DNA of 64,000 nucleotides, from assembly GCA_963837175.1 (NCBI GenBank), contig CAWIMJ010000016.1, positions 106,474 through 170,473 of the forward strand, written 5' to 3'. A model generated the notes under the pieces. That model had not been told where the DNA came from and ran no database searches. It saw only the letters and a list, made by a program, of their open reading frames with translations. The stretch is from an uncultured Nitrososphaeraceae archaeon. Lineage in GTDB: Archaea; Thermoproteota; Nitrososphaeria; Nitrososphaerales; Nitrososphaeraceae. Of the stretch, positions 1 through 64,000 are shown one piece after another. A program made the position numbers and the translations under genes. Every line of letters starts with the position of its first letter. The stretch's first letter is position 1.

Positions 1-459
1 CAAACAAATAGTAGTAGTATGAGATTGAAGTATGAAAATATACCTGTTGCACGGTGAGTCTATACATTAATCGGAAAATAAAAAGATAATTTTATTACTC
101 AACTATTATTTTGGCCTCTATATAGAGATAATACAGAAATTTTATTAATATGTTATTACTTTCTTTAGGCGATTCTCTATGCTAGTATAATCTTCGCATT
201 TATTGGAGTCTATCGTTTACGTATATCTTGCTTCCGATACTCTATGCTTTACCATAATTGATTTTTTATTGTACTTCGGCAATCAGATTAATGTGTCTAG
301 ATGTATTACCCAGATTCAGAATAAAAGTGGCAAAATTTCTCTATAAACCAATAGTAAGCCAGATCATACTTTCGAACTGAATTCAGGGCTCGCTTATTTA
401 TGATATTGTGTGTGTTTTACGCTATTAAAAAAATTTTAACAGCTGAACAATCAAACAAT

Positions 460-759
460 TTAATTCAGAGGTATTCTGTACAGTTCCTTCTGAGATACAG
501 AGGACCAGGCACCCATTCCACTTCCGCCAGTTGCGTTTGTGTCTACAATTTCACTGACAACAATTTCCTTTGGATCCATTGGCGGCCAAATCATTGCAAC
601 ATACTCTTTGGCATTTCCTGTCCTATCAAGGCTCGCTAATTGCATATTCTCTTTTTCAAATCCTTGCATAACAAGTTTTTCTTTTATCCGATCAAGAAAG
701 TGGTGCTGCCCATGAACTATAAGGTATATCTTTTTACTACTATCTAAAGAAGACGACAT
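460..759 (-). CDS. hypothetical protein
   Basis: 99-aa ORF with protein-like composition, divergent from the next ORF; no recognisable motif. Confidence 0.7.
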   Translation of the reverse strand: MSSSLDSSKKIYLIVHGQHHFLDRIKEKLVMQGFEKENMQLASLDRTGNAKEYVAMIWPPMDPKEIVVSEIVDTNATGGSGMGAWSSVSQKELYRIPLN

Positions 760-831
760 ATAATTTTCATATGTTACTAGAATCGCATACCTTTAAACAT
801 ATTGATAACATATGATAGATAAAATCAAGTT

Positions 832-1425
832 ATGACAATAATTACCGATTCATATATGCGAATGATTCTTCCTGAAGATACATCAATTCGTCTATCTGAA
901 TTCATTGCGGGTAGACAGAATTTTCCATTTATCAGAAATGAGGAAGTGATGTGCATTTTTTATCTCTATGGAAAGAAAAATGGAATTAGATACGATAAAG
1001 AACGTAATGAAGTTATGAATCTTGCAGAGAATACCGTAATTAATTTACGGAGATCTATAGAAACATATAATGACAGTGCTAAATCAAAGATGGATTCACA
1101 ATTTATACACAGCAAAATCGTCAGAAGGGAATTACAAGTCACTGTTGAAGAAAAAAAACATGTCTCTAAAGAGAGACTTTTGAATGATCCGGTAATAATA
1201 TCTGACTGTTTTGCACAGCATGTGTCCTACTATAATGAAGAATATTTTTTTCAATTATATGGGCCCCTGCGAGAATACGATCTCATAAAGGACATAAGAG
1301 AACAACTCTCAGGAAGAATGGTGATGTTAGGATTTAATAGAAAGGATGAACAGTCATTGCCATTTCAAAATGCCTTTATACCATTATGCGTATGGATAAG
1401 AGATCACATGCAGATCGATGCATGA
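832..1425 (+). CDS. hypothetical protein
   Basis: 197-aa ORF with ATG start and AT-rich TATA-like upstream (tttaaa ~792). Confidence 0.75.
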   Translation: MTIITDSYMRMILPEDTSIRLSEFIAGRQNFPFIRNEEVMCIFYLYGKKNGIRYDKERNEVMNLAENTVINLRRSIETYNDSAKSKMDSQFIHSKIVRRELQVTVEEKKHVSKERLLNDPVIISDCFAQHVSYYNEEYFFQLYGPLREYDLIKDIREQLSGRMVMLGFNRKDEQSLPFQNAFIPLCVWIRDHMQIDA

Positions 1426-2349
1426 TTGTCTGATAATTGTTTTTCGAGTATTAAGTGAATTATTTTTATATGCTCTGCAGGATATTTTTTTTAGCGATAT
1501 CTATCATAAAATTAACAAGATAAAATTGTATATTAATTCTAACCTATGTTGCTGACAAGCAGAGAAAGAGTTCGTTGGCCTATTATTTTTTCCAGTATTC
1601 TGACATTTCTAAATGATGTTTTTGATCTCGTATCCTGATTTTGCAAATCAGGGCCTTCCAATTTAGCTATTACCAATTAACTTTTATCTTTTCATTATTT
1701 ATTGAGTATATGTACTTCTTTATTACTTGAATCTCCATACTATTATTTTCTCTTACTGGTTTTCATACTATTTTCGTTGGAGAAGCAAAGCCACAAATTG
1801 CTCCTATTTCATGAACAGTATTACCATTTTGTTGAGATAAATAGATTAAATTTTATAGCCATTGTCGACAGCAGTTAAACGGTCATTGTCTGGATCGGTA
1901 AAACGTAGGAAGAAACCTGATATTATCACATTTATGAAGCACTTTCCAATGTAGTTGTGACAAGTAGAAGGTGGAGAGATTGCTGGGTACATTCCTGACT
2001 GTCATCCTTACAAGTAATCCATAAAGCCCTCAAAGACTCAAAATCCATATTACAAGGTTCTATGTTGCAATACCTACCTATTCCATTTGCTTCCAAAAGG
2101 CCCTACAATTACTGCATACCTAGTTGACATACCCATGATTAACTCCTTTTTTGTCACGTGAGTCGGAGGCTTGTAGAGTTACTCACAGCGGAATACAGGT
2201 ATAAGTAATAATCTTATAATTATATTTATATAGAAATATTATTATCATAACATTAGCAACGTTTTTTATTATTATACCTGTATATTTCCAATTATAAGGG
2301 CTCCCTGTTTTTGCGTATTATTTACAAGCCTTAATTGGACTTCCAAATA

Positions 2350-2404
2350 GTCATTACCACATCATTACCACGTCATTACCACGTCATTACCACGTCATTA
2401 CCAC
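2350..2404. repeat. 11-bp tandem repeat (g/a)TCATTACCAC x5
   Basis: Five consecutive copies read directly, no spacers, intergenic. Confidence 0.95.
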
Positions 2405-2631
2405 ATATAGGTTGTTTGCTGAATTTCAGTGTAGCGATGATGGAAAGTTTAACACAAATTCACGTGGCCGCCCTTTATATGCAAAGGTTTCGATTACTAT
2501 AATAATTAATGAACTAAAATACATCTAAGTCATGAGAGGCAGAGAATCATCTTTCAGCATAATTTTTTTATTTCTAGAATTATAAAGCTTGAACTTTATG
2601 TTATCTTATATGTAGGTTTAGTGTATATTAT

Positions 2632-2964
2632 GTGATCTTTTTGATACAAAATAGTTTTCCGATGAGGGAATGGCACGTTGAACACATGGAAAAAATAATT
2701 GTGAAATACATAAGAGGATTATCGGAGAATGCTTCTGCATGGGAGAAGAGGCAGCACAAACGATACGGCAAAATAACAAATACATGTAGAAGTATTGACT
2801 ATGATATCAAGCACGGAGTTACACATGAAGAAGTTCTTTTGCTTTTACAAAAAATTCGAAACCATTCGTCTTTTTCTAGTCTTCGAAAAAATGAAGGATC
2901 TATAGAAAGATTAGATGAGGTAGAAAAATACTTTGTCCCATCCAAACGGACGAGCTGGCAGTAA
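2632..2964 (+). CDS. hypothetical protein (start uncertain)
   Basis: 110-aa ORF, MREWHVEHMEK... helical composition. Confidence 0.7.
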   Translation: MIFLIQNSFPMREWHVEHMEKIIVKYIRGLSENASAWEKRQHKRYGKITNTCRSIDYDIKHGVTHEEVLLLLQKIRNHSSFSSLRKNEGSIERLDEVEKYFVPSKRTSWQ

Positions 2965-3306
2965 TATCAACTCCCAACTTAGATTGTATATACATAGATG
3001 TATATGATTATATGTATAATTTTTACATAATATAGAGATAATATTATAATATTTACCATGGAAATGTTTGTCATAACGAAATATGTCAAAATGAGTTTGA
3101 ATATAGTATAAAAGTAAATTATCATTAATCATGATAATAGTATAATTCTTACTTATGAAGGCAATACAATAATTCAACTCTACCAATAAAACAAATTTGA
3201 GGTTATCCATTTATCCTTTAGCGTTTGATAGCAAAATAGTTGGAGTCCCACTCATTTAACAATATTATATGAGATCTTACAATTAAGATAACTACATTTA
3301 TACTTA

Positions 3307-4125
3307 ATGATGAAAAAATTATATATATTGATAAATAATCCAGTAGCTATCTTCGATTCTGGTATAGGGTCGCTATCAATAATCCAAGAGTTAAAAAAAG
3401 AAATACCGCATGAGAATTTATTATATTTTGCTGATAAGGCACACTTTCCGTATGGAAATAAATCACCGGGGCACTTGCGCGATATTATATTAAGCACTGT
3501 AAACTATCTAGAAAGATATAAGCCAAAACTAACCATAATTGCTTCTAATACTCCTTCTATAACAATATTAGATGAAATCAGGCGGTTGGTAAATATACCT
3601 TTAATAGGAGTTAGACCACCTTTAAAAGAAGCGTGTCGGTTAACAAAAAAGAAGCATATTGGAATAATGGCTACCGAACCGACAATCATTAGTAAGGAAC
3701 TTGAAAATCAGATTCGAAGAGAAGTACCTCAAAAGATCCTTGTCACAAAGTTTAATGCTTCACCTATAATAGAATTAATAGAGACTGGAACTTACATTTC
3801 TGATGAGCGCAAAACATTTAATACAATAAACAAGATATTAGGCTATGAAGTAGATAAGGAAATCGATGTGATTACTCTATCCAGTACGCATCTTCCTTTT
3901 GTAAGACCCTATCTTTATTCTCTTCTGCCTACTATAAAATTTGTAGATTCTGCGAAAATTGTAGCAAAAGAGGTTAGGAAATATTTAGCTTTTAATAGAA
4001 TGTTAAAGAAAACGGGTAACAGCAGATTGCAAATACTTGTTTCTGATGGAAAAAAACAGTTTCAAGAAATAATACGAGCTATGGGAGTTAGAGAACCTGT
4101 AGAAGAGGTATTTCTTACCTTTTGA
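3307..4125 (+). CDS. murI: glutamate racemase-like protein (Asp/Glu racemase family) with both catalytic Cys replaced by Ser
   Basis: AIFDSGIGSLS, YFADKAHFPYG, IASNTP (canonical ACNT) and LSSTHLP (canonical LGCTHYP). Confidence 0.85.
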   Translation: MMKKLYILINNPVAIFDSGIGSLSIIQELKKEIPHENLLYFADKAHFPYGNKSPGHLRDIILSTVNYLERYKPKLTIIASNTPSITILDEIRRLVNIPLIGVRPPLKEACRLTKKKHIGIMATEPTIISKELENQIRREVPQKILVTKFNASPIIELIETGTYISDERKTFNTINKILGYEVDKEIDVITLSSTHLPFVRPYLYSLLPTIKFVDSAKIVAKEVRKYLAFNRMLKKTGNSRLQILVSDGKKQFQEIIRAMGVREPVEEVFLTF

Positions 4126-4240
4126 GAAGATTCTGGAGTTATAAAATATGTAAAGCATAATATCATGACATATGAGTTTTGATACCATTTAAATAATGTA
4201 AAACGGAAATAGAAATTAGGCGTTCCTAAGTGGTTTTTGC

Positions 4241-6370
4241 ATGAATAAAAGAATTAGAGTTGGCATCGATGTAGGAGGAACATTTACTAAAGCTGTTGCC
4301 ATTGATATAGTAGACGGAAAAATCATAGGTAAAGCTACAGTTCTCACAACTCACTCTTCCAAAGAAGGTGTAGCCACTGGGATCGTGGTAGCACTAACTG
4401 AATTAATGCAAAAGTACAATATTCAACGCTCTAACATTGAATTGATCTCTCATAGTACAACCCAAGCAGTTAACGCGTTACTTGAAGGAGATACTTCAAA
4501 AGTTGGGATTATTGGCATGGGTGTTGGGATGGAAAAATCCAGCGTAATTAGGCGAACAAACATCAAGGATATTGAGCTGGCACCAAATAAGTATCTGAGA
4601 ACGTGTTATCGTTTTTTAGATACAGCCAAGTATTTGCAAGACCAAGAAGTCGTTTCTGCAATTTCCGAATTGAAAAGAGAAGGCGCGGAGGTATTAATAG
4701 TAAGCGAAGCATATGGAGTAGACGATCCAAGTAATGAAGAATTCGTAATGAAAAAATCAGACATTCCTGCAACTGCTGGTCACGAATTAACAGGCTTATA
4801 TGGTCTTGAAGTTCGCACTCTAACAGCCGCTATTAATGCAGGCATTCTTCCTAAGGCGATGAGTACTGCCCAATTTGTTGAATCGGCTGTCAAGAAAGAA
4901 CAGATTGCTGCTCCAATAATGATCATGAAAGGCGATGGAGGAGTTACAGATATGAAGACATTTCGTAATATGCCGATAATAACAGTTCTTTCAGGTCCTG
5001 CTGCTAGTGTCGCAGGAGCCTTACTATATTTTCGTGTATTAAATGGAATTTTTATGGAGATTGGAGGTACATCAACTAATGTATGTATTATAAGGGATGG
5101 CAAACCAGAGATCAGATATGTAACTATAATGCAGCATTCAACCTGTATCCGATCGGTAGATGTTCGGGTTGTAGGTATCGCAGGAGGGTCTCTTGTAAGA
5201 TGGTCAGGTAGAAAAATAACGGATGTTGGTCCAAGATCTGCACACATCGCAGGTCTCCCGTACTCATGCTTTGCTAATATCGAAGAGTTGGAAGGAGGTC
5301 AAATTATTACCTTTAAACCAATGGATGGCGATCCTATGGATTATGTTGCTATAGAGACAGGCGGTGGTAAACGCTTCGCGATAACAAATACATGTGCTGC
5401 CAATGCATTAGGATTAATTCCAGAATTCGATTATGCTCATTCAAATCAAGAGACAGCAAAACTTGCGCTATCGATTCTGGCTCAAAGGATTGGACTTACA
5501 ACTCTAGAAGCAGCGAAATCTGTTCTCGAAATATCAGCCAAAAAGATACTTGAAATCGTTGAACCAATGCTCAGAGAGTACAAGTTGAAGAAGGATCATA
5601 TTGTAATTATCGGAGGTGGTGGTGGAGCATCAGTATTAGTTCCTTATCTAGCACAGAAATTACATATCAAGTACACGATTTCTGAGCATTCGGAAGTGGT
5701 ATCTTCTATAGGTGTTGCAGCAGCAATGATACATGAAGAACGTGAGAAGACAATCACTAATCCTAAACCAGATGATGCTTCTTCATTAATCGAAGAAGTA
5801 AAACAAATTGCTCTTAACCGTGGTGCTACTCCAGAATCACTTATGCTCCAATCCGCCTACATCAGTGAGAGATCATTACTTCGTGTAACAGCAGTAGGCA
5901 ATGTTAGTCTAGATATAGGCAATACAAGCACAAAGAAAATCAATTATGAAGAAGCGAGAAAGGTGGCATGTGAGTTATTTGGAATTAATGAAGGAGTGCA
6001 TTACATTTTTGACACGGAACACTATCATGTATTTGCTTGTGAGATATACAAAAAAAAATTATTCCTGAAATCGAGAAAACATCCAGTATTGGTGTTGGAC
6101 AAGTTCGGCCGTGTAAGACTATTTCTCGAAAACGCGGCAACAATCAATGGAGATCCTAAGGAAGTTGCAGATAAAATCGAATTTCTTCTGCTAAATTCAA
6201 ATGGAAAATCCAATTTTAGTGATCTTGCTCCACAGATACACATTCTTGATGGTATGAAAATTGTAGATTTTTCTAGTCTAACTGCACCTGAACAAGTTTC
6301 AAAAGCAGTCAGATATGAATTGGAAAAGGTTCACAATCAGCAGGTCATTGCTATTGTAAAATTATTATAG
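4241..6370 (+). CDS. hydantoinase/oxoprolinase family protein (HyuA-like)
   Basis: [51 protein letters not shown] motifs. Confidence 0.9.
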
Positions 6371-6494
6371 TTAAAATGATATTAATTAAAATGTAAGAAA
6401 ATTAGTATATACGTTAATTTATAAATAACCGTTATTTATCGTAAATAGATTTAATGTTTTTAAGAACGAATTTGTTCTATGAATCTGTTCAATC

Positions 6495-7397
6495 TTGCAA
6501 AAAGAACTCTCGATAATAGATGGGCCATCGTCACCAGATCTCGCTGCAAAAATAGCTCAAGATTTGCGGGCAGAATTGATCCCTGTCGATGTTCGCATAT
6601 TTTCAGATGGTGAAAGTAGAATAAAAATGGGCAATGTTAAAAAAAAAAACTGTGTGATAGTGCAGTCAACATATCCTCCTACCGATCGCCATCTTTTGCA
6701 AACACTGATGATGATAAAAAAGTGTACTGACGACGACGCAGCAGATATTTGTACTGTCGTCCCATATATGGCCTATTCACGCCAAGATAGGGCATTTCAA
6801 GGTGGAGAAGTTATTAGCATGGAATTGATTGCAAAACTACTAGAGGCTGCCGGAAATAAACGATTGATAACAATAGACATTCATAGTCCCCTGGCATTAT
6901 CATATTTTAGTATTGATGTCCAAAATATTTCTTCAATTCCCCTTTTAGCAAATTATGCAGCCAGTAATATGAAACTTAATAGAGCTGTTGTTGTATCACC
7001 AGACGCAGGAGGAATAAAACGAGCATCTGAATTTGCAAAAATATTGGGCTCTGACAGTATAGCTCTAAAAAAATGCCGCGATAGTAACTCGGGAGAGGTA
7101 TTTATTGATGATAATTTAGAACGCAATATTGCAGAGAGAGATGTTATCCTCGTGGATGATATAATAACTAGTGGAGGAACCATAGCAAAAGCATGTCAAG
7201 TTTTAAAGAAAAATAACGCTGATAAGATATATACAATGTGTGTTCATGCCCTATTGGTAAAAGAGGCTGCGGAAAAAATAAGAGCAGCAGGTGTAAAAGA
7301 AATAATTTCTACAAATTCCATACCCAGTCCTTATGCCAAAGTTGACATAAGTCCTATTGTGTCGGCAAGTCTTCGTTCCCTATCTCACCTACAATGA
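6495..7397 (+). CDS. prs: ribose-phosphate pyrophosphokinase
   Basis: FSDGES, PYMAYSRQDR, VSPDAGG, LVDDIITSGGT. Confidence 0.95.
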   Translation: MQKELSIIDGPSSPDLAAKIAQDLRAELIPVDVRIFSDGESRIKMGNVKKKNCVIVQSTYPPTDRHLLQTLMMIKKCTDDDAADICTVVPYMAYSRQDRAFQGGEVISMELIAKLLEAAGNKRLITIDIHSPLALSYFSIDVQNISSIPLLANYAASNMKLNRAVVVSPDAGGIKRASEFAKILGSDSIALKKCRDSNSGEVFIDDNLERNIAERDVILVDDIITSGGTIAKACQVLKKNNADKIYTMCVHALLVKEAAEKIRAAGVKEIISTNSIPSPYAKVDISPIVSASLRSLSHLQ

Positions 7398-8123
7398 ATA
7401 TTTTGCTGTTTAATACATGTCCCAAAGTTATCAAAGATTATCGCAATTTTATTGATCTTCAATTAAGTATCTATCATAATGAAGCAGCATAATAAGAAAA
7501 ATTGCAAATTACCTTGTTAACGGCTAACATTTTCTTGTCATGTAACGTTTTACATATATTTGTAGAGTCTAAAATCGTAGAAAAGGTTGTAGAAATAGGC
7601 GTTTTCATGTAAATTCTATAATAAGTTTCGAAATAGTCATGGATCTTGGTTTTTATTAGCCAAACCTTGAGCAACCATAACAAAAATAAATCAGATAAAA
7701 AATTTATTTGCCATTCTACCTAAACACAACGGTTCTGAAGAACCTGATTTATCCTATGTAATTAAAATAATATGATAGAAGATCATTTTTCCTAGCCCTG
7801 CATTCTAATTGAAGCATAGCATCATCAAAAATCGCCACTTGCATGGTCATAAGAGACATAAATAGAGTAAAATTAAGTCAAATTATTATAACAATAACTT
7901 TGAGATATCACTTCAACCAAAAGGTATTATATGCGAGATATAAGAAGTAAAAGCTTATTTGCATATATAAGTGAAAAATTGAATAGCTAGGTTCTCTAAG
8001 AGTATCAGCATTACGTTTTAAGGTAATGAAAATATTCAATAAAAAATAGGATTGATATAATATGGTAAAAGAAAAAAGGATCTATTGTATATAAGAATCT
8101 GGCTCGCATTGTGACATTATTCC

Positions 8124-9053
8124 ATGGCGAATATGAGATTAATATTTCTAGGAACATCTGCTGCTGTACCTACATCAAAACGTGGACTTTCCTCTATAGC
8201 ATTGCTAAGAGGTAATGAATTGCTGTTATTCGATGCTGGTGAGGGTATGCAACGGAATTTTATAAAGGCCGGTATAGGTATGAATAAAAAAATGAAAATT
8301 TTTATTACTCATATGCATGCAGATCACTGTGTCGGACTTCTTGGTCTCTTACAAACAATGTCTCTGCAAGGAAGAGAAAGAATGCTCGATATTTATGGTC
8401 CCCTAAGGTTACCTGAGTTTCTTAAAGAGAATATGCGTATTATGAATTTTGGATTGACTTTTAATATTAACGTTCATTTAATCAATAATGAGGGTGTAAT
8501 TATAAAAGAGAATGATTATCAAGTTAGTTGTTGCAATGCGTACCATTCAGTACCTTCCTATTCATATTGCCTCACAGAATTTGAAAGACCAGGGATATTT
8601 AGTATTGAAGAAGCCAAACACTTAGGAATTCCAGAAGGCAAACTCTATCATGAATTGCAACAGGGCCAGAATATCATATACGAAGGTAAGATTATTAAAT
8701 CGAGCCAAATAATGGGTCCTTCCCGTCCTGGGAGAAAAGTAGGAATATCTGGTGATACAAGGCCCACTTCAAGACTACAGCATTTTTTTAAAGACTGCGA
8801 TTTATTAGTTTTTGAATCTACATACAGCTATGAAAAACACCATAAGGCTCTCGAAAGTTTTCACTCCACCGCTACAGAAGCTGCACAACTTGCAAAAGCA
8901 GCTGGTGTTAAGAAATTAGTTCTTACTCACTTTAGCCCAAGGTATGAAGAAACTACCGACTTAGTTCAAGAAGCAAAAACTATCCATAACAATGTCGAAG
9001 CCGCTGAAGATCTGAAGATATCAGATATCCATTATGGAGAAAAACAGAAATAA
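8124..9053 (+). CDS. rnz: ribonuclease Z
   Basis: FLGTSAAVP, DAGEG, THMHADH, GP exosite, SGDT, HST, LTHFSPRY. Confidence 0.95.
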   Translation: MANMRLIFLGTSAAVPTSKRGLSSIALLRGNELLLFDAGEGMQRNFIKAGIGMNKKMKIFITHMHADHCVGLLGLLQTMSLQGRERMLDIYGPLRLPEFLKENMRIMNFGLTFNINVHLINNEGVIIKENDYQVSCCNAYHSVPSYSYCLTEFERPGIFSIEEAKHLGIPEGKLYHELQQGQNIIYEGKIIKSSQIMGPSRPGRKVGISGDTRPTSRLQHFFKDCDLLVFESTYSYEKHHKALESFHSTATEAAQLAKAAGVKKLVLTHFSPRYEETTDLVQEAKTIHNNVEAAEDLKISDIHYGEKQK

Positions 9054-9420
9054 TCACCGGTTGTTGTATGACAGTAACAGAGCGGATTTGGCAGCTTTAG
9101 ATATTGTGGCCTTTCTATATTAATTCGATAAAAATTCTGTGGAGAATATTACGAAGGAGATTATACAAAATTCGATCGATTCATCTATGCCAAATTAATA
9201 ATTTACAGCAATTAACGACAAGGGGATATTTATCAGATAAAATATATACAAGATCTTAAAACCAAAATATAGTATATGTGCTAGAGAAGTACATACCTGA
9301 AAATTTTTCAAATTTCAATTGTGTAATTGTAAAGTGAATAGTCATCCCCTGTGAAACTTTAAAGCCACGACTAAGGAGTAGCAATGTACTCTATATGGTT
9401 CCAAAAGTGATGATAAAATG

Positions 9421-10098
9421 TTAACCGATTACCTTGAAAAAGCTCCTGACAAGTTCTTTTTGATCGGGCTGTAATCCAATAATTGCTTCAATGAGTTCTC
9501 TTTCCATCATTATCTGTTTTGAAATCACTGATTGCAACTTTTTACTATCCAGTGGTGTTATATTATCAATTAAGCCATTACTGTAAGCATAGATATATTC
9601 ATTTATTATTTTAGATGCGAAAGATGGAGCTAATCGTATCAATAGCAATAGTCCTTCCCGCATTATATTGTCACTTTGGGCCTCATATGGAATAGAAATA
9701 ATATACTTCTCCAGCATTTTCATTCTATTGCCACCAATCTCGTCTATCGAGACGGAAACTAACAATCCTATCTCTGTCAGTTCATAGAAAGGAACACCTT
9801 CAAGCTGGAGAGCTTTGGGACCACGTCTCAGGGGCAGCCTTCCTCCTTCTTTTACAACTCCTGATGGAATTAGCACCTCATCCAGGTCCCTAAAAATTCC
9901 TGAATAGATATTCTGCCATAAAATGCCATGTATCTTAGCTATTGCATGAGCAATTGAAGTTCTAGTACGCAATTCTGGACTTTGTTCGGTAGCAAGATGA
10001 GCAATAATCCCCCGCTCCCTCATAGCTTCGCCTGTAAACTTATTCTTTCGCGTTTTGAAAGTATCAAATATAGCAATATTACCCTTATGAGCTTTCAA
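9421..10098 (-). CDS. hypothetical protein, possible winged-helix N-terminus
   Basis: 225-aa ORF; helix-helix-wing-like pattern ending PFYELTEIG. Confidence 0.7.
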   Translation of the reverse strand: MKAHKGNIAIFDTFKTRKNKFTGEAMRERGIIAHLATEQSPELRTRTSIAHAIAKIHGILWQNIYSGIFRDLDEVLIPSGVVKEGGRLPLRRGPKALQLEGVPFYELTEIGLLVSVSIDEIGGNRMKMLEKYIISIPYEAQSDNIMREGLLLLIRLAPSFASKIINEYIYAYSNGLIDNITPLDSKKLQSVISKQIMMERELIEAIIGLQPDQKELVRSFFKVIG

Positions 10099-10592
10099 TA
10101 GATATTCATCCTAAACCCAACTTTATTTGCTTAAATAGTTATAATAATAATATTTTAATTTGTTGGTGTTTTTAACAAAACTAAATAGATTCATTTCAAG
10201 AAATTTGCCCAAGTAATAAAAAGAGTATAAATAATATTTTTTACCAATTGTTGATATATGTGTACATTCTCAAGATAGCATTTTAAATGGATATGTACTT
10301 TTATTAGATGCCTTTTTTTGCATTTTAGAAGCAATCTTTAAGACTTGAAATTTCAAATTAAGATTAATTAATTAATTGATGATTGGTATACTAAAAAAAA
10401 TGATCAAAATCCACGGCTAGCTTGTATTTCTGGTTATCTTCATGTATTGGATTAACATCGCCTCCAATATTGTCGGCGACATCTCAATGAACAAAAGCTG
10501 CTGTCTTGCTAGAATTTCGGTGGACAGATTCTTTATTTGTTTTGACATTAATAATCCGTTGCTTTTACTTGTAATCCAGAGATAGTCTTCTT

Positions 10593-10964
10593 TTAATCTG
10601 TCTCGCTTGATTTATGTGTTTCAGCTTGTATTAGGAGTTTGCCGTTAATCGTCCATTTAGCGCTTCCCAATTCTTGACCTCTTGGACCTACTGCTCTAGG
10701 AATATCTATTATGAAATTCTCAAAGGAGTAAGTTACTGATGCCCCTTTACCTGTTAATCTATCAAATAATTCTCCGATCAATTCGGCCCACTGGCTTGAT
10801 GCTTGTGCTGTTTTTTCACTATTGTTAGTATCTTTACTCATAGTTACCATCATATATACACACAATGAATTTAAAAGCATACAAATTATTTCTCTTCTTA
10901 TATAGTTATTACTCAATATACGTTTATCCAAATATGATATTATTTCTTTATTGTATCCAGTCAT
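10593..10964 (-). CDS. hypothetical protein (true start probably ~10850)
   Basis: C-terminal 85 aa look protein-like (WAELIGELFDRLTGKGASVTY). Confidence 0.6.
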   Translation of the reverse strand: MTGYNKEIISYLDKRILSNNYIRREIICMLLNSLCVYMMVTMSKDTNNSEKTAQASSQWAELIGELFDRLTGKGASVTYSFENFIIDIPRAVGPRGQELGSAKWTINGKLLIQAETHKSSETD

Positions 10965-11162
10965 AGTATATAATCAACGTTAAATTAAAATTTTTACCAA
11001 ACCAGGAATATTCTGTTATCCATATAATCAGATCTTCAGCGCTTAATTTGAGAAGAATCGATCAGATAATTGTGCTCTATCATGCATATATAATAAGAGG
11101 AGATTTTGTAAATAAAAAAATTTGTTTGAAATAATACTAAAAAATTTAAAATTTAGGATCTT

Positions 11163-11429
11163 TTATTTTTTCGCCGTCATTCTAAGTACATCTACTTGAC
11201 CACTATGCAACCAATCCTTAAGCTCTTCATGACTTGGCTTAATATCATGTTTTCCTGCTAAATGGAGATGTAAAAGGACATAGTTAATTTGGTTTAACAA
11301 CGGCTTATTTTGCTCATCCCCCTGGCGAGCTTTCTGTTTTAAATCAGCAGGTACAGTGTTCCACCAATCATTGAAACTCCTCTTTCCACCATTATTATGT
11401 TGTGAACCGAATCCCTTTGGCATTGTCAT
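11163..11429 (-). CDS. small hypothetical protein
   Basis: 88-aa ORF, ATG start. Confidence 0.7.
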   Translation of the reverse strand: MTMPKGFGSQHNNGGKRSFNDWWNTVPADLKQKARQGDEQNKPLLNQINYVLLHLHLAGKHDIKPSHEELKDWLHSGQVDVLRMTAKK

Positions 11430-11648
11430 ATTAAAAAAGCAGCATGTATACGAAGTTATTAAATGTATTTATTTTAAGCTCGTTAAAACTTTACTAACTT
11501 AAAATTACCAATTACTTTATATAAAATGAAAATGGTTGTATGTATATAAAACACTAAAATGATCTGACAAATATCTAAGAGGAGTAAATACAGTTATTTA
11601 GACTTACCATCTCCTAGATTTAAATTATCCTAAGGAGTTTAATTCATT

Positions 11649-11985
11649 ATGTCGGAAAAAACCACAACAGAACCAACAACCACAACAGAACCAACAACCA
11701 CATAAAGAAGGATTTCGTGATGCGATATACATAGGAAAGAAACCTCTGATGGCCTACGTGACCTCGACACTCATTCAGCTTGCTAATCAGCCTACAGTAA
11801 CGATTAAGGCAAGGGGTTTAAGCATTGGAAGAGCGGTAGACGTTTCTCAAATCATTCTGAAGAGAATGGAGAGTGCTGGATACAATATAGGCGATGTAAG
11901 AATTGGCTCCGAAACTGTTCAATCTGAGGATGGCAGAACGCGAAACGTTTCTACGATTGATATAGAAATAAAAAGAAGCTCTTAA
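11649..11985 (+). CDS. albA: DNA/RNA-binding protein Alba (apparent +1 indel in A-run ~11660)
   Basis: IYIGKKPLMAYV, IKARGLSIGRAVDV, RNVSTIDIEI; GGAG SD then ATG at 11649, one base out of frame; N-terminal PQQNQQ x2 from an 18-bp duplication. Confidence 0.92.
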
Positions 11986-12038
11986 GCGCTCTCCGATGCT
12001 TTTTGTTCTTATATATCTCCTAATGTTCCACTAAAGCA

Positions 12039-12665
12039 ATGGGAAGACGGGCTCTAATTTATCTTGCTCACATAAATCCGTTGACTAAGGCACATCAGAC
12101 TATCATCACTTCATTTCTAAAAAAGAATTATGATATCTATATTTTTCCAGTGAGATTTTTAAAAGATGGAAGGGAGATCAATACACGAAGCTTCCCATTT
12201 CCTTATATAGTAAGAAAAGCTATGGTAGAATCAGTATTTAGTCATAATAATAATATATCAATTTTACCAGACTATACATTTTTTTATCCTTTTATAAAAT
12301 ATTTGCCACCTTTAATTTCTCCTTATTCTTGGATTCTGCGAAATCAAATACTTAGAAATATTAAAGAAAATGATTTCGTTGCTTACACAGGCGATAGAAT
12401 AGAGAGTATAGGATTGAAATTATACAAGCTTCATCCAATCAAATCAAAGAGACTAGAAGTTTCTGCTTCTGAGGTGAAAGAAATGTTATATCATCAAGCC
12501 ATCAAAGGAACTGTATACGATGGTGAAGCATGGCGTAATAAGGTACCAGAAAAAGTTGTTGGCTTAATCAAGGAAAATTGGAAAACAATAGAGAAATATG
12601 CAAAATCGCCTGATTTCACAACGAGGATAATGGGAATGAAGTTTCCAAAAGAAGGTCTTTTTTAG
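12039..12665 (+). CDS. cytidylyltransferase-like (HIGH-type nucleotidyltransferase) protein
   Basis: AHINPLTKAH HIGH-like motif, PFPYxxRxxM, VSASEVK and VPEKV resemble NMNAT/PPAT fold. Confidence 0.7.
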   Translation: MGRRALIYLAHINPLTKAHQTIITSFLKKNYDIYIFPVRFLKDGREINTRSFPFPYIVRKAMVESVFSHNNNISILPDYTFFYPFIKYLPPLISPYSWILRNQILRNIKENDFVAYTGDRIESIGLKLYKLHPIKSKRLEVSASEVKEMLYHQAIKGTVYDGEAWRNKVPEKVVGLIKENWKTIEKYAKSPDFTTRIMGMKFPKEGLF

Positions 12666-12685
12666 AAGATTTTTATAATCCAAAA

Positions 12686-13618
12686 ATGACTTTGGCTTCG
12701 ATGAAGATAAAGGGTGCAGAATATATCTGGTTTGATGGTAAGTTCGTCAGGTGGGACGAAGCGACTGTTCCTATTATGACCCATGCTTTACATTATGGAA
12801 CTGCTGTCTTTGAAGGTATACGGGCATATGCTTCAAGAAATAACTTGTATATATTCAAATTGAAGGAACATATGGAACGACTTCACCGTTCTGCCAGAGT
12901 ATATTCTATTGCTCTTAATTATTCTACAAAAGATCTCTGTGAAGCAACTACACAGTTATTAAAAAAGACAGGGCTGAGGGAGTCATGCTATATAAGACCT
13001 TTGACATTTGTAGGATTGCATGGGATAGATCTGGATATTACTAGCGAATCTCCAACTCATACGGTGATTATAATTTTTCCATTTGCAAAATATTTTAAGG
13101 GAGAAGGCATTAAAGCATGTATTTCGTCGTGGCGTAGAATTCATGATACTGCAACTCCGCCTATGGTGAAGGCTGCAGGAAATTATCTTAATTCTATACT
13201 TGCAACCCAAGAAAGCAAACGTAATGGATATGACGAATCCATTTTGCTTGATAGAGATGGATATGTCAGTGAGGCATCGGGTGAAAATATATTTTTAGTG
13301 AGGAATAGCAATATCTATACTCCCTCTATAGCTAGTTCTGTACTCGAAGGAATTACACGCGACACTGCAATAACCATTGCAAAGAATTTAGGATATGAAG
13401 TAAAGGAGCGTTCTATCTCGAGGACAGAACTATATATGGCAGACGAAATATTTTTGACAGGTACTGCCGCTGAAATCATCGCTGTCACTAGTGTTGATGA
13501 CCGAACGATAGGTAATGGGACAGAAGGTTTGATTACAAAGAGTATTCGTGAAAAGTATTCAGAAATCGTATCCGCACGTGTCGAAGATTTTATGAGTTGG
13601 TTGACTCCTATATGGTAG
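12686..13618 (+). CDS. ilvE: branched-chain amino acid aminotransferase
   Basis: HALHYGTAVFEGIRAY, KAAGNY, EASGENIF, LEGITR, GTAAEI. Confidence 0.95.
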   Translation: MTLASMKIKGAEYIWFDGKFVRWDEATVPIMTHALHYGTAVFEGIRAYASRNNLYIFKLKEHMERLHRSARVYSIALNYSTKDLCEATTQLLKKTGLRESCYIRPLTFVGLHGIDLDITSESPTHTVIIIFPFAKYFKGEGIKACISSWRRIHDTATPPMVKAAGNYLNSILATQESKRNGYDESILLDRDGYVSEASGENIFLVRNSNIYTPSIASSVLEGITRDTAITIAKNLGYEVKERSISRTELYMADEIFLTGTAAEIIAVTSVDDRTIGNGTEGLITKSIREKYSEIVSARVEDFMSWLTPIW

Positions 13619-14578
13619 TAAGAGAAGGCAAGCATAAACTAGCTATTGTCGGCGTTGGAGGATGGGGTAAAAATCACGCAAGAGTTTTGCATGATTTCGG
13701 TAGTTTGGTAGCGATATGTGAGAGTGACCCTCAGCGTGGGAAAGAACTAGCAGATAAGTACGGTGCAAGATTATACTCTTCCATAGATGTCATGCTGAAC
13801 AACGAGCAAAAATTAGATGCATGTCTAGTCTGTACACCAACTAAAACGCATTATGATATTGCCAAGAGAATAATGGAAAAAGGAATCAATGTTTTTGTTG
13901 AAAAACCACTCTCTTTTTCTTCTAAAGAATGCGAAGAAATGATGGATGTAGCTGAAAGAAATAAAGTTATTTTGACTTCGGGTTACATTGAGCGGTTCAA
14001 CCCTGCTGTACAAGAAGTTAAACAGCTTATAGACTGCAATACATATGGGGATCTACTAATGATGGAATTTCATAGGGAAAACCGCATGCCATTACATGTC
14101 AAAGATGTTGGAATTATTTATGATACTTCGGTTCATGATATTGATACTGCGATGTTTCTGTTTAATTGTAGGCCACAAGTTGTATTTGCTCTTTCCGGTA
14201 AGAAATTCCACACTTATGAAGATTTTGCTACTATTATGTTAGGTTTCCGCGGTCACAAAGTAGCAATTATTGCATCAAACTGGATTACTCCAAAGAAAGT
14301 TAGAAAGTTTAGTGCAGTATGCACTGATGGTACAATTGCTGGAGATTTTATCACACAAGAAATTACTATTGACTATAAAGATGCCACCATAATTCCTCGC
14401 CGCCAACAATTTCAGGAACCCTTGACTGTGGAACTGCAAAGTCTTTTGGATGCGATAGATGGCAAAATCGACAAGCCAGTTATTTCAGCAATTGAGGCGA
14501 CAAATGTTACAAGAGTAGCAGAGGCGAGCACTTTTATCTAGTAATACTGGCTCTCCAATTTATCTGGATCTGGAATAA
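13612..14578 (+). CDS. Gfo/Idh/MocA family oxidoreductase (apparent indel ~14527)
   Basis: VGVGGWGKNH, VEKP, GYIERFNP, DTSVHDID; expected C-terminus ALLSSNTGSPIYLDLE continues in another frame. Confidence 0.9.
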
Positions 14579-14582
14579 TAAT

Positions 14583-14891
14583 ATGAAAAAATCAATGCTT
14601 GACATTCTTGCATGTCCTATAGACAAACACTATCCATTAGAATTGTACGAAATCAATATAAAAAATGATAACGACAATAACGATATTGATCACAATGACA
14701 GTAATATCATTATAACTGAAGGTGTTTTGTTTTGTACTAAATGCTCTCGTTTTTATCCTATCATAGATGAGATTCCAGTCATGTTGCCAGATGAACTACG
14801 TGAAAAACAAACAGATATTAATTTTCTAAAGCAATGGAATGACAAAATTCCTGAAAAAGTTACAAAGCATGGAAATCCATACCATCTTTAG
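14583..14891 (+). CDS. Trm112 family protein
   Basis: LDILACP, EGVLFCTKCSRFYPIIDEIPVMLPDE. Confidence 0.9.
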   Translation: MKKSMLDILACPIDKHYPLELYEINIKNDNDNNDIDHNDSNIIITEGVLFCTKCSRFYPIIDEIPVMLPDELREKQTDINFLKQWNDKIPEKVTKHGNPYHL

Positions 14892-15624
14892 AATAAAAAA
14901 AGAATTGAGAGAAAGGCATAGGAGAAGACAGCTATGCAAATCATGGCAATAGTACGAATGAGTCTCGCGTAATACACTGTATTTTGAACCTGCAATAAAT
15001 TAATAAAAATGTGAAGACCTGGCATTTTGCATATGTTTGGAGACATCAATAAAGGTGATAATGTTTCGAGCGCTCTCTTTCGCTCTGACTCAAATGACTA
15101 TAAAGTAAAAACCCGGCTATAATACAAGAAGTTAATGTTCTACGCACGTCATTAGCATGTATAGCAAAGGTATTCATTGGTCCAATATTAGTTTTATCAA
15201 TGATATTTTATCCTATGAACCATAAAATGGTTGAGATATCCATATATATGAAGATGTAATTAGTGGCAAAGGAGAAGAAATACGGAGTAAGAATTTTGAA
15301 CGATTAGAGTAGTCACAATAGCGGCAGATTGAAAAAAATGTCCTACGCATTGTTATGTCATGAACCACTGACTTAAGTGAAATATTCCAGATGTGAATAA
15401 TGACATGGAAAAAAGGATTTTGAGAATTAAACGTATCGTCCATTAACTATCAATAAATAAATATTACACTGAATTAAAGACTGATTATAACCTGAATAAA
15501 CTGTTAGTACAATTAACGACTAATAGTGCTTTCGAATATTTGTCATCCTGAGAGATTGTTAATGTTATTAATTATGAAAACAATGAAGGATTAGAAAAAT
15601 GTTAATCAGTCTACATGGCTTGAA

Positions 15625-16821
15625 TTATTTTTCTGATGATATTTTATCAAATGTCGTTTCGCATACAGGATTCGCTTTCATCAAGATAAAATCTGAGTTT
15701 CGTTTGTTTTTAGTTATAACTTTGGAAAAATCATATTTAGAACAAGCTACAATTATCATTGTTTTATCAGTTGGGTATAGATCAAAAGTGACACCTTGCT
15801 GTCGGTCAACATCTCCTATGTAATCTTTCAGTTTTGATTCAAGAGACGATAGTAGTTCTATCTTGTCGCCTCTCATCTCATTTGGATCTAGTGTCCAAGC
15901 AATGGCTACTTTAGTCCTACTTGCCTTTAATTCGCGTTTCCGTAGTATATCCCTAATTTCATCTATTAGATGTTTTATATAACCTTCTATGCCTTTGAGT
16001 GCACCGTTAACAAGATACATCAAAGGCCCTGCGCCACCCAAAGACGATCCAATTGCTCTTAAGTCATATAATCCGTTTGCAACATCATCAAGATATATCT
16101 CTCTGTATCCATGATGCATCACTTCCGTACGGACATTAGCATCATGGGCATGTTTACAAATTTCTAAGATGCTAGCCATGCCAGTGTAATGCCCTAAGAT
16201 CTTGATGGAATGGACAAACTCTGCGGAAATGACGTTTACATAATTCAATTTATCATGTATGTTAGGATCATATAGCATCTTGGTTATCTGCGTATCCTGT
16301 CTTGATTTTAATGAACCTATCAAAGTTTCTGGACCTATAATGGCATCTGTATTGATCGGCATATAATAATAGAAAATATCTTTGCCTACAGACATACCGG
16401 TTATATGTTCAATTAATCCAATGTTTTCATTACTCCCTCCAATTCCCGTGGGAAGAGTATAAATAATTGAAGATCCCCTTTTCAAGGCTCTAATTGCATC
16501 TCTAAACTTGGATGTAACATCACTCTTTACCTCTTGTCCAATCTTCCGGATTCTTGGTGCAAAAAATATATAGTTAGCTTCACTAATTGCTACGTCAATT
16601 GGTTCGAGAGCTAGTAATGGTTCATCCTCGATTAAAGAGCTTACATTAGGATAGGTCCGAGCAATATCTGGCTTTAACATTATAGCCATTCGAGCAGATT
16701 CATCGATTAATGAAACCTTCAAACCTTTAGTTGCAATTGAAGAGGCAATGCGATAGCCTTCTGTACTTAATCCATATACTGCCGCTGTTATCGTTGTTGA
16801 CGACGCTGATCTAGCACTCAA
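15625..16821 (-). CDS. nucleotide-sugar dehydrogenase-like protein (divergent)
   Basis: N-terminal Rossmann-like AVYGLSTEG; C-terminal KVAIAW...D.R pattern as in UDP-glucose/GDP-mannose dehydrogenases. Confidence 0.6.
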   Translation of the reverse strand: MSARSASSTTITAAVYGLSTEGYRIASSIATKGLKVSLIDESARMAIMLKPDIARTYPNVSSLIEDEPLLALEPIDVAISEANYIFFAPRIRKIGQEVKSDVTSKFRDAIRALKRGSSIIYTLPTGIGGSNENIGLIEHITGMSVGKDIFYYYMPINTDAIIGPETLIGSLKSRQDTQITKMLYDPNIHDKLNYVNVISAEFVHSIKILGHYTGMASILEICKHAHDANVRTEVMHHGYREIYLDDVANGLYDLRAIGSSLGGAGPLMYLVNGALKGIEGYIKHLIDEIRDILRKRELKASRTKVAIAWTLDPNEMRGDKIELLSSLESKLKDYIGDVDRQQGVTFDLYPTDKTMIIVACSKYDFSKVITKNKRNSDFILMKANPVCETTFDKISSEK

Positions 16822-16927
16822 ATTATATAATGACCTTCCTCCAAAAGCATCGCCCCAATCTCCTTAGCTATCTAAAGTATGGTTAAAGAAAAGGTTTTTC
16901 CATTGCAATTTAGTTATCGGATTATCT

Positions 16928-18001
16928 TTGAGAGTTTGGTTTGACATATTAACACCAAAACAGGTGATGTTTTTTAAACCTGCACTGGATTTGTTTAGGG
17001 AAGCTGGTCATGAATTATTATGCACATCTAGAGAATATAGAGAAGTAGTAGAACTGTCGAAGATGAAGCAAATTCATCTCAAAATTGTTGGAAGACACGG
17101 AGGAGCAGGAAAATACGAGAAATTGCGTGAAAGTGCTAATAGGATATTTGAATTATCCCATATGATAAAGCAATTTGAGCCTGATGTTGCGATAGCTTTT
17201 TCGTCACCCGAAGCATCTAGAGTTTCATATGGACTTGGAATCAGCCATATTGGATTCAATGATTCCCCACATGCTGAAGCCGTTGCACGACTTACAATCC
17301 CGCTTATGGACCATCTGTTCTCTCCCTGGGTTATACCTTATTCTGCATGGAATACATTTGGGATTCCAAAAAATAGGATAACAAGATATAGAGCTTTGGA
17401 TCCTGCGGCATGGCTCAAACGGAGCCCTCTATCTCCATCTTCAGCATCCAATTTGACAAAGGAAATAGGTCTTGAAGTATCGAAAAGGAACGTTTTGATA
17501 AGATTAGAAGAGACAAAAGCTTCCTATATTGCAGACAAGAAGATAGAAAACACTATACATATGGTCGATGCTATTGTTGATAATTTATCAGCGACAACTA
17601 ATATTATTATTTTATGCAGATATGAAGATCAGATAATCGAAATTACAAAAAGATACAAGGGAAAAGCTTATGTTATGCAAAATGTCCCAGATGGGACCTT
17701 ATTAATATCATTAGCTGACTTATTCATTGGGGCTGGAGGTACAATGACAGCCGAAGCATCATTACTTGGAAAACCTACTATTTCTATCGCTCCTGTTCGC
17801 TTTTACGTTGAAAAGTACTTAATCAATTCAGGCCTTGTAAGACGCGCTGTTGGTTCTAGAGACCTTATTCGGCTAAGTAAGAAGATGCTAACCGATGAAC
17901 AGTATATTATTAGTCAAGAGAATAGAGCGAGATTTATCCTTGATAGTATGGATGATCCTATTGATAAGATGTTCACATTTATAACAAATCGGCTGTGTTA
18001 A
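16928..18001 (+). CDS. DUF354 family GT-B-like protein; 3' end altered by IS insertion
   Basis: VWFDILTPKQ, VGRHGG, NDSPHA, GAGGTMTAEASLLGKPTIS. Confidence 0.85.
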   Translation: MRVWFDILTPKQVMFFKPALDLFREAGHELLCTSREYREVVELSKMKQIHLKIVGRHGGAGKYEKLRESANRIFELSHMIKQFEPDVAIAFSSPEASRVSYGLGISHIGFNDSPHAEAVARLTIPLMDHLFSPWVIPYSAWNTFGIPKNRITRYRALDPAAWLKRSPLSPSSASNLTKEIGLEVSKRNVLIRLEETKASYIADKKIENTIHMVDAIVDNLSATTNIIILCRYEDQIIEITKRYKGKAYVMQNVPDGTLLISLADLFIGAGGTMTAEASLLGKPTISIAPVRFYVEKYLINSGLVRRAVGSRDLIRLSKKMLTDEQYIISQENRARFILDSMDDPIDKMFTFITNRLC

Positions 18002-18732
18002 GTTAAGGATAAAGATATAGCTGCAAATGTACTCTTATATCCCATGGATCGTGTGGTCGTGTTTGAACGTAAGAGAACATCCGCATAGATAGTAGTGTAT
18101 GCACTATACTTACATTTTCTAGTCTGATTTTTTAAATACTTCTAAGGCATTGGAAGCTTTTAAAGAAAATAAACGAAGTCATGTTGCAGTATGGAACTGG
18201 GCATAACAATTGATCTAAAAATAATCTACTCTATAAAGATTAGGGTCAGTGCTTTTCTCATAGAGAAGACCATAATCCAAATGGGCCATAATGATGCATG
18301 GTTATAGGTTGCAATTGAACCTACTCGTAGAATGGTTATAGATGTCTATCTATTGTCTATCTATCACTACACATAAATATATGCTTGTAATAGAAAGCTT
18401 TCTATAATCATTACTTGAAAAGCTATGGTAAGCAGAGTGGAAACTCAGATGGAGAATATGACACCCTGAGTTATGTTCTTCTCTTGGTCTTGAGTATATA
18501 CTTCATCTCCGTTTGAGAAAAGCATTATTGAAGATCTATCCAATATTTTAAGGGCAGAAGAGAATGTTTTGATGACTATTATCCTTGCCGACGCATGGGT
18601 TGTTGTGGGATATCTCATGTATACAAATGGGCAAGCTTGTTTATGTTTAAGTGAACGCCGAAATTAGATATATCAAATTTACTACAATGATTAGATTAAT
18701 GAGGGGGTGATCAGCCTTAACTTAACACAGCC
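17991..18732 (+). mobile_element. decayed IS6-family insertion sequence
   Basis: 18-bp perfect TIRs GGCTGTGTTAAGTTAAGG (17991-18008 / 18715-18732); 8-bp TSD aacaaatc/aacaaacc; transposase remnants KRSHVAVWNW, VAIEP, FEKSIIE, CFDDYYPC with many stops. Confidence 0.9.
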
Positions 18733-18788
18733 AACAAACCATGCGTAACATTCTAAAGATAGTAAATTATACGAAAAATACGCCCGGA

Positions 18789-18879
18789 AGCCCGGTAGAG
18801 TAATGAATTCGCCGAATGTAGTGGCCAAGCATAGAGGCCTTTGGAGCCTTTGACCCCAGTTCGAATCTGGGCCGGGCTA
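18789..18879 (+). tRNA. tRNA-Gln(TTG) with 18-nt non-canonical intron at 10/11 (18799-18816)
   Basis: Acceptor AGCCCGG/CCGGGCT, anticodon arm GAGGC-CTTTGGA-GCCTT, T arm CCCAG-TTCGAAT-CTGGG; removing the intron restores the D stem. Confidence 0.9.
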
Positions 18880-19019
18880 GGTTTTGTTTATAAACAATAC
18901 ACTAGATTATTTATTCTCTTTATTTTTGATAACCAAATATAAGATACATATTACTCGATGCAAATTAGTAAATTCTTTGCAAATGTCTATCTATCTTGGA
19001 TTTGTTATCTTTATTAGGA

Positions 19020-20498
19020 TCAGTCTTTTAAGTAATTTTCAACAGATATCTTTAGGTTTTGGAAGGCAGCATCAACATTCTTCTTCCGTTTTGGCACTCC
19101 CTCCTTATAACCTGAGAGCCTACGTCTAGAAAACATAATCATTTCCTCCTGCTCCTTTGGATTTGGGGAGCCAAAAGAGATTCGTAACTCAAGAGATCTT
19201 TGCGGAGTGAGGTCTTGTATGACTCGCATTAATTCGGCTGGTTGCAGATCTGATTCAATTTTTTCCACTACCTCTTTAATATCTTGTTCTTCTAACATCA
19301 TAATCTGACCTTTGTTTTGGCGAGCTGCCTTCTCAACAAGACATCCGACTAGTTTGTGGGCAAGACGAAAAGGCATTGCTTTCTTTATAACTAATTGTTC
19401 TGCAATATCTACAGAGAGAGCATAGCTATTCTTTGCTGTCTCTCGCATCTTCTCTTTGTGAACGTCAATTGAAGTTACAACTCTGTTAACTATTTTTACA
19501 GCTTCAAGAGCAGTACTTGATGTGTTCCATAAATGAGGTTTTAACTCTTGCAGATCTCTGCTGTATCCTGATGGAAGAGCTTTTACAATAGATAGGATCG
19601 TGACCAAATTACCAATAACAGATGACGCTTTTGCCCTGATAAGTTCTAAAGGATCTGCATTCTTCTTCTGCGGCATTGCACTGGAGGAAGAACTATATTC
19701 ATCCGAGAGCTCCAGATATCCAAACTCAGCGGTGGACCAGAGTATAAAATCTTCTGCCAATCTACTTAACGTATTCATGAGAATTGAGATCACTGATGTA
19801 AACTCTATAAGGGTATCCCGCGAACTAGTTGCATCAACAGAATTTCTTAATAATCCGTCAAAGCCTAAAAAAACAGCAGTTGTTTTTCTATTAATGTTAA
19901 TGCTCGAACCACCTATTGCACATGCGCCGAGAGGTGATTGGTTGATTCTTCCATATGTAACATAAAGTCTATCCATATCTCTAAAAAGCGCGTCCACATA
20001 GGACAAAAGATAGTGAGAAAAGGTTCCTATTTGAGCCTGCTGAAGGTGAGTATACATAGGCATTACAGTTTCTTTATTCTCGGTTGCCTTCTTCAATAGT
20101 GAATCAATCAGATCAATAATTGCAAGACAAATGTTGTTAATATCATCACGCACCTTCATTCTAATGTCAAGTATTACCTGATCATTTCTTGATCTTGCAG
20201 TATGCATTTTCCCGCCTGCATCTATACCAGCCTGTTTTATAACAAATGATTCTAACGATTCATGAATATCTTCAAAACTGTCTGTTTTTAGTTGTGTGGG
20301 ATCCTTTCTAACATCCTCTAAAGCTTGCAAGATTTTTTTTAATTCTTGGATAGACAAAAGGCCAATATCACATAACATCATAGAATGCGCTTCGCTTCCC
20401 ATTATGTCATAATATAATAAATCTTGATCAGCATCCATTGAGGAGAGAAACTTCAAAGTATCCTCATTGAGTGAACCTCTTGGTCTTGATCGATACAC
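19020..20498 (-). CDS. argH: argininosuccinate lyase
   Basis: EDIH, HTARSRNDQ, THLQQAQ, SSAMPQKKN, GYSRDLQE. Confidence 0.95.
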   Translation of the reverse strand: MYRSRPRGSLNEDTLKFLSSMDADQDLLYYDIMGSEAHSMMLCDIGLLSIQELKKILQALEDVRKDPTQLKTDSFEDIHESLESFVIKQAGIDAGGKMHTARSRNDQVILDIRMKVRDDINNICLAIIDLIDSLLKKATENKETVMPMYTHLQQAQIGTFSHYLLSYVDALFRDMDRLYVTYGRINQSPLGACAIGGSSININRKTTAVFLGFDGLLRNSVDATSSRDTLIEFTSVISILMNTLSRLAEDFILWSTAEFGYLELSDEYSSSSSAMPQKKNADPLELIRAKASSVIGNLVTILSIVKALPSGYSRDLQELKPHLWNTSSTALEAVKIVNRVVTSIDVHKEKMRETAKNSYALSVDIAEQLVIKKAMPFRLAHKLVGCLVEKAARQNKGQIMMLEEQDIKEVVEKIESDLQPAELMRVIQDLTPQRSLELRISFGSPNPKEQEEMIMFSRRRLSGYKEGVPKRKKNVDAAFQNLKISVENYLKD

Positions 20499-20684
20499 AA
20501 ACAGAATTTAATAAAATGGGTTTATTTAACCTATAATATATATGATAATTCACTCCCATTGTTTAGAAAAAATCAAAATCTTTTTAATACAAATGATGTT
20601 AATTTTACCAATTATGATCCATGGACATTATCTTTTTCCAATTATATGCAATAGTTAAATAGGGTTTTACAAACTTATGTTATT

Positions 20685-21005
20685 ATGAGCCAGGACATGC
20701 AACAAACTCGTAGACTAATATTTGATGAATTAACGAAGATTGTCGATCCAGAAATTGGAGTGTCTATAATGGAACTAGAATTAGTTGACAACGTCGACAT
20801 TAATGCAGATAAGGTAAATATCGATTTACACTTGACTAGCCCATTTTGCCCAGCAGTGTTTGGTTTCAAGATTGCTCAAGATGTTAGAGATAATGTCTAT
20901 AAAGTTCAGGGTATAGAAGGTGTTAAAGTCAATGTTAGTAATCACTTCATGGCTGATGCTATAAATAAGCAAGTAAATGAAAGTAAGCTTCCACCTAAAT
21001 CCTAA
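20685..21005 (+). CDS. metal-sulfur cluster assembly factor (DUF59/SufT-like)
   Basis: VDPEIGVSIMELELV, LTSPFCP. Confidence 0.9.
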   Translation: MSQDMQQTRRLIFDELTKIVDPEIGVSIMELELVDNVDINADKVNIDLHLTSPFCPAVFGFKIAQDVRDNVYKVQGIEGVKVNVSNHFMADAINKQVNESKLPPKS

Positions 21006-21188
21006 ATTTGTAATAAACTGGTGAGAATTTAGTACTAATGAGCATATAGCAATGTTATGATTTTCATTTTATGATACACTCATCATCGAGTCAAAATTAA
21101 TGCTCTTCTGATTAAGTCTAGTTTTTAAAATTTCAACGATATACTATTGGTGAAGATGGAGCAAAATTATTGAATGTTCCTTTTGACA

Positions 21189-22038
21189 TCAGATTGTGCT
21201 TTGATTCTGAAATTTTGCTATTTTTTTTTCATTTTTTGAAAAACCCATCAAATGACCTCTCAGTAGTTGAATGCCCAATGCTGGATCTACTCCTTTCGGA
21301 CAAACTGTACTACATGATCCAGCAAAATGACATCTCCAAATACCATGTTTCTCATCTACGATATTCAATCGCTCTTTGGTATCATTGTCCCGTGTATCTG
21401 CATAGTATCTGTAAGCCTGTGACAAAGCCTGGGGACCAGGGAATTTCGTATCCGTGGCTACAGTAGGACACGCAGAGTAACATAATCCACATTTGATACA
21501 ATAGGAGAATTGCAAATATTTATCAACTTCTTCCACACTCTGTTTGAATTCTATTAACTTTTTGCTGTCCGTCATATTACTATTTTCATTATGTATATAG
21601 GGCTGCATTTTTTTGTGGTGATTAAAAAATTGTGAAAAGTCTGTTACGAGATCTCGGATAAGAGGAAAATTTGTAAGGGGTTCACATATGATAGTATTAC
21701 CCTCTAACTCTGAAATCTTTGTGTAACAAGCAAGTCTTGGAATTCCGTTAATTTTCATTCCACAAGATCCACATGAGGCCATTCGACATGAGTATCTTAT
21801 TCCAATACTACTATCATGATAACTCTTTGCATAAAGAAGAGCATCAAGAACAGTTGTCCAACGCTGTACCTGGTACCTCAAAGGAATCGTAGCTAACAAA
21901 ATCTCCCTTGGATCTGTTAGCACGGAATACTTTTAGTACAACATTATTGCGAAGTATTTCCTTTTTACTATTATCATCTTTTCTATTCCTATTTTTTATC
22001 ATTCCTATTTTTTTAATGATTTCCTTCATTTTACTCAC
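21189..22038 (-). CDS. sdhB: succinate dehydrogenase iron-sulfur subunit (apparent indel ~21870)
   Basis: SCRMASCGSCG, CIKCGLCYSACP, CHFAGSCSTVCP; N-terminal LKVFR...SFEVP lies in an adjacent frame. Confidence 0.92.
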
Positions 22039-22403
22039 TCTAATCCTAGTTGGTTAGCCATTATTATTGTTCTAGTACCATATGCAATTATAACTACCAT
22101 CGCAGTTATAGTGAATATTGTAATGCCGTTTTCCCATATCTCATTCTGTCTCAATTCAAGCAATATGGTTCGTAGGCCGTTAAAACCGTGTATTGCAATG
22201 AGTACGAGTATCGACTCCAGAAGAAATGCATATGGGATATTATGGTAGTTTACGATCACATTTTGGTACTGTAGGCTCATATTATATGGTATTATTAGAC
22301 GCATTAAAATATGCACAGCGACTACAAATAGTGCTCCTATTGCTGTAATGTAATGTATTTTCATAATTTGACTTTCATGCAGGAGTATCTTTCTTGTCTT
22401 CAT
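22035..22403 (-). CDS. sdhD: succinate dehydrogenase membrane anchor subunit
   Basis: 3 TM helices, HGFNGLRTILLE, operon position. Confidence 0.85.
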   Translation of the reverse strand: MKTRKILLHESQIMKIHYITAIGALFVVAVHILMRLIIPYNMSLQYQNVIVNYHNIPYAFLLESILVLIAIHGFNGLRTILLELRQNEIWENGITIFTITAMVVIIAYGTRTIIMANQLGLE

Positions 22404-22427
22404 CAGTACATCTCCTTTTATTATTTT

Positions 22428-22883
22428 CTATTCTCCGCCAAGGAGTACACTAGAACCATAAAGCATTGCTACAGCAGCTAATATTAATGCAACCCATATT
22501 CCAGACTTCTGTCGATAGTTAAGTGACATGGCATCATAGGGATAGTCGGGTCTTCCAGGTTTGCCCAATCCCTTACCCGCATGGGTAAATATCAATCTAA
22601 TACCGTTAGTGGAATGGAAAGTACTTGTTATTATCACCAATATCAAGAAAAGATGTCCCCATTGTGTTTGAGTTAACTCTAACATAGCACTCCATGCATC
22701 TGGACCTCTTGTCAGAGAGCTTGTTTCGTAAACATGGCCTATAAAATAGATGAGCAAGAATACTCCAGTTAATCTTTGTAGCCAATAGGATATACGCTCC
22801 CAGCCATATCTTGTGGGGTTTAGCCACCCTTTCAAACCCTCGCGATTATTGCGATCATAATCACTTTCTTTTGAGCTTTCCAT
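22428..22883 (-). CDS. sdhC: succinate dehydrogenase cytochrome b subunit
   Basis: LQRLTG, GH, FHSTNGIRL; operon position. Confidence 0.88.
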   Translation of the reverse strand: MESSKESDYDRNNREGLKGWLNPTRYGWERISYWLQRLTGVFLLIYFIGHVYETSSLTRGPDAWSAMLELTQTQWGHLFLILVIITSTFHSTNGIRLIFTHAGKGLGKPGRPDYPYDAMSLNYRQKSGIWVALILAAVAMLYGSSVLLGGE

Positions 22884-24600
22884 TAATATTTTCTCTCCAC
22901 AGGGGCATAACGTGTAAAAGTTACTGGATGCCACGCCATCTTTGGACCGTCAGATGCAAAATAAGCAAGAGTATGCTTCAGAAAATTGACATCATCACGC
23001 TTTGAATAGTCTGTTCTGGCATGTGCACCTCTTGATTCTCGACGGTTTAAAGCTCCAATAAACACAACTTCTGCAGTCCTCAGCATTGAATCTAGCTCCA
23101 TGACATTTATAAAATTAGTATTATACTCTTTTGCCTGATCATCTGTATGCTTCCAGGCTAATGTTTTTAATTCTTTTACCTTCTTCAAACCTTCAGCAAG
23201 ATCTTGTTCTTTTCTAAATACATATGCTTTAGCATCCATGGTATCAGTCAATTCCTTTCTTATTTCATATGGATTAACTCCGCCGCGCCCTCTAAATATT
23301 TCGTCGTAAATTCTCTTTTCTTCTTCGATGACATCCTGTTCTGAAATAGATGATGAAGAGCCCTTTGATTTTAATGCATATTGGGCTGCTAATTCTCCGG
23401 TTATTCTACCCCATACAAGACATTCAGAAGTAGAGTTTGCACCAAGACGATTGGCGCCATGTGTACTGTTACATGCAGCCTCTCCAGCAGACCATAGCCC
23501 GTTCATTTCAGTAGCACCATCTATGTTTGAATTAATTCCGCCCATCATATAGTGACATACGGGTCTAATTTCTATTGGCTCATCAATAATATCTACTCCT
23601 GAAAATTTGATGCCTATTTCTCTTATTCCCGCAAGACGCTCCTTTATCTTCTCTGCTCCCAGATGAGTCAAATCAAGTTTCAAACAGTCTGCACCTGATT
23701 CGTGTTTAAATCCTCCTCCTACCTGAATTTCCCTAATCATAGAGCGTGATACTACATCTCTTGGAGCCAGTTCGAGTTTCTCTGGCGCATATTTTTTCAT
23801 AAACCTTTCTCCTTGATTATTTATAAGATAGCCGCCTTCTCCTCGTGCACCTTCCGTAATTAATATTCCCGATGGCAGGATACCTGTAGGATGAAACTGT
23901 ACAAACTCCATGTCTTTTAAAGCAAGACCTGCACGATATGCCATGTCTAGACCATCAGGCGTTGAAGAATAAGCATAAGTAGAAAAGCTATAAATTCTTC
24001 CAGCACCGCCCGTACATATTATTCCTGCAAGAGATTTAAATTTTATAAAGCTACCTGTCTTGATTTCAATAGCTGTCAGACCTCTAAAATTATTTCCTTC
24101 CCTTAATATTTTGGTACAGAACCATTCGTTATAGAAGTGAATATTATCATATTTGAGACATGTATCATATAGTGTCTGCATCTCATAAAACCCTACTTTA
24201 TCCTGCGCGTATGTGGCCCTTGGAAATGAGTAACCACCAAACTTACGCTGACCTATCCGGCCATCCATCCTCCTTGACCAGGGCATTCCCCAATGATCTA
24301 GCTGATAGATTTCATAGGGCATATTTGACACCAGTCTTTCTGCTACATCCTGATCTGCAAGGAAGTCGCTACCTTTGATAGTATCATAGAGGTGGGATTC
24401 TTGATTATCGCCTTCCTCCTCAAAGAGAACGGCTCGCCGTTCCACCTTCAGCAGAAACAGAATGAGACCTCATCACCTGCACCTTCGAAATCACCGCAAC
24501 GCTCAGCTTTTTATCTATGGCAGCAGATGAAGATAGCAGCTCGAAGTCCAGCTAGACCTGATCCTACAATAACAACATCATGGGAAATAGTATCCGTCAA
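22883..24600 (-). CDS. sdhA: succinate dehydrogenase flavoprotein subunit (two apparent indels ~24440 and ~24530)
   Basis: VGSGLAGLRAA, RSHSVSAEGG, QFHPTG, TEGARGEGG, HYMMGG, HGANRLGANS, ESRGAH. Confidence 0.95.
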
Positions 24601-25364
24601 TTATTAACATCGGCCTCGTACGATATGAATTGCGTTAAATTATTATAATGTATATATTTTAGCATCTTTACCATGATTTAACAATACTAAGATCTATGCA
24701 TTATTTATTATAAACTAAGAAACGCCCCGTCTAATCATCAAGTAAATCGAGAAAACCTAATATCTGAGCTTTGGAAAGAAGTTGAATATTTACAATATCT
24801 CATCGGAACGAATAATATTGTTATTATTATACTCGCTCACTCAAAAAGAAAAATTCATTGCTTTCTTATTATAATGTTTCTGGCATTAGTAATAATAGCA
24901 ATTATTTTTTTATTGGCTGCATTAATTTAAGTTAAAAGCTATAATAGTTGTAGATGCTCTATTCTTTAGGTTCTATTGACATCTATGATAAGAACAAATA
25001 GAACATTCGCAAAAGATGTAGCTTTAGATTATTATAGTTGTCTAATCTGAGTCTCTTTTAGAGAATATAGTAAAGGCATTATCCAGATTTATAAAATGGA
25101 GTCATTGTCTCTTCTGTTTGTGTATGGAGATGGATTCATCAGCATTATAAAACAAAAAGATCTGCTTAAAAGAGAGGAAGGATACTCACTGCTTTATATA
25201 GCTAGAACTGAATGTGTATTGATAATGATTACTTTTCATGTATAACAAAAATAAATGTAAATTAAAGCAATTATTATAAGCTGCCTAGTCAATCTGTTTG
25301 TTGATAATTACAATAATAAGGTAATAGTAAGCTTACAAACTAGGTTCTTTAACATGTTTTAGTA

Positions 25365-25643
25365 TTGTACAATAATAATAAAGATATGCCCATAGAATAT
25401 AAAGGTAAGGTATTTCTAGCACCCAATACCTCTGATGAAGAAGTAGTTAATAAGGCCAAGAAAAAATTAGTTGAAAACGGTATCAAGGAGGAACATATTC
25501 AAATAAACTACAATACACAAGATCTAGAAATTGGTGATCTATACATAAGTTATGAACCGCCAGATCTAGTAATTAGAAATGTTTATGATAAAAAGAGGAG
25601 CGGAATTATTAAAATGAAGAGCACACGAATGATAAAGATCTAG
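25365..25643 (+). CDS. hypothetical protein (start probably 25386)
   Basis: 92-aa ORF, stop overlaps hisS stop. Confidence 0.6.
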   Translation: MYNNNKDMPIEYKGKVFLAPNTSDEEVVNKAKKKLVENGIKEEHIQINYNTQDLEIGDLYISYEPPDLVIRNVYDKKRSGIIKMKSTRMIKI

Positions 25644-26917
25644 TATAAAATATTATACAAACTTTTTGCTAAATCATTCACTTTTTGTTTGCTCTCAGTG
25701 CCATCACTCATTGACCTCACTGTTACCTCTCCTTTCTCAATTTCTTCAGGTGCGACTATCACCGTTAGAACCGCATTTTTTGATGCTGCATCGTCAAGTT
25801 GTTTTCTAAGTGCTCTTTCATTAAGGTTATAGTCCGTGCTAATTCCGCCGTTTCGCAAAATTGAAACTATGTCTAATGCAGAAGCCCTCATAATGCTTGA
25901 TGTATATGCAACGTAAACCATTTGTTTGGCCATACTTTTTAGAATTCCGTGTTTTTTAAGTGCTGTCATTATCCTTTCCACTCCTCCCGCTGCACCAATT
26001 GCACCAATATCTTGTCTGCCAAATGCATGAGTTAATCTATCGTATCTGCCTCCGCCTACGAGCGCACCTAATTCAATAAAATGATCAAATGCTTCGAAAA
26101 CTACTCCTGAATAATAGTCGAGCCCTCTTACAATTCCGAGGTTAACTCTGGCATTATTAACCCTCCTAGATTTTAATGAGTCCATTAATGTTATGAGTCT
26201 ATTCCAATTTTCTAATCCCTTAAGATCTGCTTTTGAATAAACTTCATTGATAGTACCTTTTATACTTGAGAGATCAATTAGCTGCTGAAGTTTAGATAAA
26301 CTAATTTTGTCGTTATATTCCTCATACAATTCCGATACACTCTTCTTTGCAACCTTGTCAACTGCTCTCAACATATCAGCGATTGTTTGTCCTTCTATAA
26401 CGCCAAGTTTCTGTCGAATGTATTCCTCAATTAATTGTCTATCATTGACTTCGACCATAACATTTAGCCCAAGTTTTTTTAAAAATACTGAGACAAACTC
26501 GATTACTTCTACATCAGACTCTATGCTGCATGAGCCATAAATCTCAATGTCCCATTGATGGAAATACCGATAGCGTCCGGCTTGTGGTTCGTCATATCTC
26601 CATACATCAGAAAATGACGCTAGTTTGACCGGCATTTTCAAATCCCTCCTTGTTGCCACGAATCGAGTAAGACCAATTGTAAGATCAAATCTTAATGCAA
26701 TGTTTCTACGTCCCTTGTCTGCAAAACTATAGATTTCGTTTGATATAGATGCTCCGGCCTTCGCCTCAAGCGTGGCAAGCATCTCCAGAGGCGATGGCTC
26801 CATAAGCTTGAAGTTAAAGAGATTTGTGGTTTCTATGAATTTTTCTTTAATATAATTAATGTAATGAAGCTCCTCTGGTTCTATATCTCTCATTCCACGG
26901 GGAAGTTCTAATTTCAT
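25640..26917 (-). CDS. hisS: histidine--tRNA ligase
   Basis: PRGMRD, ALRFDLT, WRYDEPQAGRYR, VRGLDYY, GGGRYD. Confidence 0.95.
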   Translation of the reverse strand: MKLELPRGMRDIEPEELHYINYIKEKFIETTNLFNFKLMEPSPLEMLATLEAKAGASISNEIYSFADKGRRNIALRFDLTIGLTRFVATRRDLKMPVKLASFSDVWRYDEPQAGRYRYFHQWDIEIYGSCSIESDVEVIEFVSVFLKKLGLNVMVEVNDRQLIEEYIRQKLGVIEGQTIADMLRAVDKVAKKSVSELYEEYNDKISLSKLQQLIDLSSIKGTINEVYSKADLKGLENWNRLITLMDSLKSRRVNNARVNLGIVRGLDYYSGVVFEAFDHFIELGALVGGGRYDRLTHAFGRQDIGAIGAAGGVERIMTALKKHGILKSMAKQMVYVAYTSSIMRASALDIVSILRNGGISTDYNLNERALRKQLDDAASKNAVLTVIVAPEEIEKGEVTVRSMSDGTESKQKVNDLAKSLYNILY

Positions 26918-26991
26918 AATGGAACGCAGTATTTTGTTGACATTTAGATTTTGCGATCAATTCTAATAAAACCTAGATTCCTACCAACACA

Positions 26992-27420
26992 GTGACAACA
27001 AGGTTTCGATATCTTGATCATGTAACAGATGCTATCATTGAGGCTTATGGGAGTTCTCTAGATGAAGCATTTGAAAATTCTGCCAAGGGACTTGTCAATA
27101 CAATGATTGATCTAGAACAAATTACTCCTGACCAAGAATATGAAATTGTAGCCAAAGGATATGATGTCAAAAGTTTACTTTATGATTGGCTAGAGAAAGT
27201 AATGCTAGGACTATTAATTGATAATATGGCGTTATCAGATTTCAAAGTTAAAATCTCTGAAAATAATGGCAATTATTTTCTTAAAGGGATTGCTAAGGGA
27301 GAAGTTTTAGATTTAAAAAAACACCACTATAAGATGGAAATCAAGGCTGTAACCTATCATGAAATGGAAATTAAGCAAACAGAAGATTTAATTACGACTA
27401 GATTCTTGTTAGATCTATAA
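26992..27420 (+). CDS. archease
   Basis: YLDHVTD, EIKAVTYH, terminal LDL. Confidence 0.92.
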   Translation: MTTRFRYLDHVTDAIIEAYGSSLDEAFENSAKGLVNTMIDLEQITPDQEYEIVAKGYDVKSLLYDWLEKVMLGLLIDNMALSDFKVKISENNGNYFLKGIAKGEVLDLKKHHYKMEIKAVTYHEMEIKQTEDLITTRFLLDL

Positions 27421-27602
27421 TTTAACAGTTTACATCGTTAATTTGAACTTTATCTCTTATTATGCGAAAATAAGGCTGAAAATAGGAAAGTGTACAATAT
27501 CATTATATAAGAATCATATTGATATCGTTTGTAGAAAATGGACATTTCAAACATAGATTAACAAATCTTAAATATCAAAAACATCATCTAATTCTTAGAA
27601 AC

Positions 27603-27965
27603 ATGAATGTCGAAAAAAAAGCTTCTAATCCGCATGCTAGTAGTAACCAAGCTTTAGTGGAGATTTCTGAAAAAAACTTTGATGAAATAATAGGTGGAAA
27701 CAAGCCAGTCTTAGTAGATTTTTGGGCGACTTGGTGTGGACCATGCCAATTTATGCTTCCTATTTTTGACAAATTAGCAAAAAAATATGGAGATAAGGTA
27801 TCATTTGGAAGACTTAATGTTGACGATAATCAAGGAGTAGCAATGAGATTTGATGTGTATGCTATTCCGACATTTATCATCTTCATGAATGGCAAGGCCA
27901 TTGACAGAGCTGTAGGTGCTGTAGGAGAAAAGGGTCTTGAAGGACTGCTTCAAAAGTATCAATAG
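27603..27965 (+). CDS. trxA: thioredoxin
   Basis: VDFWATWCGPC, AIPT. Confidence 0.92.
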   Translation: MNVEKKASNPHASSNQALVEISEKNFDEIIGGNKPVLVDFWATWCGPCQFMLPIFDKLAKKYGDKVSFGRLNVDDNQGVAMRFDVYAIPTFIIFMNGKAIDRAVGAVGEKGLEGLLQKYQ

Positions 27966-28043
27966 CAGATCCAATCCAATCATAATATATGTATCAATTT
28001 TCCTTCTACATATAGATGACCCTATAATAAGTAATTACTATCA

Positions 28044-29828
28044 TTAGATATATCCAAATGCAGGGTCTGTTTTTCTTTTGAGTTTCAAAATCTTCTCGAA
28101 AGATTCTTTCTCCTCTTCATTTAATCGAGTGATGAATCTCTCAATCAACACTTTTGCTTGTCTGCTATTCAGATCTGTATAGAAAATATCTTCTTCGTTG
28201 ATTTGCCTTCCAATAACTGGACCTTTTATAGAAACTGCCACTTGCATTCCCTTTGTAGCTTCTTCAATTGCTTTTCCACTTTCTTGTACTTGATGAATAG
28301 TACCTACTTTTTTTCCATTTTCATTTATAACAAAAACCTTTTGTCGTAGTTTTCCAATCAAAATCTCGGCTCCAAAAACTGCTGGGTCATTTCGCCTAAA
28401 GATAAAGCCCTTTAAGAATTTAAACTTACAAACTGGTGGTATTTCATTAAATAGAATGGAATCTTCATGTTCTCTTTGATAAGTAACCCAGTCTGTATAA
28501 CTTCGTACAAGATTGTAAATTATCCGTTCGTTGAAAATCTTTACTCCACGCTCCTGTGATTCTTTCTGAGCATCATCTAGAATCTTGACATTAAAACCCA
28601 AAACTACTCCTACATATCTATCCTTTTCCCTGACTGCCGATGCTGCAATTACATCTCGCCTTATGATGTGTCCAATATCAGCACTTTGAATTGGAATTTT
28701 TGCTTTCTTCAACAATTCCGTTATTGCTTCAATTGAACCTATTGTATCACATCTGAGGATAATCCCGTTTGAATCAGTATTTATAATTGCACTTTTAATT
28801 TCAGATTCGACCATTATCTTTAATCTATTTTCATCCTCTTTCTTTTCAATAACATACAAAGGGCTCCCTGCGAGGACACCATCCAAATCAGGTGAGGTGA
28901 TTTTTAGACCAGCTGCAGAGATAACTTCACTAACAGGTTTAAATTTATCTCGCGGATCTCGCATCTCATCAAGTGGCTTTGGTAGCAATAATGCCTTGAT
29001 TCTCGTGACAATAGCACTATCTCTTTTTGCTACTGTAATATAGTCACCCTGTTTTAAAATGCCGTCTAATAGTATAACGTTAGCAGACGGTCCCAAACCT
29101 ACCTCTTCATTAATTTCAAGTACAATTCCTCTTGCCGCTCCATCGCGACGTTCTAATTTCTTTGTCATATACTGCTGCGTCAGGCCTACCATTACCGCAA
29201 GTAGCTCAGGTATTCCCACTCCGGATGTAGCGCTAACAGGAACTATTGCTAACTCTTTTGTAAAATCTTTGACACGCCAAAATGCTTCAGAACTATATCC
29301 TAATCTTGAAAGTGAGCCTACTACATTATATATTTTTTCATCTAGGCTTGTTTGAATACTGACATCTTGTTTCTTAATTTGATCGCTGATAAAAGGCGTG
29401 TTTCCCTTTCTCCAACCTGTAACCATATCAATTTTGTTCAGTGCAATAACAAATGGAACTTTTCTTTTCCTAAGGATCTCTATGCTTTCGTTTGTTTGAG
29501 CCTCAAATCCTTTATTTACATCGACAACTACAATCGCTATATCAGCGGCAGAACCACCTCGTATTCTTAAATTGGCAAAAACTTCATGACCAGGTGTATC
29601 AATAACAAGCAATCCCGGAATTTGAGTTTCAGATTTAGAAAGTTTTTCATAAAGAGGCCCCGTAATATCCTTAATTGTTTCAATAGGAAAAAAGCTTGCC
29701 CCTATATGCTGAGTAATGCCTCCTACTTCACGCGATTGAACTGCCGTGCCTCGTATCTTATCGAGTAAAGAAGTTTTGCCGGAGTCTACATGACCTAATA
29801 CTACCACCACAGGTTGCCGGAGTTTCAC
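28044..29828 (-). CDS. infB: translation initiation factor IF-2 (aIF5B)
   Basis: GHVDSGKT, GGITQHIGA, DTPGHE, NKID. Confidence 0.95.
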   Translation of the reverse strand: MKLRQPVVVVLGHVDSGKTSLLDKIRGTAVQSREVGGITQHIGASFFPIETIKDITGPLYEKLSKSETQIPGLLVIDTPGHEVFANLRIRGGSAADIAIVVVDVNKGFEAQTNESIEILRKRKVPFVIALNKIDMVTGWRKGNTPFISDQIKKQDVSIQTSLDEKIYNVVGSLSRLGYSSEAFWRVKDFTKELAIVPVSATSGVGIPELLAVMVGLTQQYMTKKLERRDGAARGIVLEINEEVGLGPSANVILLDGILKQGDYITVAKRDSAIVTRIKALLLPKPLDEMRDPRDKFKPVSEVISAAGLKITSPDLDGVLAGSPLYVIEKKEDENRLKIMVESEIKSAIINTDSNGIILRCDTIGSIEAITELLKKAKIPIQSADIGHIIRRDVIAASAVREKDRYVGVVLGFNVKILDDAQKESQERGVKIFNERIIYNLVRSYTDWVTYQREHEDSILFNEIPPVCKFKFLKGFIFRRNDPAVFGAEILIGKLRQKVFVINENGKKVGTIHQVQESGKAIEEATKGMQVAVSIKGPVIGRQINEEDIFYTDLNSRQAKVLIERFITRLNEEEKESFEKILKLKRKTDPAFGYI

Positions 29829-30236
29829 TTAACTATTAAAAATGACCCGCGACTCTTTTATGAAGCTTTCAGATGAATCTGAGGCATGAACAATATTATC
29901 TGTAAATCCGAGCCCGAAATCTCCTCTAAGAGTTCCAGGATTTGCCTCAAATGATTTTGTTGCTCCTATCATCATACGCACTGTGTTAACAGCATTATTG
30001 CCTTCAAGGATGCATGCTACTACCATTCCCGAAGAAATGAACGATACCAGCTCATTAAAAAAATCTTTTTCACTATGAACTGAATAGAATTCTTCGGCCT
30101 TGTCTTTTGTAAAATTGTATGACTTTAAGTTTTTAATTTCGAATCCCTTTTCTTCAAATCTGGCAAGAATTTTTCCTGTTAATCGTCTTTTAACTGCATC
30201 AGGCTTTACAACAAGAAGAGTCTGTTCTGAGACCAT
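29829..30236 (-). CDS. ndk: nucleoside diphosphate kinase
   Basis: VKPDAV, PGTLRGDFG, NIVHASDS. Confidence 0.95.
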   Translation of the reverse strand: MVSEQTLLVVKPDAVKRRLTGKILARFEEKGFEIKNLKSYNFTKDKAEEFYSVHSEKDFFNELVSFISSGMVVACILEGNNAVNTVRMMIGATKSFEANPGTLRGDFGLGFTDNIVHASDSSESFIKESRVIFNS

Positions 30237-30240
30237 AATG

Positions 30241-30453
30241 TTATTTCTTCACTCTAATGCCACCCTTCACGTATTTAGTGGTCCATTTTAACTTTCTCGG
30301 ATCCCGCTTTAATTTGCGGAGATTCTTTTTACATTTATCCGAACAAGTCCATTGAATTGAGCCATCATTTTTTACTAGCATAGTTCCCTTGCCTGCTGAT
30401 ATATGTTTTCCACAGAAGAAGCAGTTACGAAGGGATGTTGCTGTTTTACTCAT
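30241..30453 (-). CDS. rpl24e: 50S ribosomal protein L24e
   Basis: CFFCG, GKGTMLVKNDG, CSDKC, PRKLKWT. Confidence 0.95.
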   Translation of the reverse strand: MSKTATSLRNCFFCGKHISAGKGTMLVKNDGSIQWTCSDKCKKNLRKLKRDPRKLKWTTKYVKGGIRVKK

Positions 30454-30486
30454 TTCTCATACACACACTATCCTATTATAATTCGC

Positions 30487-30702
30487 TTATTTTATTTTAC
30501 GTGCTTCTCGCTCGGTCTCTCTAAGCATCAAGATATCATTCATTCTAATTGAACCTTTGACATTTCTGGTTAGGATACGACCTTTATCTTTTCCTTCCAA
30601 GACTTTTACTCTAACCTGGATTACCTCACCTGCGATTCCTGTCCTGCCAACGATCTGAATAACTTCTGCAGGAATAACTTTTTCTTCTATATTCTTGCTC
30701 AT
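30487..30702 (-). CDS. rps28e: 30S ribosomal protein S28e
   Basis: [27 protein letters not shown]. Confidence 0.95.
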
Positions 30703-30724
30703 CTACCCCAGACACCTACCATCA

Positions 30725-31103
30725 TCATTTTTTGCCTTTCATATTGGCAATCGAATTGACAACTTGCTCAACGATATGCTGCGCCTCACCAGCGTCCAAA
30801 ATGGTAGCTGGCAGCACTGCCAACATCTATTCCAAGAGAAGCACCCAATTGTTGTTTGCTTGGCACAAAAATATATGGTATGTTTCTTTCTTCACAGAGA
30901 ATAGGCAGATGTGCAACTACTTCTGGTGGTTCTACATCTTCAGCTATAACAGTCAGTCGACTTGTACCACGTTCTATTGATTTTGTAGTTTCATTGGTGC
31001 CTTTTCTTACTTTACCACTCTGTTTTGCTAAGCGAACAGCTTCATAAACTGCATTTACTAAATCTTTAGGAGTTTCAAATTTTACATAATATGGTTTACT
31101 CAT
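30725..31103 (-). CDS. rpl7ae: 50S ribosomal protein L7Ae (apparent indel ~30808)
   Basis: [28 protein letters not shown]; C-terminus TILDAGEAQ...KGKK in an adjacent frame. Confidence 0.93.
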
Positions 31104-31110
31104 ATCTAAT

Positions 31111-31137
31111 TCTATCACCCATCGGGATCATCTTGAT
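31111..31137 (-). promoter_or_regulatory. putative K-turn in rpl7ae leader overlapping SD (L7Ae autoregulation site)
   Basis: Minus strand tcaa-GAT-GA-T-CCC-gat-GGG-T-GA-taga: 3-nt bulge, tandem GA/AG, U-U, 3 C-G pairs; contains GGTGA SD. Confidence 0.55.
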
Positions 31138-31187
31138 TCCGCTGTAAGGGAAGAGGAAGCGTATTAAAAATGTTGTCCATTTGCATT

Positions 31188-32573
31188 CTACTGTATCGTC
31201 GATATTTTACTTTCAATTAATCTGCGGTATTCTCCGACCTTTGAATTTAGCAATGAACTATCTACAGATTCAGCGTACATCCTAACGAGTGGCTCTGTCC
31301 CACTGGGTCTAACCATAATCCACGTTTCCTCGTCTATCCAAATTTTGGCCCCGTCAAGGGTTTCAATTTTTTTTGGACTTCCATGCTCTAAACACATAGT
31401 CACGATGGTATTAGCAATCTGCTTCGTAGGACATCTGAACTTAGTTTTATATTGAAATATTTTTGGTAATGAAGAAATCATGTGTGACAATGTTTGTTCT
31501 TCTTTAGTCGATAATGATAACATCTCCAACACTAAGGCAGTAGTCATTGCGCCATCCCTAACTTCATTTAATTTTCCATACATAAACCCGCCATTATCTT
31601 CTAGGCCGATGAATGATTTGCGCCTTAGCATCTCTCTTGATACTTCAACGCTTCCAACTTTTGTGTGAATTACCTTTGAATCAACTTCGTTTGCCACTAG
31701 AGAAACTGCCATCGTAGTATTGATAGGACATACAACTTCTGCGCCTCTATGTTTTGTTTTTAGGAGATATCTTACTATTGCTGCTCCGACCGTATCTCCC
31801 CAATGTACTTTTCCTTTCTCATCGCAAAACAAGCTCCGATCTCCATCTCCATCATATGCTACTCCAAAATCAGCCTCTAAATCCTTCACCATATTAGAAA
31901 GCATTTTAAGGTTTTCAGGAGTAGGCTCTGAACCGCGTCCTGGAAAATCACCATCGATATTGCCGTTTATAGTAATTACTTTACATCCTAATTTATTTAA
32001 CAAGATTGGAGCTACACGTGCTTGGGCACCATTTCCGAGGTCCATAACAACTGTAAACCTTCTTTGCCGGATCTTTTCAACATTTATGAGCGAGAGGACT
32101 GCCTCTATATAAGAATCCATTATGGTCTCAATGTTAAAATTCCGACCATGACTATCAACTTTGGAAAATTTTTTGGAGTAGTATATATCTTCAATTTTTA
32201 ACTCATCTTCTCTAGAAATCTCTACTCCGTCATTAGCAGTAGGCTTTATTCCATTATATTCAGGTGGATTATGCGAAGCCGTGATCATAATACCGCCATT
32301 GTAGCCAGCTCGTTTTGTAGCATATTGAAGACAAGGCGTAGGTACCAATCCAGCATTACCTACGTCTATTCCTGCAGAATTGATCACCGAAGAGACTATT
32401 TTTGATAAGAGTGGACTTGACTTTCTTCCGTCATATCCTATAATAATCGGTCCTTTTTCAAAGTATGTCGCAAGTGAATACGTTAGATCAACAACTAAAT
32501 CGAGTGTAAGTTCTTTTCCAAAAACACCTCTAACGCCATTAGTTCCAAAAAGTCTCGGATTATTTTTTTGCAT
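31188..32573 (-). CDS. glmM: phosphoglucosamine mutase / phosphohexomutase
   Basis: LFGTNGVRG, ITASHNP, YDGDGDR, RPSGTEP. Confidence 0.9.
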   Translation of the reverse strand: MQKNNPRLFGTNGVRGVFGKELTLDLVVDLTYSLATYFEKGPIIIGYDGRKSSPLLSKIVSSVINSAGIDVGNAGLVPTPCLQYATKRAGYNGGIMITASHNPPEYNGIKPTANDGVEISREDELKIEDIYYSKKFSKVDSHGRNFNIETIMDSYIEAVLSLINVEKIRQRRFTVVMDLGNGAQARVAPILLNKLGCKVITINGNIDGDFPGRGSEPTPENLKMLSNMVKDLEADFGVAYDGDGDRSLFCDEKGKVHWGDTVGAAIVRYLLKTKHRGAEVVCPINTTMAVSLVANEVDSKVIHTKVGSVEVSREMLRRKSFIGLEDNGGFMYGKLNEVRDGAMTTALVLEMLSLSTKEEQTLSHMISSLPKIFQYKTKFRCPTKQIANTIVTMCLEHGSPKKIETLDGAKIWIDEETWIMVRPSGTEPLVRMYAESVDSSLLNSKVGEYRRLIESKISTIQ

Positions 32574-32648
32574 AATATATGTATTTTATACGTTAATTAA
32601 GAATAGATAAATTTGGCTATTAATTGATGCTAAATGAGCATTGCATGT

Positions 32649-32803
32649 GCGGGGGTTGTCAAGCCTGGCCAACGGCGCAGGTCTCTTTTCCATGATGTCT
32701 ATCAGAAGGAGTGCGAAGCTTAGAATGAGCCAGGACGGTACAAATAGAGGCTCCTATAACCCTGTTCCTTAGGGATTCGTGGGTTCAAATCCCACCCCCC
32801 GCA
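32649..32803 (+). tRNA. tRNA-Leu(TAG) with two introns (32682-32717 at 30/31; ~32726-32759 at 37/38 or 38/39)
   Basis: Acceptor GCGGGGG/CCCCCGC, long variable arm, GTGGG-TTCAAAT-CCCAC; splicing gives CAGGG-CTTAGAA-CCCTG; BHB-like pairings around both introns. Confidence 0.88.
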
Positions 32804-32883
32804 TTCTATTGATTACTAATTTCAACTACAGAAGTAGGAAAAGTAAACTAAACACAAAGTTTTAGAGTCATACATTTTTGATA

Positions 32884-33633
32884 TTATACTTTATCATGTT
32901 TTCTAAACGCGATATAATATGCCATTGTAGCTCCAGCAATAGCAATGAGATACCAATAAGGTATCACAAAAGTACCGCCAATATCTAATGCTCCTAAATG
33001 CATAGAAGTCCAATCAGAAAATTGCATTAATTGTTCGCCTTTTGGATCATCTTTGAGTGGCACTAACCATCTATTCACAAACCATGCAAAATCTTCTACA
33101 GTAATTGCAGTTATTAGATTTGCAATACCAAGAAAAAATGCTTGTTTTCTTTTGCTCTTTCCAAACAATCTGAATGTCATGTCATCAAATAAAGCAGCGA
33201 AACTGATAAGGATAAAAATGAAAAGCATCGGAAAGAGATGGTACTGATACATGTTGCCGATTATTGGTTCTGTTTCTCTACTTCGATCAAAATTAGGATC
33301 AATTACCTGTACCTTTCCATTTGACATTTGCAGTGCAGGATCTTTGATATAATAGTATTCAAGATGAGCAAAACTAACGGCAAAAACCACGCAAATAACA
33401 GCTGTTGAAATAAATTCAATCCTTCTTGCGCCTAATTGCTGCCTAATTCGCTCCCTTGAACCAAGTAGATCATGATGATGACGACTACTTTGGTGGTGAT
33501 GATGATTATTATCATCACCATTATTACTACTGTCATCATCAATTCTTTCATCATTACTATGACGAATATTGTAGTCATCGTTATAATGTTCATCACCTGC
33601 GGGAGAAGTAGATTTTGATCTGATATTCATCAA
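32884..33633 (-). CDS. membrane protein with Asp/His-rich N-terminus
   Basis: ~4 hydrophobic segments; DDSSNNGDDNNHHHHQSSRHHHD; EDFAWF. Confidence 0.75.
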   Translation of the reverse strand: MMNIRSKSTSPAGDEHYNDDYNIRHSNDERIDDDSSNNGDDNNHHHHQSSRHHHDLLGSRERIRQQLGARRIEFISTAVICVVFAVSFAHLEYYYIKDPALQMSNGKVQVIDPNFDRSRETEPIIGNMYQYHLFPMLFIFILISFAALFDDMTFRLFGKSKRKQAFFLGIANLITAITVEDFAWFVNRWLVPLKDDPKGEQLMQFSDWTSMHLGALDIGGTFVIPYWYLIAIAGATMAYYIAFRKHDKV

Positions 33634-33923
33634 ACAGAATGACGAACTTATATCAGTTTACATTAGCATGACCTTTGATCTAGATAATAATATCATCGAA
33701 TCCTTTCATAAGATAAAGGAGAAATAATGAGTAAAAATTTTTCTTTCTAGAAACTATTACATATTTTAGACAACAGAAGATGTTCAAAAAGTAGCAGATT
33801 CTCTTTGAAAGAAGAAGCGGATATGGATAAAGTTTATTGGAAATAAATTTTGAGTAAAGTCGCCATCGCACTATTGATGTTAACTAAACCTTTTTTTATA
33901 TTACCAAAGATATGTAGAATATT

Positions 33924-34247
33924 CTATTTGAGAGTCTGGGGATATATCACACCAACTGTTACTCTATCGATAGCGATGAAAGCACGCCTAATATTGGAGG
34001 TATTGAATAGTTCGATAGGACGATAATCAGTACTTGCAGACCCATCCCCACGTACTTTTATAGAGCCAGCCAAAGGTTGTATAATAGCAGTGTTAGGTCG
34101 TGATGCTTCAAAGATGGATTCGTCGAGTAGTATTTCATTCTCCTTTAACAAATTTGAAATCTTTTTTTTCAAATCAAGCCATGATATTTTATAATTTTTA
34201 CATAACTCTGTACCTGAATCTTCAAACCAGCAGATGTCGATATACAT
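33924..34247 (-). CDS. hypothetical protein
   Basis: 107-aa ORF, 4 nt downstream of the zinc-finger ORF. Confidence 0.55.
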   Translation of the reverse strand: MYIDICWFEDSGTELCKNYKISWLDLKKKISNLLKENEILLDESIFEASRPNTAIIQPLAGSIKVRGDGSASTDYRPIELFNTSNIRRAFIAIDRVTVGVIYPQTLK

Positions 34248-34251
34248 TGGG

Positions 34252-34443
34252 CTAGATCACCTTTGTGCAAAGATTCCTCTCTTTATGATCCTGGAAATGG
34301 AGCTCGCAAAAATCATTTTCACAGTCATAGCAATGCCATCCTGATAGAAAATAGCAAACTATGCACTTTCCTGTAGGTTTATTGTAGTCATAATTCCTTC
34401 TAGGTCTTGAAGTCTTTTGTTCTCTTTGTCGTTGTTGCTTCAT
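34252..34443 (-). CDS. small B-box-like zinc-finger protein
   Basis: CIVC-x7-CYDC-x4-CELH-x3-H-x5-C. Confidence 0.65.
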   Translation of the reverse strand: MKQQRQREQKTSRPRRNYDYNKPTGKCIVCYFLSGWHCYDCENDFCELHFQDHKERNLCTKVI

Positions 34444-34668
34444 AAAAATGGATGGCTCCTATAATTATCCATTAACAAAGTTAATCTTAGTGATACTATT
34501 CATAAACAAAGCATTTAGGCCTCAGAAATAGTTACTTCTCCATAATCAGAAGTTTTCTTAAAATGGTTCAACTTTATTTAGTTAGAAATATAATTATATA
34601 AGGATTAACATTTTAGTTGAGTATAAGATTTATTTCAGCCGCCGCTATGAATCGCATGAATCGTCGAT

Positions 34669-35547
34669 ATGACCAATAATTATGAAAAGACGCTTATCAA
34701 AGTTACAGTTATAGGAAAAGATCGTAAAGGAGTTGTTGCAGATATCACCAATTTTATCTTCAGAAATGGTGGAAATATTGAAAAAATTAATCAGAATGTT
34801 GTGCGAGGACTGTTCGGGATGCAGCTCGAAGCATCTTTTCAAAAACTGATTATGAATGAGCTGGACTCTGGTCTGAAGAGATTATCTGAGAAATTACACA
34901 TGGAAATTAAGGTGCATTACCAGGAACCAAATAGGATTCGAAACGTAGCTATCTTGGTTAGCAACGAGGATCACTGTTTGTTGAAAATTTTAAAGGCCAG
35001 GAAGAAAGGTGAGATCAATGCGAACTTTTTTGTAATTATTGCAAGCAATGATAACAATCTCAAGTCGATTGTAGAGGACGCGAGAATACCGTTCCATGTT
35101 GTGAGCAATATAGATCAAATAGAAGCAGAAAACAGGATGCTAGAGTTAAACGAACAATACAATGTTGATCTCATAGTCTTAGCAAGATATATGCGTATAT
35201 TAACTCCTAACTTTGTTTGGAGATATCCAGATAGAATTATCAATATTCATCCGTCACTCTTACCTGCGTTCCCTGGAGCATATGCATATGTTCAAGCATT
35301 TGAAAGAGGAGCAAAGATAGTCGGGTGCACCGCTCATTTTGTTACTGAAGATCTCGATCAAGGTCCAATAATATGCCAAGAATCTTTCAAGGTTTTACAG
35401 TCAGATACACTTGAAAGTATTAAAAGGAAAGGACAGGCATTAGAAGCCTCGACGCTTCTTGACGCTCTAAAATTATCTCTAGAAGAAAGACTTGAAGTGT
35501 ACTGGGGAAGAGTACATATAATGGAGGAAAAAAAGAAGCCAAACTAA
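34669..35547 (+). CDS. purU: formyltetrahydrofolate deformylase
   Basis: N-terminal ACT (GKDRKGVVA), LARYMRIL, INIHPSLLPAFPGA, GCTAHFVTEDLDQGPII. Confidence 0.93.
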   Translation: MTNNYEKTLIKVTVIGKDRKGVVADITNFIFRNGGNIEKINQNVVRGLFGMQLEASFQKLIMNELDSGLKRLSEKLHMEIKVHYQEPNRIRNVAILVSNEDHCLLKILKARKKGEINANFFVIIASNDNNLKSIVEDARIPFHVVSNIDQIEAENRMLELNEQYNVDLIVLARYMRILTPNFVWRYPDRIINIHPSLLPAFPGAYAYVQAFERGAKIVGCTAHFVTEDLDQGPIICQESFKVLQSDTLESIKRKGQALEASTLLDALKLSLEERLEVYWGRVHIMEEKKKPN

Positions 35548-35703
35548 GCAGGTAAAAGCAAGCATAAATAAATTATATCGATTTTCGATTTTTGCGTCTC
35601 CATATATATCTGTGTGTGTTTTTTGCGGAATAGTGAGCGAACAAATATTTTTCTGTAGCAAATATAGTTAAAATAAAAGCTTTTTTAGCGCTTCTTATAG
35701 TTT

Positions 35704-36286
35704 ATGGATAGTGGTGGTGTAATGACAAGGACACTGCCGATTATTGTTGTTATTGGTATCATTATTATTATTATTCTTGTTGTTCTTTGGCCATTTATTA
35801 ATCCTGATATTGTCCTGAGTAAACTTGATCCTATACCCAAACCAGCAGGGAGACGAAGGAAGAGTTTAGCGCCAGAAATTTAATAATCACATATTTGAAC
35901 TATATCTCATGGTGAATCAATAGATCATAATTGGGAAAGTGGAGATATTTTTAGCAATCCAAATATTCCATCTTGCTACTCGACAACAAATCTTTCAAAT
36001 CTATATGTGAGAGTAGTAGCAAACTCAAATGTAAAATTCATAGTCAATGATAATAATGCTCAAGAAGACAAGCCGGACGGTATTGCAGTTACTGCTTATA
36101 GTAATGAGGGAAAACCAACAAAAGTTCTATGTCACTGAAGAATATAGCATTAACTCTTTTACAATCAATTAAGATAAAGGAAAATATGTATTATTAGCGG
36201 AAGCAAAATGGTTAGATGCTAATAATATTAACCGAGGTGTAAGTGAGTATGTTAGCTATAATTATAGAATAAGAGCAATCAATTAG
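35704..36286 (+). pseudogene. fragmented membrane-anchored/secreted protein
   Basis: MDSGG...IIVVIGIIIIIILVVLWP anchor followed by beta-rich protein-like fragments in shifting frames. Confidence 0.4.
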
Positions 36287-36376
36287 ATCACGATAAAATA
36301 TTTTTCCAATATCAGCTTTAATAGTTCAATTTATTTATAGTATAATGATTTATTTATTATTGAGATAAAGACAACA

Positions 36377-36541
36377 ATGTCCAACAATAGATCAGAACTA
36401 GTTTGCAATTGCAGAGGATGCGATCACGAATTTGGCGAAGAATGCTTAGATGCAAAATGTGAATGTTGCAGCCTTGAAGACCATGTCAAGGGTACTAATG
36501 CAGAAGATGCAACACAAGTTTTTCCAGGCGGTTCCCTCTAA
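36377..36541 (+). CDS. small Cys-rich metallothionein-like protein (54 aa, not in ORF track)
   Basis: MSNNRSELVCNCRGCDHEFGEECLDAKCECCSLEDH...: 7 Cys + 2 His; TATA-like tttata upstream. Confidence 0.6.
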   Translation: MSNNRSELVCNCRGCDHEFGEECLDAKCECCSLEDHVKGTNAEDATQVFPGGSL

Positions 36542-36851
36542 AAGTCAAAAGATAATTTGAGGAATAATACTCATTTTTCATGTGAGACAGTAGTATTAAC
36601 AAGCAACTGACTTGCCAGGTAGATAAGGTTAAAAGTTGCAGTAATAAAACCAACAGAGTACATATGGGATTTATTCATATTTCTTAACAGCTGCGCCTTT
36701 TTTTCTATTTCTCTTGCAATCCCTTTTGCACCTATATTATCGCTTACTCGTAGATTATGCTCACTCTAATAATGTATCATATCTATAGGGATATTAATTT
36801 CAAACGTTGTAAAGTTGATAAACTTGTAAGGCTGCCTGATTTTAGAGAAAG

Positions 36852-37565
36852 ATGTCTGTTTCGATATACAAGATGACCCACGGCGAATTTTGTGATATAA
36901 TTAATAACGTTAAGCGAGCGATAATTCCAGTGGGATCAATGGAACAACATGGAGAACATCTACCTGTTTCAACAGATTCTTTAATTGCGGAAAATATCGC
37001 AAGATTAGTTGCAGAACAAGTTCCATGTTTCGTTGTACCACCGATTTTATTTGGAGTATCATATGAACATAGACCTATGTTTAACATTTCAGTACGTAAC
37101 GCTACTCTATCAAGAACGATATGTGATATTTGTTGTTCACTGGTAGAAAATGGTATTAAGAATATCGTGTTGATAAATGGTCATCACGGAAATATAGGGG
37201 CACTACAGTATATAGCCCAGAATCTGTATGGGAAAATACCCAACGACATTAGCATACATTCCATCAATTATTGGCACTTGATGCATAGTGAATTTGATCA
37301 TGCAGGAGATATTGAAACATCACTTGTTCTTGCCATAGCTCCTGAATTGGTCAGAATGGATAAGGCAGAAGCCAATTATAACAATCTCTCAAAGTCAAAA
37401 GTAGCATATGCAAGTATGACAAATAACCCAAACTCTTTTCCGAAGATAACTGGAAATGGAGTTTGGGGAGATCCAAGAAATGCCTCGGCGGATAAAGGAC
37501 ATCAATTACTTGAAGAAATAGTAAGAAATCTTGTTCAGACTATACACGAGATAGAAAGTTACTAA
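36852..37565 (+). CDS. creatininase/creatinine amidohydrolase family protein
   Basis: PVGSMEQHGEHLPVSTD, GVSYEH, NGHHGN, DHAGDIETS, GVWGDP. Confidence 0.92.
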   Translation: MSVSIYKMTHGEFCDIINNVKRAIIPVGSMEQHGEHLPVSTDSLIAENIARLVAEQVPCFVVPPILFGVSYEHRPMFNISVRNATLSRTICDICCSLVENGIKNIVLINGHHGNIGALQYIAQNLYGKIPNDISIHSINYWHLMHSEFDHAGDIETSLVLAIAPELVRMDKAEANYNNLSKSKVAYASMTNNPNSFPKITGNGVWGDPRNASADKGHQLLEEIVRNLVQTIHEIESY

Positions 37566-37833
37566 TGAACTATGGATAAACAAATTATTTGTTATCCTGC
37601 CAGTCAGCACCAATAGCATATCTCTTCCTCCTTACTACAACGAATGAAAAATTCTCATAAAATAAATGAATATGCCACAGAATACATCCAGCGAATAGCA
37701 ATAGAGAGAGAGATCTACTGGTCAGCAACTAAGAACTTTTATGAAATGAATAGTTTTTAATATTTAAGATACTTGCAAACAATGAAATTTTAATATATAC
37801 CTACAATATCCCTTAACTGTAGGTAGATTAGCA

Positions 37834-38064
37834 TTGTCAGTGGACATGGCAGTAAAGGTTCTTGACGAGAGCCTTGGTAAGGTCGTTCTTATTAAATTGA
37901 AGGGAGGAAAGGTTATCAGAGGTAATCTTCATGGTTTCGATCAGCACATGAATTTGTTATTAGACGATTCTGTAGAATTTTCAGATGGTGGTGACCCCAA
38001 TGACTTGGGCACAATTGTAGTACGGGGTGACAATGTAGTTATTATATCTCCACCTCCTATGTGA
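37834..38064 (+). CDS. Sm-like (LSm) protein
   Basis: GNLHGFDQHMNLLL (Sm1), IVVRGDNV (Sm2); upstream of rpl37e. Confidence 0.93.
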   Translation: MSVDMAVKVLDESLGKVVLIKLKGGKVIRGNLHGFDQHMNLLLDDSVEFSDGGDPNDLGTIVVRGDNVVIISPPPM

Positions 38065-38094
38065 GAGAGAGATAGAGAGAGTGAGTGAATTAGT

Positions 38095-38265
38095 ATGACC
38101 AGAGGCACCACTTCAATGGGTAATTTCACCAGAAAGAAGACGCATATTAGATGTAGAAGGTGCGGCCATAATGCATTTCATAAACGAGGAAAAGAATGTG
38201 CCAAATGTGGCTATCCAGATTCTCGAATGAGAAAGTATAATTGGATTAAACGGCAAGTAATATAA
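38095..38265 (+). CDS. rpl37e: 50S ribosomal protein L37e (56 aa, not in ORF track)
   Basis: MTRGTTSMG...THIRCRRCG...CAKCGYP...RKYNW. Confidence 0.95.
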
Positions 38266-38430
38266 TATTAATAGTATCAGCATTCTTAAGATCTCCTATA
38301 TAGATGACTTACATCATAGAACGCTTCCTTTCATATTATTATTATTATTAATTTCAATTATTAATTATTTAAAAAACTATAACAGAAAGCTTAACTGCGT
38401 CTGCAACAACATAAACAAAGGATCTTTGCT

Positions 38431-39234
38431 TTGTTTGAAGAGATACTTTTAATTGCTGCTTTTGCATTAGCAGGAGCAATATCAGGAGCTATAATTCTCA
38501 ATAAAATATCTAGGATCAAAACTTTATTAAAGAAAAAAGAACGTTTCACAAAAGCCTTTATCACTACTAAGGAAGAACTTCAATCTTTACAATTTGAAAA
38601 AAGCTTGATATCACAGTCTATCACTAGAGTTTATGAGGCATCATATGAGGGCAAAATTGACCTCATAGAACGCGACAGACTTTTACTAAAGTATAAACAA
38701 CAACTTAATTCATACGACAAAAAAATTGCAGATTTACAATCCTTGGTAGATATTTCAGAACTTGCTGATATGCGTAATGGATTAGTTTCTCTGATAGAAG
38801 GAAGAATAACAGCAATTGATCATAAGCTGGCTGAGATCTCTAATAAATATGGAATATCTACATCAGATATCATCATCGGCTCCTCACCAAAAAGTAGTAA
38901 CCAACAACCAATTATCGACAGGGCTGGAGAAGAGGAGGAGGAGGAGAAGAAAAATAATAAGAAGGAAGAAGAAAATCAAGAGAAATTTGGCAATGAGGGA
39001 CATCAATCACAACACCTAGCAAATGAGGAAACGATGGCGATCAGAGAACAAAAAAATCAGAAGAAGAAAGATAGTGTTAGAGAAAAGATAAAAACAGAAG
39101 AAAAAACTATTGACGAGATTCAAAAGGAAATTATGCAGGCACTTGGAAGGTTAGAACAAATAGATCCCGATAGTGGCGACTGGGATCATGAGCCATCAGT
39201 CAACAAGAAACGCGATGCTCTAAGTAGTATTTAA
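38431..39234 (+). CDS. membrane-anchored coiled-coil hypothetical protein
   Basis: N-terminal TM, heptad-rich middle, acidic/basic low-complexity linker. Confidence 0.75.
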   Translation: MFEEILLIAAFALAGAISGAIILNKISRIKTLLKKKERFTKAFITTKEELQSLQFEKSLISQSITRVYEASYEGKIDLIERDRLLLKYKQQLNSYDKKIADLQSLVDISELADMRNGLVSLIEGRITAIDHKLAEISNKYGISTSDIIIGSSPKSSNQQPIIDRAGEEEEEEKKNNKKEEENQEKFGNEGHQSQHLANEETMAIREQKNQKKKDSVREKIKTEEKTIDEIQKEIMQALGRLEQIDPDSGDWDHEPSVNKKRDALSSI

Positions 39235-39489
39235 TATTAGAGATTTTTATATATAATATATTCTGTAATATGGGCTTTTTGGCTGACTTGCTTTTTAGAA
39301 ATAAACAAATTCGGAGATAAAGATTAAAGTACCATTGTTTTCTTAGTTACTGAATGTTCTTCTTCTTATCGTCATCATCTTCATCATCTTCTTCATCTCC
39401 TTCATCTTCATCCTTATACTACTGCTTCTCCTTCTCCTTCAACTTTTCATTATCCTTCCAATTCAGAACATCGATCATCGAGAAATCAA

Positions 39490-40152
39490 TCCTTTGAACT
39501 TCTTGCTAAGGATGCAGTAGAACGATATGTAAAGGATAATCAGATTATCGGATTGGGCAGCGGAAGCACCATAGCGGTTCTTGTCAGGGAATTGGCAAGG
39601 TTAAAGAATAAAAATACATTGAAATTTATTGTCACATCTCTCCAAATAAAAACAGAGGCCGAAAATAGCGGACTGGAGATAGTTGATGAAAATCATATTC
39701 CAGAAATTGATGTTGTTTTTGATGGTGCTGACCAGATTGATTCACAATATAATATGATAAAGGGAGGCGGTGGAGCCTTACTCAAAGAGAAAATTTTGAT
39801 TTCGGCTGCAAAGCAAGTAGTTATTGCAGCTGATTCGACGAAATTTGTAGAAAAGTTTAATCGACCCATTCCTCTTGAAGTTCATCCATTCGCTCGGTCT
39901 GCAGTATCGAGAAAATTGAAAGAGATTAGTTCGCAAGTCCAGCTACGAATTTTGGAAAAAGGTTATCCTTTTATCACTGAAAATGGCAATATAATTTTCG
40001 ACGCCACATTTAATTCTATAATAGACGTCCCAAAGAAGGAGATTGAATTAAAAAGTATTCCAGGTGTACTTGAAGTGGGTCTTTTTACAAGACGGGCAGA
40101 CATTTATTACAAAGCAAAAAGTGACGGTTATTTTGAGTCTTTTAGATTTTAG
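39490..40152 (+). CDS. rpiA: ribose-5-phosphate isomerase A (start unresolved; upstream Ser-rich low-complexity tract)
   Basis: IIGLGSGST, DGADQID, IKGGGGALLKEK, TENGN; frame open upstream of 39553, nearest ATG (39354) out of frame. Confidence 0.92.
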   Translation, partial: SFELLAKDAVERYVKDNQIIGLGSGSTIAVLVRELARLKNKNTLKFIVTSLQIKTEAENSGLEIVDENHIPEIDVVFDGADQIDSQYNMIKGGGGALLKEKILISAAKQVVIAADSTKFVEKFNRPIPLEVHPFARSAVSRKLKEISSQVQLRILEKGYPFITENGNIIFDATFNSIIDVPKKEIELKSIPGVLEVGLFTRRADIYYKAKSDGYFESFRF

Positions 40153-40303
40153 GATATATTATCAAAGCTAATATTTTCCCTACTACTCCTACTACTTCTA
40201 GATGCAGTCCTCCTTTTTCCCGCTCGCATCATTTCTTTGTGATCGCAATTATGCTTTTCAATCTATTATTATTATTAGTCGGACTCATTTTCTAATACTT
40301 ACA

Positions 40304-41758
40304 CTAATAATTTCCTCTGACAGGCCTGCTAACAAACTTTCCATGACCTAGCGACTTGCTGTTAATCATACCATTCTCCATGATAACTTCTCCTCTTACC
40401 ATTGTCAGAATCGGCCAGCCCCGGAGTGTCCATCCGTCATAAATTGTATAATCAGAGTAGGAGTGTAACAGATCTGGTGTGACTTTTTGCTCCAACTCTA
40501 GATCTACAATGGTTAGATCTGCATCAGACTTTTGACGAATAGTGCCTTTCTTTGGATACATGCCAAAAATTCTGGCTGCATTATAGCTTGTGGTTTCGGC
40601 TATCTGTTCCATATTGATTCTGTTTTCATTTACCCCTTTGCTCAGTAAAACAGGGAGTATGGTACCAATTCCTGGAAAGCCTGCGAGTGCAGACCAGATA
40701 TCACCACTTCCCATCTTCATTGACAGTCTGTTAGCGACGTGATCGGACCCTATTGTATCTATTATCCCATTTCGTAATGCCGACCACATGCTTTGAACAT
40801 CACTTTTAGATCTAATAGGAGGAACAACTTTTCCTGTGAGTTTTTCAAATTCTGTTGTATGTGTCAAGTAATGAGGGCATGTTTCAATATAGAGATTAGA
40901 TTTGCCTTTCTCCTTTTCTGTCAATATTGCATCAAGTGCCGCAGTTGAACCTATATGTACAAAATACAGGTTTGAACCGTATTTTCTACTAATGAAGGCG
41001 ATCTTCCTTATGCTTTCGGCCTCAGAAGAAGAAGATGGCCTGCAATCAGACCATGTCTTCAAGCTTGATGCTGAATCGACATGTATCATTCCCGCTTTTA
41101 GTTCTCTTTCTCTTTTAATGTGAGCTGCACATACTGCTGGATCTTCTGCATGTACAAGTACAGTTGAATAATTTACTTTGGAAGCCTCTTTAATTATTGA
41201 AGACATTAATTCATCGGTCATGTTAACTTCAGCTTCTCTGATAGTGTGTGTACCAGGTTCAAGATCCAAAAAAATATGATTTAGATCGGCTCCAAGATTC
41301 ATATAGATCTTAAATGAGTTAATTCCGATTTTTTTTAGATAAGGAATATCTTTTATTTGCTCTGGTGTTAGGATCGATGCATGAATTGAGTAGTCAATAT
41401 GATGATTATGCTTGCTTGCTTCAAGATGTTTTCCTATATTTTTTTGATAACTTTCATTCATTCGGAGCATACGGATCATGGTAGTTACTCCGCCTACTGC
41501 AGCAGATCTGGATTCGCTTTTTGCTGCTTCATCGATTGGAGAATAGACACCATAATGAATATGAGGGTCTATTAATCCGGGTAAGACATACTTTCCATTA
41601 GCATTAATTATTTTTGATGCATGAATATTGTGAATTGATTTTGTAAGAGCCTTGATTTTACCATTTTCTATCATTATATTAGTTTGTACTATTCCCTCAC
41701 TCCTAGGAATTACGGCAGACGCATTTGTAATTAAAATATCACAGGAGTTTTGCATCAT
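40304..41758 (-). CDS. cyclic amidohydrolase (dihydroorotase/dihydropyrimidinase/allantoinase family)
   Basis: PGLIDPHIH, GGVTT, SFKIYM, VHAED, ETCPHYL, PPIRS, GSDH, DADL. Confidence 0.9.
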   Translation of the reverse strand: MMQNSCDILITNASAVIPRSEGIVQTNIMIENGKIKALTKSIHNIHASKIINANGKYVLPGLIDPHIHYGVYSPIDEAAKSESRSAAVGGVTTMIRMLRMNESYQKNIGKHLEASKHNHHIDYSIHASILTPEQIKDIPYLKKIGINSFKIYMNLGADLNHIFLDLEPGTHTIREAEVNMTDELMSSIIKEASKVNYSTVLVHAEDPAVCAAHIKRERELKAGMIHVDSASSLKTWSDCRPSSSSEAESIRKIAFISRKYGSNLYFVHIGSTAALDAILTEKEKGKSNLYIETCPHYLTHTTEFEKLTGKVVPPIRSKSDVQSMWSALRNGIIDTIGSDHVANRLSMKMGSGDIWSALAGFPGIGTILPVLLSKGVNENRINMEQIAETTSYNAARIFGMYPKKGTIRQKSDADLTIVDLELEQKVTPDLLHSYSDYTIYDGWTLRGWPILTMVRGEVIMENGMINSKSLGHGKFVSRPVRGNY

Positions 41759-42051
41759 TTACTTTCTTTAGTGATTGGCTGCAAGCTAACGTTTAATCTT
41801 TGATATACATACGATCGCGTTTTTTATAGTTCTATTGTTATTATTATTATTATTGTTATTATCGATAATATTATTAGTGTTTCAAATTTACAGACATATT
41901 TTTATTATCATTTTCCTCACAACAAGAACAATTCTTATTATCAATTTGGATATATTTTAAAGGATTCTTTTGTTAGTCTTTGTAAATACCTTTTCTTACA
42001 AATATAACAGATAATAATGCCTGTGAGCTATTTATCATCGTAATATCACGA

Positions 42052-42873
42052 GTGGCTACAAGAGACGATGATCCTTTTTCAGATTGGGCAGAACTTATTC
42101 ACAAGCCTGTATATTCTATTGATGGGAAGAAGCTTGGATTCCTTAAAAAATTGCTCTCAGATTACATGTTTGTTGGTCGAGGATTTTTTAATTTAGAAAA
42201 ATACTTGATTCCAAGATCAGTTGCAGAAGCAGTAAGCAAAAAAGGTATCAGGCTAAACATTACAGCTTATGAAGCTCGCTCAAAGTATTCATATTCAAAA
42301 ATGAAATATTCTGTTACTAATTTTGGGATTCTGCCAGAAACTGTGGTAGGACATAGGATAATTTATGATAGATTTCAGACTTTACGTCATCATACTACTC
42401 GAAATAGATTGGCAGCAATAATTGCCTTTATTTCTGGAATCTTGTTTCTGGTTTCAGGATACAAGGCAAACTTGGCAATATATGATATCGTCACACACGA
42501 GGTTATGATATATACAGCCAGACAATTCTGGTCATTTGTATTAGCTCCAGTTGGGGTCCTTGCAATGTTAAGCCAACTTGGAGGAATTACGGTACTTCTA
42601 GGAGCAGGATTATTTGCTTTAAATAGAGTAACTCTTGGAAAATTTTTAGTTTTTATTGGAACTGGCCAGGGTATTTTTACTATAGCCCTGCATATTTGGT
42701 CAGAAATATGGTCTGGTAAAATAGCACTTGAAAATAACTATATAACATCTCTGACATCTTCTGCAGTAGGATTAGGTATTTTGTTTGCAGTATTAGCTCA
42801 GTCGATTTCAAAGAGCTGGGGAGAAACTATTATTAGAAGAACAGTGCGACATATTTTTGGAAAGGAACACTAA
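42052..42873 (+). CDS. membrane protein with PRC-barrel-like N-terminus
   Basis: LIHKPVYSIDGKKLG...YLIP then ~4 TM helices. Confidence 0.7.
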   Translation: MATRDDDPFSDWAELIHKPVYSIDGKKLGFLKKLLSDYMFVGRGFFNLEKYLIPRSVAEAVSKKGIRLNITAYEARSKYSYSKMKYSVTNFGILPETVVGHRIIYDRFQTLRHHTTRNRLAAIIAFISGILFLVSGYKANLAIYDIVTHEVMIYTARQFWSFVLAPVGVLAMLSQLGGITVLLGAGLFALNRVTLGKFLVFIGTGQGIFTIALHIWSEIWSGKIALENNYITSLTSSAVGLGILFAVLAQSISKSWGETIIRRTVRHIFGKEH

Positions 42874-43027
42874 TGAATAGTGATGGATTTATTCTCCTGT
42901 CATTTAATAGAAAAGATTCAGAGTAGCAATACACTACTATGCCCACGGAGACCAGAAATTATTTAAAATATTATCACTAGGAGCCCCTATTACTACACCA
43001 TCAGTGTAGTCGAATAATGGCTAGCGG

Positions 43028-43204
43028 CTATTTGTTCCGTTTCATATGCATTTTTGATTTCGTATCATTACTATTGCTATTTTCAAATAGCATCTCACAG
43101 TCGCAGCGCCCATCAAGCCTTACTTGCCGTCCACATCTGGGGCATATAGACATTGGTGGAGGCGAGTTGTCGTCTTCCTGAAGACCATACAATACGGTAG
43201 ACAT
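43028..43204 (-). CDS. small zinc-ribbon-like protein (58 aa, not in ORF track)
   Basis: MSTVLYGLQEDDNSPPPMSICPRCGRQVRLDGRCDCEM... Confidence 0.45.
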   Translation of the reverse strand: MSTVLYGLQEDDNSPPPMSICPRCGRQVRLDGRCDCEMLFENSNSNDTKSKMHMKRNK

Positions 43205-43588
43205 ACCTACTTATTATACGACATACTAGTTTATAAGATCTTCATAGAAAATGTGTTTCTTCTACTTATTTCTTTTATATATCAGCACTTTATAATAACT
43301 GTATAAAATATTTATTAAAAAATCCAAATTCTTTATCCTAGTTTAGTTAACTTTGATTACTTATCGTTACCTTAATGGATTGTGATCATTCATTTAAAGA
43401 CGTATGAAAGGATCTAGACAATATAATATATCCAATAGATACTAAAAATTAAAAATGAAATTATTGATCGTGCTACTAAAATAAACTAAATTAAGCAAAA
43501 CTTGTTTCTAAAATCATTCATTCATCTCAACAGACATTAAAAGAGATAAAATAAGTTGTATTCTAAATATATAATCACAATAGAGTAG

Positions 43589-44921
43589 TTATTTAGCAGG
43601 ATCTTTGCCGTCACCATCATCTGTGCCTGCATTGGCATCTCCATCATCATTATCATTGTCTGATGAAGGTGGTGGTGAAGGTAGATTATCATCATCATTA
43701 TCATTGTCTGATGAAGGTGGTGGTGAAGGTAGTTTATCATCATCATTATCATTGTCTGATGAAGGTGGTGGTGAAGGTAGTTTATCATCATCATTATCAC
43801 CTGGTGGTGGACATCCTGCTGCATTTGGATTATTCTCACAGTCTAGTGGTGGTGTACATCCTGTTGGCTTTGGATTATTCTCACAGTCTAGTGGTGGTGT
43901 ACATCCTTTTGCATTTGGATTATTCTCACAGTCTAGTGGTGGTGTGACATCCTGTTGCATTTGGATTATTCTCACAGTCTGGATAAGGAACACATTTCTT
44001 CTCTTTGTAATCCCAATAATATCCTGTGTTGCATGAAGGCGGTTTTCCATGATCTCCATAATCTCCTCCGCCACCACCCCTGATTTTAATCACATTTTTT
44101 ATAATTGTTGTAGTATGACTGGTTCTACCACCATCATCTTGTGTTACAAGCTGTAGTATTGCTTGTGCTAAAACTCCATTGGGATCCTGTATTATTTGAT
44201 TTGCAAGCTGAAAGATATATTGTCCAGTAATAGATTTTCCTTGTGCTTGTGCAAATTGAAGAGCTATTTGTATAATTACTGCTTCAACTTTCTCTACAGG
44301 AACACCTACTCTATTTGCTAATATTTGTGCTGCATTTCTTATAACTAGGTTGACATTTCTCGACCCACCACTTGCTTCTTGAATAGCTGTATTGGATAGA
44401 GATTGTGTTATGTTGTTACTACTGCTACTAGCTTTCTGTTGTAATGTTTGTTGTACAATTTGTACTACACTACTATTACCAGATGCTATCAGTCCTGCAA
44501 AATGAGATAGTACTTGAGATAGAGTACCAAAGGGATATGCAGTAACTTGTGATGATATCTGACGAATTTCTTTAATAGCCTCTGCTTGACTGGATGTTTG
44601 AGCTGTTTGTTTTGCTAATTGTACAAGTATTTGATATACATTAGTTGCATTAGTACCAGGATTTGCAGTTGCTACTTGTTGTGCAATCTGCTTTATTATT
44701 TGGCTAAGACCAACTCTATTCTGTTGCTGGGGTGATTGTTGTTGTGATTGTGGCTGTTGTGCATAGACTCCAGCTTGGAATACAGGGATAAAGGAAATTC
44801 CGGTTAATAATATAATGGATAATACAATAACTCCTAATTTTGATATAATGTTTGGTTGAAGATGCTGCTGCTGATTTTGCATCGATATGTTACTGAAGTA
44901 GTAATTTATAAGATTATTCAT
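43589..44921 (-). CDS. secreted Gln-rich protein with Cys-containing and Pro/Asp repeats (apparent indel ~43948)
   Basis: Signal peptide ending VYA; Gln-rich helical domain; tail CTPPLDCENNPNAxG and DDKLPSPPPSSDNDND repeats join ORFs 43926-44921 and 43589-44077. Confidence 0.75.
43645..43800. repeat. 48-bp tandem repeat x3 (DDKLPSPPPSSDNDND)
   Basis: tgatgaaggtggtggtgaaggtag recurs at 43661, 43709, 43757. Confidence 0.92.
43803..43980. repeat. ~45-bp tandem repeat x4 (CTPPLDCENNPNAxG)
   Basis: ggattattctcacagtct recurs four times at ~45-bp spacing. Confidence 0.92.
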
Positions 44922-45026
44922 AATTATTATTCATCTAATAGAGATTACATGACATCCCAGTGATGGTCATATACAATTTTCATCTGTCATCACAGCATTA
45001 ATAATAACTATTATTTCTTGTCAGAC

Positions 45027-45830
45027 TCATTCTAAATCAATTATATTGTCTTCAAAGTCTAAAATCTGCTCATTATTCTTTTCACTATCTTCTGCATCTT
45101 CAATATCCCAATAGATGATTGTATCATCATTGTCTTCTGGTTCAGGCTCAGCTTTAGGCTCTGATTCTGGTTGTGGTTCCTCTTCTTTTTTCTCTACCTC
45201 CTTGTCTTCTTCCTCTTCTTGCTTCTGAGTAGATGGTGATGAAGGAAGTGGAGATGGTATTGGAATAGGGACACTACTACCATCACCATTAGTCTGTTCT
45301 TTTTGTTCTTCTGAAGACGTGGTCCTTTCAGAAGAAGAAGCTTTTGTTATTCCTGTAACATTTACCTTATAATAATTTGTTAAATAAGTAGCAGTGGTGT
45401 TGTTATTATTATTATTGCTATCATTATCTAAGCAAGATTTGTGCAGTCAGTTCATTTGTTCCATTTGTAATTGCATGATATGCAGGCGTATACGTAAAAC
45501 TCCAAATAGAATAATCATTTACTCCACCAGGACCTGTTGCTATAGCTTTTTGAAATGGCTTTGTATTATTCCAATCAGCATATACTGTACAATCAGTAGT
45601 TGGATTATCTGTTGATGTTCCTGATATTGTAATTTGACCAACTGGACTTGTTGACCCGTAGTAGGAGATGTAATCTTTATACTTATTACCGGCAGTTGCT
45701 GCTGTTGTAGTAATTGACCATAGATTCCAGTTTGCATCGCAGGGACAAGGGAGATTTCAATTAGCAATAATATTGATAATACAATAACTCTTAATTGTAT
45801 TAGCGTAAATTTAGGGTACATTATATGCAT
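45027..45830 (-). CDS. secreted protein with Ig-like domain and acidic/Pro-rich tail (several apparent indels)
   Basis: Signal peptide like that of the neighbour; IKITSPTTGQQV, ISGTSTD, DCTVYADWN, ATGPGGVNDYS, YYKVNVTG across frames. Confidence 0.6.
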
Positions 45831-45876
45831 CTTCCTAATATAGATGTGATTTAAAATATAGTATCTAGATGTAGAT

Positions 45877-47631
45877 CTACATTAGCACTTGAATATATGT
45901 TGACGCTTTAATATATATGTCCCATAATATCTTACTGCTATTTGCATTTGCTCTGATTTCCACCCATTTTGTATCTCTATTCTCACTCATACTAGTATAG
46001 GGATATTTATCAAGATCATAATGCGTAGAGTTATCCTTAAAAATAGCAATTGGAATCGTATTGTAATATGGATTCAATCGTTGTTGTTGTTACGTCTATT
46101 CTGTATATCATTATTAGTATTATCAGACAGAGAGCGTTTTATCGTATTATCAACAATGAGAATAGCCTTTTCTCCTTCAACAGATAGAGATTTATCGTTA
46201 ACTTTGTCAACCTTTTTAAAATCTAAATCTATGTTATATACATATTTTGGAATCCAGTATAAGCCTCTAGTCCAATGACGACCGATCATGATTGTTGTGC
46301 TATTGTTGTTATTATTATGATGGTCATTGATCTTCTCCTCATTTGATAAGTATTGAACTATAGACGCATATATTTTAAAGTAGGTTGACGTAACATTTGT
46401 TGTTATTAGCATACTGGTGGTTACAATCCCAAAAATCCCTATCCCTGAGATTATAGCGAACGGCATTATTTGCTGAATCTTTTTGTGATTAATTCTAGAG
46501 GATATATCTACTATCATCCTAGCAGCTGCCAATGCAAAATGCTGGCAATAACGGAATCAAATGAAAGAATGAAACGAAATTTATAATGAAAAGGAAAACA
46601 AGAAACGGAACAACCCATAACAACATCAAAAAGTCTCTTTTTACCTCTGCAAAGAAAATCCCAGCAAAGCCAAGAAGAAGCAAAACTGGTTCAATCTGAA
46701 ATAGATATTTTAAAGAGTTCAGAAGCGTGTTACCTACTGCAGAATCAGTACTATTATTGTTTTGTCTGTGTATATTCCATATTACGTCATTTAACCAAAG
46801 ATCAAAATCACCATTGAATATAGCATCGACAGGCCAACTTAGTGGTATTAAAATCACAGGAATAAGCCAAAGACCTACAATCTTCCAATTCTTATTGCTA
46901 GAGGTATAAACAAGATATCCAACTAATGGAATCATAGTAAATATTGGAATTTTTGTAAGAATAGCCAATCCTAAAAAAATGCCTGAAAGTAAAACTAGTA
47001 AAGTGTTTTTGTTTTTTATTATTATTTTCCTCCATTTATTGCTATTGTAGTTTCTTCTTATCTGATCTTTTGATATATATAGTGCCAATAGTATCGATAA
47101 GAGAAGAAAAGGTAGAAGAAGTGATTCTAATAATATCTTTCTTAATACCCATGTTATTGGCATTACTGCAAAGAGAATAGATGCAATTAATGCAACAGTC
47201 CTGTTATTACTATAGCAACGTTCAGCTATTTTGTATACAAGAAAAGTATCCAATATGGCAAGTAATCCTATCAAAACTCTTGGAATAAGATAAAGCATTT
47301 CAATAGAATGTATTGTATTGCCATGAGCAGTAGCAATAATAGTAGCAGTAGAAGAAAGATGCAATGATTCTGGATAACCAATCATTGCTAACATTCCTGC
47401 TAAAAAATATTGTCCAAAATATGGATGATCATATGGATGAGGATAGATGCTACTTTGTTTTTGATGATGACCTAAACCTTCCAATACCTGCATGGTCCTG
47501 TGCATGTATTGCCCCTCAACAACCCATACAGCTGGAAATCCTATAGGGTTCCAAAGATGAGTAAATGCTGAAAGAATCAGAGGTATAGATAGTAAAATTA
47601 TAGATTTATTATGACTGAACTGATTAAACAT
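45877..47631 (-). CDS. GT-C fold glycosyltransferase (PMT/ArnT-like), split by apparent indels
   Basis: EGQY, YDHPYFGQ, multiple TM helices, GLAILTK; three consecutive overlapping ORFs. Confidence 0.8.
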
Positions 47632-47739
47632 GTAGCAAAGATGCTGTGTCAGATAAATTCACGGTTTTTTATACTTTATATGTTTTGTGAAATTAGGATA
47701 TCAGAAATATATTGGTCAGAGATACGTCCTTGTATTAGC

Positions 47740-48522
47740 GATCGTGTTTGGTGATGATGATGTTGTTGTTGTTCTAACCGAATAATTTCTGATAATCTTT
47801 TCTCTTCAGTGCCTTTTGATTTAAGATGTTCTTCATTATTGTTCGTAAATAGAGTAACAAGATTTTTATTCTTATCTGTTCATGCTGTAGATCCATTATT
47901 TTGCACTTTTTCTTTTCACTATTTATAATAAGAGTACATGGCTTTGCTTTGTATTTCTATTTGAGACTTGAAACACAACAACACTATATGTGATGGTCGT
48001 TTCTTAAATTGAAGAATTTACATCCTTTGCAGTACTCTATATCTCATTCAATTGCTGGTAAGTTATTATTTGTAATTTTAGGAAGATTAACCACTTGCTG
48101 TACATCGATACATTTGGTTAATTTGTAAAGGTATAAAAAAATACAATATTATTATATTCTTAATAAAAAAGATTCAGATTTGGTAGTTGTTTTAGCCTCC
48201 AATACTTTTTACAGAATTTAGTTGTCTATGACTTTCTTAGGTTTAATTCAACAACTACTTCTAATGGAATCTTACCTTCAGAAAAGAGTTTTATGCGTAA
48301 GTTGAAAGAGATAGCTGTTGTTCTACATCTTGCTTTTTCTCTTAACGTTGTTGTTCATCTCCTTTGGATCCTTCATTCTTTTCTTCAAATGTTATATTCA
48401 CAATAACTCCTATATCTCTAAATGACATCCTAGCCTCTTTTGCTGATCTCATGTTTGGTTTCATCTTGATTGTAAAAGTCTAGCACAAGTCTTTCTCTTT
48501 CTTGTCTTGTTGTTGTAGACAT
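47740..48522 (-). pseudogene. degraded HTH/coiled-coil protein of a type I recall as multicopy in Nitrososphaeraceae
   Basis: MSTTTRQERERLVLDFYNQ...AKEARMSFRDIGVI...KLFSEGKIPLEV fragments with many shifts and stops; left end approximate. Confidence 0.6.
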
Positions 48523-49047
48523 TGTCTTTTACTATTGTATTTAATTTAATTATTCTTACTGAAGCTGTACTAAATGTTATGAAGAATTTCTAAAGCAAAC
48601 AAATTAAAAAGATACAGAAAATAACAGAGCTGCCTACTAAGCCAAAGAAATGTCTCATTAGATAATGAAGATACCAATCATCATGTGGGGGTCAACTTAT
48701 ACATGGAGTTGTTAGTTCATTTAAACTCATGCTCTATCACACCTCGACCAAATATGCAAGTACCTACTGATTGTTTTTAGCCTTCAGGACAACAATTAGA
48801 AAATTGAGAACAAGAATAAAAAATTACAACCACTTTAATATAAGTTGTTATTAAGGAGATTCCTAATCTACTGTTGTAGCTCATTTCTTGTTATTGTTTT
48901 TAATTAAATTTTTCATACTAAAAATATACTTAAGTATAGATATTGGTAGATGCGAATACAAACAGATCTTTAACTCATTAGTATACACATAAATGTGTTA
49001 GGTCATCCTAACCTTATCGTATCTTTTTAAGATACCTATCTATTTAC

Positions 49048-49747
49048 GGCTCTGTTCACTTAATTTTTTCTTTAATAAGCATTCTATTATGCAAATAAAC
49101 AAACTGATTCATCATCCAATTGCTAACATGATGTCCTAGTTTACAGTTATCTCTTTTTCTACATGGAAAATAATCATCAAAACATTCTGTTCTATCTTTA
49201 AAGTATTGAACTGTTCTCTCAATTATGCTTCTGTCATGGTATGAGTGAAATGATGATGTTTTATCTTTGCAAATTTACAAGCATATGGATACCATGTCCC
49301 ACCACTATATCAGTAGAAACTGGGTGCTTTCCATATCTTCTAACTAATTCTTGTAGAAACCGTTCCGGCAACAAGTATGCTTCTCTCAAAAGAAATTCTA
49401 ATACCTAGAATCAGCTTATCTATTGGCTCAATGGCAATCCATAACCATGCATAGTGATTGCCAACTTTAAGTAGTGTTTCATCTATATTATAAATTCAGA
49501 TACTTTTCTCTTATTCTGAAGTATCTTTTTTGGTTTGAAGCGTTGAATCCAATTCCATATCGAAACATGATTCCTTTTTATAAATGGAAACAGGTGTTCT
49601 GATGCTCTTCTGAGTGAAAGGCCTGAAAAGTATAGTAGATGTAGTAGTGCATAGTAGATATACTTTGAAGATGTTCTATTTCTTTTGAGTAGCATAATAG
49701 GGATAAGATACTTTCAGCTATAGATTTAACATTAAGTGAACAGAGCC
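49048..49747 (-). mobile_element. IS6-family insertion sequence with inactivated transposase
   Basis: 17-bp perfect TIRs GGCTCTGTTCACTTAAT (49048-49064 / 49731-49747); perfect 8-bp TSD CTATTTAC; GLSLR, RNHVSIWNWIQ, DET, WLWIAIEP, IERTVQYFKDRTECFDDYFPC. Confidence 0.95.
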
Positions 49748-49874
49748 CTATTTACACAATAAAACCTTAATAATTTTGTCTTCCTCTATCATATTAGCTA
49801 TCATTATTCATCACGGATCTAAATAAATGAATTACATCGATATTCATTTTTAAGCGTAGTGTTTTAACTCAAAC

Positions 49875-51104
49875 CTATAATAAGAGAGTAATAAAGCAGG
49901 CTTCTGGTCTGCATGCAAGCATAACGTTAGAGTTATGCAAGTATATCTCATTCGCTATCTCCTCCGCCGCCACTATCTCCTCCTCCGCCACTATCTCCTC
50001 CTGCCGCCGACTATCTCCTCCGCCGTCCGCCGCTCTTTCCACTCTTCCCGCTATCGCCACTCTTCCCGCTATCTCCTTCGTCGTCGCTATCTGTATCGCC
50101 AGTATCTGTATCTGTATCGCCAGTATCTGTATCAGTAGTTATAGTATCTGTATCAGTAGTTATAGTATCTGTATCAGTAGTTATAGTATCTGTATCAGTA
50201 GTTATAGTATCTGTATCAGTAGTTATAGTATCTGTATCAGTAGTTATAGTATCTGTATCAGTAGTTATAGTATCTGTATCAGTAGTTATAGTATCTGTAT
50301 CAGTAGTCGTGTATTTGCAGCTTTCTTAACACCTATATCTACAGCTTCCTTTACACTTTTACCTTCATGTAGTGCTTGCGACATACCCGCTGAAAATGTT
50401 GGTACAGCATCATAATGACCTAGTCCTTCTTGCTCATCAATATGGTCAGCGGCAATCTTCATTTCTTCAGGTTTCAATGCCATCATATCTAAATCCGGAA
50501 GAGGATTTTTTCCTTCCAAAGAATCTTGATTAGCCACATAATTCATGGCTCTTGTAATGGAAGCTTGGTCGGCGCCAGTTTCCATAGCTATCTTGTGTGC
50601 AGCCTTGTCTATGCGCTGCTTTATTACCGGTGTTTCAGCTGCTTCTAGATGACTGGCTATCTGTACTAATGCGTTTGGTCCAGGTATACCTCTGGCTATC
50701 AGTTGTGCTCCTTGTTTTATAACTTGAGTAAATGCCACCTTATCAACTGTTTGTTTTGCAATATGTAATAATGCTTGTGATACTGGGCCTGTTGGAGATG
50801 AAGTTATCTGTGATTGTATCTCAGTAATTGTTTGCATAGCTTTAAATTTATCCAAGGTCTGGGCTGCTGTTTGCTGAGCTAATTGTATAAGTATCTGTTG
50901 TATATGCACTAAATCAGTACCTGGATTTGAATTTGCCACTTGTTGTGACATCTGTTTAATTATCTGGCCTATACCAACTGTCTCCTGCGCAGAAGCTGGC
51001 ATATGCAGTGTTGAAATGAGAGATATTTTAGTCAATAATATTACTAATAATGCAAAAACTCCTAGTACAGATATCTCTCTTCTAGTGTGCAAACGTATGT
51101 GCAT
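49875..51104 (-). CDS. secreted Gln-rich protein, paralogue of 43589-44921, with Thr/Asp and Gly/Asp/Ser repeat tail (apparent indel ~50310)
   Basis: Signal peptide ending ASA; QIIKQMSQQVANSNPGT matches QIIKQIAQQVATANPGT; tail TTDTDTI repeats then GGGDS repeats; 3' end uncertain. Confidence 0.7.
50122..50307. repeat. 21-bp perfect tandem repeat, 8 full copies plus 18 bp (AGTATCTGTATCAGTAGTTAT)
   Basis: Units start at 50122, 50143 ... 50290; no spacers. Confidence 0.95.
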
Positions 51105-51615
51105 ACGTATGTATATTTAATAAGGATATTGTTTATAAGAATATTTATAAGGATACTAGATGAAAGATTTATTTTCTCTTTATAATAATTACCTAAAAAT
51201 TTTAGCTAGCTAATATTTCAGCAATTTAAAGTTTTATTGTAGTAATGCTCGCTTTTTATTTGTATGATATACTGCCTAACATAATTTTGTATATCTTTTA
51301 AAACCAAGTAAAAGGATTTTTTAAGCATAGTAAACCTTACATATTAAGAAAAATCTGTGAACGAACTTTTGTTAGTTAGTATATTTGACTTAACTTGAAT
51401 ATTTTTTCGAAAATAATTTAATGATATTTCTTTGTCATGGTCTGATATCTAAATAAATGCCTATAAGTTATACGATCAAGTTCAAGAGTTTTATCGATAT
51501 TCCTATTGTAATCATATATCGTTTAATATAATTTTGTAGTGTCTCATGTATATATTTGCTATAATTACATGACGAAAACATAAAATATATTATAAACACA
51601 CATTACAAAACCATT

Positions 51616-52704
51616 GTGGGCTGGTTAGATGAGCCTGGTGCTATTGTAGCAATAGTTGAGCAATAATTGCATTAGTTTCGTCAGTGATTACTGCAATCAT
51701 AACTGCTATTTTTACAAAGAAAAATGAAATGAGACTTAAACATTTAGAAAATGAACTGGCTGAAAAAAAAGCAGAACACGATGCACGTAGAGATTATGAA
51801 TATGAAGCTAGAAAGAGACTTTACCAAGAATGTGAACCTATACTCTTTCAATTTGCAGAATTATCAGAAAGTGCACTTAGACGAATTTATGCACTAGCCA
51901 GAAATGCTAAGGATGGAAATTTAGGTCCTGATAGATATTGGCTTTCTACAGATCATTATTTTATAAGATCAACAATATATCGGTTAATCGCTCCAATGGC
52001 AGCATTTAAACTTCTCCAGCATAGACTGACAAATATAGATCTAAAATTAGATAGATCTATTAATATTCAATATATCCTTGCCAAGATTCTGTATTACACA
52101 TTTTCTAGTTCTCCAGATCTGGCTAGAAGTGATCCTGCTATTCCTTATGATCCTGATCAAATAGGAGCTGAATCAAAAGAGTTTGGAGGAATCTGCAAAG
52201 AGAGAAAGGAGAGCCAAATATCCTGAAAAGTTTTGGTTACAAGGTCTTAAGGTAGGAACAATAGATATACTAGCTGAGACATTAATTGTGTCTGAAAAAG
52301 GAGGTGATTATAATAATAGTCGGATAAAAAGCTTCGGTGAGTTTGAACAGCAATTCTTTAAAAAAAGCGATAATATCGCATCTCAAAACAATAATACATT
52401 TGAGGTATTCTTTACTATTTTTTCATATTTTCATCCTCGAACTAGACCTGTGCTCTGGCGAGTATTAATAACTCAGGCATATCTATACAATGCTATAAAA
52501 AATATACGTAATACTGAGGAAGAATTCAATATTAGCAACTATGATGAATTTGTGAAACTCTTTGAAATAGAAAAGGTAAAATCGAAATGTAATTGGATAC
52601 AGTCCCATGAAGTAGTAACGGATGAAGAATTTAACATACCATTTAAGGCTGCAGAAAACTATCTTAAAACACAATTAACAGATGTGCTTGACTTAATAAA
52701 GTAA
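51616..52704 (+). CDS. hypothetical protein with N-terminal TM and coiled coil (two apparent indels)
   Basis: GTG at 51616, hydrophobic AIVAIV/AIIALVSSVITAIITAIF; ORFs 51684-52226 and 52183-52704 overlap out of frame. Confidence 0.65.
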
Positions 52705-52970
52705 GAACAATTACAAAAGAATAATATAATAAAAAATCAGAATTGATTTTTATCATTTAAGATAAGCTTATCTCTAAAACTTAAAGATCATAATCTCCTG
52801 AAGTAAGGCAATTGCTTATCAATACACAAATGTGATGTAAGAGAATTCATGGTTAGGGTAAATCATTTATTGATGGTTTATAGCAATGACAAAATAGTCT
52901 ATTAGACCGTATATGATATCAAATTCCATGATATATTTATTTTACTCCAATACAGATTTGATTTACAAAT

Positions 52971-53893
52971 ATGGGATTAAGTGAGGAGGATTGGGAAGAA
53001 TTACTTTATGCAATCAAAGACAAGAAATGTACGCCATTTATAGGGGCAGGAGCTTGTGCTCCATGGCTTCCTCTTGGTAAAGATGTAGCCAGAGATTGGG
53101 CAGAGAAACATAACTATCCTTTAGAAGATTCATACCAACTATCAAGAGTTGCTCAATTTTTGGCAATAGAAAAGGGAAATGATTTGTATCCAAAAAATGT
53201 TCTTAGCAGGCTACTTAAAGAAAAAGAACCACCTGATTTCTCTTTAGAAGAACATAGAAATACTCCATATGCTGTTCTAGCTGATCTTAATCTGCCCATC
53301 TATATCACTACAAATTATGATCAATTTATGGAGGCAGCTTTGAAAAGTAAAGGAAAAGAACCTGTAAGTGAGTTTTGTAGATGGAATAATTATGCAGATG
53401 CAGCTGGAATTGAATCTAAACTATTCAAAAAATCTAAATACCAACCAACAGTATCTCAACCATCTAATTTATCATCTTCATGGAGATATAAATACACCTC
53501 AATCCATGGTTTTAACTGAGAATGATTATATTGATTTTATAGTGAGCTCTTAGTAGAGGAGATGATGACAATTCTATACTACCTCCTATTATAAGAAGAA
53601 CTTTTGCAGATACGATCTTATTATTCGTTGGTTATAGCTTAGAAGACATAAACTTTCGTATTATATTCCGTAACATAATTGAAAATTTAGGTGTAAGATT
53701 CCAATTAAGAAGTATAGCAGTTCTTTTACCACCAAAACATCACTCAGACGATAAGATGATAGACCAAGCACAAAAGTATTTAGATCAATACACAAAAAAT
53801 ATGTTCAAGATCCATGTCTATTGGGGATATGCTTCAGAATTTTCAGCAGAGTTACGTAACCGTTGGGATAGATTTAGAAATGCTAAGAAATAA
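52971..53893 (+). CDS. SIR2-like domain protein (SIR2_2 type), copy A (two apparent indels ~53462 and ~53550)
   Basis: PFIGAGA, ITTNYD, YHLHGD, VLTENDY, LLFVGYSLEDINFR. Confidence 0.85.
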
Positions 53894-54294
53894 GTAAACT
53901 ACTCGAAGTTAAGGAAATAGAAGATGTAAGATTGAAAAAGTTCAGCTATTGTAATATTACAATATAACTATAGATGAATCTTGAAGGATACAGAACAAAT
54001 AAACCATCAATTGACCATACTATATAGCTAGAAAATAAATTAGAAACACAAGAAAAAATTATTGAGGTACGTCTTAGAATGTTAATAAGACATTATTTGT
54101 CTTTATCCCTATTAATCATAATCAGCGGTACTCTTACTATTATTTTTCATCAAATCTATGTTTTGTTATTAAGAAAAAAATAAATCATTACTTTTTTTCT
54201 AATTGCAATTATGTTACATTATTTTAGATGGTATAAGTTATCATTAAGACAGTACAGCCGGGATTTTTGAAGAAATGTTTAAATCTTGAAGTTA

Positions 54295-57200
54295 TCAGAA
54301 GTTTAACACAAATTTACTATTGATCTGTTTTATTTGGTTTGTTGTAGCATTTATAGGAGTGACAGAATCAGAGGCAGAGCTGACTACATATACAATATTT
54401 GTTTTTGGATTAGCGTCTATATATTCAGAACTTCTAACATGGATTAATGGAATATCATCTACTACTTTGTTTGTTTTACCATCTATGACAGAGACAGAGC
54501 CAGATGTAATTCCAGTAACTTGGATTATAGCTAGAGCCTGCTACATATATCATGTTTGTTTGTGGATTAATAGATATGTCAGAAGCAGCTGCTGATCTAA
54601 TGTAATATCATCTACTACTTTGTTTGTTTTACCATCTATAACATAGAGACAGAGACTGATATCCTAATACATATATCATGTTTGTTTGTGGATTAATAGA
54701 TATATCAGAAGCAGGCTGATCTAATGTAATATTATCTACTACTTTGTTTGTTTTACCATCTATGACAGAGACAGAGCCAGAGAACTAGAGCTAGAGTTAG
54801 AGCCTGCTGCATATATCATGTTTGTTTGTGGATTGATAGATATGTCAGAAGCCTGCTGATTAATGTAATATTATCTACTACTTTGTTTGTTTTACCATCT
54901 ATGACAGAAATAGAGTCAGACTATATCCTAATACATATATCATGTTTGTTTGTGGATTAATAGATATATCATAAGCAGGCTGACCTAATACCTCAGGAGT
55001 AGACTGACCTAATGTAATATCATCTACTACTTTGTTTGTTTTACCATCTATGACAGAGACAGAGTCAGAGACAGAGCTAGAGTTAGAGCCTACTGCATAT
55101 ATCATGTTTGTTTGTGGATTGATAGATATGTCAGAAGGTTTCTTTATTCTAATATTATCTACTACTTTGTTTGTTTTACCATCTATAACAGACAGAGAGT
55201 CAGACTTTAAGTTATCCACATATATCATGTTTGTTTGTGGATTAATAGATATCTCAGAAGGTTCTTCGCCTACTTTGATTCCAGGTGGCTCAGGTCCTGC
55301 AATACTTGCTTCTATTCTATTCGCCATACCGTTTATAATATAGACAGTATTAGAATCAAAATCAGATACATATATCATGTTTGTTTGTGGATTAATAGAT
55401 AAATCAATTATGTTTTTGTCTACCGAAATATCAACAACCATTGTCTTTGTTTTACCATCTATAACATAGACAGAGTCAGAGCCTGCTGCATATATCATGT
55501 TTGTTTGTGGATTAATAGATATGTCAGAAGCAGGCTGATCTAATGTAATATCATCTACTACTTTGTTTGTTTTACCATCTATAACAGACAGAGCCAGATG
55601 TAATTCCAGAATTGGATTATAGTTAGAGCCTGCCATATATCATGTTTGTTTGTGGATTGATAGATATCTCAGAAGCAGGCTGAATCTAATGTGATATCAT
55701 CTACTACTTTGTTTGTTTTACCATCTATGACAGAGACAGAGTCAGAGAAGGAGCTGGAGTTATGCCTACTGCATATATCATGTTTGTTTGTGGATTAATA
55801 GATATGTAAGAACGACTCTTATTTAGTAGTATAATATCATCTATTACTTTGTTTGTTTTACCATCTATAACATAGACAGAGTCAGAGAAATGAGCTGGAG
55901 TTATATGCCTACTGCATATATCATGTTTGTTTGTGGATTAACAGATAAATCTATTATGGTTTTTTCTACCGGAATATCATCTACTACTTTGTTTGTTTTA
56001 GCATCTATAACAATAGACAGAATTGACGAGTTATAGCCTGCTGCATATATCATGTTTGTTTGTGGATTAATAGATATGTCAGAAGCAGGCTGATCTAATG
56101 TAATATTATCTACTACTTTGTTTGTTTTACCATCTATGACAGAGACAGCAAGTCAGAGCCTGTTACATATATCATGTTTGTTTGTGGATTAACAGATATC
56201 TAAGAAGGAGTTCGACCAAGAAGAATAGCTTCAGAATGAGTAAAAGGATTGAAGAAAAAGAAAACGATCATAGATACTGCAATTGCAACAACGGCAATAG
56301 AAGGAATTATAATCATTCGGTGGCGCCTAGATTTCCTGTTTCTTTCATATTCTTTCCATTTTAGATTAGAAGCTTTAATTGGTCCAATAAGCCGATCGTG
56401 TGTTATTTCATACCATTTAGCGCCAGAACGTCGTTCTGCTCTGATGAGATATTTACTTTCTAAAATACTGATTACTTTATCAATCTTCTCTTCACTTATT
56501 GATTTATTGATTCCTTGAATAAACTGAGCGAATGCTCCCCTGTGTACAAATGCTCTAGTTCCGCTGGAAGTAATTAATTTTTCTTCGCATAATCTTCTAA
56601 CAATGCCTTCGCTTACATTAGTGTGCGTCGTTGCATCATAAATGGATCTCTCATAAAATTCTTGTAATGCACTATCAACATCTGCTAAAGCTTTAAGACG
56701 AGATTGAGCAGTTTGGGGTTTTCCTAAAGATATTTCCTGCCACCATCTTTGGCAAACTATTTGAAGATGAATTGGTTCTACAAATTCGCCATTTATTTGA
56801 TGCGGTTTGCCACTAAAAGGATCCTCTACTTGTATCTTCAAAAGCTCTTCAACTAACATTTCTATTTGAATATCTATTTCTTGTTCAGAGTAATTTTTTA
56901 AAGTACTGTTGCTTAAGCCTTTGAGTGGACCTTTAATTGCTAATAAGAGCAGCATCCTTTCCCAAACGCTCCAGTCTGAATCTTGCTCTCAATCTACCAG
57001 GAAGAATTCCTGCAAAGTGATCGAGTTCAGCTAAATAATCTTCTCTAATAACAAATACAATTCGTAACAAAGGGTTTTCTTCCAACGCCTCTGTAATTTG
57101 CTCAAAAAAGTCCTCTTGCTGTTTTCTCCATGTAGTACCCGGATAGAAATTGAATAATTCCTCGAGTTGATCAAATACAAGTGCCTGGGCTTTGATCTTG

Positions 57201-57682
57201 TTATTTTTGTTATTGTCATTAGTAATAGGAAAATAATCTTTCAAAAATGAAGAGAGGCGTCTGTTCAAGAATAATAATTTAGAATCAATTTCTGGACTTA
57301 GACTTTGAAGAGCATTGAGCATGTAGGAATTTATTACTTCTACGACTGATGACGAAGACGAAGACGATGATATATTAATATTCATAACGAGAGGATCGAA
57401 TTCTGATTTGGTATCAGAAGCAATACCGACCCTGGCAGTAGGTAAAACTTGAAATCCATACTTTTCTAATGTAGGAGCAACTTTAGCGTTAAATATGGAT
57501 GTCTTTCCAGCTCCCGATTGAGCATATATCAAAACGAGTTTGTGGCCAAGAATAAGTGATACAATCTCATCAGTTTCATCGTCTCGGCCAAAGAATCGTT
57601 TTTGGTCTTCAATATCTCGCTTAAATGGACGTGGTCCAATATATGGATCAATTATTATTTGTTGCTTTCTTTCAGTATTCAT
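54295..57682 (-). CDS. nSTAND1-type NTPase - transmembrane helix - 14 YVTN-type beta-propeller blades (multiple apparent indels)
   Basis: PYIGPRPF, FFGRD, Walker A AQSGAGKTS, Walker B LVFDQLEELF, IREDYL, PIHLQIVC, YEITHDRLI, TM IIIPSIAVVAIAVSMIVFFFF, then SDISINPQTNMIY/SVIDGKTNKVV repeats. Confidence 0.85.
54330..56205 (-). repeat. 14 YVTN-type repeats (~120-160 bp) with very high DNA identity in strand-coding parts
   Basis: catgtttgtttgtggatt occurs 13 times between 54551 and 56190, plus a degenerate copy at ~54393. Confidence 0.92.
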
Positions 57683-57722
57683 AATGTAAAAATCATCATT
57701 TCTATCACTTATTGCTAAGCTA

Positions 57723-58646
57723 TTACGCCCTAGCACTTTTGAATTTATCCCATCGCTGACGTAGCTCTGATACAAATTCGGAACTATCACCCCAGTATAC
57801 ATGCAATTCATACATATCTTTTGTATATTGAACTAAATACCTTTCTGCTTCTTCTTTTCTCTCTGTTGTAAGTTGCGGTGGCAGTTGTACTGCTATACTA
57901 ATTTCTCGGCCCATAACATCAAGTAAACTCATAACACCTTGAAATATAACGCGGAAGGTTATGTCCTCAAAGCTATAACCAATAAACAATAATGAAGATG
58001 TTGCTAATGCAGTGCGTATTGGGGATGGTAATGTTAACTTTTCATCATTTTTATTGAGATTAATTACAAAATCAATATAATCTCTCTCAGTTAAAACCAT
58101 GGATCGAGGTATATCTATATCTCCATGAAGATGGTATACTAACGGTTTAGTTTCTGAAGGTTGATATCTTTTCTTTTTATCAAAAGCATATGGCATTTCG
58201 GCCTGTCTGGCATAATTGCTTAGCTTTTCGCTCCATCTACAAAACTCACTTACAGGTTCTTTTCCTTTACTTTTCAAAGCTGCCTCCATAAAGTGATCAT
58301 AATTTGTAGTAATATAGATGGGCAGATTAAGATCAGCTAGAACAGCATATGGAGTATTTCTATGTTCTTCTAAAGAGAAATCAGGTGGTTCTTTTTCTTT
58401 AAGTAGCCTGCTAAGAATATATTTAGGATGCATATCATCTCCATTTTTTATTGCCAAAAATTGAGCTACTTTTGCTAATGGATGCGAATTCTCCAAAGGA
58501 TATCCATATTCTTTTATCCATTTTTCAGCTATATTATCACTAAGCCATGGAGAATAAGCCTCAGGACCTATGAACGGAGTACATTTGTGATTATAGATTA
58601 AATACAGCAATATATCCCATTGGTCATCCATTAACATGGTTGCCAA
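57723..58646 (-). CDS. SIR2-like domain protein (SIR2_2 type), copy B, intact ORF
   Basis: PFIGPEA (degenerate GAG loop), ITTNYD, YHLHGD, LLFIGYSFED; stop 40 nt upstream of the STAND ATG. Confidence 0.88.
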   Translation of the reverse strand: MATMLMDDQWDILLYLIYNHKCTPFIGPEAYSPWLSDNIAEKWIKEYGYPLENSHPLAKVAQFLAIKNGDDMHPKYILSRLLKEKEPPDFSLEEHRNTPYAVLADLNLPIYITTNYDHFMEAALKSKGKEPVSEFCRWSEKLSNYARQAEMPYAFDKKKRYQPSETKPLVYHLHGDIDIPRSMVLTERDYIDFVINLNKNDEKLTLPSPIRTALATSSLLFIGYSFEDITFRVIFQGVMSLLDVMGREISIAVQLPPQLTTERKEEAERYLVQYTKDMYELHVYWGDSSEFVSELRQRWDKFKSARA

Positions 58647-59027
58647 ATAATAGGAAATATTGACCTAAGATTCTATATAAATATACTTGTAATAATTTGC
58701 TCTAAAACTGAGGAACTACCATCTATTATGGCAATCTGCAACAGATTGAAATAACCATTAACATTTTAATTTGCATGTTTTTTTGGTGAATTAAAATTAA
58801 CTGGAGACTTATCATATCCCATTAAGCGGTTAAATCTTAAACTTGAGTTAGTTTTAGCATACAAGAATTTCCAACATCTTACTATAGTCAAATCTGCTGT
58901 TATGTTGGAACAGCCTAAGATGAAACAACAGAAATCGGTTGATCTGATTATTATCTTGTCTAATAATTATGTACATCTAGCCGATATTTTATTATCAGGG
59001 ATGGGAAAAATGAGAGATGCTAATTAT

Positions 59028-59102
59028 GGGCTGGTAGTTCAGGCTGGTAGTAATGCATGCTTCGCAAGTATGTGGTCGCGGGTTCAAATCCCGCCCAGTC
59101 CA
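59028..59102 (+). tRNA. tRNA-Ala(CGC)
   Basis: Acceptor GGGCTGG/CCAGTCC with G3-U70, anticodon arm CATGC-TTCGCAA-GTATG, GCGGG-TTCAAAT-CCCGC; D arm slightly irregular. Confidence 0.88.
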
Positions 59103-59155
59103 CTAATTTAGTGCGATGGAAATACTCGAAGATTTTTGTATTCAATTTTTAATTA

Positions 59156-59294
59156 TTGGTTCCAACTAATTGCCATTTTTAATAAAACAAATTAAAAATT
59201 TGGAACCAAAAATGAAACCAAAAGTTTCAGAAACACCTGTTTTATGGTTCCATTTGAAAATCAATGGTTCCATGAGTTGTTTTTATGGTTTCAA
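59156..59294. repeat. six 10-bp WTGGTTYCAW-like motifs in direct and inverted orientation
   Basis: ttggttccaa 59156, ttggaaccaa 59200, atgaaaccaa 59212, atggttccat 59244 and 59264, atggtttcaa 59285. Confidence 0.7.
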
Positions 59295-59399
59295 AGCTGG
59301 AGCAATTTTATGTAATTCTTATTTACTAAATCATTACTGAAAAGTTTATATTCAATAGTATTCAATAGTGACTATGGAATTAATAAGCTAATGTAGAAG

Positions 59400-60472
59400 T
59401 TGCCAAAAAATATAATTGGAAATGTGTAAACGTCAAAATTAAACCAGAAGATCTACCAATACTTAATCAAAGACTCAAATTATATGGTTTTGAAACATTA
59501 GGTCAATTGGTCAGCGATTTTCTAACTACCAAATTTCCACCAATTACAGAGGATAGACAAATTCAAGCAATGGATAGTAATATACAAAGCAATGGAGTCA
59601 AAACATTAGTAAATGGACATTCGAACCAACCTTTTACAAAAATGTAAATTTGGATGATATGCTCAATTATCTTTTAACTATTCGAAAGCTTCAAAAACAT
59701 GTAAAGGACATAGTGAGTTACTTTCGACGTTTCCGAGATATATTCTTTGGACCTCAGCCTGAGGAGATTCTCCAATTAACCCACCTAAAAGAGCATGGAT
59801 TATACAGGGTATACGTCATTTTGGCAACTACTATTATTATAAAACTAATAATCCAGAATGCAAAGAATTATTGAGAAAATCATCAATCGATATGGTCTCA
59901 ATATTGGCTTGGATATGCATCAAAGGATTTACATTGTAGATGATAATTTTGTTAGCAACAAAGTTAAGCATCTTCTGGCAATTCAAGGAGATATAGGTCT
60001 AACTGTCAAAGTTGGTTTATTTACAGGTTTAAGAGAGGAAGAAATAATATATATTCATAATACAGAACTATGTGGCAATCTCGGAGGTTGTGATTGCAAT
60101 AAACTGCATGTAGTCAATAAACCAAATGGGCTAACCGTTGTTGTTATCAATTGGTTTAGGGGTCACAAAAAATGCTATTTCACTATTTTACCAACCGTTA
60201 TGTGGGAGAAATTTAGCAATATTCCAAACTTCAATCATGTAGATATTGATATTGCTCATAAACTTACAAAGAAAAATGCTAATCTTATGTTTGTAGAATT
60301 AAGAAAAATTCACTATAATATCATGAGAAGAATCATGGATATGAATGAGGCCGACATCTTGGCTGGCCGTGCAAAATCAGTTTCTGCTAAACATTATGCT
60401 ATATATGAATTGGATCGAATTAGCGATGCCTATGTTCAGGCTTGGGCAAAGTTTAATGTATCAACTGTTTAA
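59400..60472 (+). CDS. tyrosine recombinase/integrase (several apparent indels)
   Basis: FTGLREEE (R), GHKKCY (K), LRK, ADILAGR, AKHY (Y); directly downstream of a tRNA; N-terminal half in shifted frames. Confidence 0.8.
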
Positions 60473-60658
60473 GAAATTAATGTTTTACTTAATATGATGA
60501 GAAAAGGATTCAGCTTAAGGGCAGATGTAGTGCTCACATTTCGTGTCGCTTGCGAGAGGCATCTTGTTTACCATAGACTTTCCTCCCGATATTAGATAAT
60601 TAAGCTATCATATAATTGAAACTTAACAATTGATATTGAGCTAATATCATATAGTCTG

Positions 60659-60847
60659 ATGATAATGGTTAAGTCGACAAAACAAACATTTCCCCCAGCT
60701 AAAGGGGACCATATAACTACAATCCAAATCTTGAATTCAACTAGACAGAGATTAAAGTCAGCATCTCGTAAGGACCAAACTTATGATGACAAGATAAATG
60801 AATTATTGGACATGGAAAATAATAGAAAAAATATAACAAAAGATTAA
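60659..60847 (+). CDS. small ribbon-helix-helix-like DNA-binding protein
   Basis: TTIQI-x2-STRQRLK-x6-TYDDKINELLD: strand-helix-helix pattern. Confidence 0.65.
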   Translation: MIMVKSTKQTFPPAKGDHITTIQILNSTRQRLKSASRKDQTYDDKINELLDMENNRKNITKD

Positions 60848-60970
60848 TTTGTTGCTATTAGACACTGTCTTCTGGTACAGCGGATTTATTATCATATTCA
60901 CTGCAGAAACCATGTTATTTACAATATTTTAAAATACTGCATCTGGATCAATGATTTGATCAATTTCGCT

Positions 60971-61180
60971 CTATGTTAGTTTTTGATTATTAAGAGGAGA
61001 TTCTAATTTTCTTTCTAATGCTTTTTCTCTTCGGCTAATCTCTTGTTCTCTTATTCTAAGAGCTTCTTCATAACTTTTTACTTTTTTTGTATAGTCTAAA
61101 AACTCTTTGACAAGCACTTCAAAGTCTTCTAATTTAAATCGCATATAGTAACAATGCATCATCAAGTTCATTGCCTTCAT
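60971..61180 (-). CDS. hypothetical coiled-coil peptide
   Basis: 69-aa ORF, charged helical C-terminus; may be a fragment. Confidence 0.35.
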   Translation of the reverse strand: MKAMNLMMHCYYMRFKLEDFEVLVKEFLDYTKKVKSYEEALRIREQEISRREKALERKLESPLNNQKLT

Positions 61181-61650
61181 TTTTTCTTTGGGACAGAGTT
61201 ACCGTCTGGATGTAATTAATATCTATTACATAGTTCAATCTATTTTTTATATGCATAGTTTCTGGGTGGCATATTTGAGTCAATTCTGTCCCACATCCCA
61301 CCGAACCCAGACCTACTGTTTTTAATACTACAGATGCCTAAAAGCAGAATTAGTTGTAGAAGGATTATCTATCTTCAATAAGTATGGTCTTTATCTGCAT
61401 AACAATATTTTAGTTTGGATAGGAATAGTGTATATGCCCATCTGATTGAAACGGCATATTGCAAGAAGATTTGGTCTTAAAATAGATGTTAATAATACTA
61501 ATTTGACATTGTGCTGAGCGTTTTGGGTCCGATTCGAACGTCAAATATGTTCCGAATCCGACCCGGCTAGTCAACACTGGTTCATACAAAATTAGCTAAA
61601 AAATAAAAGCAAAACATTCTGAGTCATTGGTATAATTTTTAGCCTACTAC

Positions 61651-61944
61651 TCAGATGCTTCCAATTATTTTAGCTGTTTCCTCAGTTGTAAAAGCCTTAA
61701 GAGTTATAGTCCTTGAACTACCTTGTTGGCTTTCAAATGATGGTACAGTTGACATAACTGCCGTATCATCAGGAGCCTCTATAATTGATACACCATCATA
61801 TAGTCCCATTGTGTAGTATGTGGCAACTAATTTCCCTCCTGCTTTTTCTATTATATCTTTAAAAGTTTCAGCACGTTTTGGAGAGCCTTTTAGGTTCTTT
61901 ATTCCTTAATCTGTGAATTTCCATAGAATAATATAGTGTGACAT
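61651..61944 (-). pseudogene. GYD domain protein with premature stop at codon 13
   Basis: MSHYIILWKFTD*GIKNLKGSPKRA...YYTMGLYDGVSIIEAPDD...RTITLKAFT. Confidence 0.8.
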
Positions 61945-62214
61945 ACAGTCTGCAAATTATCAATCAACTATATATAATTACTTTGCACATAATTCGCATT
62001 TGAGCTCAGATTGCAAATTATAATATTTTCAGTTATTATTACTCTCTATTCCATTATTAAACAATTGGTGATATCAAAATAATAATAATAATAATAATAT
62101 AACAGACTGTTATCTTATGATAAATCATAAATTATGTTATATTATAGATAACTACGCAAAAATATCGAAAGTTTGTTTTACTGAAGTATATCATTAACTC
62201 CTAGCTTCTTAACC

Positions 62215-62460
62215 TTGATGATGTACAAACATCAAAATTCAACCTTAGAAATAATAATCGCCACTCTATTTATTGGCACTGTCCTAGCACTCGCAGTTGT
62301 AGTAATTATTACACAAGAAGCAAATGCAGCATCAGCCAGTATGAAAGTCAGTTTCAAACAAACTCAATTGAATAGATGTACTGAGAGTGCAAAATGCAGT
62401 CATACAGGTATAATAACATTTGGCTCAGGAGGAGGTCATAGCAGTCCAGGTAATCATTAG
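62215..62460 (+). CDS. small secreted protein
   Basis: Signal peptide ending EANA; NRCTESAKCSHTG Cys pair. Confidence 0.55.
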   Translation: MMMYKHQNSTLEIIIATLFIGTVLALAVVVIITQEANAASASMKVSFKQTQLNRCTESAKCSHTGIITFGSGGGHSSPGNH

Positions 62461-62711
62461 TCTAGGAGGAAGAGGTCACGGTAATCCAGCATCGTAATAC
62501 ATTCTTCATAAGAGAACTGGATGATTGCTATAATTAGTTTAATTTTATTTCTCTATGACAGCAATTATGAATGATAATAATATCTTAGACAATCAATTTA
62601 TTTGAATTCTCAGACATTGAATAATGTCTTATGACAATATTACCTTCTAAATACTTAGACAATAATGATGTTAAACATCAAATCTACTGAGTTAGATTAC
62701 TACAGTTATCA

Positions 62712-63078
62712 TCATCCTTTCATAAATCCAACAGTAAATCCAGCTGACATACTACCAGTTAATGGAATACCAAAGTTTGTCATTGCTAGAGAGACTGTTG
62801 CACAGGATGGCCATCGATATGCTACCGCTAATACCTGGAATCTGCATAATTGCATTTGAAAGTGTTGTAATAGCACCTTCCGATACTGCTTGAAGTTTAT
62901 TCCAGTTTATGTTAGCTATCTGATTACATTGTAAGATATGCTAATCCAGCTAGGAATAATCCAACTATTACAGCTACTAATTTAATTACTTTCTTTAAAG
63001 CATATCCAATTAGAACACCTACAAAGAAGCCACCTCCTAGAGTAGCGCAGTTGGTCCGAAACTTTCAATAATGTTCAT
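62712..63078 (-). pseudogene. FUN14 family membrane protein, frameshifted
   Basis: GGGFFVGVLIGYALKKVIKLVAVIVGLFLAGLAYL, NINWNKL, GFTVGFMKG. Confidence 0.75.
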
Positions 63079-63419
63079 AATTCTAGATGTTGCTCCTTAG
63101 TTTAGTTGTTCATCATTATGCAATGACTACTACTTTGATACCTTTGTAGTGGACAGTCCTGTATATGGTAATATTAATAGATATGAGCATCCGGGCTATA
63201 TAATGAAAACTTGTTATGGCATATTTCATGCATATTGGATATTGTATATCTATTTGCTTACCTAAGGCTTTGACAATTTGTCTGTTGTAGCATGTAATCT
63301 ATTTTTATCTACAAGAGCTATAGCTTTTGTAGTAGACTTTTCTGTTCAATATTAAGTAGATTAGTCAAAATAATAGAAATGGCATGAGAGATATGTACAG
63401 TATACAAGAGTCATAAATT

Positions 63420-63858
63420 AGTAATAGTAAAGGTGATTGCTGAATGATTTCACAACAACAGTAGTAGGAATTGATGCTATGACTTCTTCAAACAGAATCA
63501 CCTTCTAAAGATGCTATAAATTCTATTTAAAGATTCAATAATTAATGATCCCTTTTATGGAGTTTCAATTGAATCTTTAAATACAATTGCATCATATGCT
63601 ACTTCTAAAATAATATCTGATGACCAAATTAGACTATATGCATACGATACACTGCAATCACTTTTCATTGAAAATAACAAAAACTCTATTTCTTCTATAA
63701 ATGATAAAAGAATTATATCTGCTCTATTGATGACATTTCCAGAATTTACAAAATTTCATAAAAAAGAAACACTTGATATAATTAGGCCATTTGTATCAGA
63801 TAAAAATTGGTATATTTCGCGTTTTTCAATTGCTGCCAATCGGAAAAATTACCAGTAG
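63420..63858 (+). pseudogene. HEAT-repeat-like fragment
   Basis: Open stretch INDPFYGVSIESLNTIA...RPFVSDKNWYIS without a clean start; resembles HEAT-like helical repeats. Confidence 0.35.
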
Positions 63859-64000
63859 TTTAAAGGTAATAGGAACAAATGGAAAGGTAGAAAAGGAAAA
63901 TGATAATGAAAAAGATGCTAAAGGACAAATTAGTTCTGAATCAAAAAAAGAGATAATTGAATTTTTAAAAAATATTGTAAATAAAGAGAGAGACCATAAT

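What the first reader, a model, noticed from the sequence alone, without database searches (positions are those of the whole stretch)
52971..58646. Candidate archaeal NLR-like system: transmembrane STAND receptor with external double beta-propeller plus stand-alone SIR2 effectors
Seen: SIR2-like gene B is followed after 40 nt by a ~1100-codon gene: nSTAND1-type NTPase, basic stretch RNRKSRRHR, one TM helix, 14 YVTN blades. A second SIR2-like gene converges from the other side, and the locus sits between an IS and a tRNA/integrase. Established: STAND NTPases (Avs, NLRs) oligomerise on ligand binding and activate effectors, including SIR2 NADases (Avs variants; SIR2 also acts in Thoeris and DSR); characterised examples have cytoplasmic sensors and usually fused effectors. 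Inference: the positive-inside rule puts the NTPase inside and the propellers outside. The STAND has no N-terminal effector, so it would sense an extracellular ligand (virion, S-layer, neighbouring cell) and signal to a separate SIR2. I know of no characterised system like this in ammonia-oxidising archaea.
Basis: partly seen in the sequence, partly recalled or inferred. Interest (0 to 1): 0.88.

Follow-up and report, generated by a model that had tools for sequence, protein, structure and literature searches.

The report
Broken membrane-spanning NLR-like sensor with SIR2 partner
A soil ammonia-oxidising archaeon carries a probably decayed copy of a widespread, apparently undescribed gene pair in which an NLR-like ATPase seems to span the membrane, with its sensor predicted to face outwards, next to a separate SIR2 enzyme of the NAD-destroying type.

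Summary
On the minus strand lie a SIR2_2 gene (58646..57723), a 40-nt spacer, then an nSTAND1 NTPase, the basic patch RNRKSRRHR, one hydrophobic helix and 14 YVTN blades (57682..54328). A second SIR2_2 gene converges on the plus strand (52971..53893).

The large gene is not open here. Against a 92%-identical intact 1114-aa relative it has 14 frameshifts and one TAG stop just after the helix. SIR2-2 has two frameshifts. A sister soil population (96% DNA identity) has all of these genes open, so this copy is probably a pseudogene; local assembly error is not excluded.

The family-level reading holds:
- A SIR2-family gene accompanies the NTPase in 85 of 88 loci.
- A single hydrophobic helix follows the NTPase in 92 of 108 homologues and 119 of 139 library representatives, always with the basic residues on the NTPase side.
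- Sensors behind the helix swap between YVTN, TPR, WD40, PASTA and others.

The archaeal copies form one clade nested among bacterial ones. PADLOC has no model for the NTPase, and my literature searches found no description of the pairing. Function is untested; complex prediction gave only weak support.

Verdict: new variant of a known kind, interest 0.62.

The parts
57723..58646 (-). SIR2-1: stand-alone SIR2_2-family gene, 307 aa, open. TTNYD lies at 58310..58296 and YHLHGD at 58136..58119.
   Evidence: Pfam SIR2_2 1.7e-27. PADLOC matches only the SIR2 part of ThsA, 1.4e-18. The second His of YHLHGD aligns with KomC H146. Motif coordinates. No indel against the sister population L100.
57683..57722 (-). 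40-nt spacer between the SIR2-1 stop and the NTPase start codon (MNTERKQQ)
56203..57682 (-). nSTAND1 NTPase module, basic patch, single hydrophobic helix and a short linker. The frame is broken by one extra base near 56946. Landmarks: Walker A 57523..57497, Walker B 57181..57152, EITHDRL 56409..56389, RNRKSRRHR 56343..56317, helix 56316..56251.
   Evidence: Pfam nSTAND1 4.2e-20. Kyte-Doolittle 2.82. Coordinates. The base at 56945/6 is absent from contigs of 4 of 4 soil runs and from L100.
56200..56202 (-). In-frame TAG stop. The relative P0006 has Glu at this position, and run X7 reads C at 56202 (giving GAG).
   Evidence: In table 3, run X7 has C at 56202, while the contigs of X2 and X3 keep the window's base.
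54328..56199 (-). 14 YVTN-type blades (two seven-bladed propellers in the model of the intact relative), carrying 13 frameshifts
   Evidence: Frame pieces. 14 DNA repeat copies. Frameshift positions. TIGR02276 1e-46 on P0006. AF2 model and tandem-propeller matches.
52971..53893 (+). SIR2-2: convergent paralogue, broken by two single extra bases at 53463 and 53547. TTNYD lies at 53307..53321 and YHLHGD at 53470..53487.
   Evidence: Pfam SIR2_2 on two pieces, 1.5e-5 and 2.1e-7. 64% protein identity to SIR2-1. Inverted repeats of 313 nt at 87%. An intact 306-aa version exists in L101.
59028..59103 (+). tRNA-Ala(CGC). High similarity to the sister population L100 (96% DNA identity) ends at its 3' end.
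   Evidence: blastn of L100
59650..60472 (+). Integrase remnant: two overlapping frames of 74 and 204 aa
   Evidence: ORFs. Phage_integr_3 6.6e-6, 26.6 bits against a cut-off of 27.
49056..49713 (-). IS6-family transposase remnant in at least three frames
   Evidence: Frames. NCBIfam transpos_IS6 9.2e-7 and 2e-4, both below the curated cut-off. The piece 49056..49274 had no hit.
51684..52704 (+). Gene of unknown family, split into two overlapping frames by one extra base near 52181. It is intact (361 aa) in L101.
   Evidence: No Pfam or NCBIfam hit.

Best explanation
The locus is a copy, probably decayed in this genome, of a conserved two-gene cassette.

Shown by sequence:
- Gene 1 is a cytoplasmic SIR2_2-type protein. 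Here it keeps the Asn and His that NADases of this kind use.
- Gene 2, 40 nt downstream, is a STAND NTPase of the nSTAND1 family with no N-terminal effector. It is followed by a Lys/Arg patch, one hydrophobic helix and a variable repeat sensor, here two seven-bladed YVTN propellers.

Inferred from hydropathy and the positive-inside rule:
- The NTPase sits in the cytoplasm and the sensor sits outside the membrane.

Inferred from how Apaf-1, Avs proteins and other STANDs work:
- A ligand bound by the outer propellers (a virion part, envelope damage or a neighbour's surface) releases autoinhibition.
- The NTPase modules then oligomerise under the membrane and gather the SIR2 protein.
- SIR2 is thereby switched on and depletes NAD+, stopping the cell. 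In relatives the partner is a TIR-SIR2 or a CHAT fusion instead.

In this window the receptor carries a TAG stop just after the helix and 14 frameshifts, and SIR2-2 carries two. Here the system most likely no longer works. Sister populations keep it intact.
For: Architecture:
- Domain and motif calls.
- Intact one-ORF relatives of 1065, 1114 and 1132 aa at 96, 92 and 77% identity.
- The AF2 model of P0006 has mean pLDDT 84.7. Its best PDB match is full-length Apaf-1 (3shf, E 1.1e-29), followed by tandem propellers.

Membrane helix:
- A 19-mer with Kyte-Doolittle mean of at least 1.9 lies 15 to 110 aa after the THDRL motif in 92 of 108 homologues.
- In those, K+R in the 15 aa before the helix averages 6.36 against 0.73 after it. 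All 92 of 92 are more basic before.
- The helix is present in 59 of 65 assessable bacterial loci.
- It is present in 119 of 139 assessable top representatives, and 113 of those 119 are more basic before it.
- Of the four checked members with no such peak directly after the NTPase, three carry cytoplasm-type domains: GAF, Peptidase_S24 and an alpha/beta-hydrolase. The fourth, P0088, was not domain-scanned. Members with the helix carry PASTA, PD40, Ig-like, collagen, FGE-sulfatase and InlB repeats behind it.

No fused effector:
- The median is 14 aa before the PYxGPRPF motif, with a maximum of 37 (91 of 108 carry the motif).

SIR2 link:
- 6 of 6 family loci.
- 53 of 66 bacterial upstream ORFs are SIR2_2. 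Of the 67 scanned members, 20 carry TIR_2, 6 CHAT, 3 EAD7 and 2 EAD11.
- A family HMM finds SIR2 in 85 of 88 loci.
- Two cultured examples carry the pair: the Haliscomenobacter hydrossis plasmid pHALHY02, where the upstream gene is annotated 'SIR2 family protein', and Paraburkholderia caribensis MBA4.

Complex prediction, weak support:
- Score 0.36 against 0.00 for the best of 3 controls.
- That mark was reached by 58 of 80 solved complexes and 2 of 110 mismatched pairs. At 0.60 or under it was reached by only 7 of the 80 and by both mismatches that passed.
- The runs agree in at least 80% of contacts, and partner pLDDT is at least 79.
- My own alignments were used, so these counts hold only roughly.

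Conflict-system context:
- Patchy distribution: 6 of 100 family genomes, 0 of 6 of the same genus, and 0 of 400 across the phylum.
- Neighbours in two of the three archaeal loci examined: SLATT_1/DUF4231, TPR-S and CHAT.
- A tRNA, an integrase fragment and IS remnants lie nearby.

Decay:
- 14 frameshifts and 1 stop. 13 of the 14 lie downstream of the stop. By my own arithmetic, a uniform spread over 1480 and 1872 nt gives P of about 0.0035.
- Contigs of runs X2 and X3 keep the window's base at the stop.
- Indels against L100/L101 number 4 in about 4.4 kb of unique coding DNA, 10 in about 0.9 kb of intergenic DNA and 13 in 1.9 kb of propeller DNA.
- Long housekeeping frames are open at 1121, 1070 and 1056 aa.
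Against: - Nothing has been measured: no membrane topology, no binding, no NADase activity and no phenotype.
- The AF2 model gives the helix region (456-486) pLDDT under 50 and no continuous helix.
- N-glycosylation sequons are not enriched in the presumed outer part: 3 to 11 seen against 9.4 to 13.5 expected.
- Two homologues (P0051, P0080) carry an FHA domain, usually cytoplasmic, behind their only helix.
- Among 39 SIR2 partners the canonical Asn is kept in only 23 and the canonical His in only 21. A neighbouring His is kept in 37. Many partners may therefore not be NADases, or may use other residues.
- Complex support is weak.
- The propeller is tandem-repetitive, which by itself favours both real slippage and assembly error. 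The pseudogene reading is therefore not proven.
- One aminoacyl-tRNA synthetase gene elsewhere in the genome may also be split.
Confidence: 0.55

Rival explanations
1. The frameshifts and the stop are errors of this assembly (a repeat-rich, strain-variable accessory region), and the organism carries an intact, working pair plus an intact SIR2-2.
For: - Contigs of four independent soil runs lack the extra base at 56945 (4 of 4), and some lack those at 53463, 53547, 54517 and 55906.
- The sister population L100/L101 has all frames open.
- 17 of 22 indel events against L100/L101 are extra bases in the window, which is a one-sided pattern.
- Four neighbouring genes are hit at once (IS, the 361-aa gene, SIR2-2 and the receptor), and one synthetase gene elsewhere may be split.
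Against: - One lesion is a substitution giving TAG, and contigs of two other runs keep that base.
- Lesions cluster downstream of the stop, 13 of 14.
- The indels are not in homopolymers.
- Indels are about 12 times denser in intergenic than in unique coding DNA, as expected for real divergence under selection.
- SIR2-1 (924 nt) has none.
- Long housekeeping genes are open.
Confidence: 0.3
2. The pair is not an immune system. It is a surface-protein or signalling module: a YVTN/TPR surface protein whose assembly, or whose signal, is governed by a cytoplasmic NTPase, with the SIR2-like protein acting as a regulatory deacylase, ADP-ribosyltransferase or adaptor.
For: - YVTN repeats are typical of archaeal surface proteins (recalled, not tested here).
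- Canonical SIR2 catalytic residues are absent in 16 to 18 of 39 partners.
- No phage or plasmid link was found in the phage collection.
- PADLOC has no model for the NTPase.
Against: - Partner genes swap among SIR2, TIR-SIR2, CHAT and EAD-bearing proteins. These are the effector and adaptor set of conflict systems (Kaur et al. 2020 and 2021, passages read).
- Sensors are hypervariable.
- Distribution is patchy.
- Neighbours in two of the three archaeal loci examined include SLATT, TPR-S and CHAT.
- The gene decays here while sister strains keep it.
Confidence: 0.15
3. Signalling runs inside-out. The cytoplasmic NTPase, perhaps with SIR2 sensing NAD-related or phage cues, changes the oligomeric state of the outer propellers, for example to block adsorption or change adhesion. 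On this reading the repeat domain is the effector.
For: The receptor has no fused effector. Many SIR2 partners look catalytically degenerate. Surface remodelling is a known defence route (recalled).
Against: In STAND proteins studied so far the repeat domain is the sensor (recalled; also stated in passages of the 2026 STAND preprint). TIR and CHAT partners are typical killing effectors.
Confidence: 0.07
4. The hydrophobic segment does not cross the membrane, and the sensor is cytoplasmic as in Avs proteins.
For: The AF2 model has low confidence there. TPR, WD40 and FHA sensors are common in the cytoplasm. There is no sequon enrichment.
Against: - 19-mer hydropathy is 2.0 to 3.4 at the same place across the family.
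- The charge asymmetry is strict, 92 of 92 and 113 of 119.
- PASTA, PD40, collagen, Ig-like and InlB-repeat domains lie behind the helix.
- Three of the four checked helix-less members carry GAF, S24 or hydrolase domains instead; the fourth was not scanned.
Confidence: 0.05

Closest known systems
Avs5 / AVAST type 5 (SIR2 fused to a STAND NTPase; recalled, and SIR2 in Avs is mentioned in a passage read)
   Same: A SIR2-type effector is coupled to a STAND NTPase with a C-terminal sensor. The expected logic is that ligand-driven oligomerisation switches on NAD+ destruction.
   Different: Here SIR2 is a separate gene. The NTPase is nSTAND1 and has no PADLOC hit. A membrane helix separates the NTPase from the sensor.
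Apaf-1 (PDB 3shf, 3sfz)
   Same: It is the best structural match of the intact relative's model: a NOD module followed by two beta-propellers (E 1.1e-29).
   Different: Apaf-1 is soluble, has an N-terminal CARD and uses WD40 blades. TM-scores over the whole chain are only 0.24 to 0.27, so only the domain folds are alike.
Bacterial NACHT proteins of the 'TM regions' class (Kibby et al. preprint 10.1101/2022.07.19.500537; passages read)
   Same: [quoted passage not shown]
   Different: Those have multiple TM regions, a NACHT module and fused effectors. Here there is one helix, an nSTAND1 module, an outer repeat domain and a separate SIR2 gene.
PCTM and receptor-like TIR-ParA systems (preprint 10.64898/2026.10.19.760177; passages read)
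   Same: The layout is the same: a cytoplasmic NTPase, a type-II single-pass membrane helix, a variable outer domain (TPR, PASTA, cadherin and others) and an effector gene just upstream.
   Different: That NTPase is ParA (SIMIBI class), not a STAND. The effectors named there are SLATT, caspase, CPPC-4h and TIR, not SIR2.
SIR2 NADases of Thoeris (ThsA) and Kongming (KomC)
   Same: The SIR2_2 fold is shared. The window protein aligns to KomC (8.9e-9), including its His146, and to ThsA (5.3e-6). PADLOC ThsA models hit at 1.4e-18.
   Different: Only the SIR2 part of ThsA is matched (model positions 49-238 of 478), with no SLOG domain. The partner gene here is a STAND, not a TIR or nucleotide-signal producer.
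nSTAND1 conflict systems with effector-associated domains (Kaur et al. 2021, PMC8195603; Dore et al. 2024, PMC10907252; passages read)
   Same: The NTPase family is the same (PF20703). Effectors can be separate proteins. Sensors are variable, sometimes diversified, and some are predicted periplasmic.
   Different: Those descriptions couple effector and NTPase through shared EAD or Death-like domains. The passages I read mention neither a SIR2 partner nor a single helix after nSTAND1.
Toll-like receptors (recalled; an analogy of logic only)
   Same: Outer repeat sensor, single-pass helix, cytoplasmic signalling module and separate TIR-type partners.
   Different: There is no homology of the sensor or of the signalling module. 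TLRs have no NTPase.

Membership tests
nSTAND1 (PF20703) STAND NTPase | Match to the family profile above Pfam's gathering score | tested here: met
   73.2 bits on the window's 292-aa fragment and 86.5 bits on intact P0006, against a cut-off of 27.1
nSTAND1 (PF20703) STAND NTPase | Walker A GxxGxGK[ST] and Walker B hhhhDQxEE | tested here: met
   AQSGAGKTS and LVFDQLEELF are in the window. S56, G57, G59, K60, S62, D171, Q172 and E174 are invariant in 36 sequences.
nSTAND1 (PF20703) STAND NTPase | NOD, helical and winged-helix fold with a conserved His (THDRL; the comparison to the plant MHD motif is recalled) | tested here: met
   H428 and D429 are invariant. The best PDB match of the model is Apaf-1, E 1.1e-29.
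nSTAND1 (PF20703) STAND NTPase | An intact reading frame in this genome | tested here: not met
   14 frameshifts and one TAG stop against P0006
Defence-type SIR2 NADase (SIR2_2: ThsA, DSR, KomC) | Match to SIR2_2 above the gathering score | tested here: met
   96.7 bits against a cut-off of 24.5 for SIR2-1. 25.5 and 31.6 bits for two pieces of SIR2-2.
Defence-type SIR2 NADase (SIR2_2: ThsA, DSR, KomC) | Catalytic Asn and His. Their roles are recalled; KomC H146 is inferred from the PDB entry named KomC(H146N). | tested here: met
   Both window copies have TTNYD and YHLHGD, and the second His aligns with KomC H146. Across 39 partner proteins, however, Asn is kept in 23 and His in 21.
Defence-type SIR2 NADase (SIR2_2: ThsA, DSR, KomC) | NAD+ hydrolysis on activation | not testable with these tools
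   Needs an enzyme assay
Avs / AVAST (antiviral STAND) | Effector fused to the N-terminus of the NTPase in one protein | tested here: not met
   A median of 14 aa, at most 37, precede the first NTPase motif. The NTPase starts at a median of residue 4 in 139 representatives, and only 6 start beyond residue 60.
Avs / AVAST (antiviral STAND) | Match to known Avs or bNACHT models | tested here: not met
   No PADLOC v2.0.0 family at E of 0.001 or better for either window NTPase fragment or for the 1100-aa G048 protein
Avs / AVAST (antiviral STAND) | Protection against phage | not testable with these tools
   Needs a challenge experiment
Thoeris | ThsA with SIR2 plus a SLOG domain, paired with a TIR protein ThsB | tested here: not met
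   Only the SIR2 part of the ThsA models is matched (positions 49-238 of 478). There is no SLOG, and the neighbour is a STAND.
Single-pass receptor-like NTPase systems (PCTM type layout) | Cytoplasmic NTPase, one helix, variable outer domain and an upstream effector gene | tested here: met
   Topology is inferred from hydropathy and charge only.
Single-pass receptor-like NTPase systems (PCTM type layout) | The NTPase is a ParA/SIMIBI protein | tested here: not met
   The NTPase is nSTAND1

The most novel reading that the evidence does not exclude
SIR2 plus single-pass nSTAND1 is a large, so far unnamed class of prokaryotic immune receptors that sense danger outside the cell. Candidate signals are a virion at adsorption, envelope damage or a foreign cell surface. 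The receptor would pass the signal through one membrane helix to an NLR-type oligomerisation switch, which turns on a separate NADase. That is Toll-like-receptor logic built on an NLR chassis. Soil ammonia oxidisers would have acquired it once from bacteria and would since have swapped its sensors between YVTN and TPR.
Probability: 0.4. Interest if true: 0.85.

Novelty: new variant of a known kind. Interest (0 to 1): 0.62.

Why it matters
Every STAND or NLR-type immune sensor characterised in prokaryotes, to my knowledge (recalled, and as framed in the 2026 STAND preprint read), detects its ligand inside the cell. A family whose sensor is predicted to sit outside would let a cell react before, or at, genome entry, and would extend the NLR paradigm to surface sensing.

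The family is large. A profile of the NTPase module finds 63,326 cluster representatives at E up to 0.001 and 15,189 at E up to 1e-30. Of the 139 assessable new proteins among the 150 best-scoring representatives listed, 119 have the helix. How far down the list the helix and the SIR2 partner extend was not measured.

Testable members exist in cultured bacteria: Paraburkholderia caribensis MBA4 and the Haliscomenobacter hydrossis DSM 1100 plasmid pHALHY02.

For ammonia-oxidising archaea, whose antiviral repertoire is little studied, the locus shows three things. The module appears to have been acquired from bacteria. It is present in only 6 of 100 sampled genomes of the family. In this genome it is probably decaying, while sister soil populations keep it intact.

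Tried and rejected
1. Island borders. I looked for a direct repeat of the tRNA-Ala 3' end in 44000..64000 and found none. The integrase lies on the far side of the tRNA from the cassette, so I do not claim the cassette rides on that element.

2. N-glycosylation sequon enrichment as a sign of an outer location. None was found: 3 to 11 seen against 9.4 to 13.5 expected in six proteins. This is uninformative at best.

3. AF2 as a check of the helix. The region has pLDDT under 50, so it gives no help.

4. A plain tblastn tiling of P0006 on the window was confused by the repeats. I replaced it with a frameshift-aware alignment.

5. A THDRL-anchored helix count on the bacterial loci failed, because the motif pattern did not match the distant members (26 of 80 assessable). 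I replaced it with a position-window count.

6. Phage collection. tblastn of the NTPase module against 50,697 phage records gave no match.

7. RNA evidence. Six metatranscriptome runs hold small shares (0.06 to 0.09) of the stretch.

8. I considered a PADLOC scan of the flanks of the bacterial loci but dropped it for lack of a baseline.

9. Literature. Nine searches were made and passages of seven papers were read. None describes a SIR2 gene paired with a single-helix nSTAND1. Supplementary tables were closed and not seen. Kibby Table S1 and the Kaur source data list architectures and may bear on this negative.

Full report
**What is at the coordinates**

Under table 11 the region holds no long gene. 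The frames on the minus strand are pieces of 313, 299, 262, 83, 70, 246 and fewer codons.
- The 307-aa frame at 58646..57723 is a SIR2_2 protein (1.7e-27).
- The next frame is an nSTAND1 NTPase (4.2e-20).
- Then come EITHDRL, RNRKSRRHR and the 22-residue hydrophobic run MIIIPSIAVVAIAVSMIVFFFF, with Kyte-Doolittle 19-mer mean 2.82.
- Then come repeats of the SINPQTNMIY...VIDGKTNKVVD type, in ever-changing frames.
- The DNA holds 14 copies of the blade unit (family D3).
- On the plus strand, 52971..53893 is a second SIR2_2 gene in three frames. It is 64% identical to the first over 166 aligned residues, and the two share a 313-nt inverted repeat at 87%.
- tRNA-Ala(CGC) lies at 59028..59103.
- An integrase fragment follows it.
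- IS6 transposase fragments lie at 49340..49713.
- The genome carries archaeal amoA, so 'ammonia-oxidising archaeon' is right.

**Is the big gene broken or mis-assembled?**

Intact versions exist.
- A database search with the middle fragment found near-identical full-length proteins: P0004 (1065 aa, 96%), P0006 (1114 aa, 92%) and P0007 (1132 aa, 77%).
- A frameshift-aware alignment of P0006 on 57682..54328 gives 1014 of 1104 identical residues, 14 frameshifts and one in-frame stop. The stop is TAG at 56202..56200.
- Two metagenome contigs of one sister population (L100 and L101) are 96.7% and 95.7% identical in DNA to the window.
- In them SIR2-1 is open (307 aa). The receptor is open across both the frameshift site and the stop site to the contig end (678 aa). 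The propeller end is open (477 aa), SIR2-2 is open (306 aa) and the neighbouring 361-aa gene is open.
- Contigs of four soil runs from four studies all lack the extra base at 56945, and several lack those at 53463, 53547, 54517 and 55906.

Evidence for real decay:
- One lesion is a substitution, and contigs of runs X2 and X3 keep the window's base there, while X7 has the Glu codon.
- 13 of the 14 frameshifts lie downstream of that stop.
- The indels are not in homopolymers.
- Indels against the sister population are about 12 times denser in intergenic than in unique coding DNA: 10 in about 0.9 kb against 4 in about 4.4 kb.
- SIR2-1 has none.
- Long housekeeping frames elsewhere are open.

Evidence for local assembly error:
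- 17 of 22 indel events are extra bases in the window.
- Four adjacent genes are hit at once.
- The propeller region is tandem-repetitive.
- One synthetase gene may also be split.

I put real decay at roughly two to one over local assembly error.

**Is the architecture conserved?**

SIR2 adjacency in the archaeal family:
- The NTPase fragment finds relatives in 6 of 100 other genomes of the family and in 0 of 6 of the same genus.
- All six loci have a SIR2_2 ORF directly upstream. In two it is fused to TIR, and in one it is split in two.
- The receptor carries YVTN/lactonase-type propellers in four loci and TPR in two.

Helix and charge pattern among homologues:
- In 108 database homologues, 92 have a strongly hydrophobic 19-mer 15 to 110 residues after the THDRL motif.
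- K+R in the 15 residues before it averages 6.36 against 0.73 after it, and all 92 are more basic before.
- The NTPase starts within a median of 14 residues of the N-terminus.
- The domains behind the helix include YVTN, TPR, WD40, NHL, PASTA, PD40, Ig-like, collagen, FGE-sulfatase and InlB repeats.
- Four checked members have no such peak directly after the NTPase. Three of them carry GAF, Peptidase_S24 or an alpha/beta-hydrolase there, and the fourth was not scanned.
- An exception to the tidy picture is an FHA domain behind the only helix of P0051 and P0080.

Bacterial species genomes:
The best 80 are all bacterial: Chloroflexota, Acidobacteriota, Verrucomicrobiota, Pseudomonadota, Bacteroidota and others.
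- 67 of the 80 have a same-strand ORF of at least 150 aa ending within 400 nt upstream. I scanned 66 of them, leaving out one 4.6-kb ORF.
- 53 of the 66 match SIR2_2. Among all 67 scanned members, 20 match TIR_2, 6 CHAT, 3 EAD7 and 2 EAD11.
- With HMMs built from this family, 85 of 88 loci that hold the NTPase also hold a SIR2-family ORF. 73 have one hit, 11 have two and 1 has three. Some double hits are one gene in two frames, and one hit in L031 is the receptor ORF itself.
- Of the three assessable bacterial loci without a hit, two start at a contig end.
- Among 65 bacterial receptors of at least 650 aa, 59 have the helix.

Family size and spread in archaea:
- A profile of the NTPase module alone finds 63,326 representatives at E up to 0.001 and 15,189 at E up to 1e-30 in 1.84 billion cluster representatives.
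- Of the 139 assessable new proteins among the best 150, 119 have the helix, and 113 of those are more basic before it.
- Across the phylum, 0 of 400 other sampled genomes match at 1e-10. Only two of those 400 are from the same family.

**Structure and relatives**
- The AF2 model of P0006 has mean pLDDT 84.7 and pTM 0.52. It shows a NOD-type module, a low-confidence stretch at 456-486 and about 56 strands of propeller.
- Foldseek ranks full-length Apaf-1 first (3shf, E 1.1e-29), followed by proteins with two tandem propellers.
- In a quick tree of 55 NTPase modules, the 13 archaeal or near-window rows form one clade (SH-aLRT 99).
- That clade sits inside a supported group of Acidobacteriota, Verrucomicrobiota and Chloroflexota (96), next to an Anaerolineales row (85).
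- I kept only rows matching at least 300 profile positions at E up to 1e-10, and so dropped the more distant proteobacterial loci. The root is not inferred.
- YVTN and TPR receptors are mixed within the archaeal clade, so sensors were exchanged after arrival.

**The SIR2 partner**
- The closest solved relatives by sequence are a 'USG protein' (7uxt), KomC and ThsA. The second His of YHLHGD aligns with KomC His146.
- Both window copies keep TTNYD and YHLHGD.
- Across 39 partners, however, the Asn is kept in 23 and this His in 21, while the His two residues earlier is kept in 37.
- Long fusions with CHAT-size N-termini mostly lack the canonical His. In part of the family the SIR2-like domain may therefore be an adaptor rather than the killing enzyme.
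- Complex prediction for the SIR2 protein with residues 1-455 of the receptor gave weak support: 0.36 against 0.00 for the best of three controls (with the caveats quoted in the For line).

**Context**
- Next to the archaeal pairs lie SLATT_1/DUF4231 and TPR-S genes (L019) and CHAT and TPR-S genes (L014).
- One relative (L102) has TIR-SIR2, then SIR2, then the receptor. Two SIR2 ORF hits recur in 11 of 88 loci, which makes the window's second SIR2 less odd.
- Cultured examples are the Haliscomenobacter hydrossis plasmid pHALHY02 and Paraburkholderia caribensis MBA4.
- In pHALHY02 an annotated 'SIR2 family protein' is followed by a 550-aa NTPase with the helix, and then by two separate WD40 proteins with hydrophobic N-termini.

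**Comparison with what is known**
- PADLOC v2.0.0 has no model that matches the NTPase, and the SIR2 matches only the SIR2 part of ThsA.
- nSTAND1 was named by Kaur et al. 2021 in systems coupled through Death-like or EAD domains.
- Dore et al. 2024 describe nSTAND1 and NACHT targets of diversity-generating retroelements, some predicted periplasmic.
- Kibby et al. note NACHT proteins with multiple TM regions that may sense periplasmic signals.
- A 2026 preprint describes ParA NTPases with the same receptor-like layout and an upstream effector gene.
- None of the passages I read pairs SIR2 with a single-helix nSTAND1. Supplements were closed.
- I therefore file this as a new variant of a known kind: a STAND conflict system with a separate effector. 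The variant features are the single-pass topology and the near-obligate SIR2 partner.

**Verdict**

Interest is 0.62, because the locus itself is probably dead while the family it points to is large, coherent and testable.

Noticed in passing
window 50046-50339 and 50286-51104 (minus strand): Ten copies of a 21-nt tandem repeat would encode a Thr/Asp-rich heptad run (TDTDTIT...) in one minus-strand frame. They lie at the end of a 272-aa ORF that has a hydrophobic N-terminus and no Pfam or NCBIfam hit. GC rises to 0.41 here against about 0.32 around it.
   Followed up: partly
window 51684-52704 (plus strand); L101:4147-5232: A gene of unknown family is split by one extra base near 52181 in the window but intact (361 aa) in the sister population. 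It sits beside SIR2-2 in both, so it may belong to the cassette's neighbourhood.
   Followed up: partly
L102:515-5626: A three-gene version of the cassette: TIR-SIR2 (473 aa), then a SIR2 (323 aa) whose canonical His is Leu, then the receptor. This suggests a degenerate SIR2 acting as an adaptor.
   Followed up: partly
L128 (Haliscomenobacter hydrossis plasmid pHALHY02, 732-7709): A split form of the system: SIR2 family protein, a 550-aa NTPase with the helix, then two separate WD40 proteins with hydrophobic N-termini. The sensor may act in trans outside the membrane.
   Followed up: partly
L019:1802-4490 and L014:10937-14001: Archaeal relatives of the cassette lie next to SLATT_1/DUF4231, MAP3K_TRAF_bd/TPR-S and CHAT genes. 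These loci look like small conflict-gene islands in Nitrososphaeraceae.
   Followed up: no
G000:C6:15702-17364: A class-I aminoacyl-tRNA synthetase match is divided between a 729-aa frame and an adjacent 71-aa frame. This may be another frameshift, which bears on assembly quality.
   Followed up: no
window 60001-64000: Only 12% of this stretch is covered by stop-to-stop frames of 150 codons or more, the lowest value in the window. It is either non-coding or holds further broken genes beyond the integrase.
   Followed up: no
window 55762-54279 against L101:5-1479: The propeller DNA is 92.6% identical to the sister population, while the flanking genes are 95 to 97% identical. The sensor part diverges about twice as fast, through relaxed constraint, diversifying selection or repeat shuffling.
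   Followed up: no
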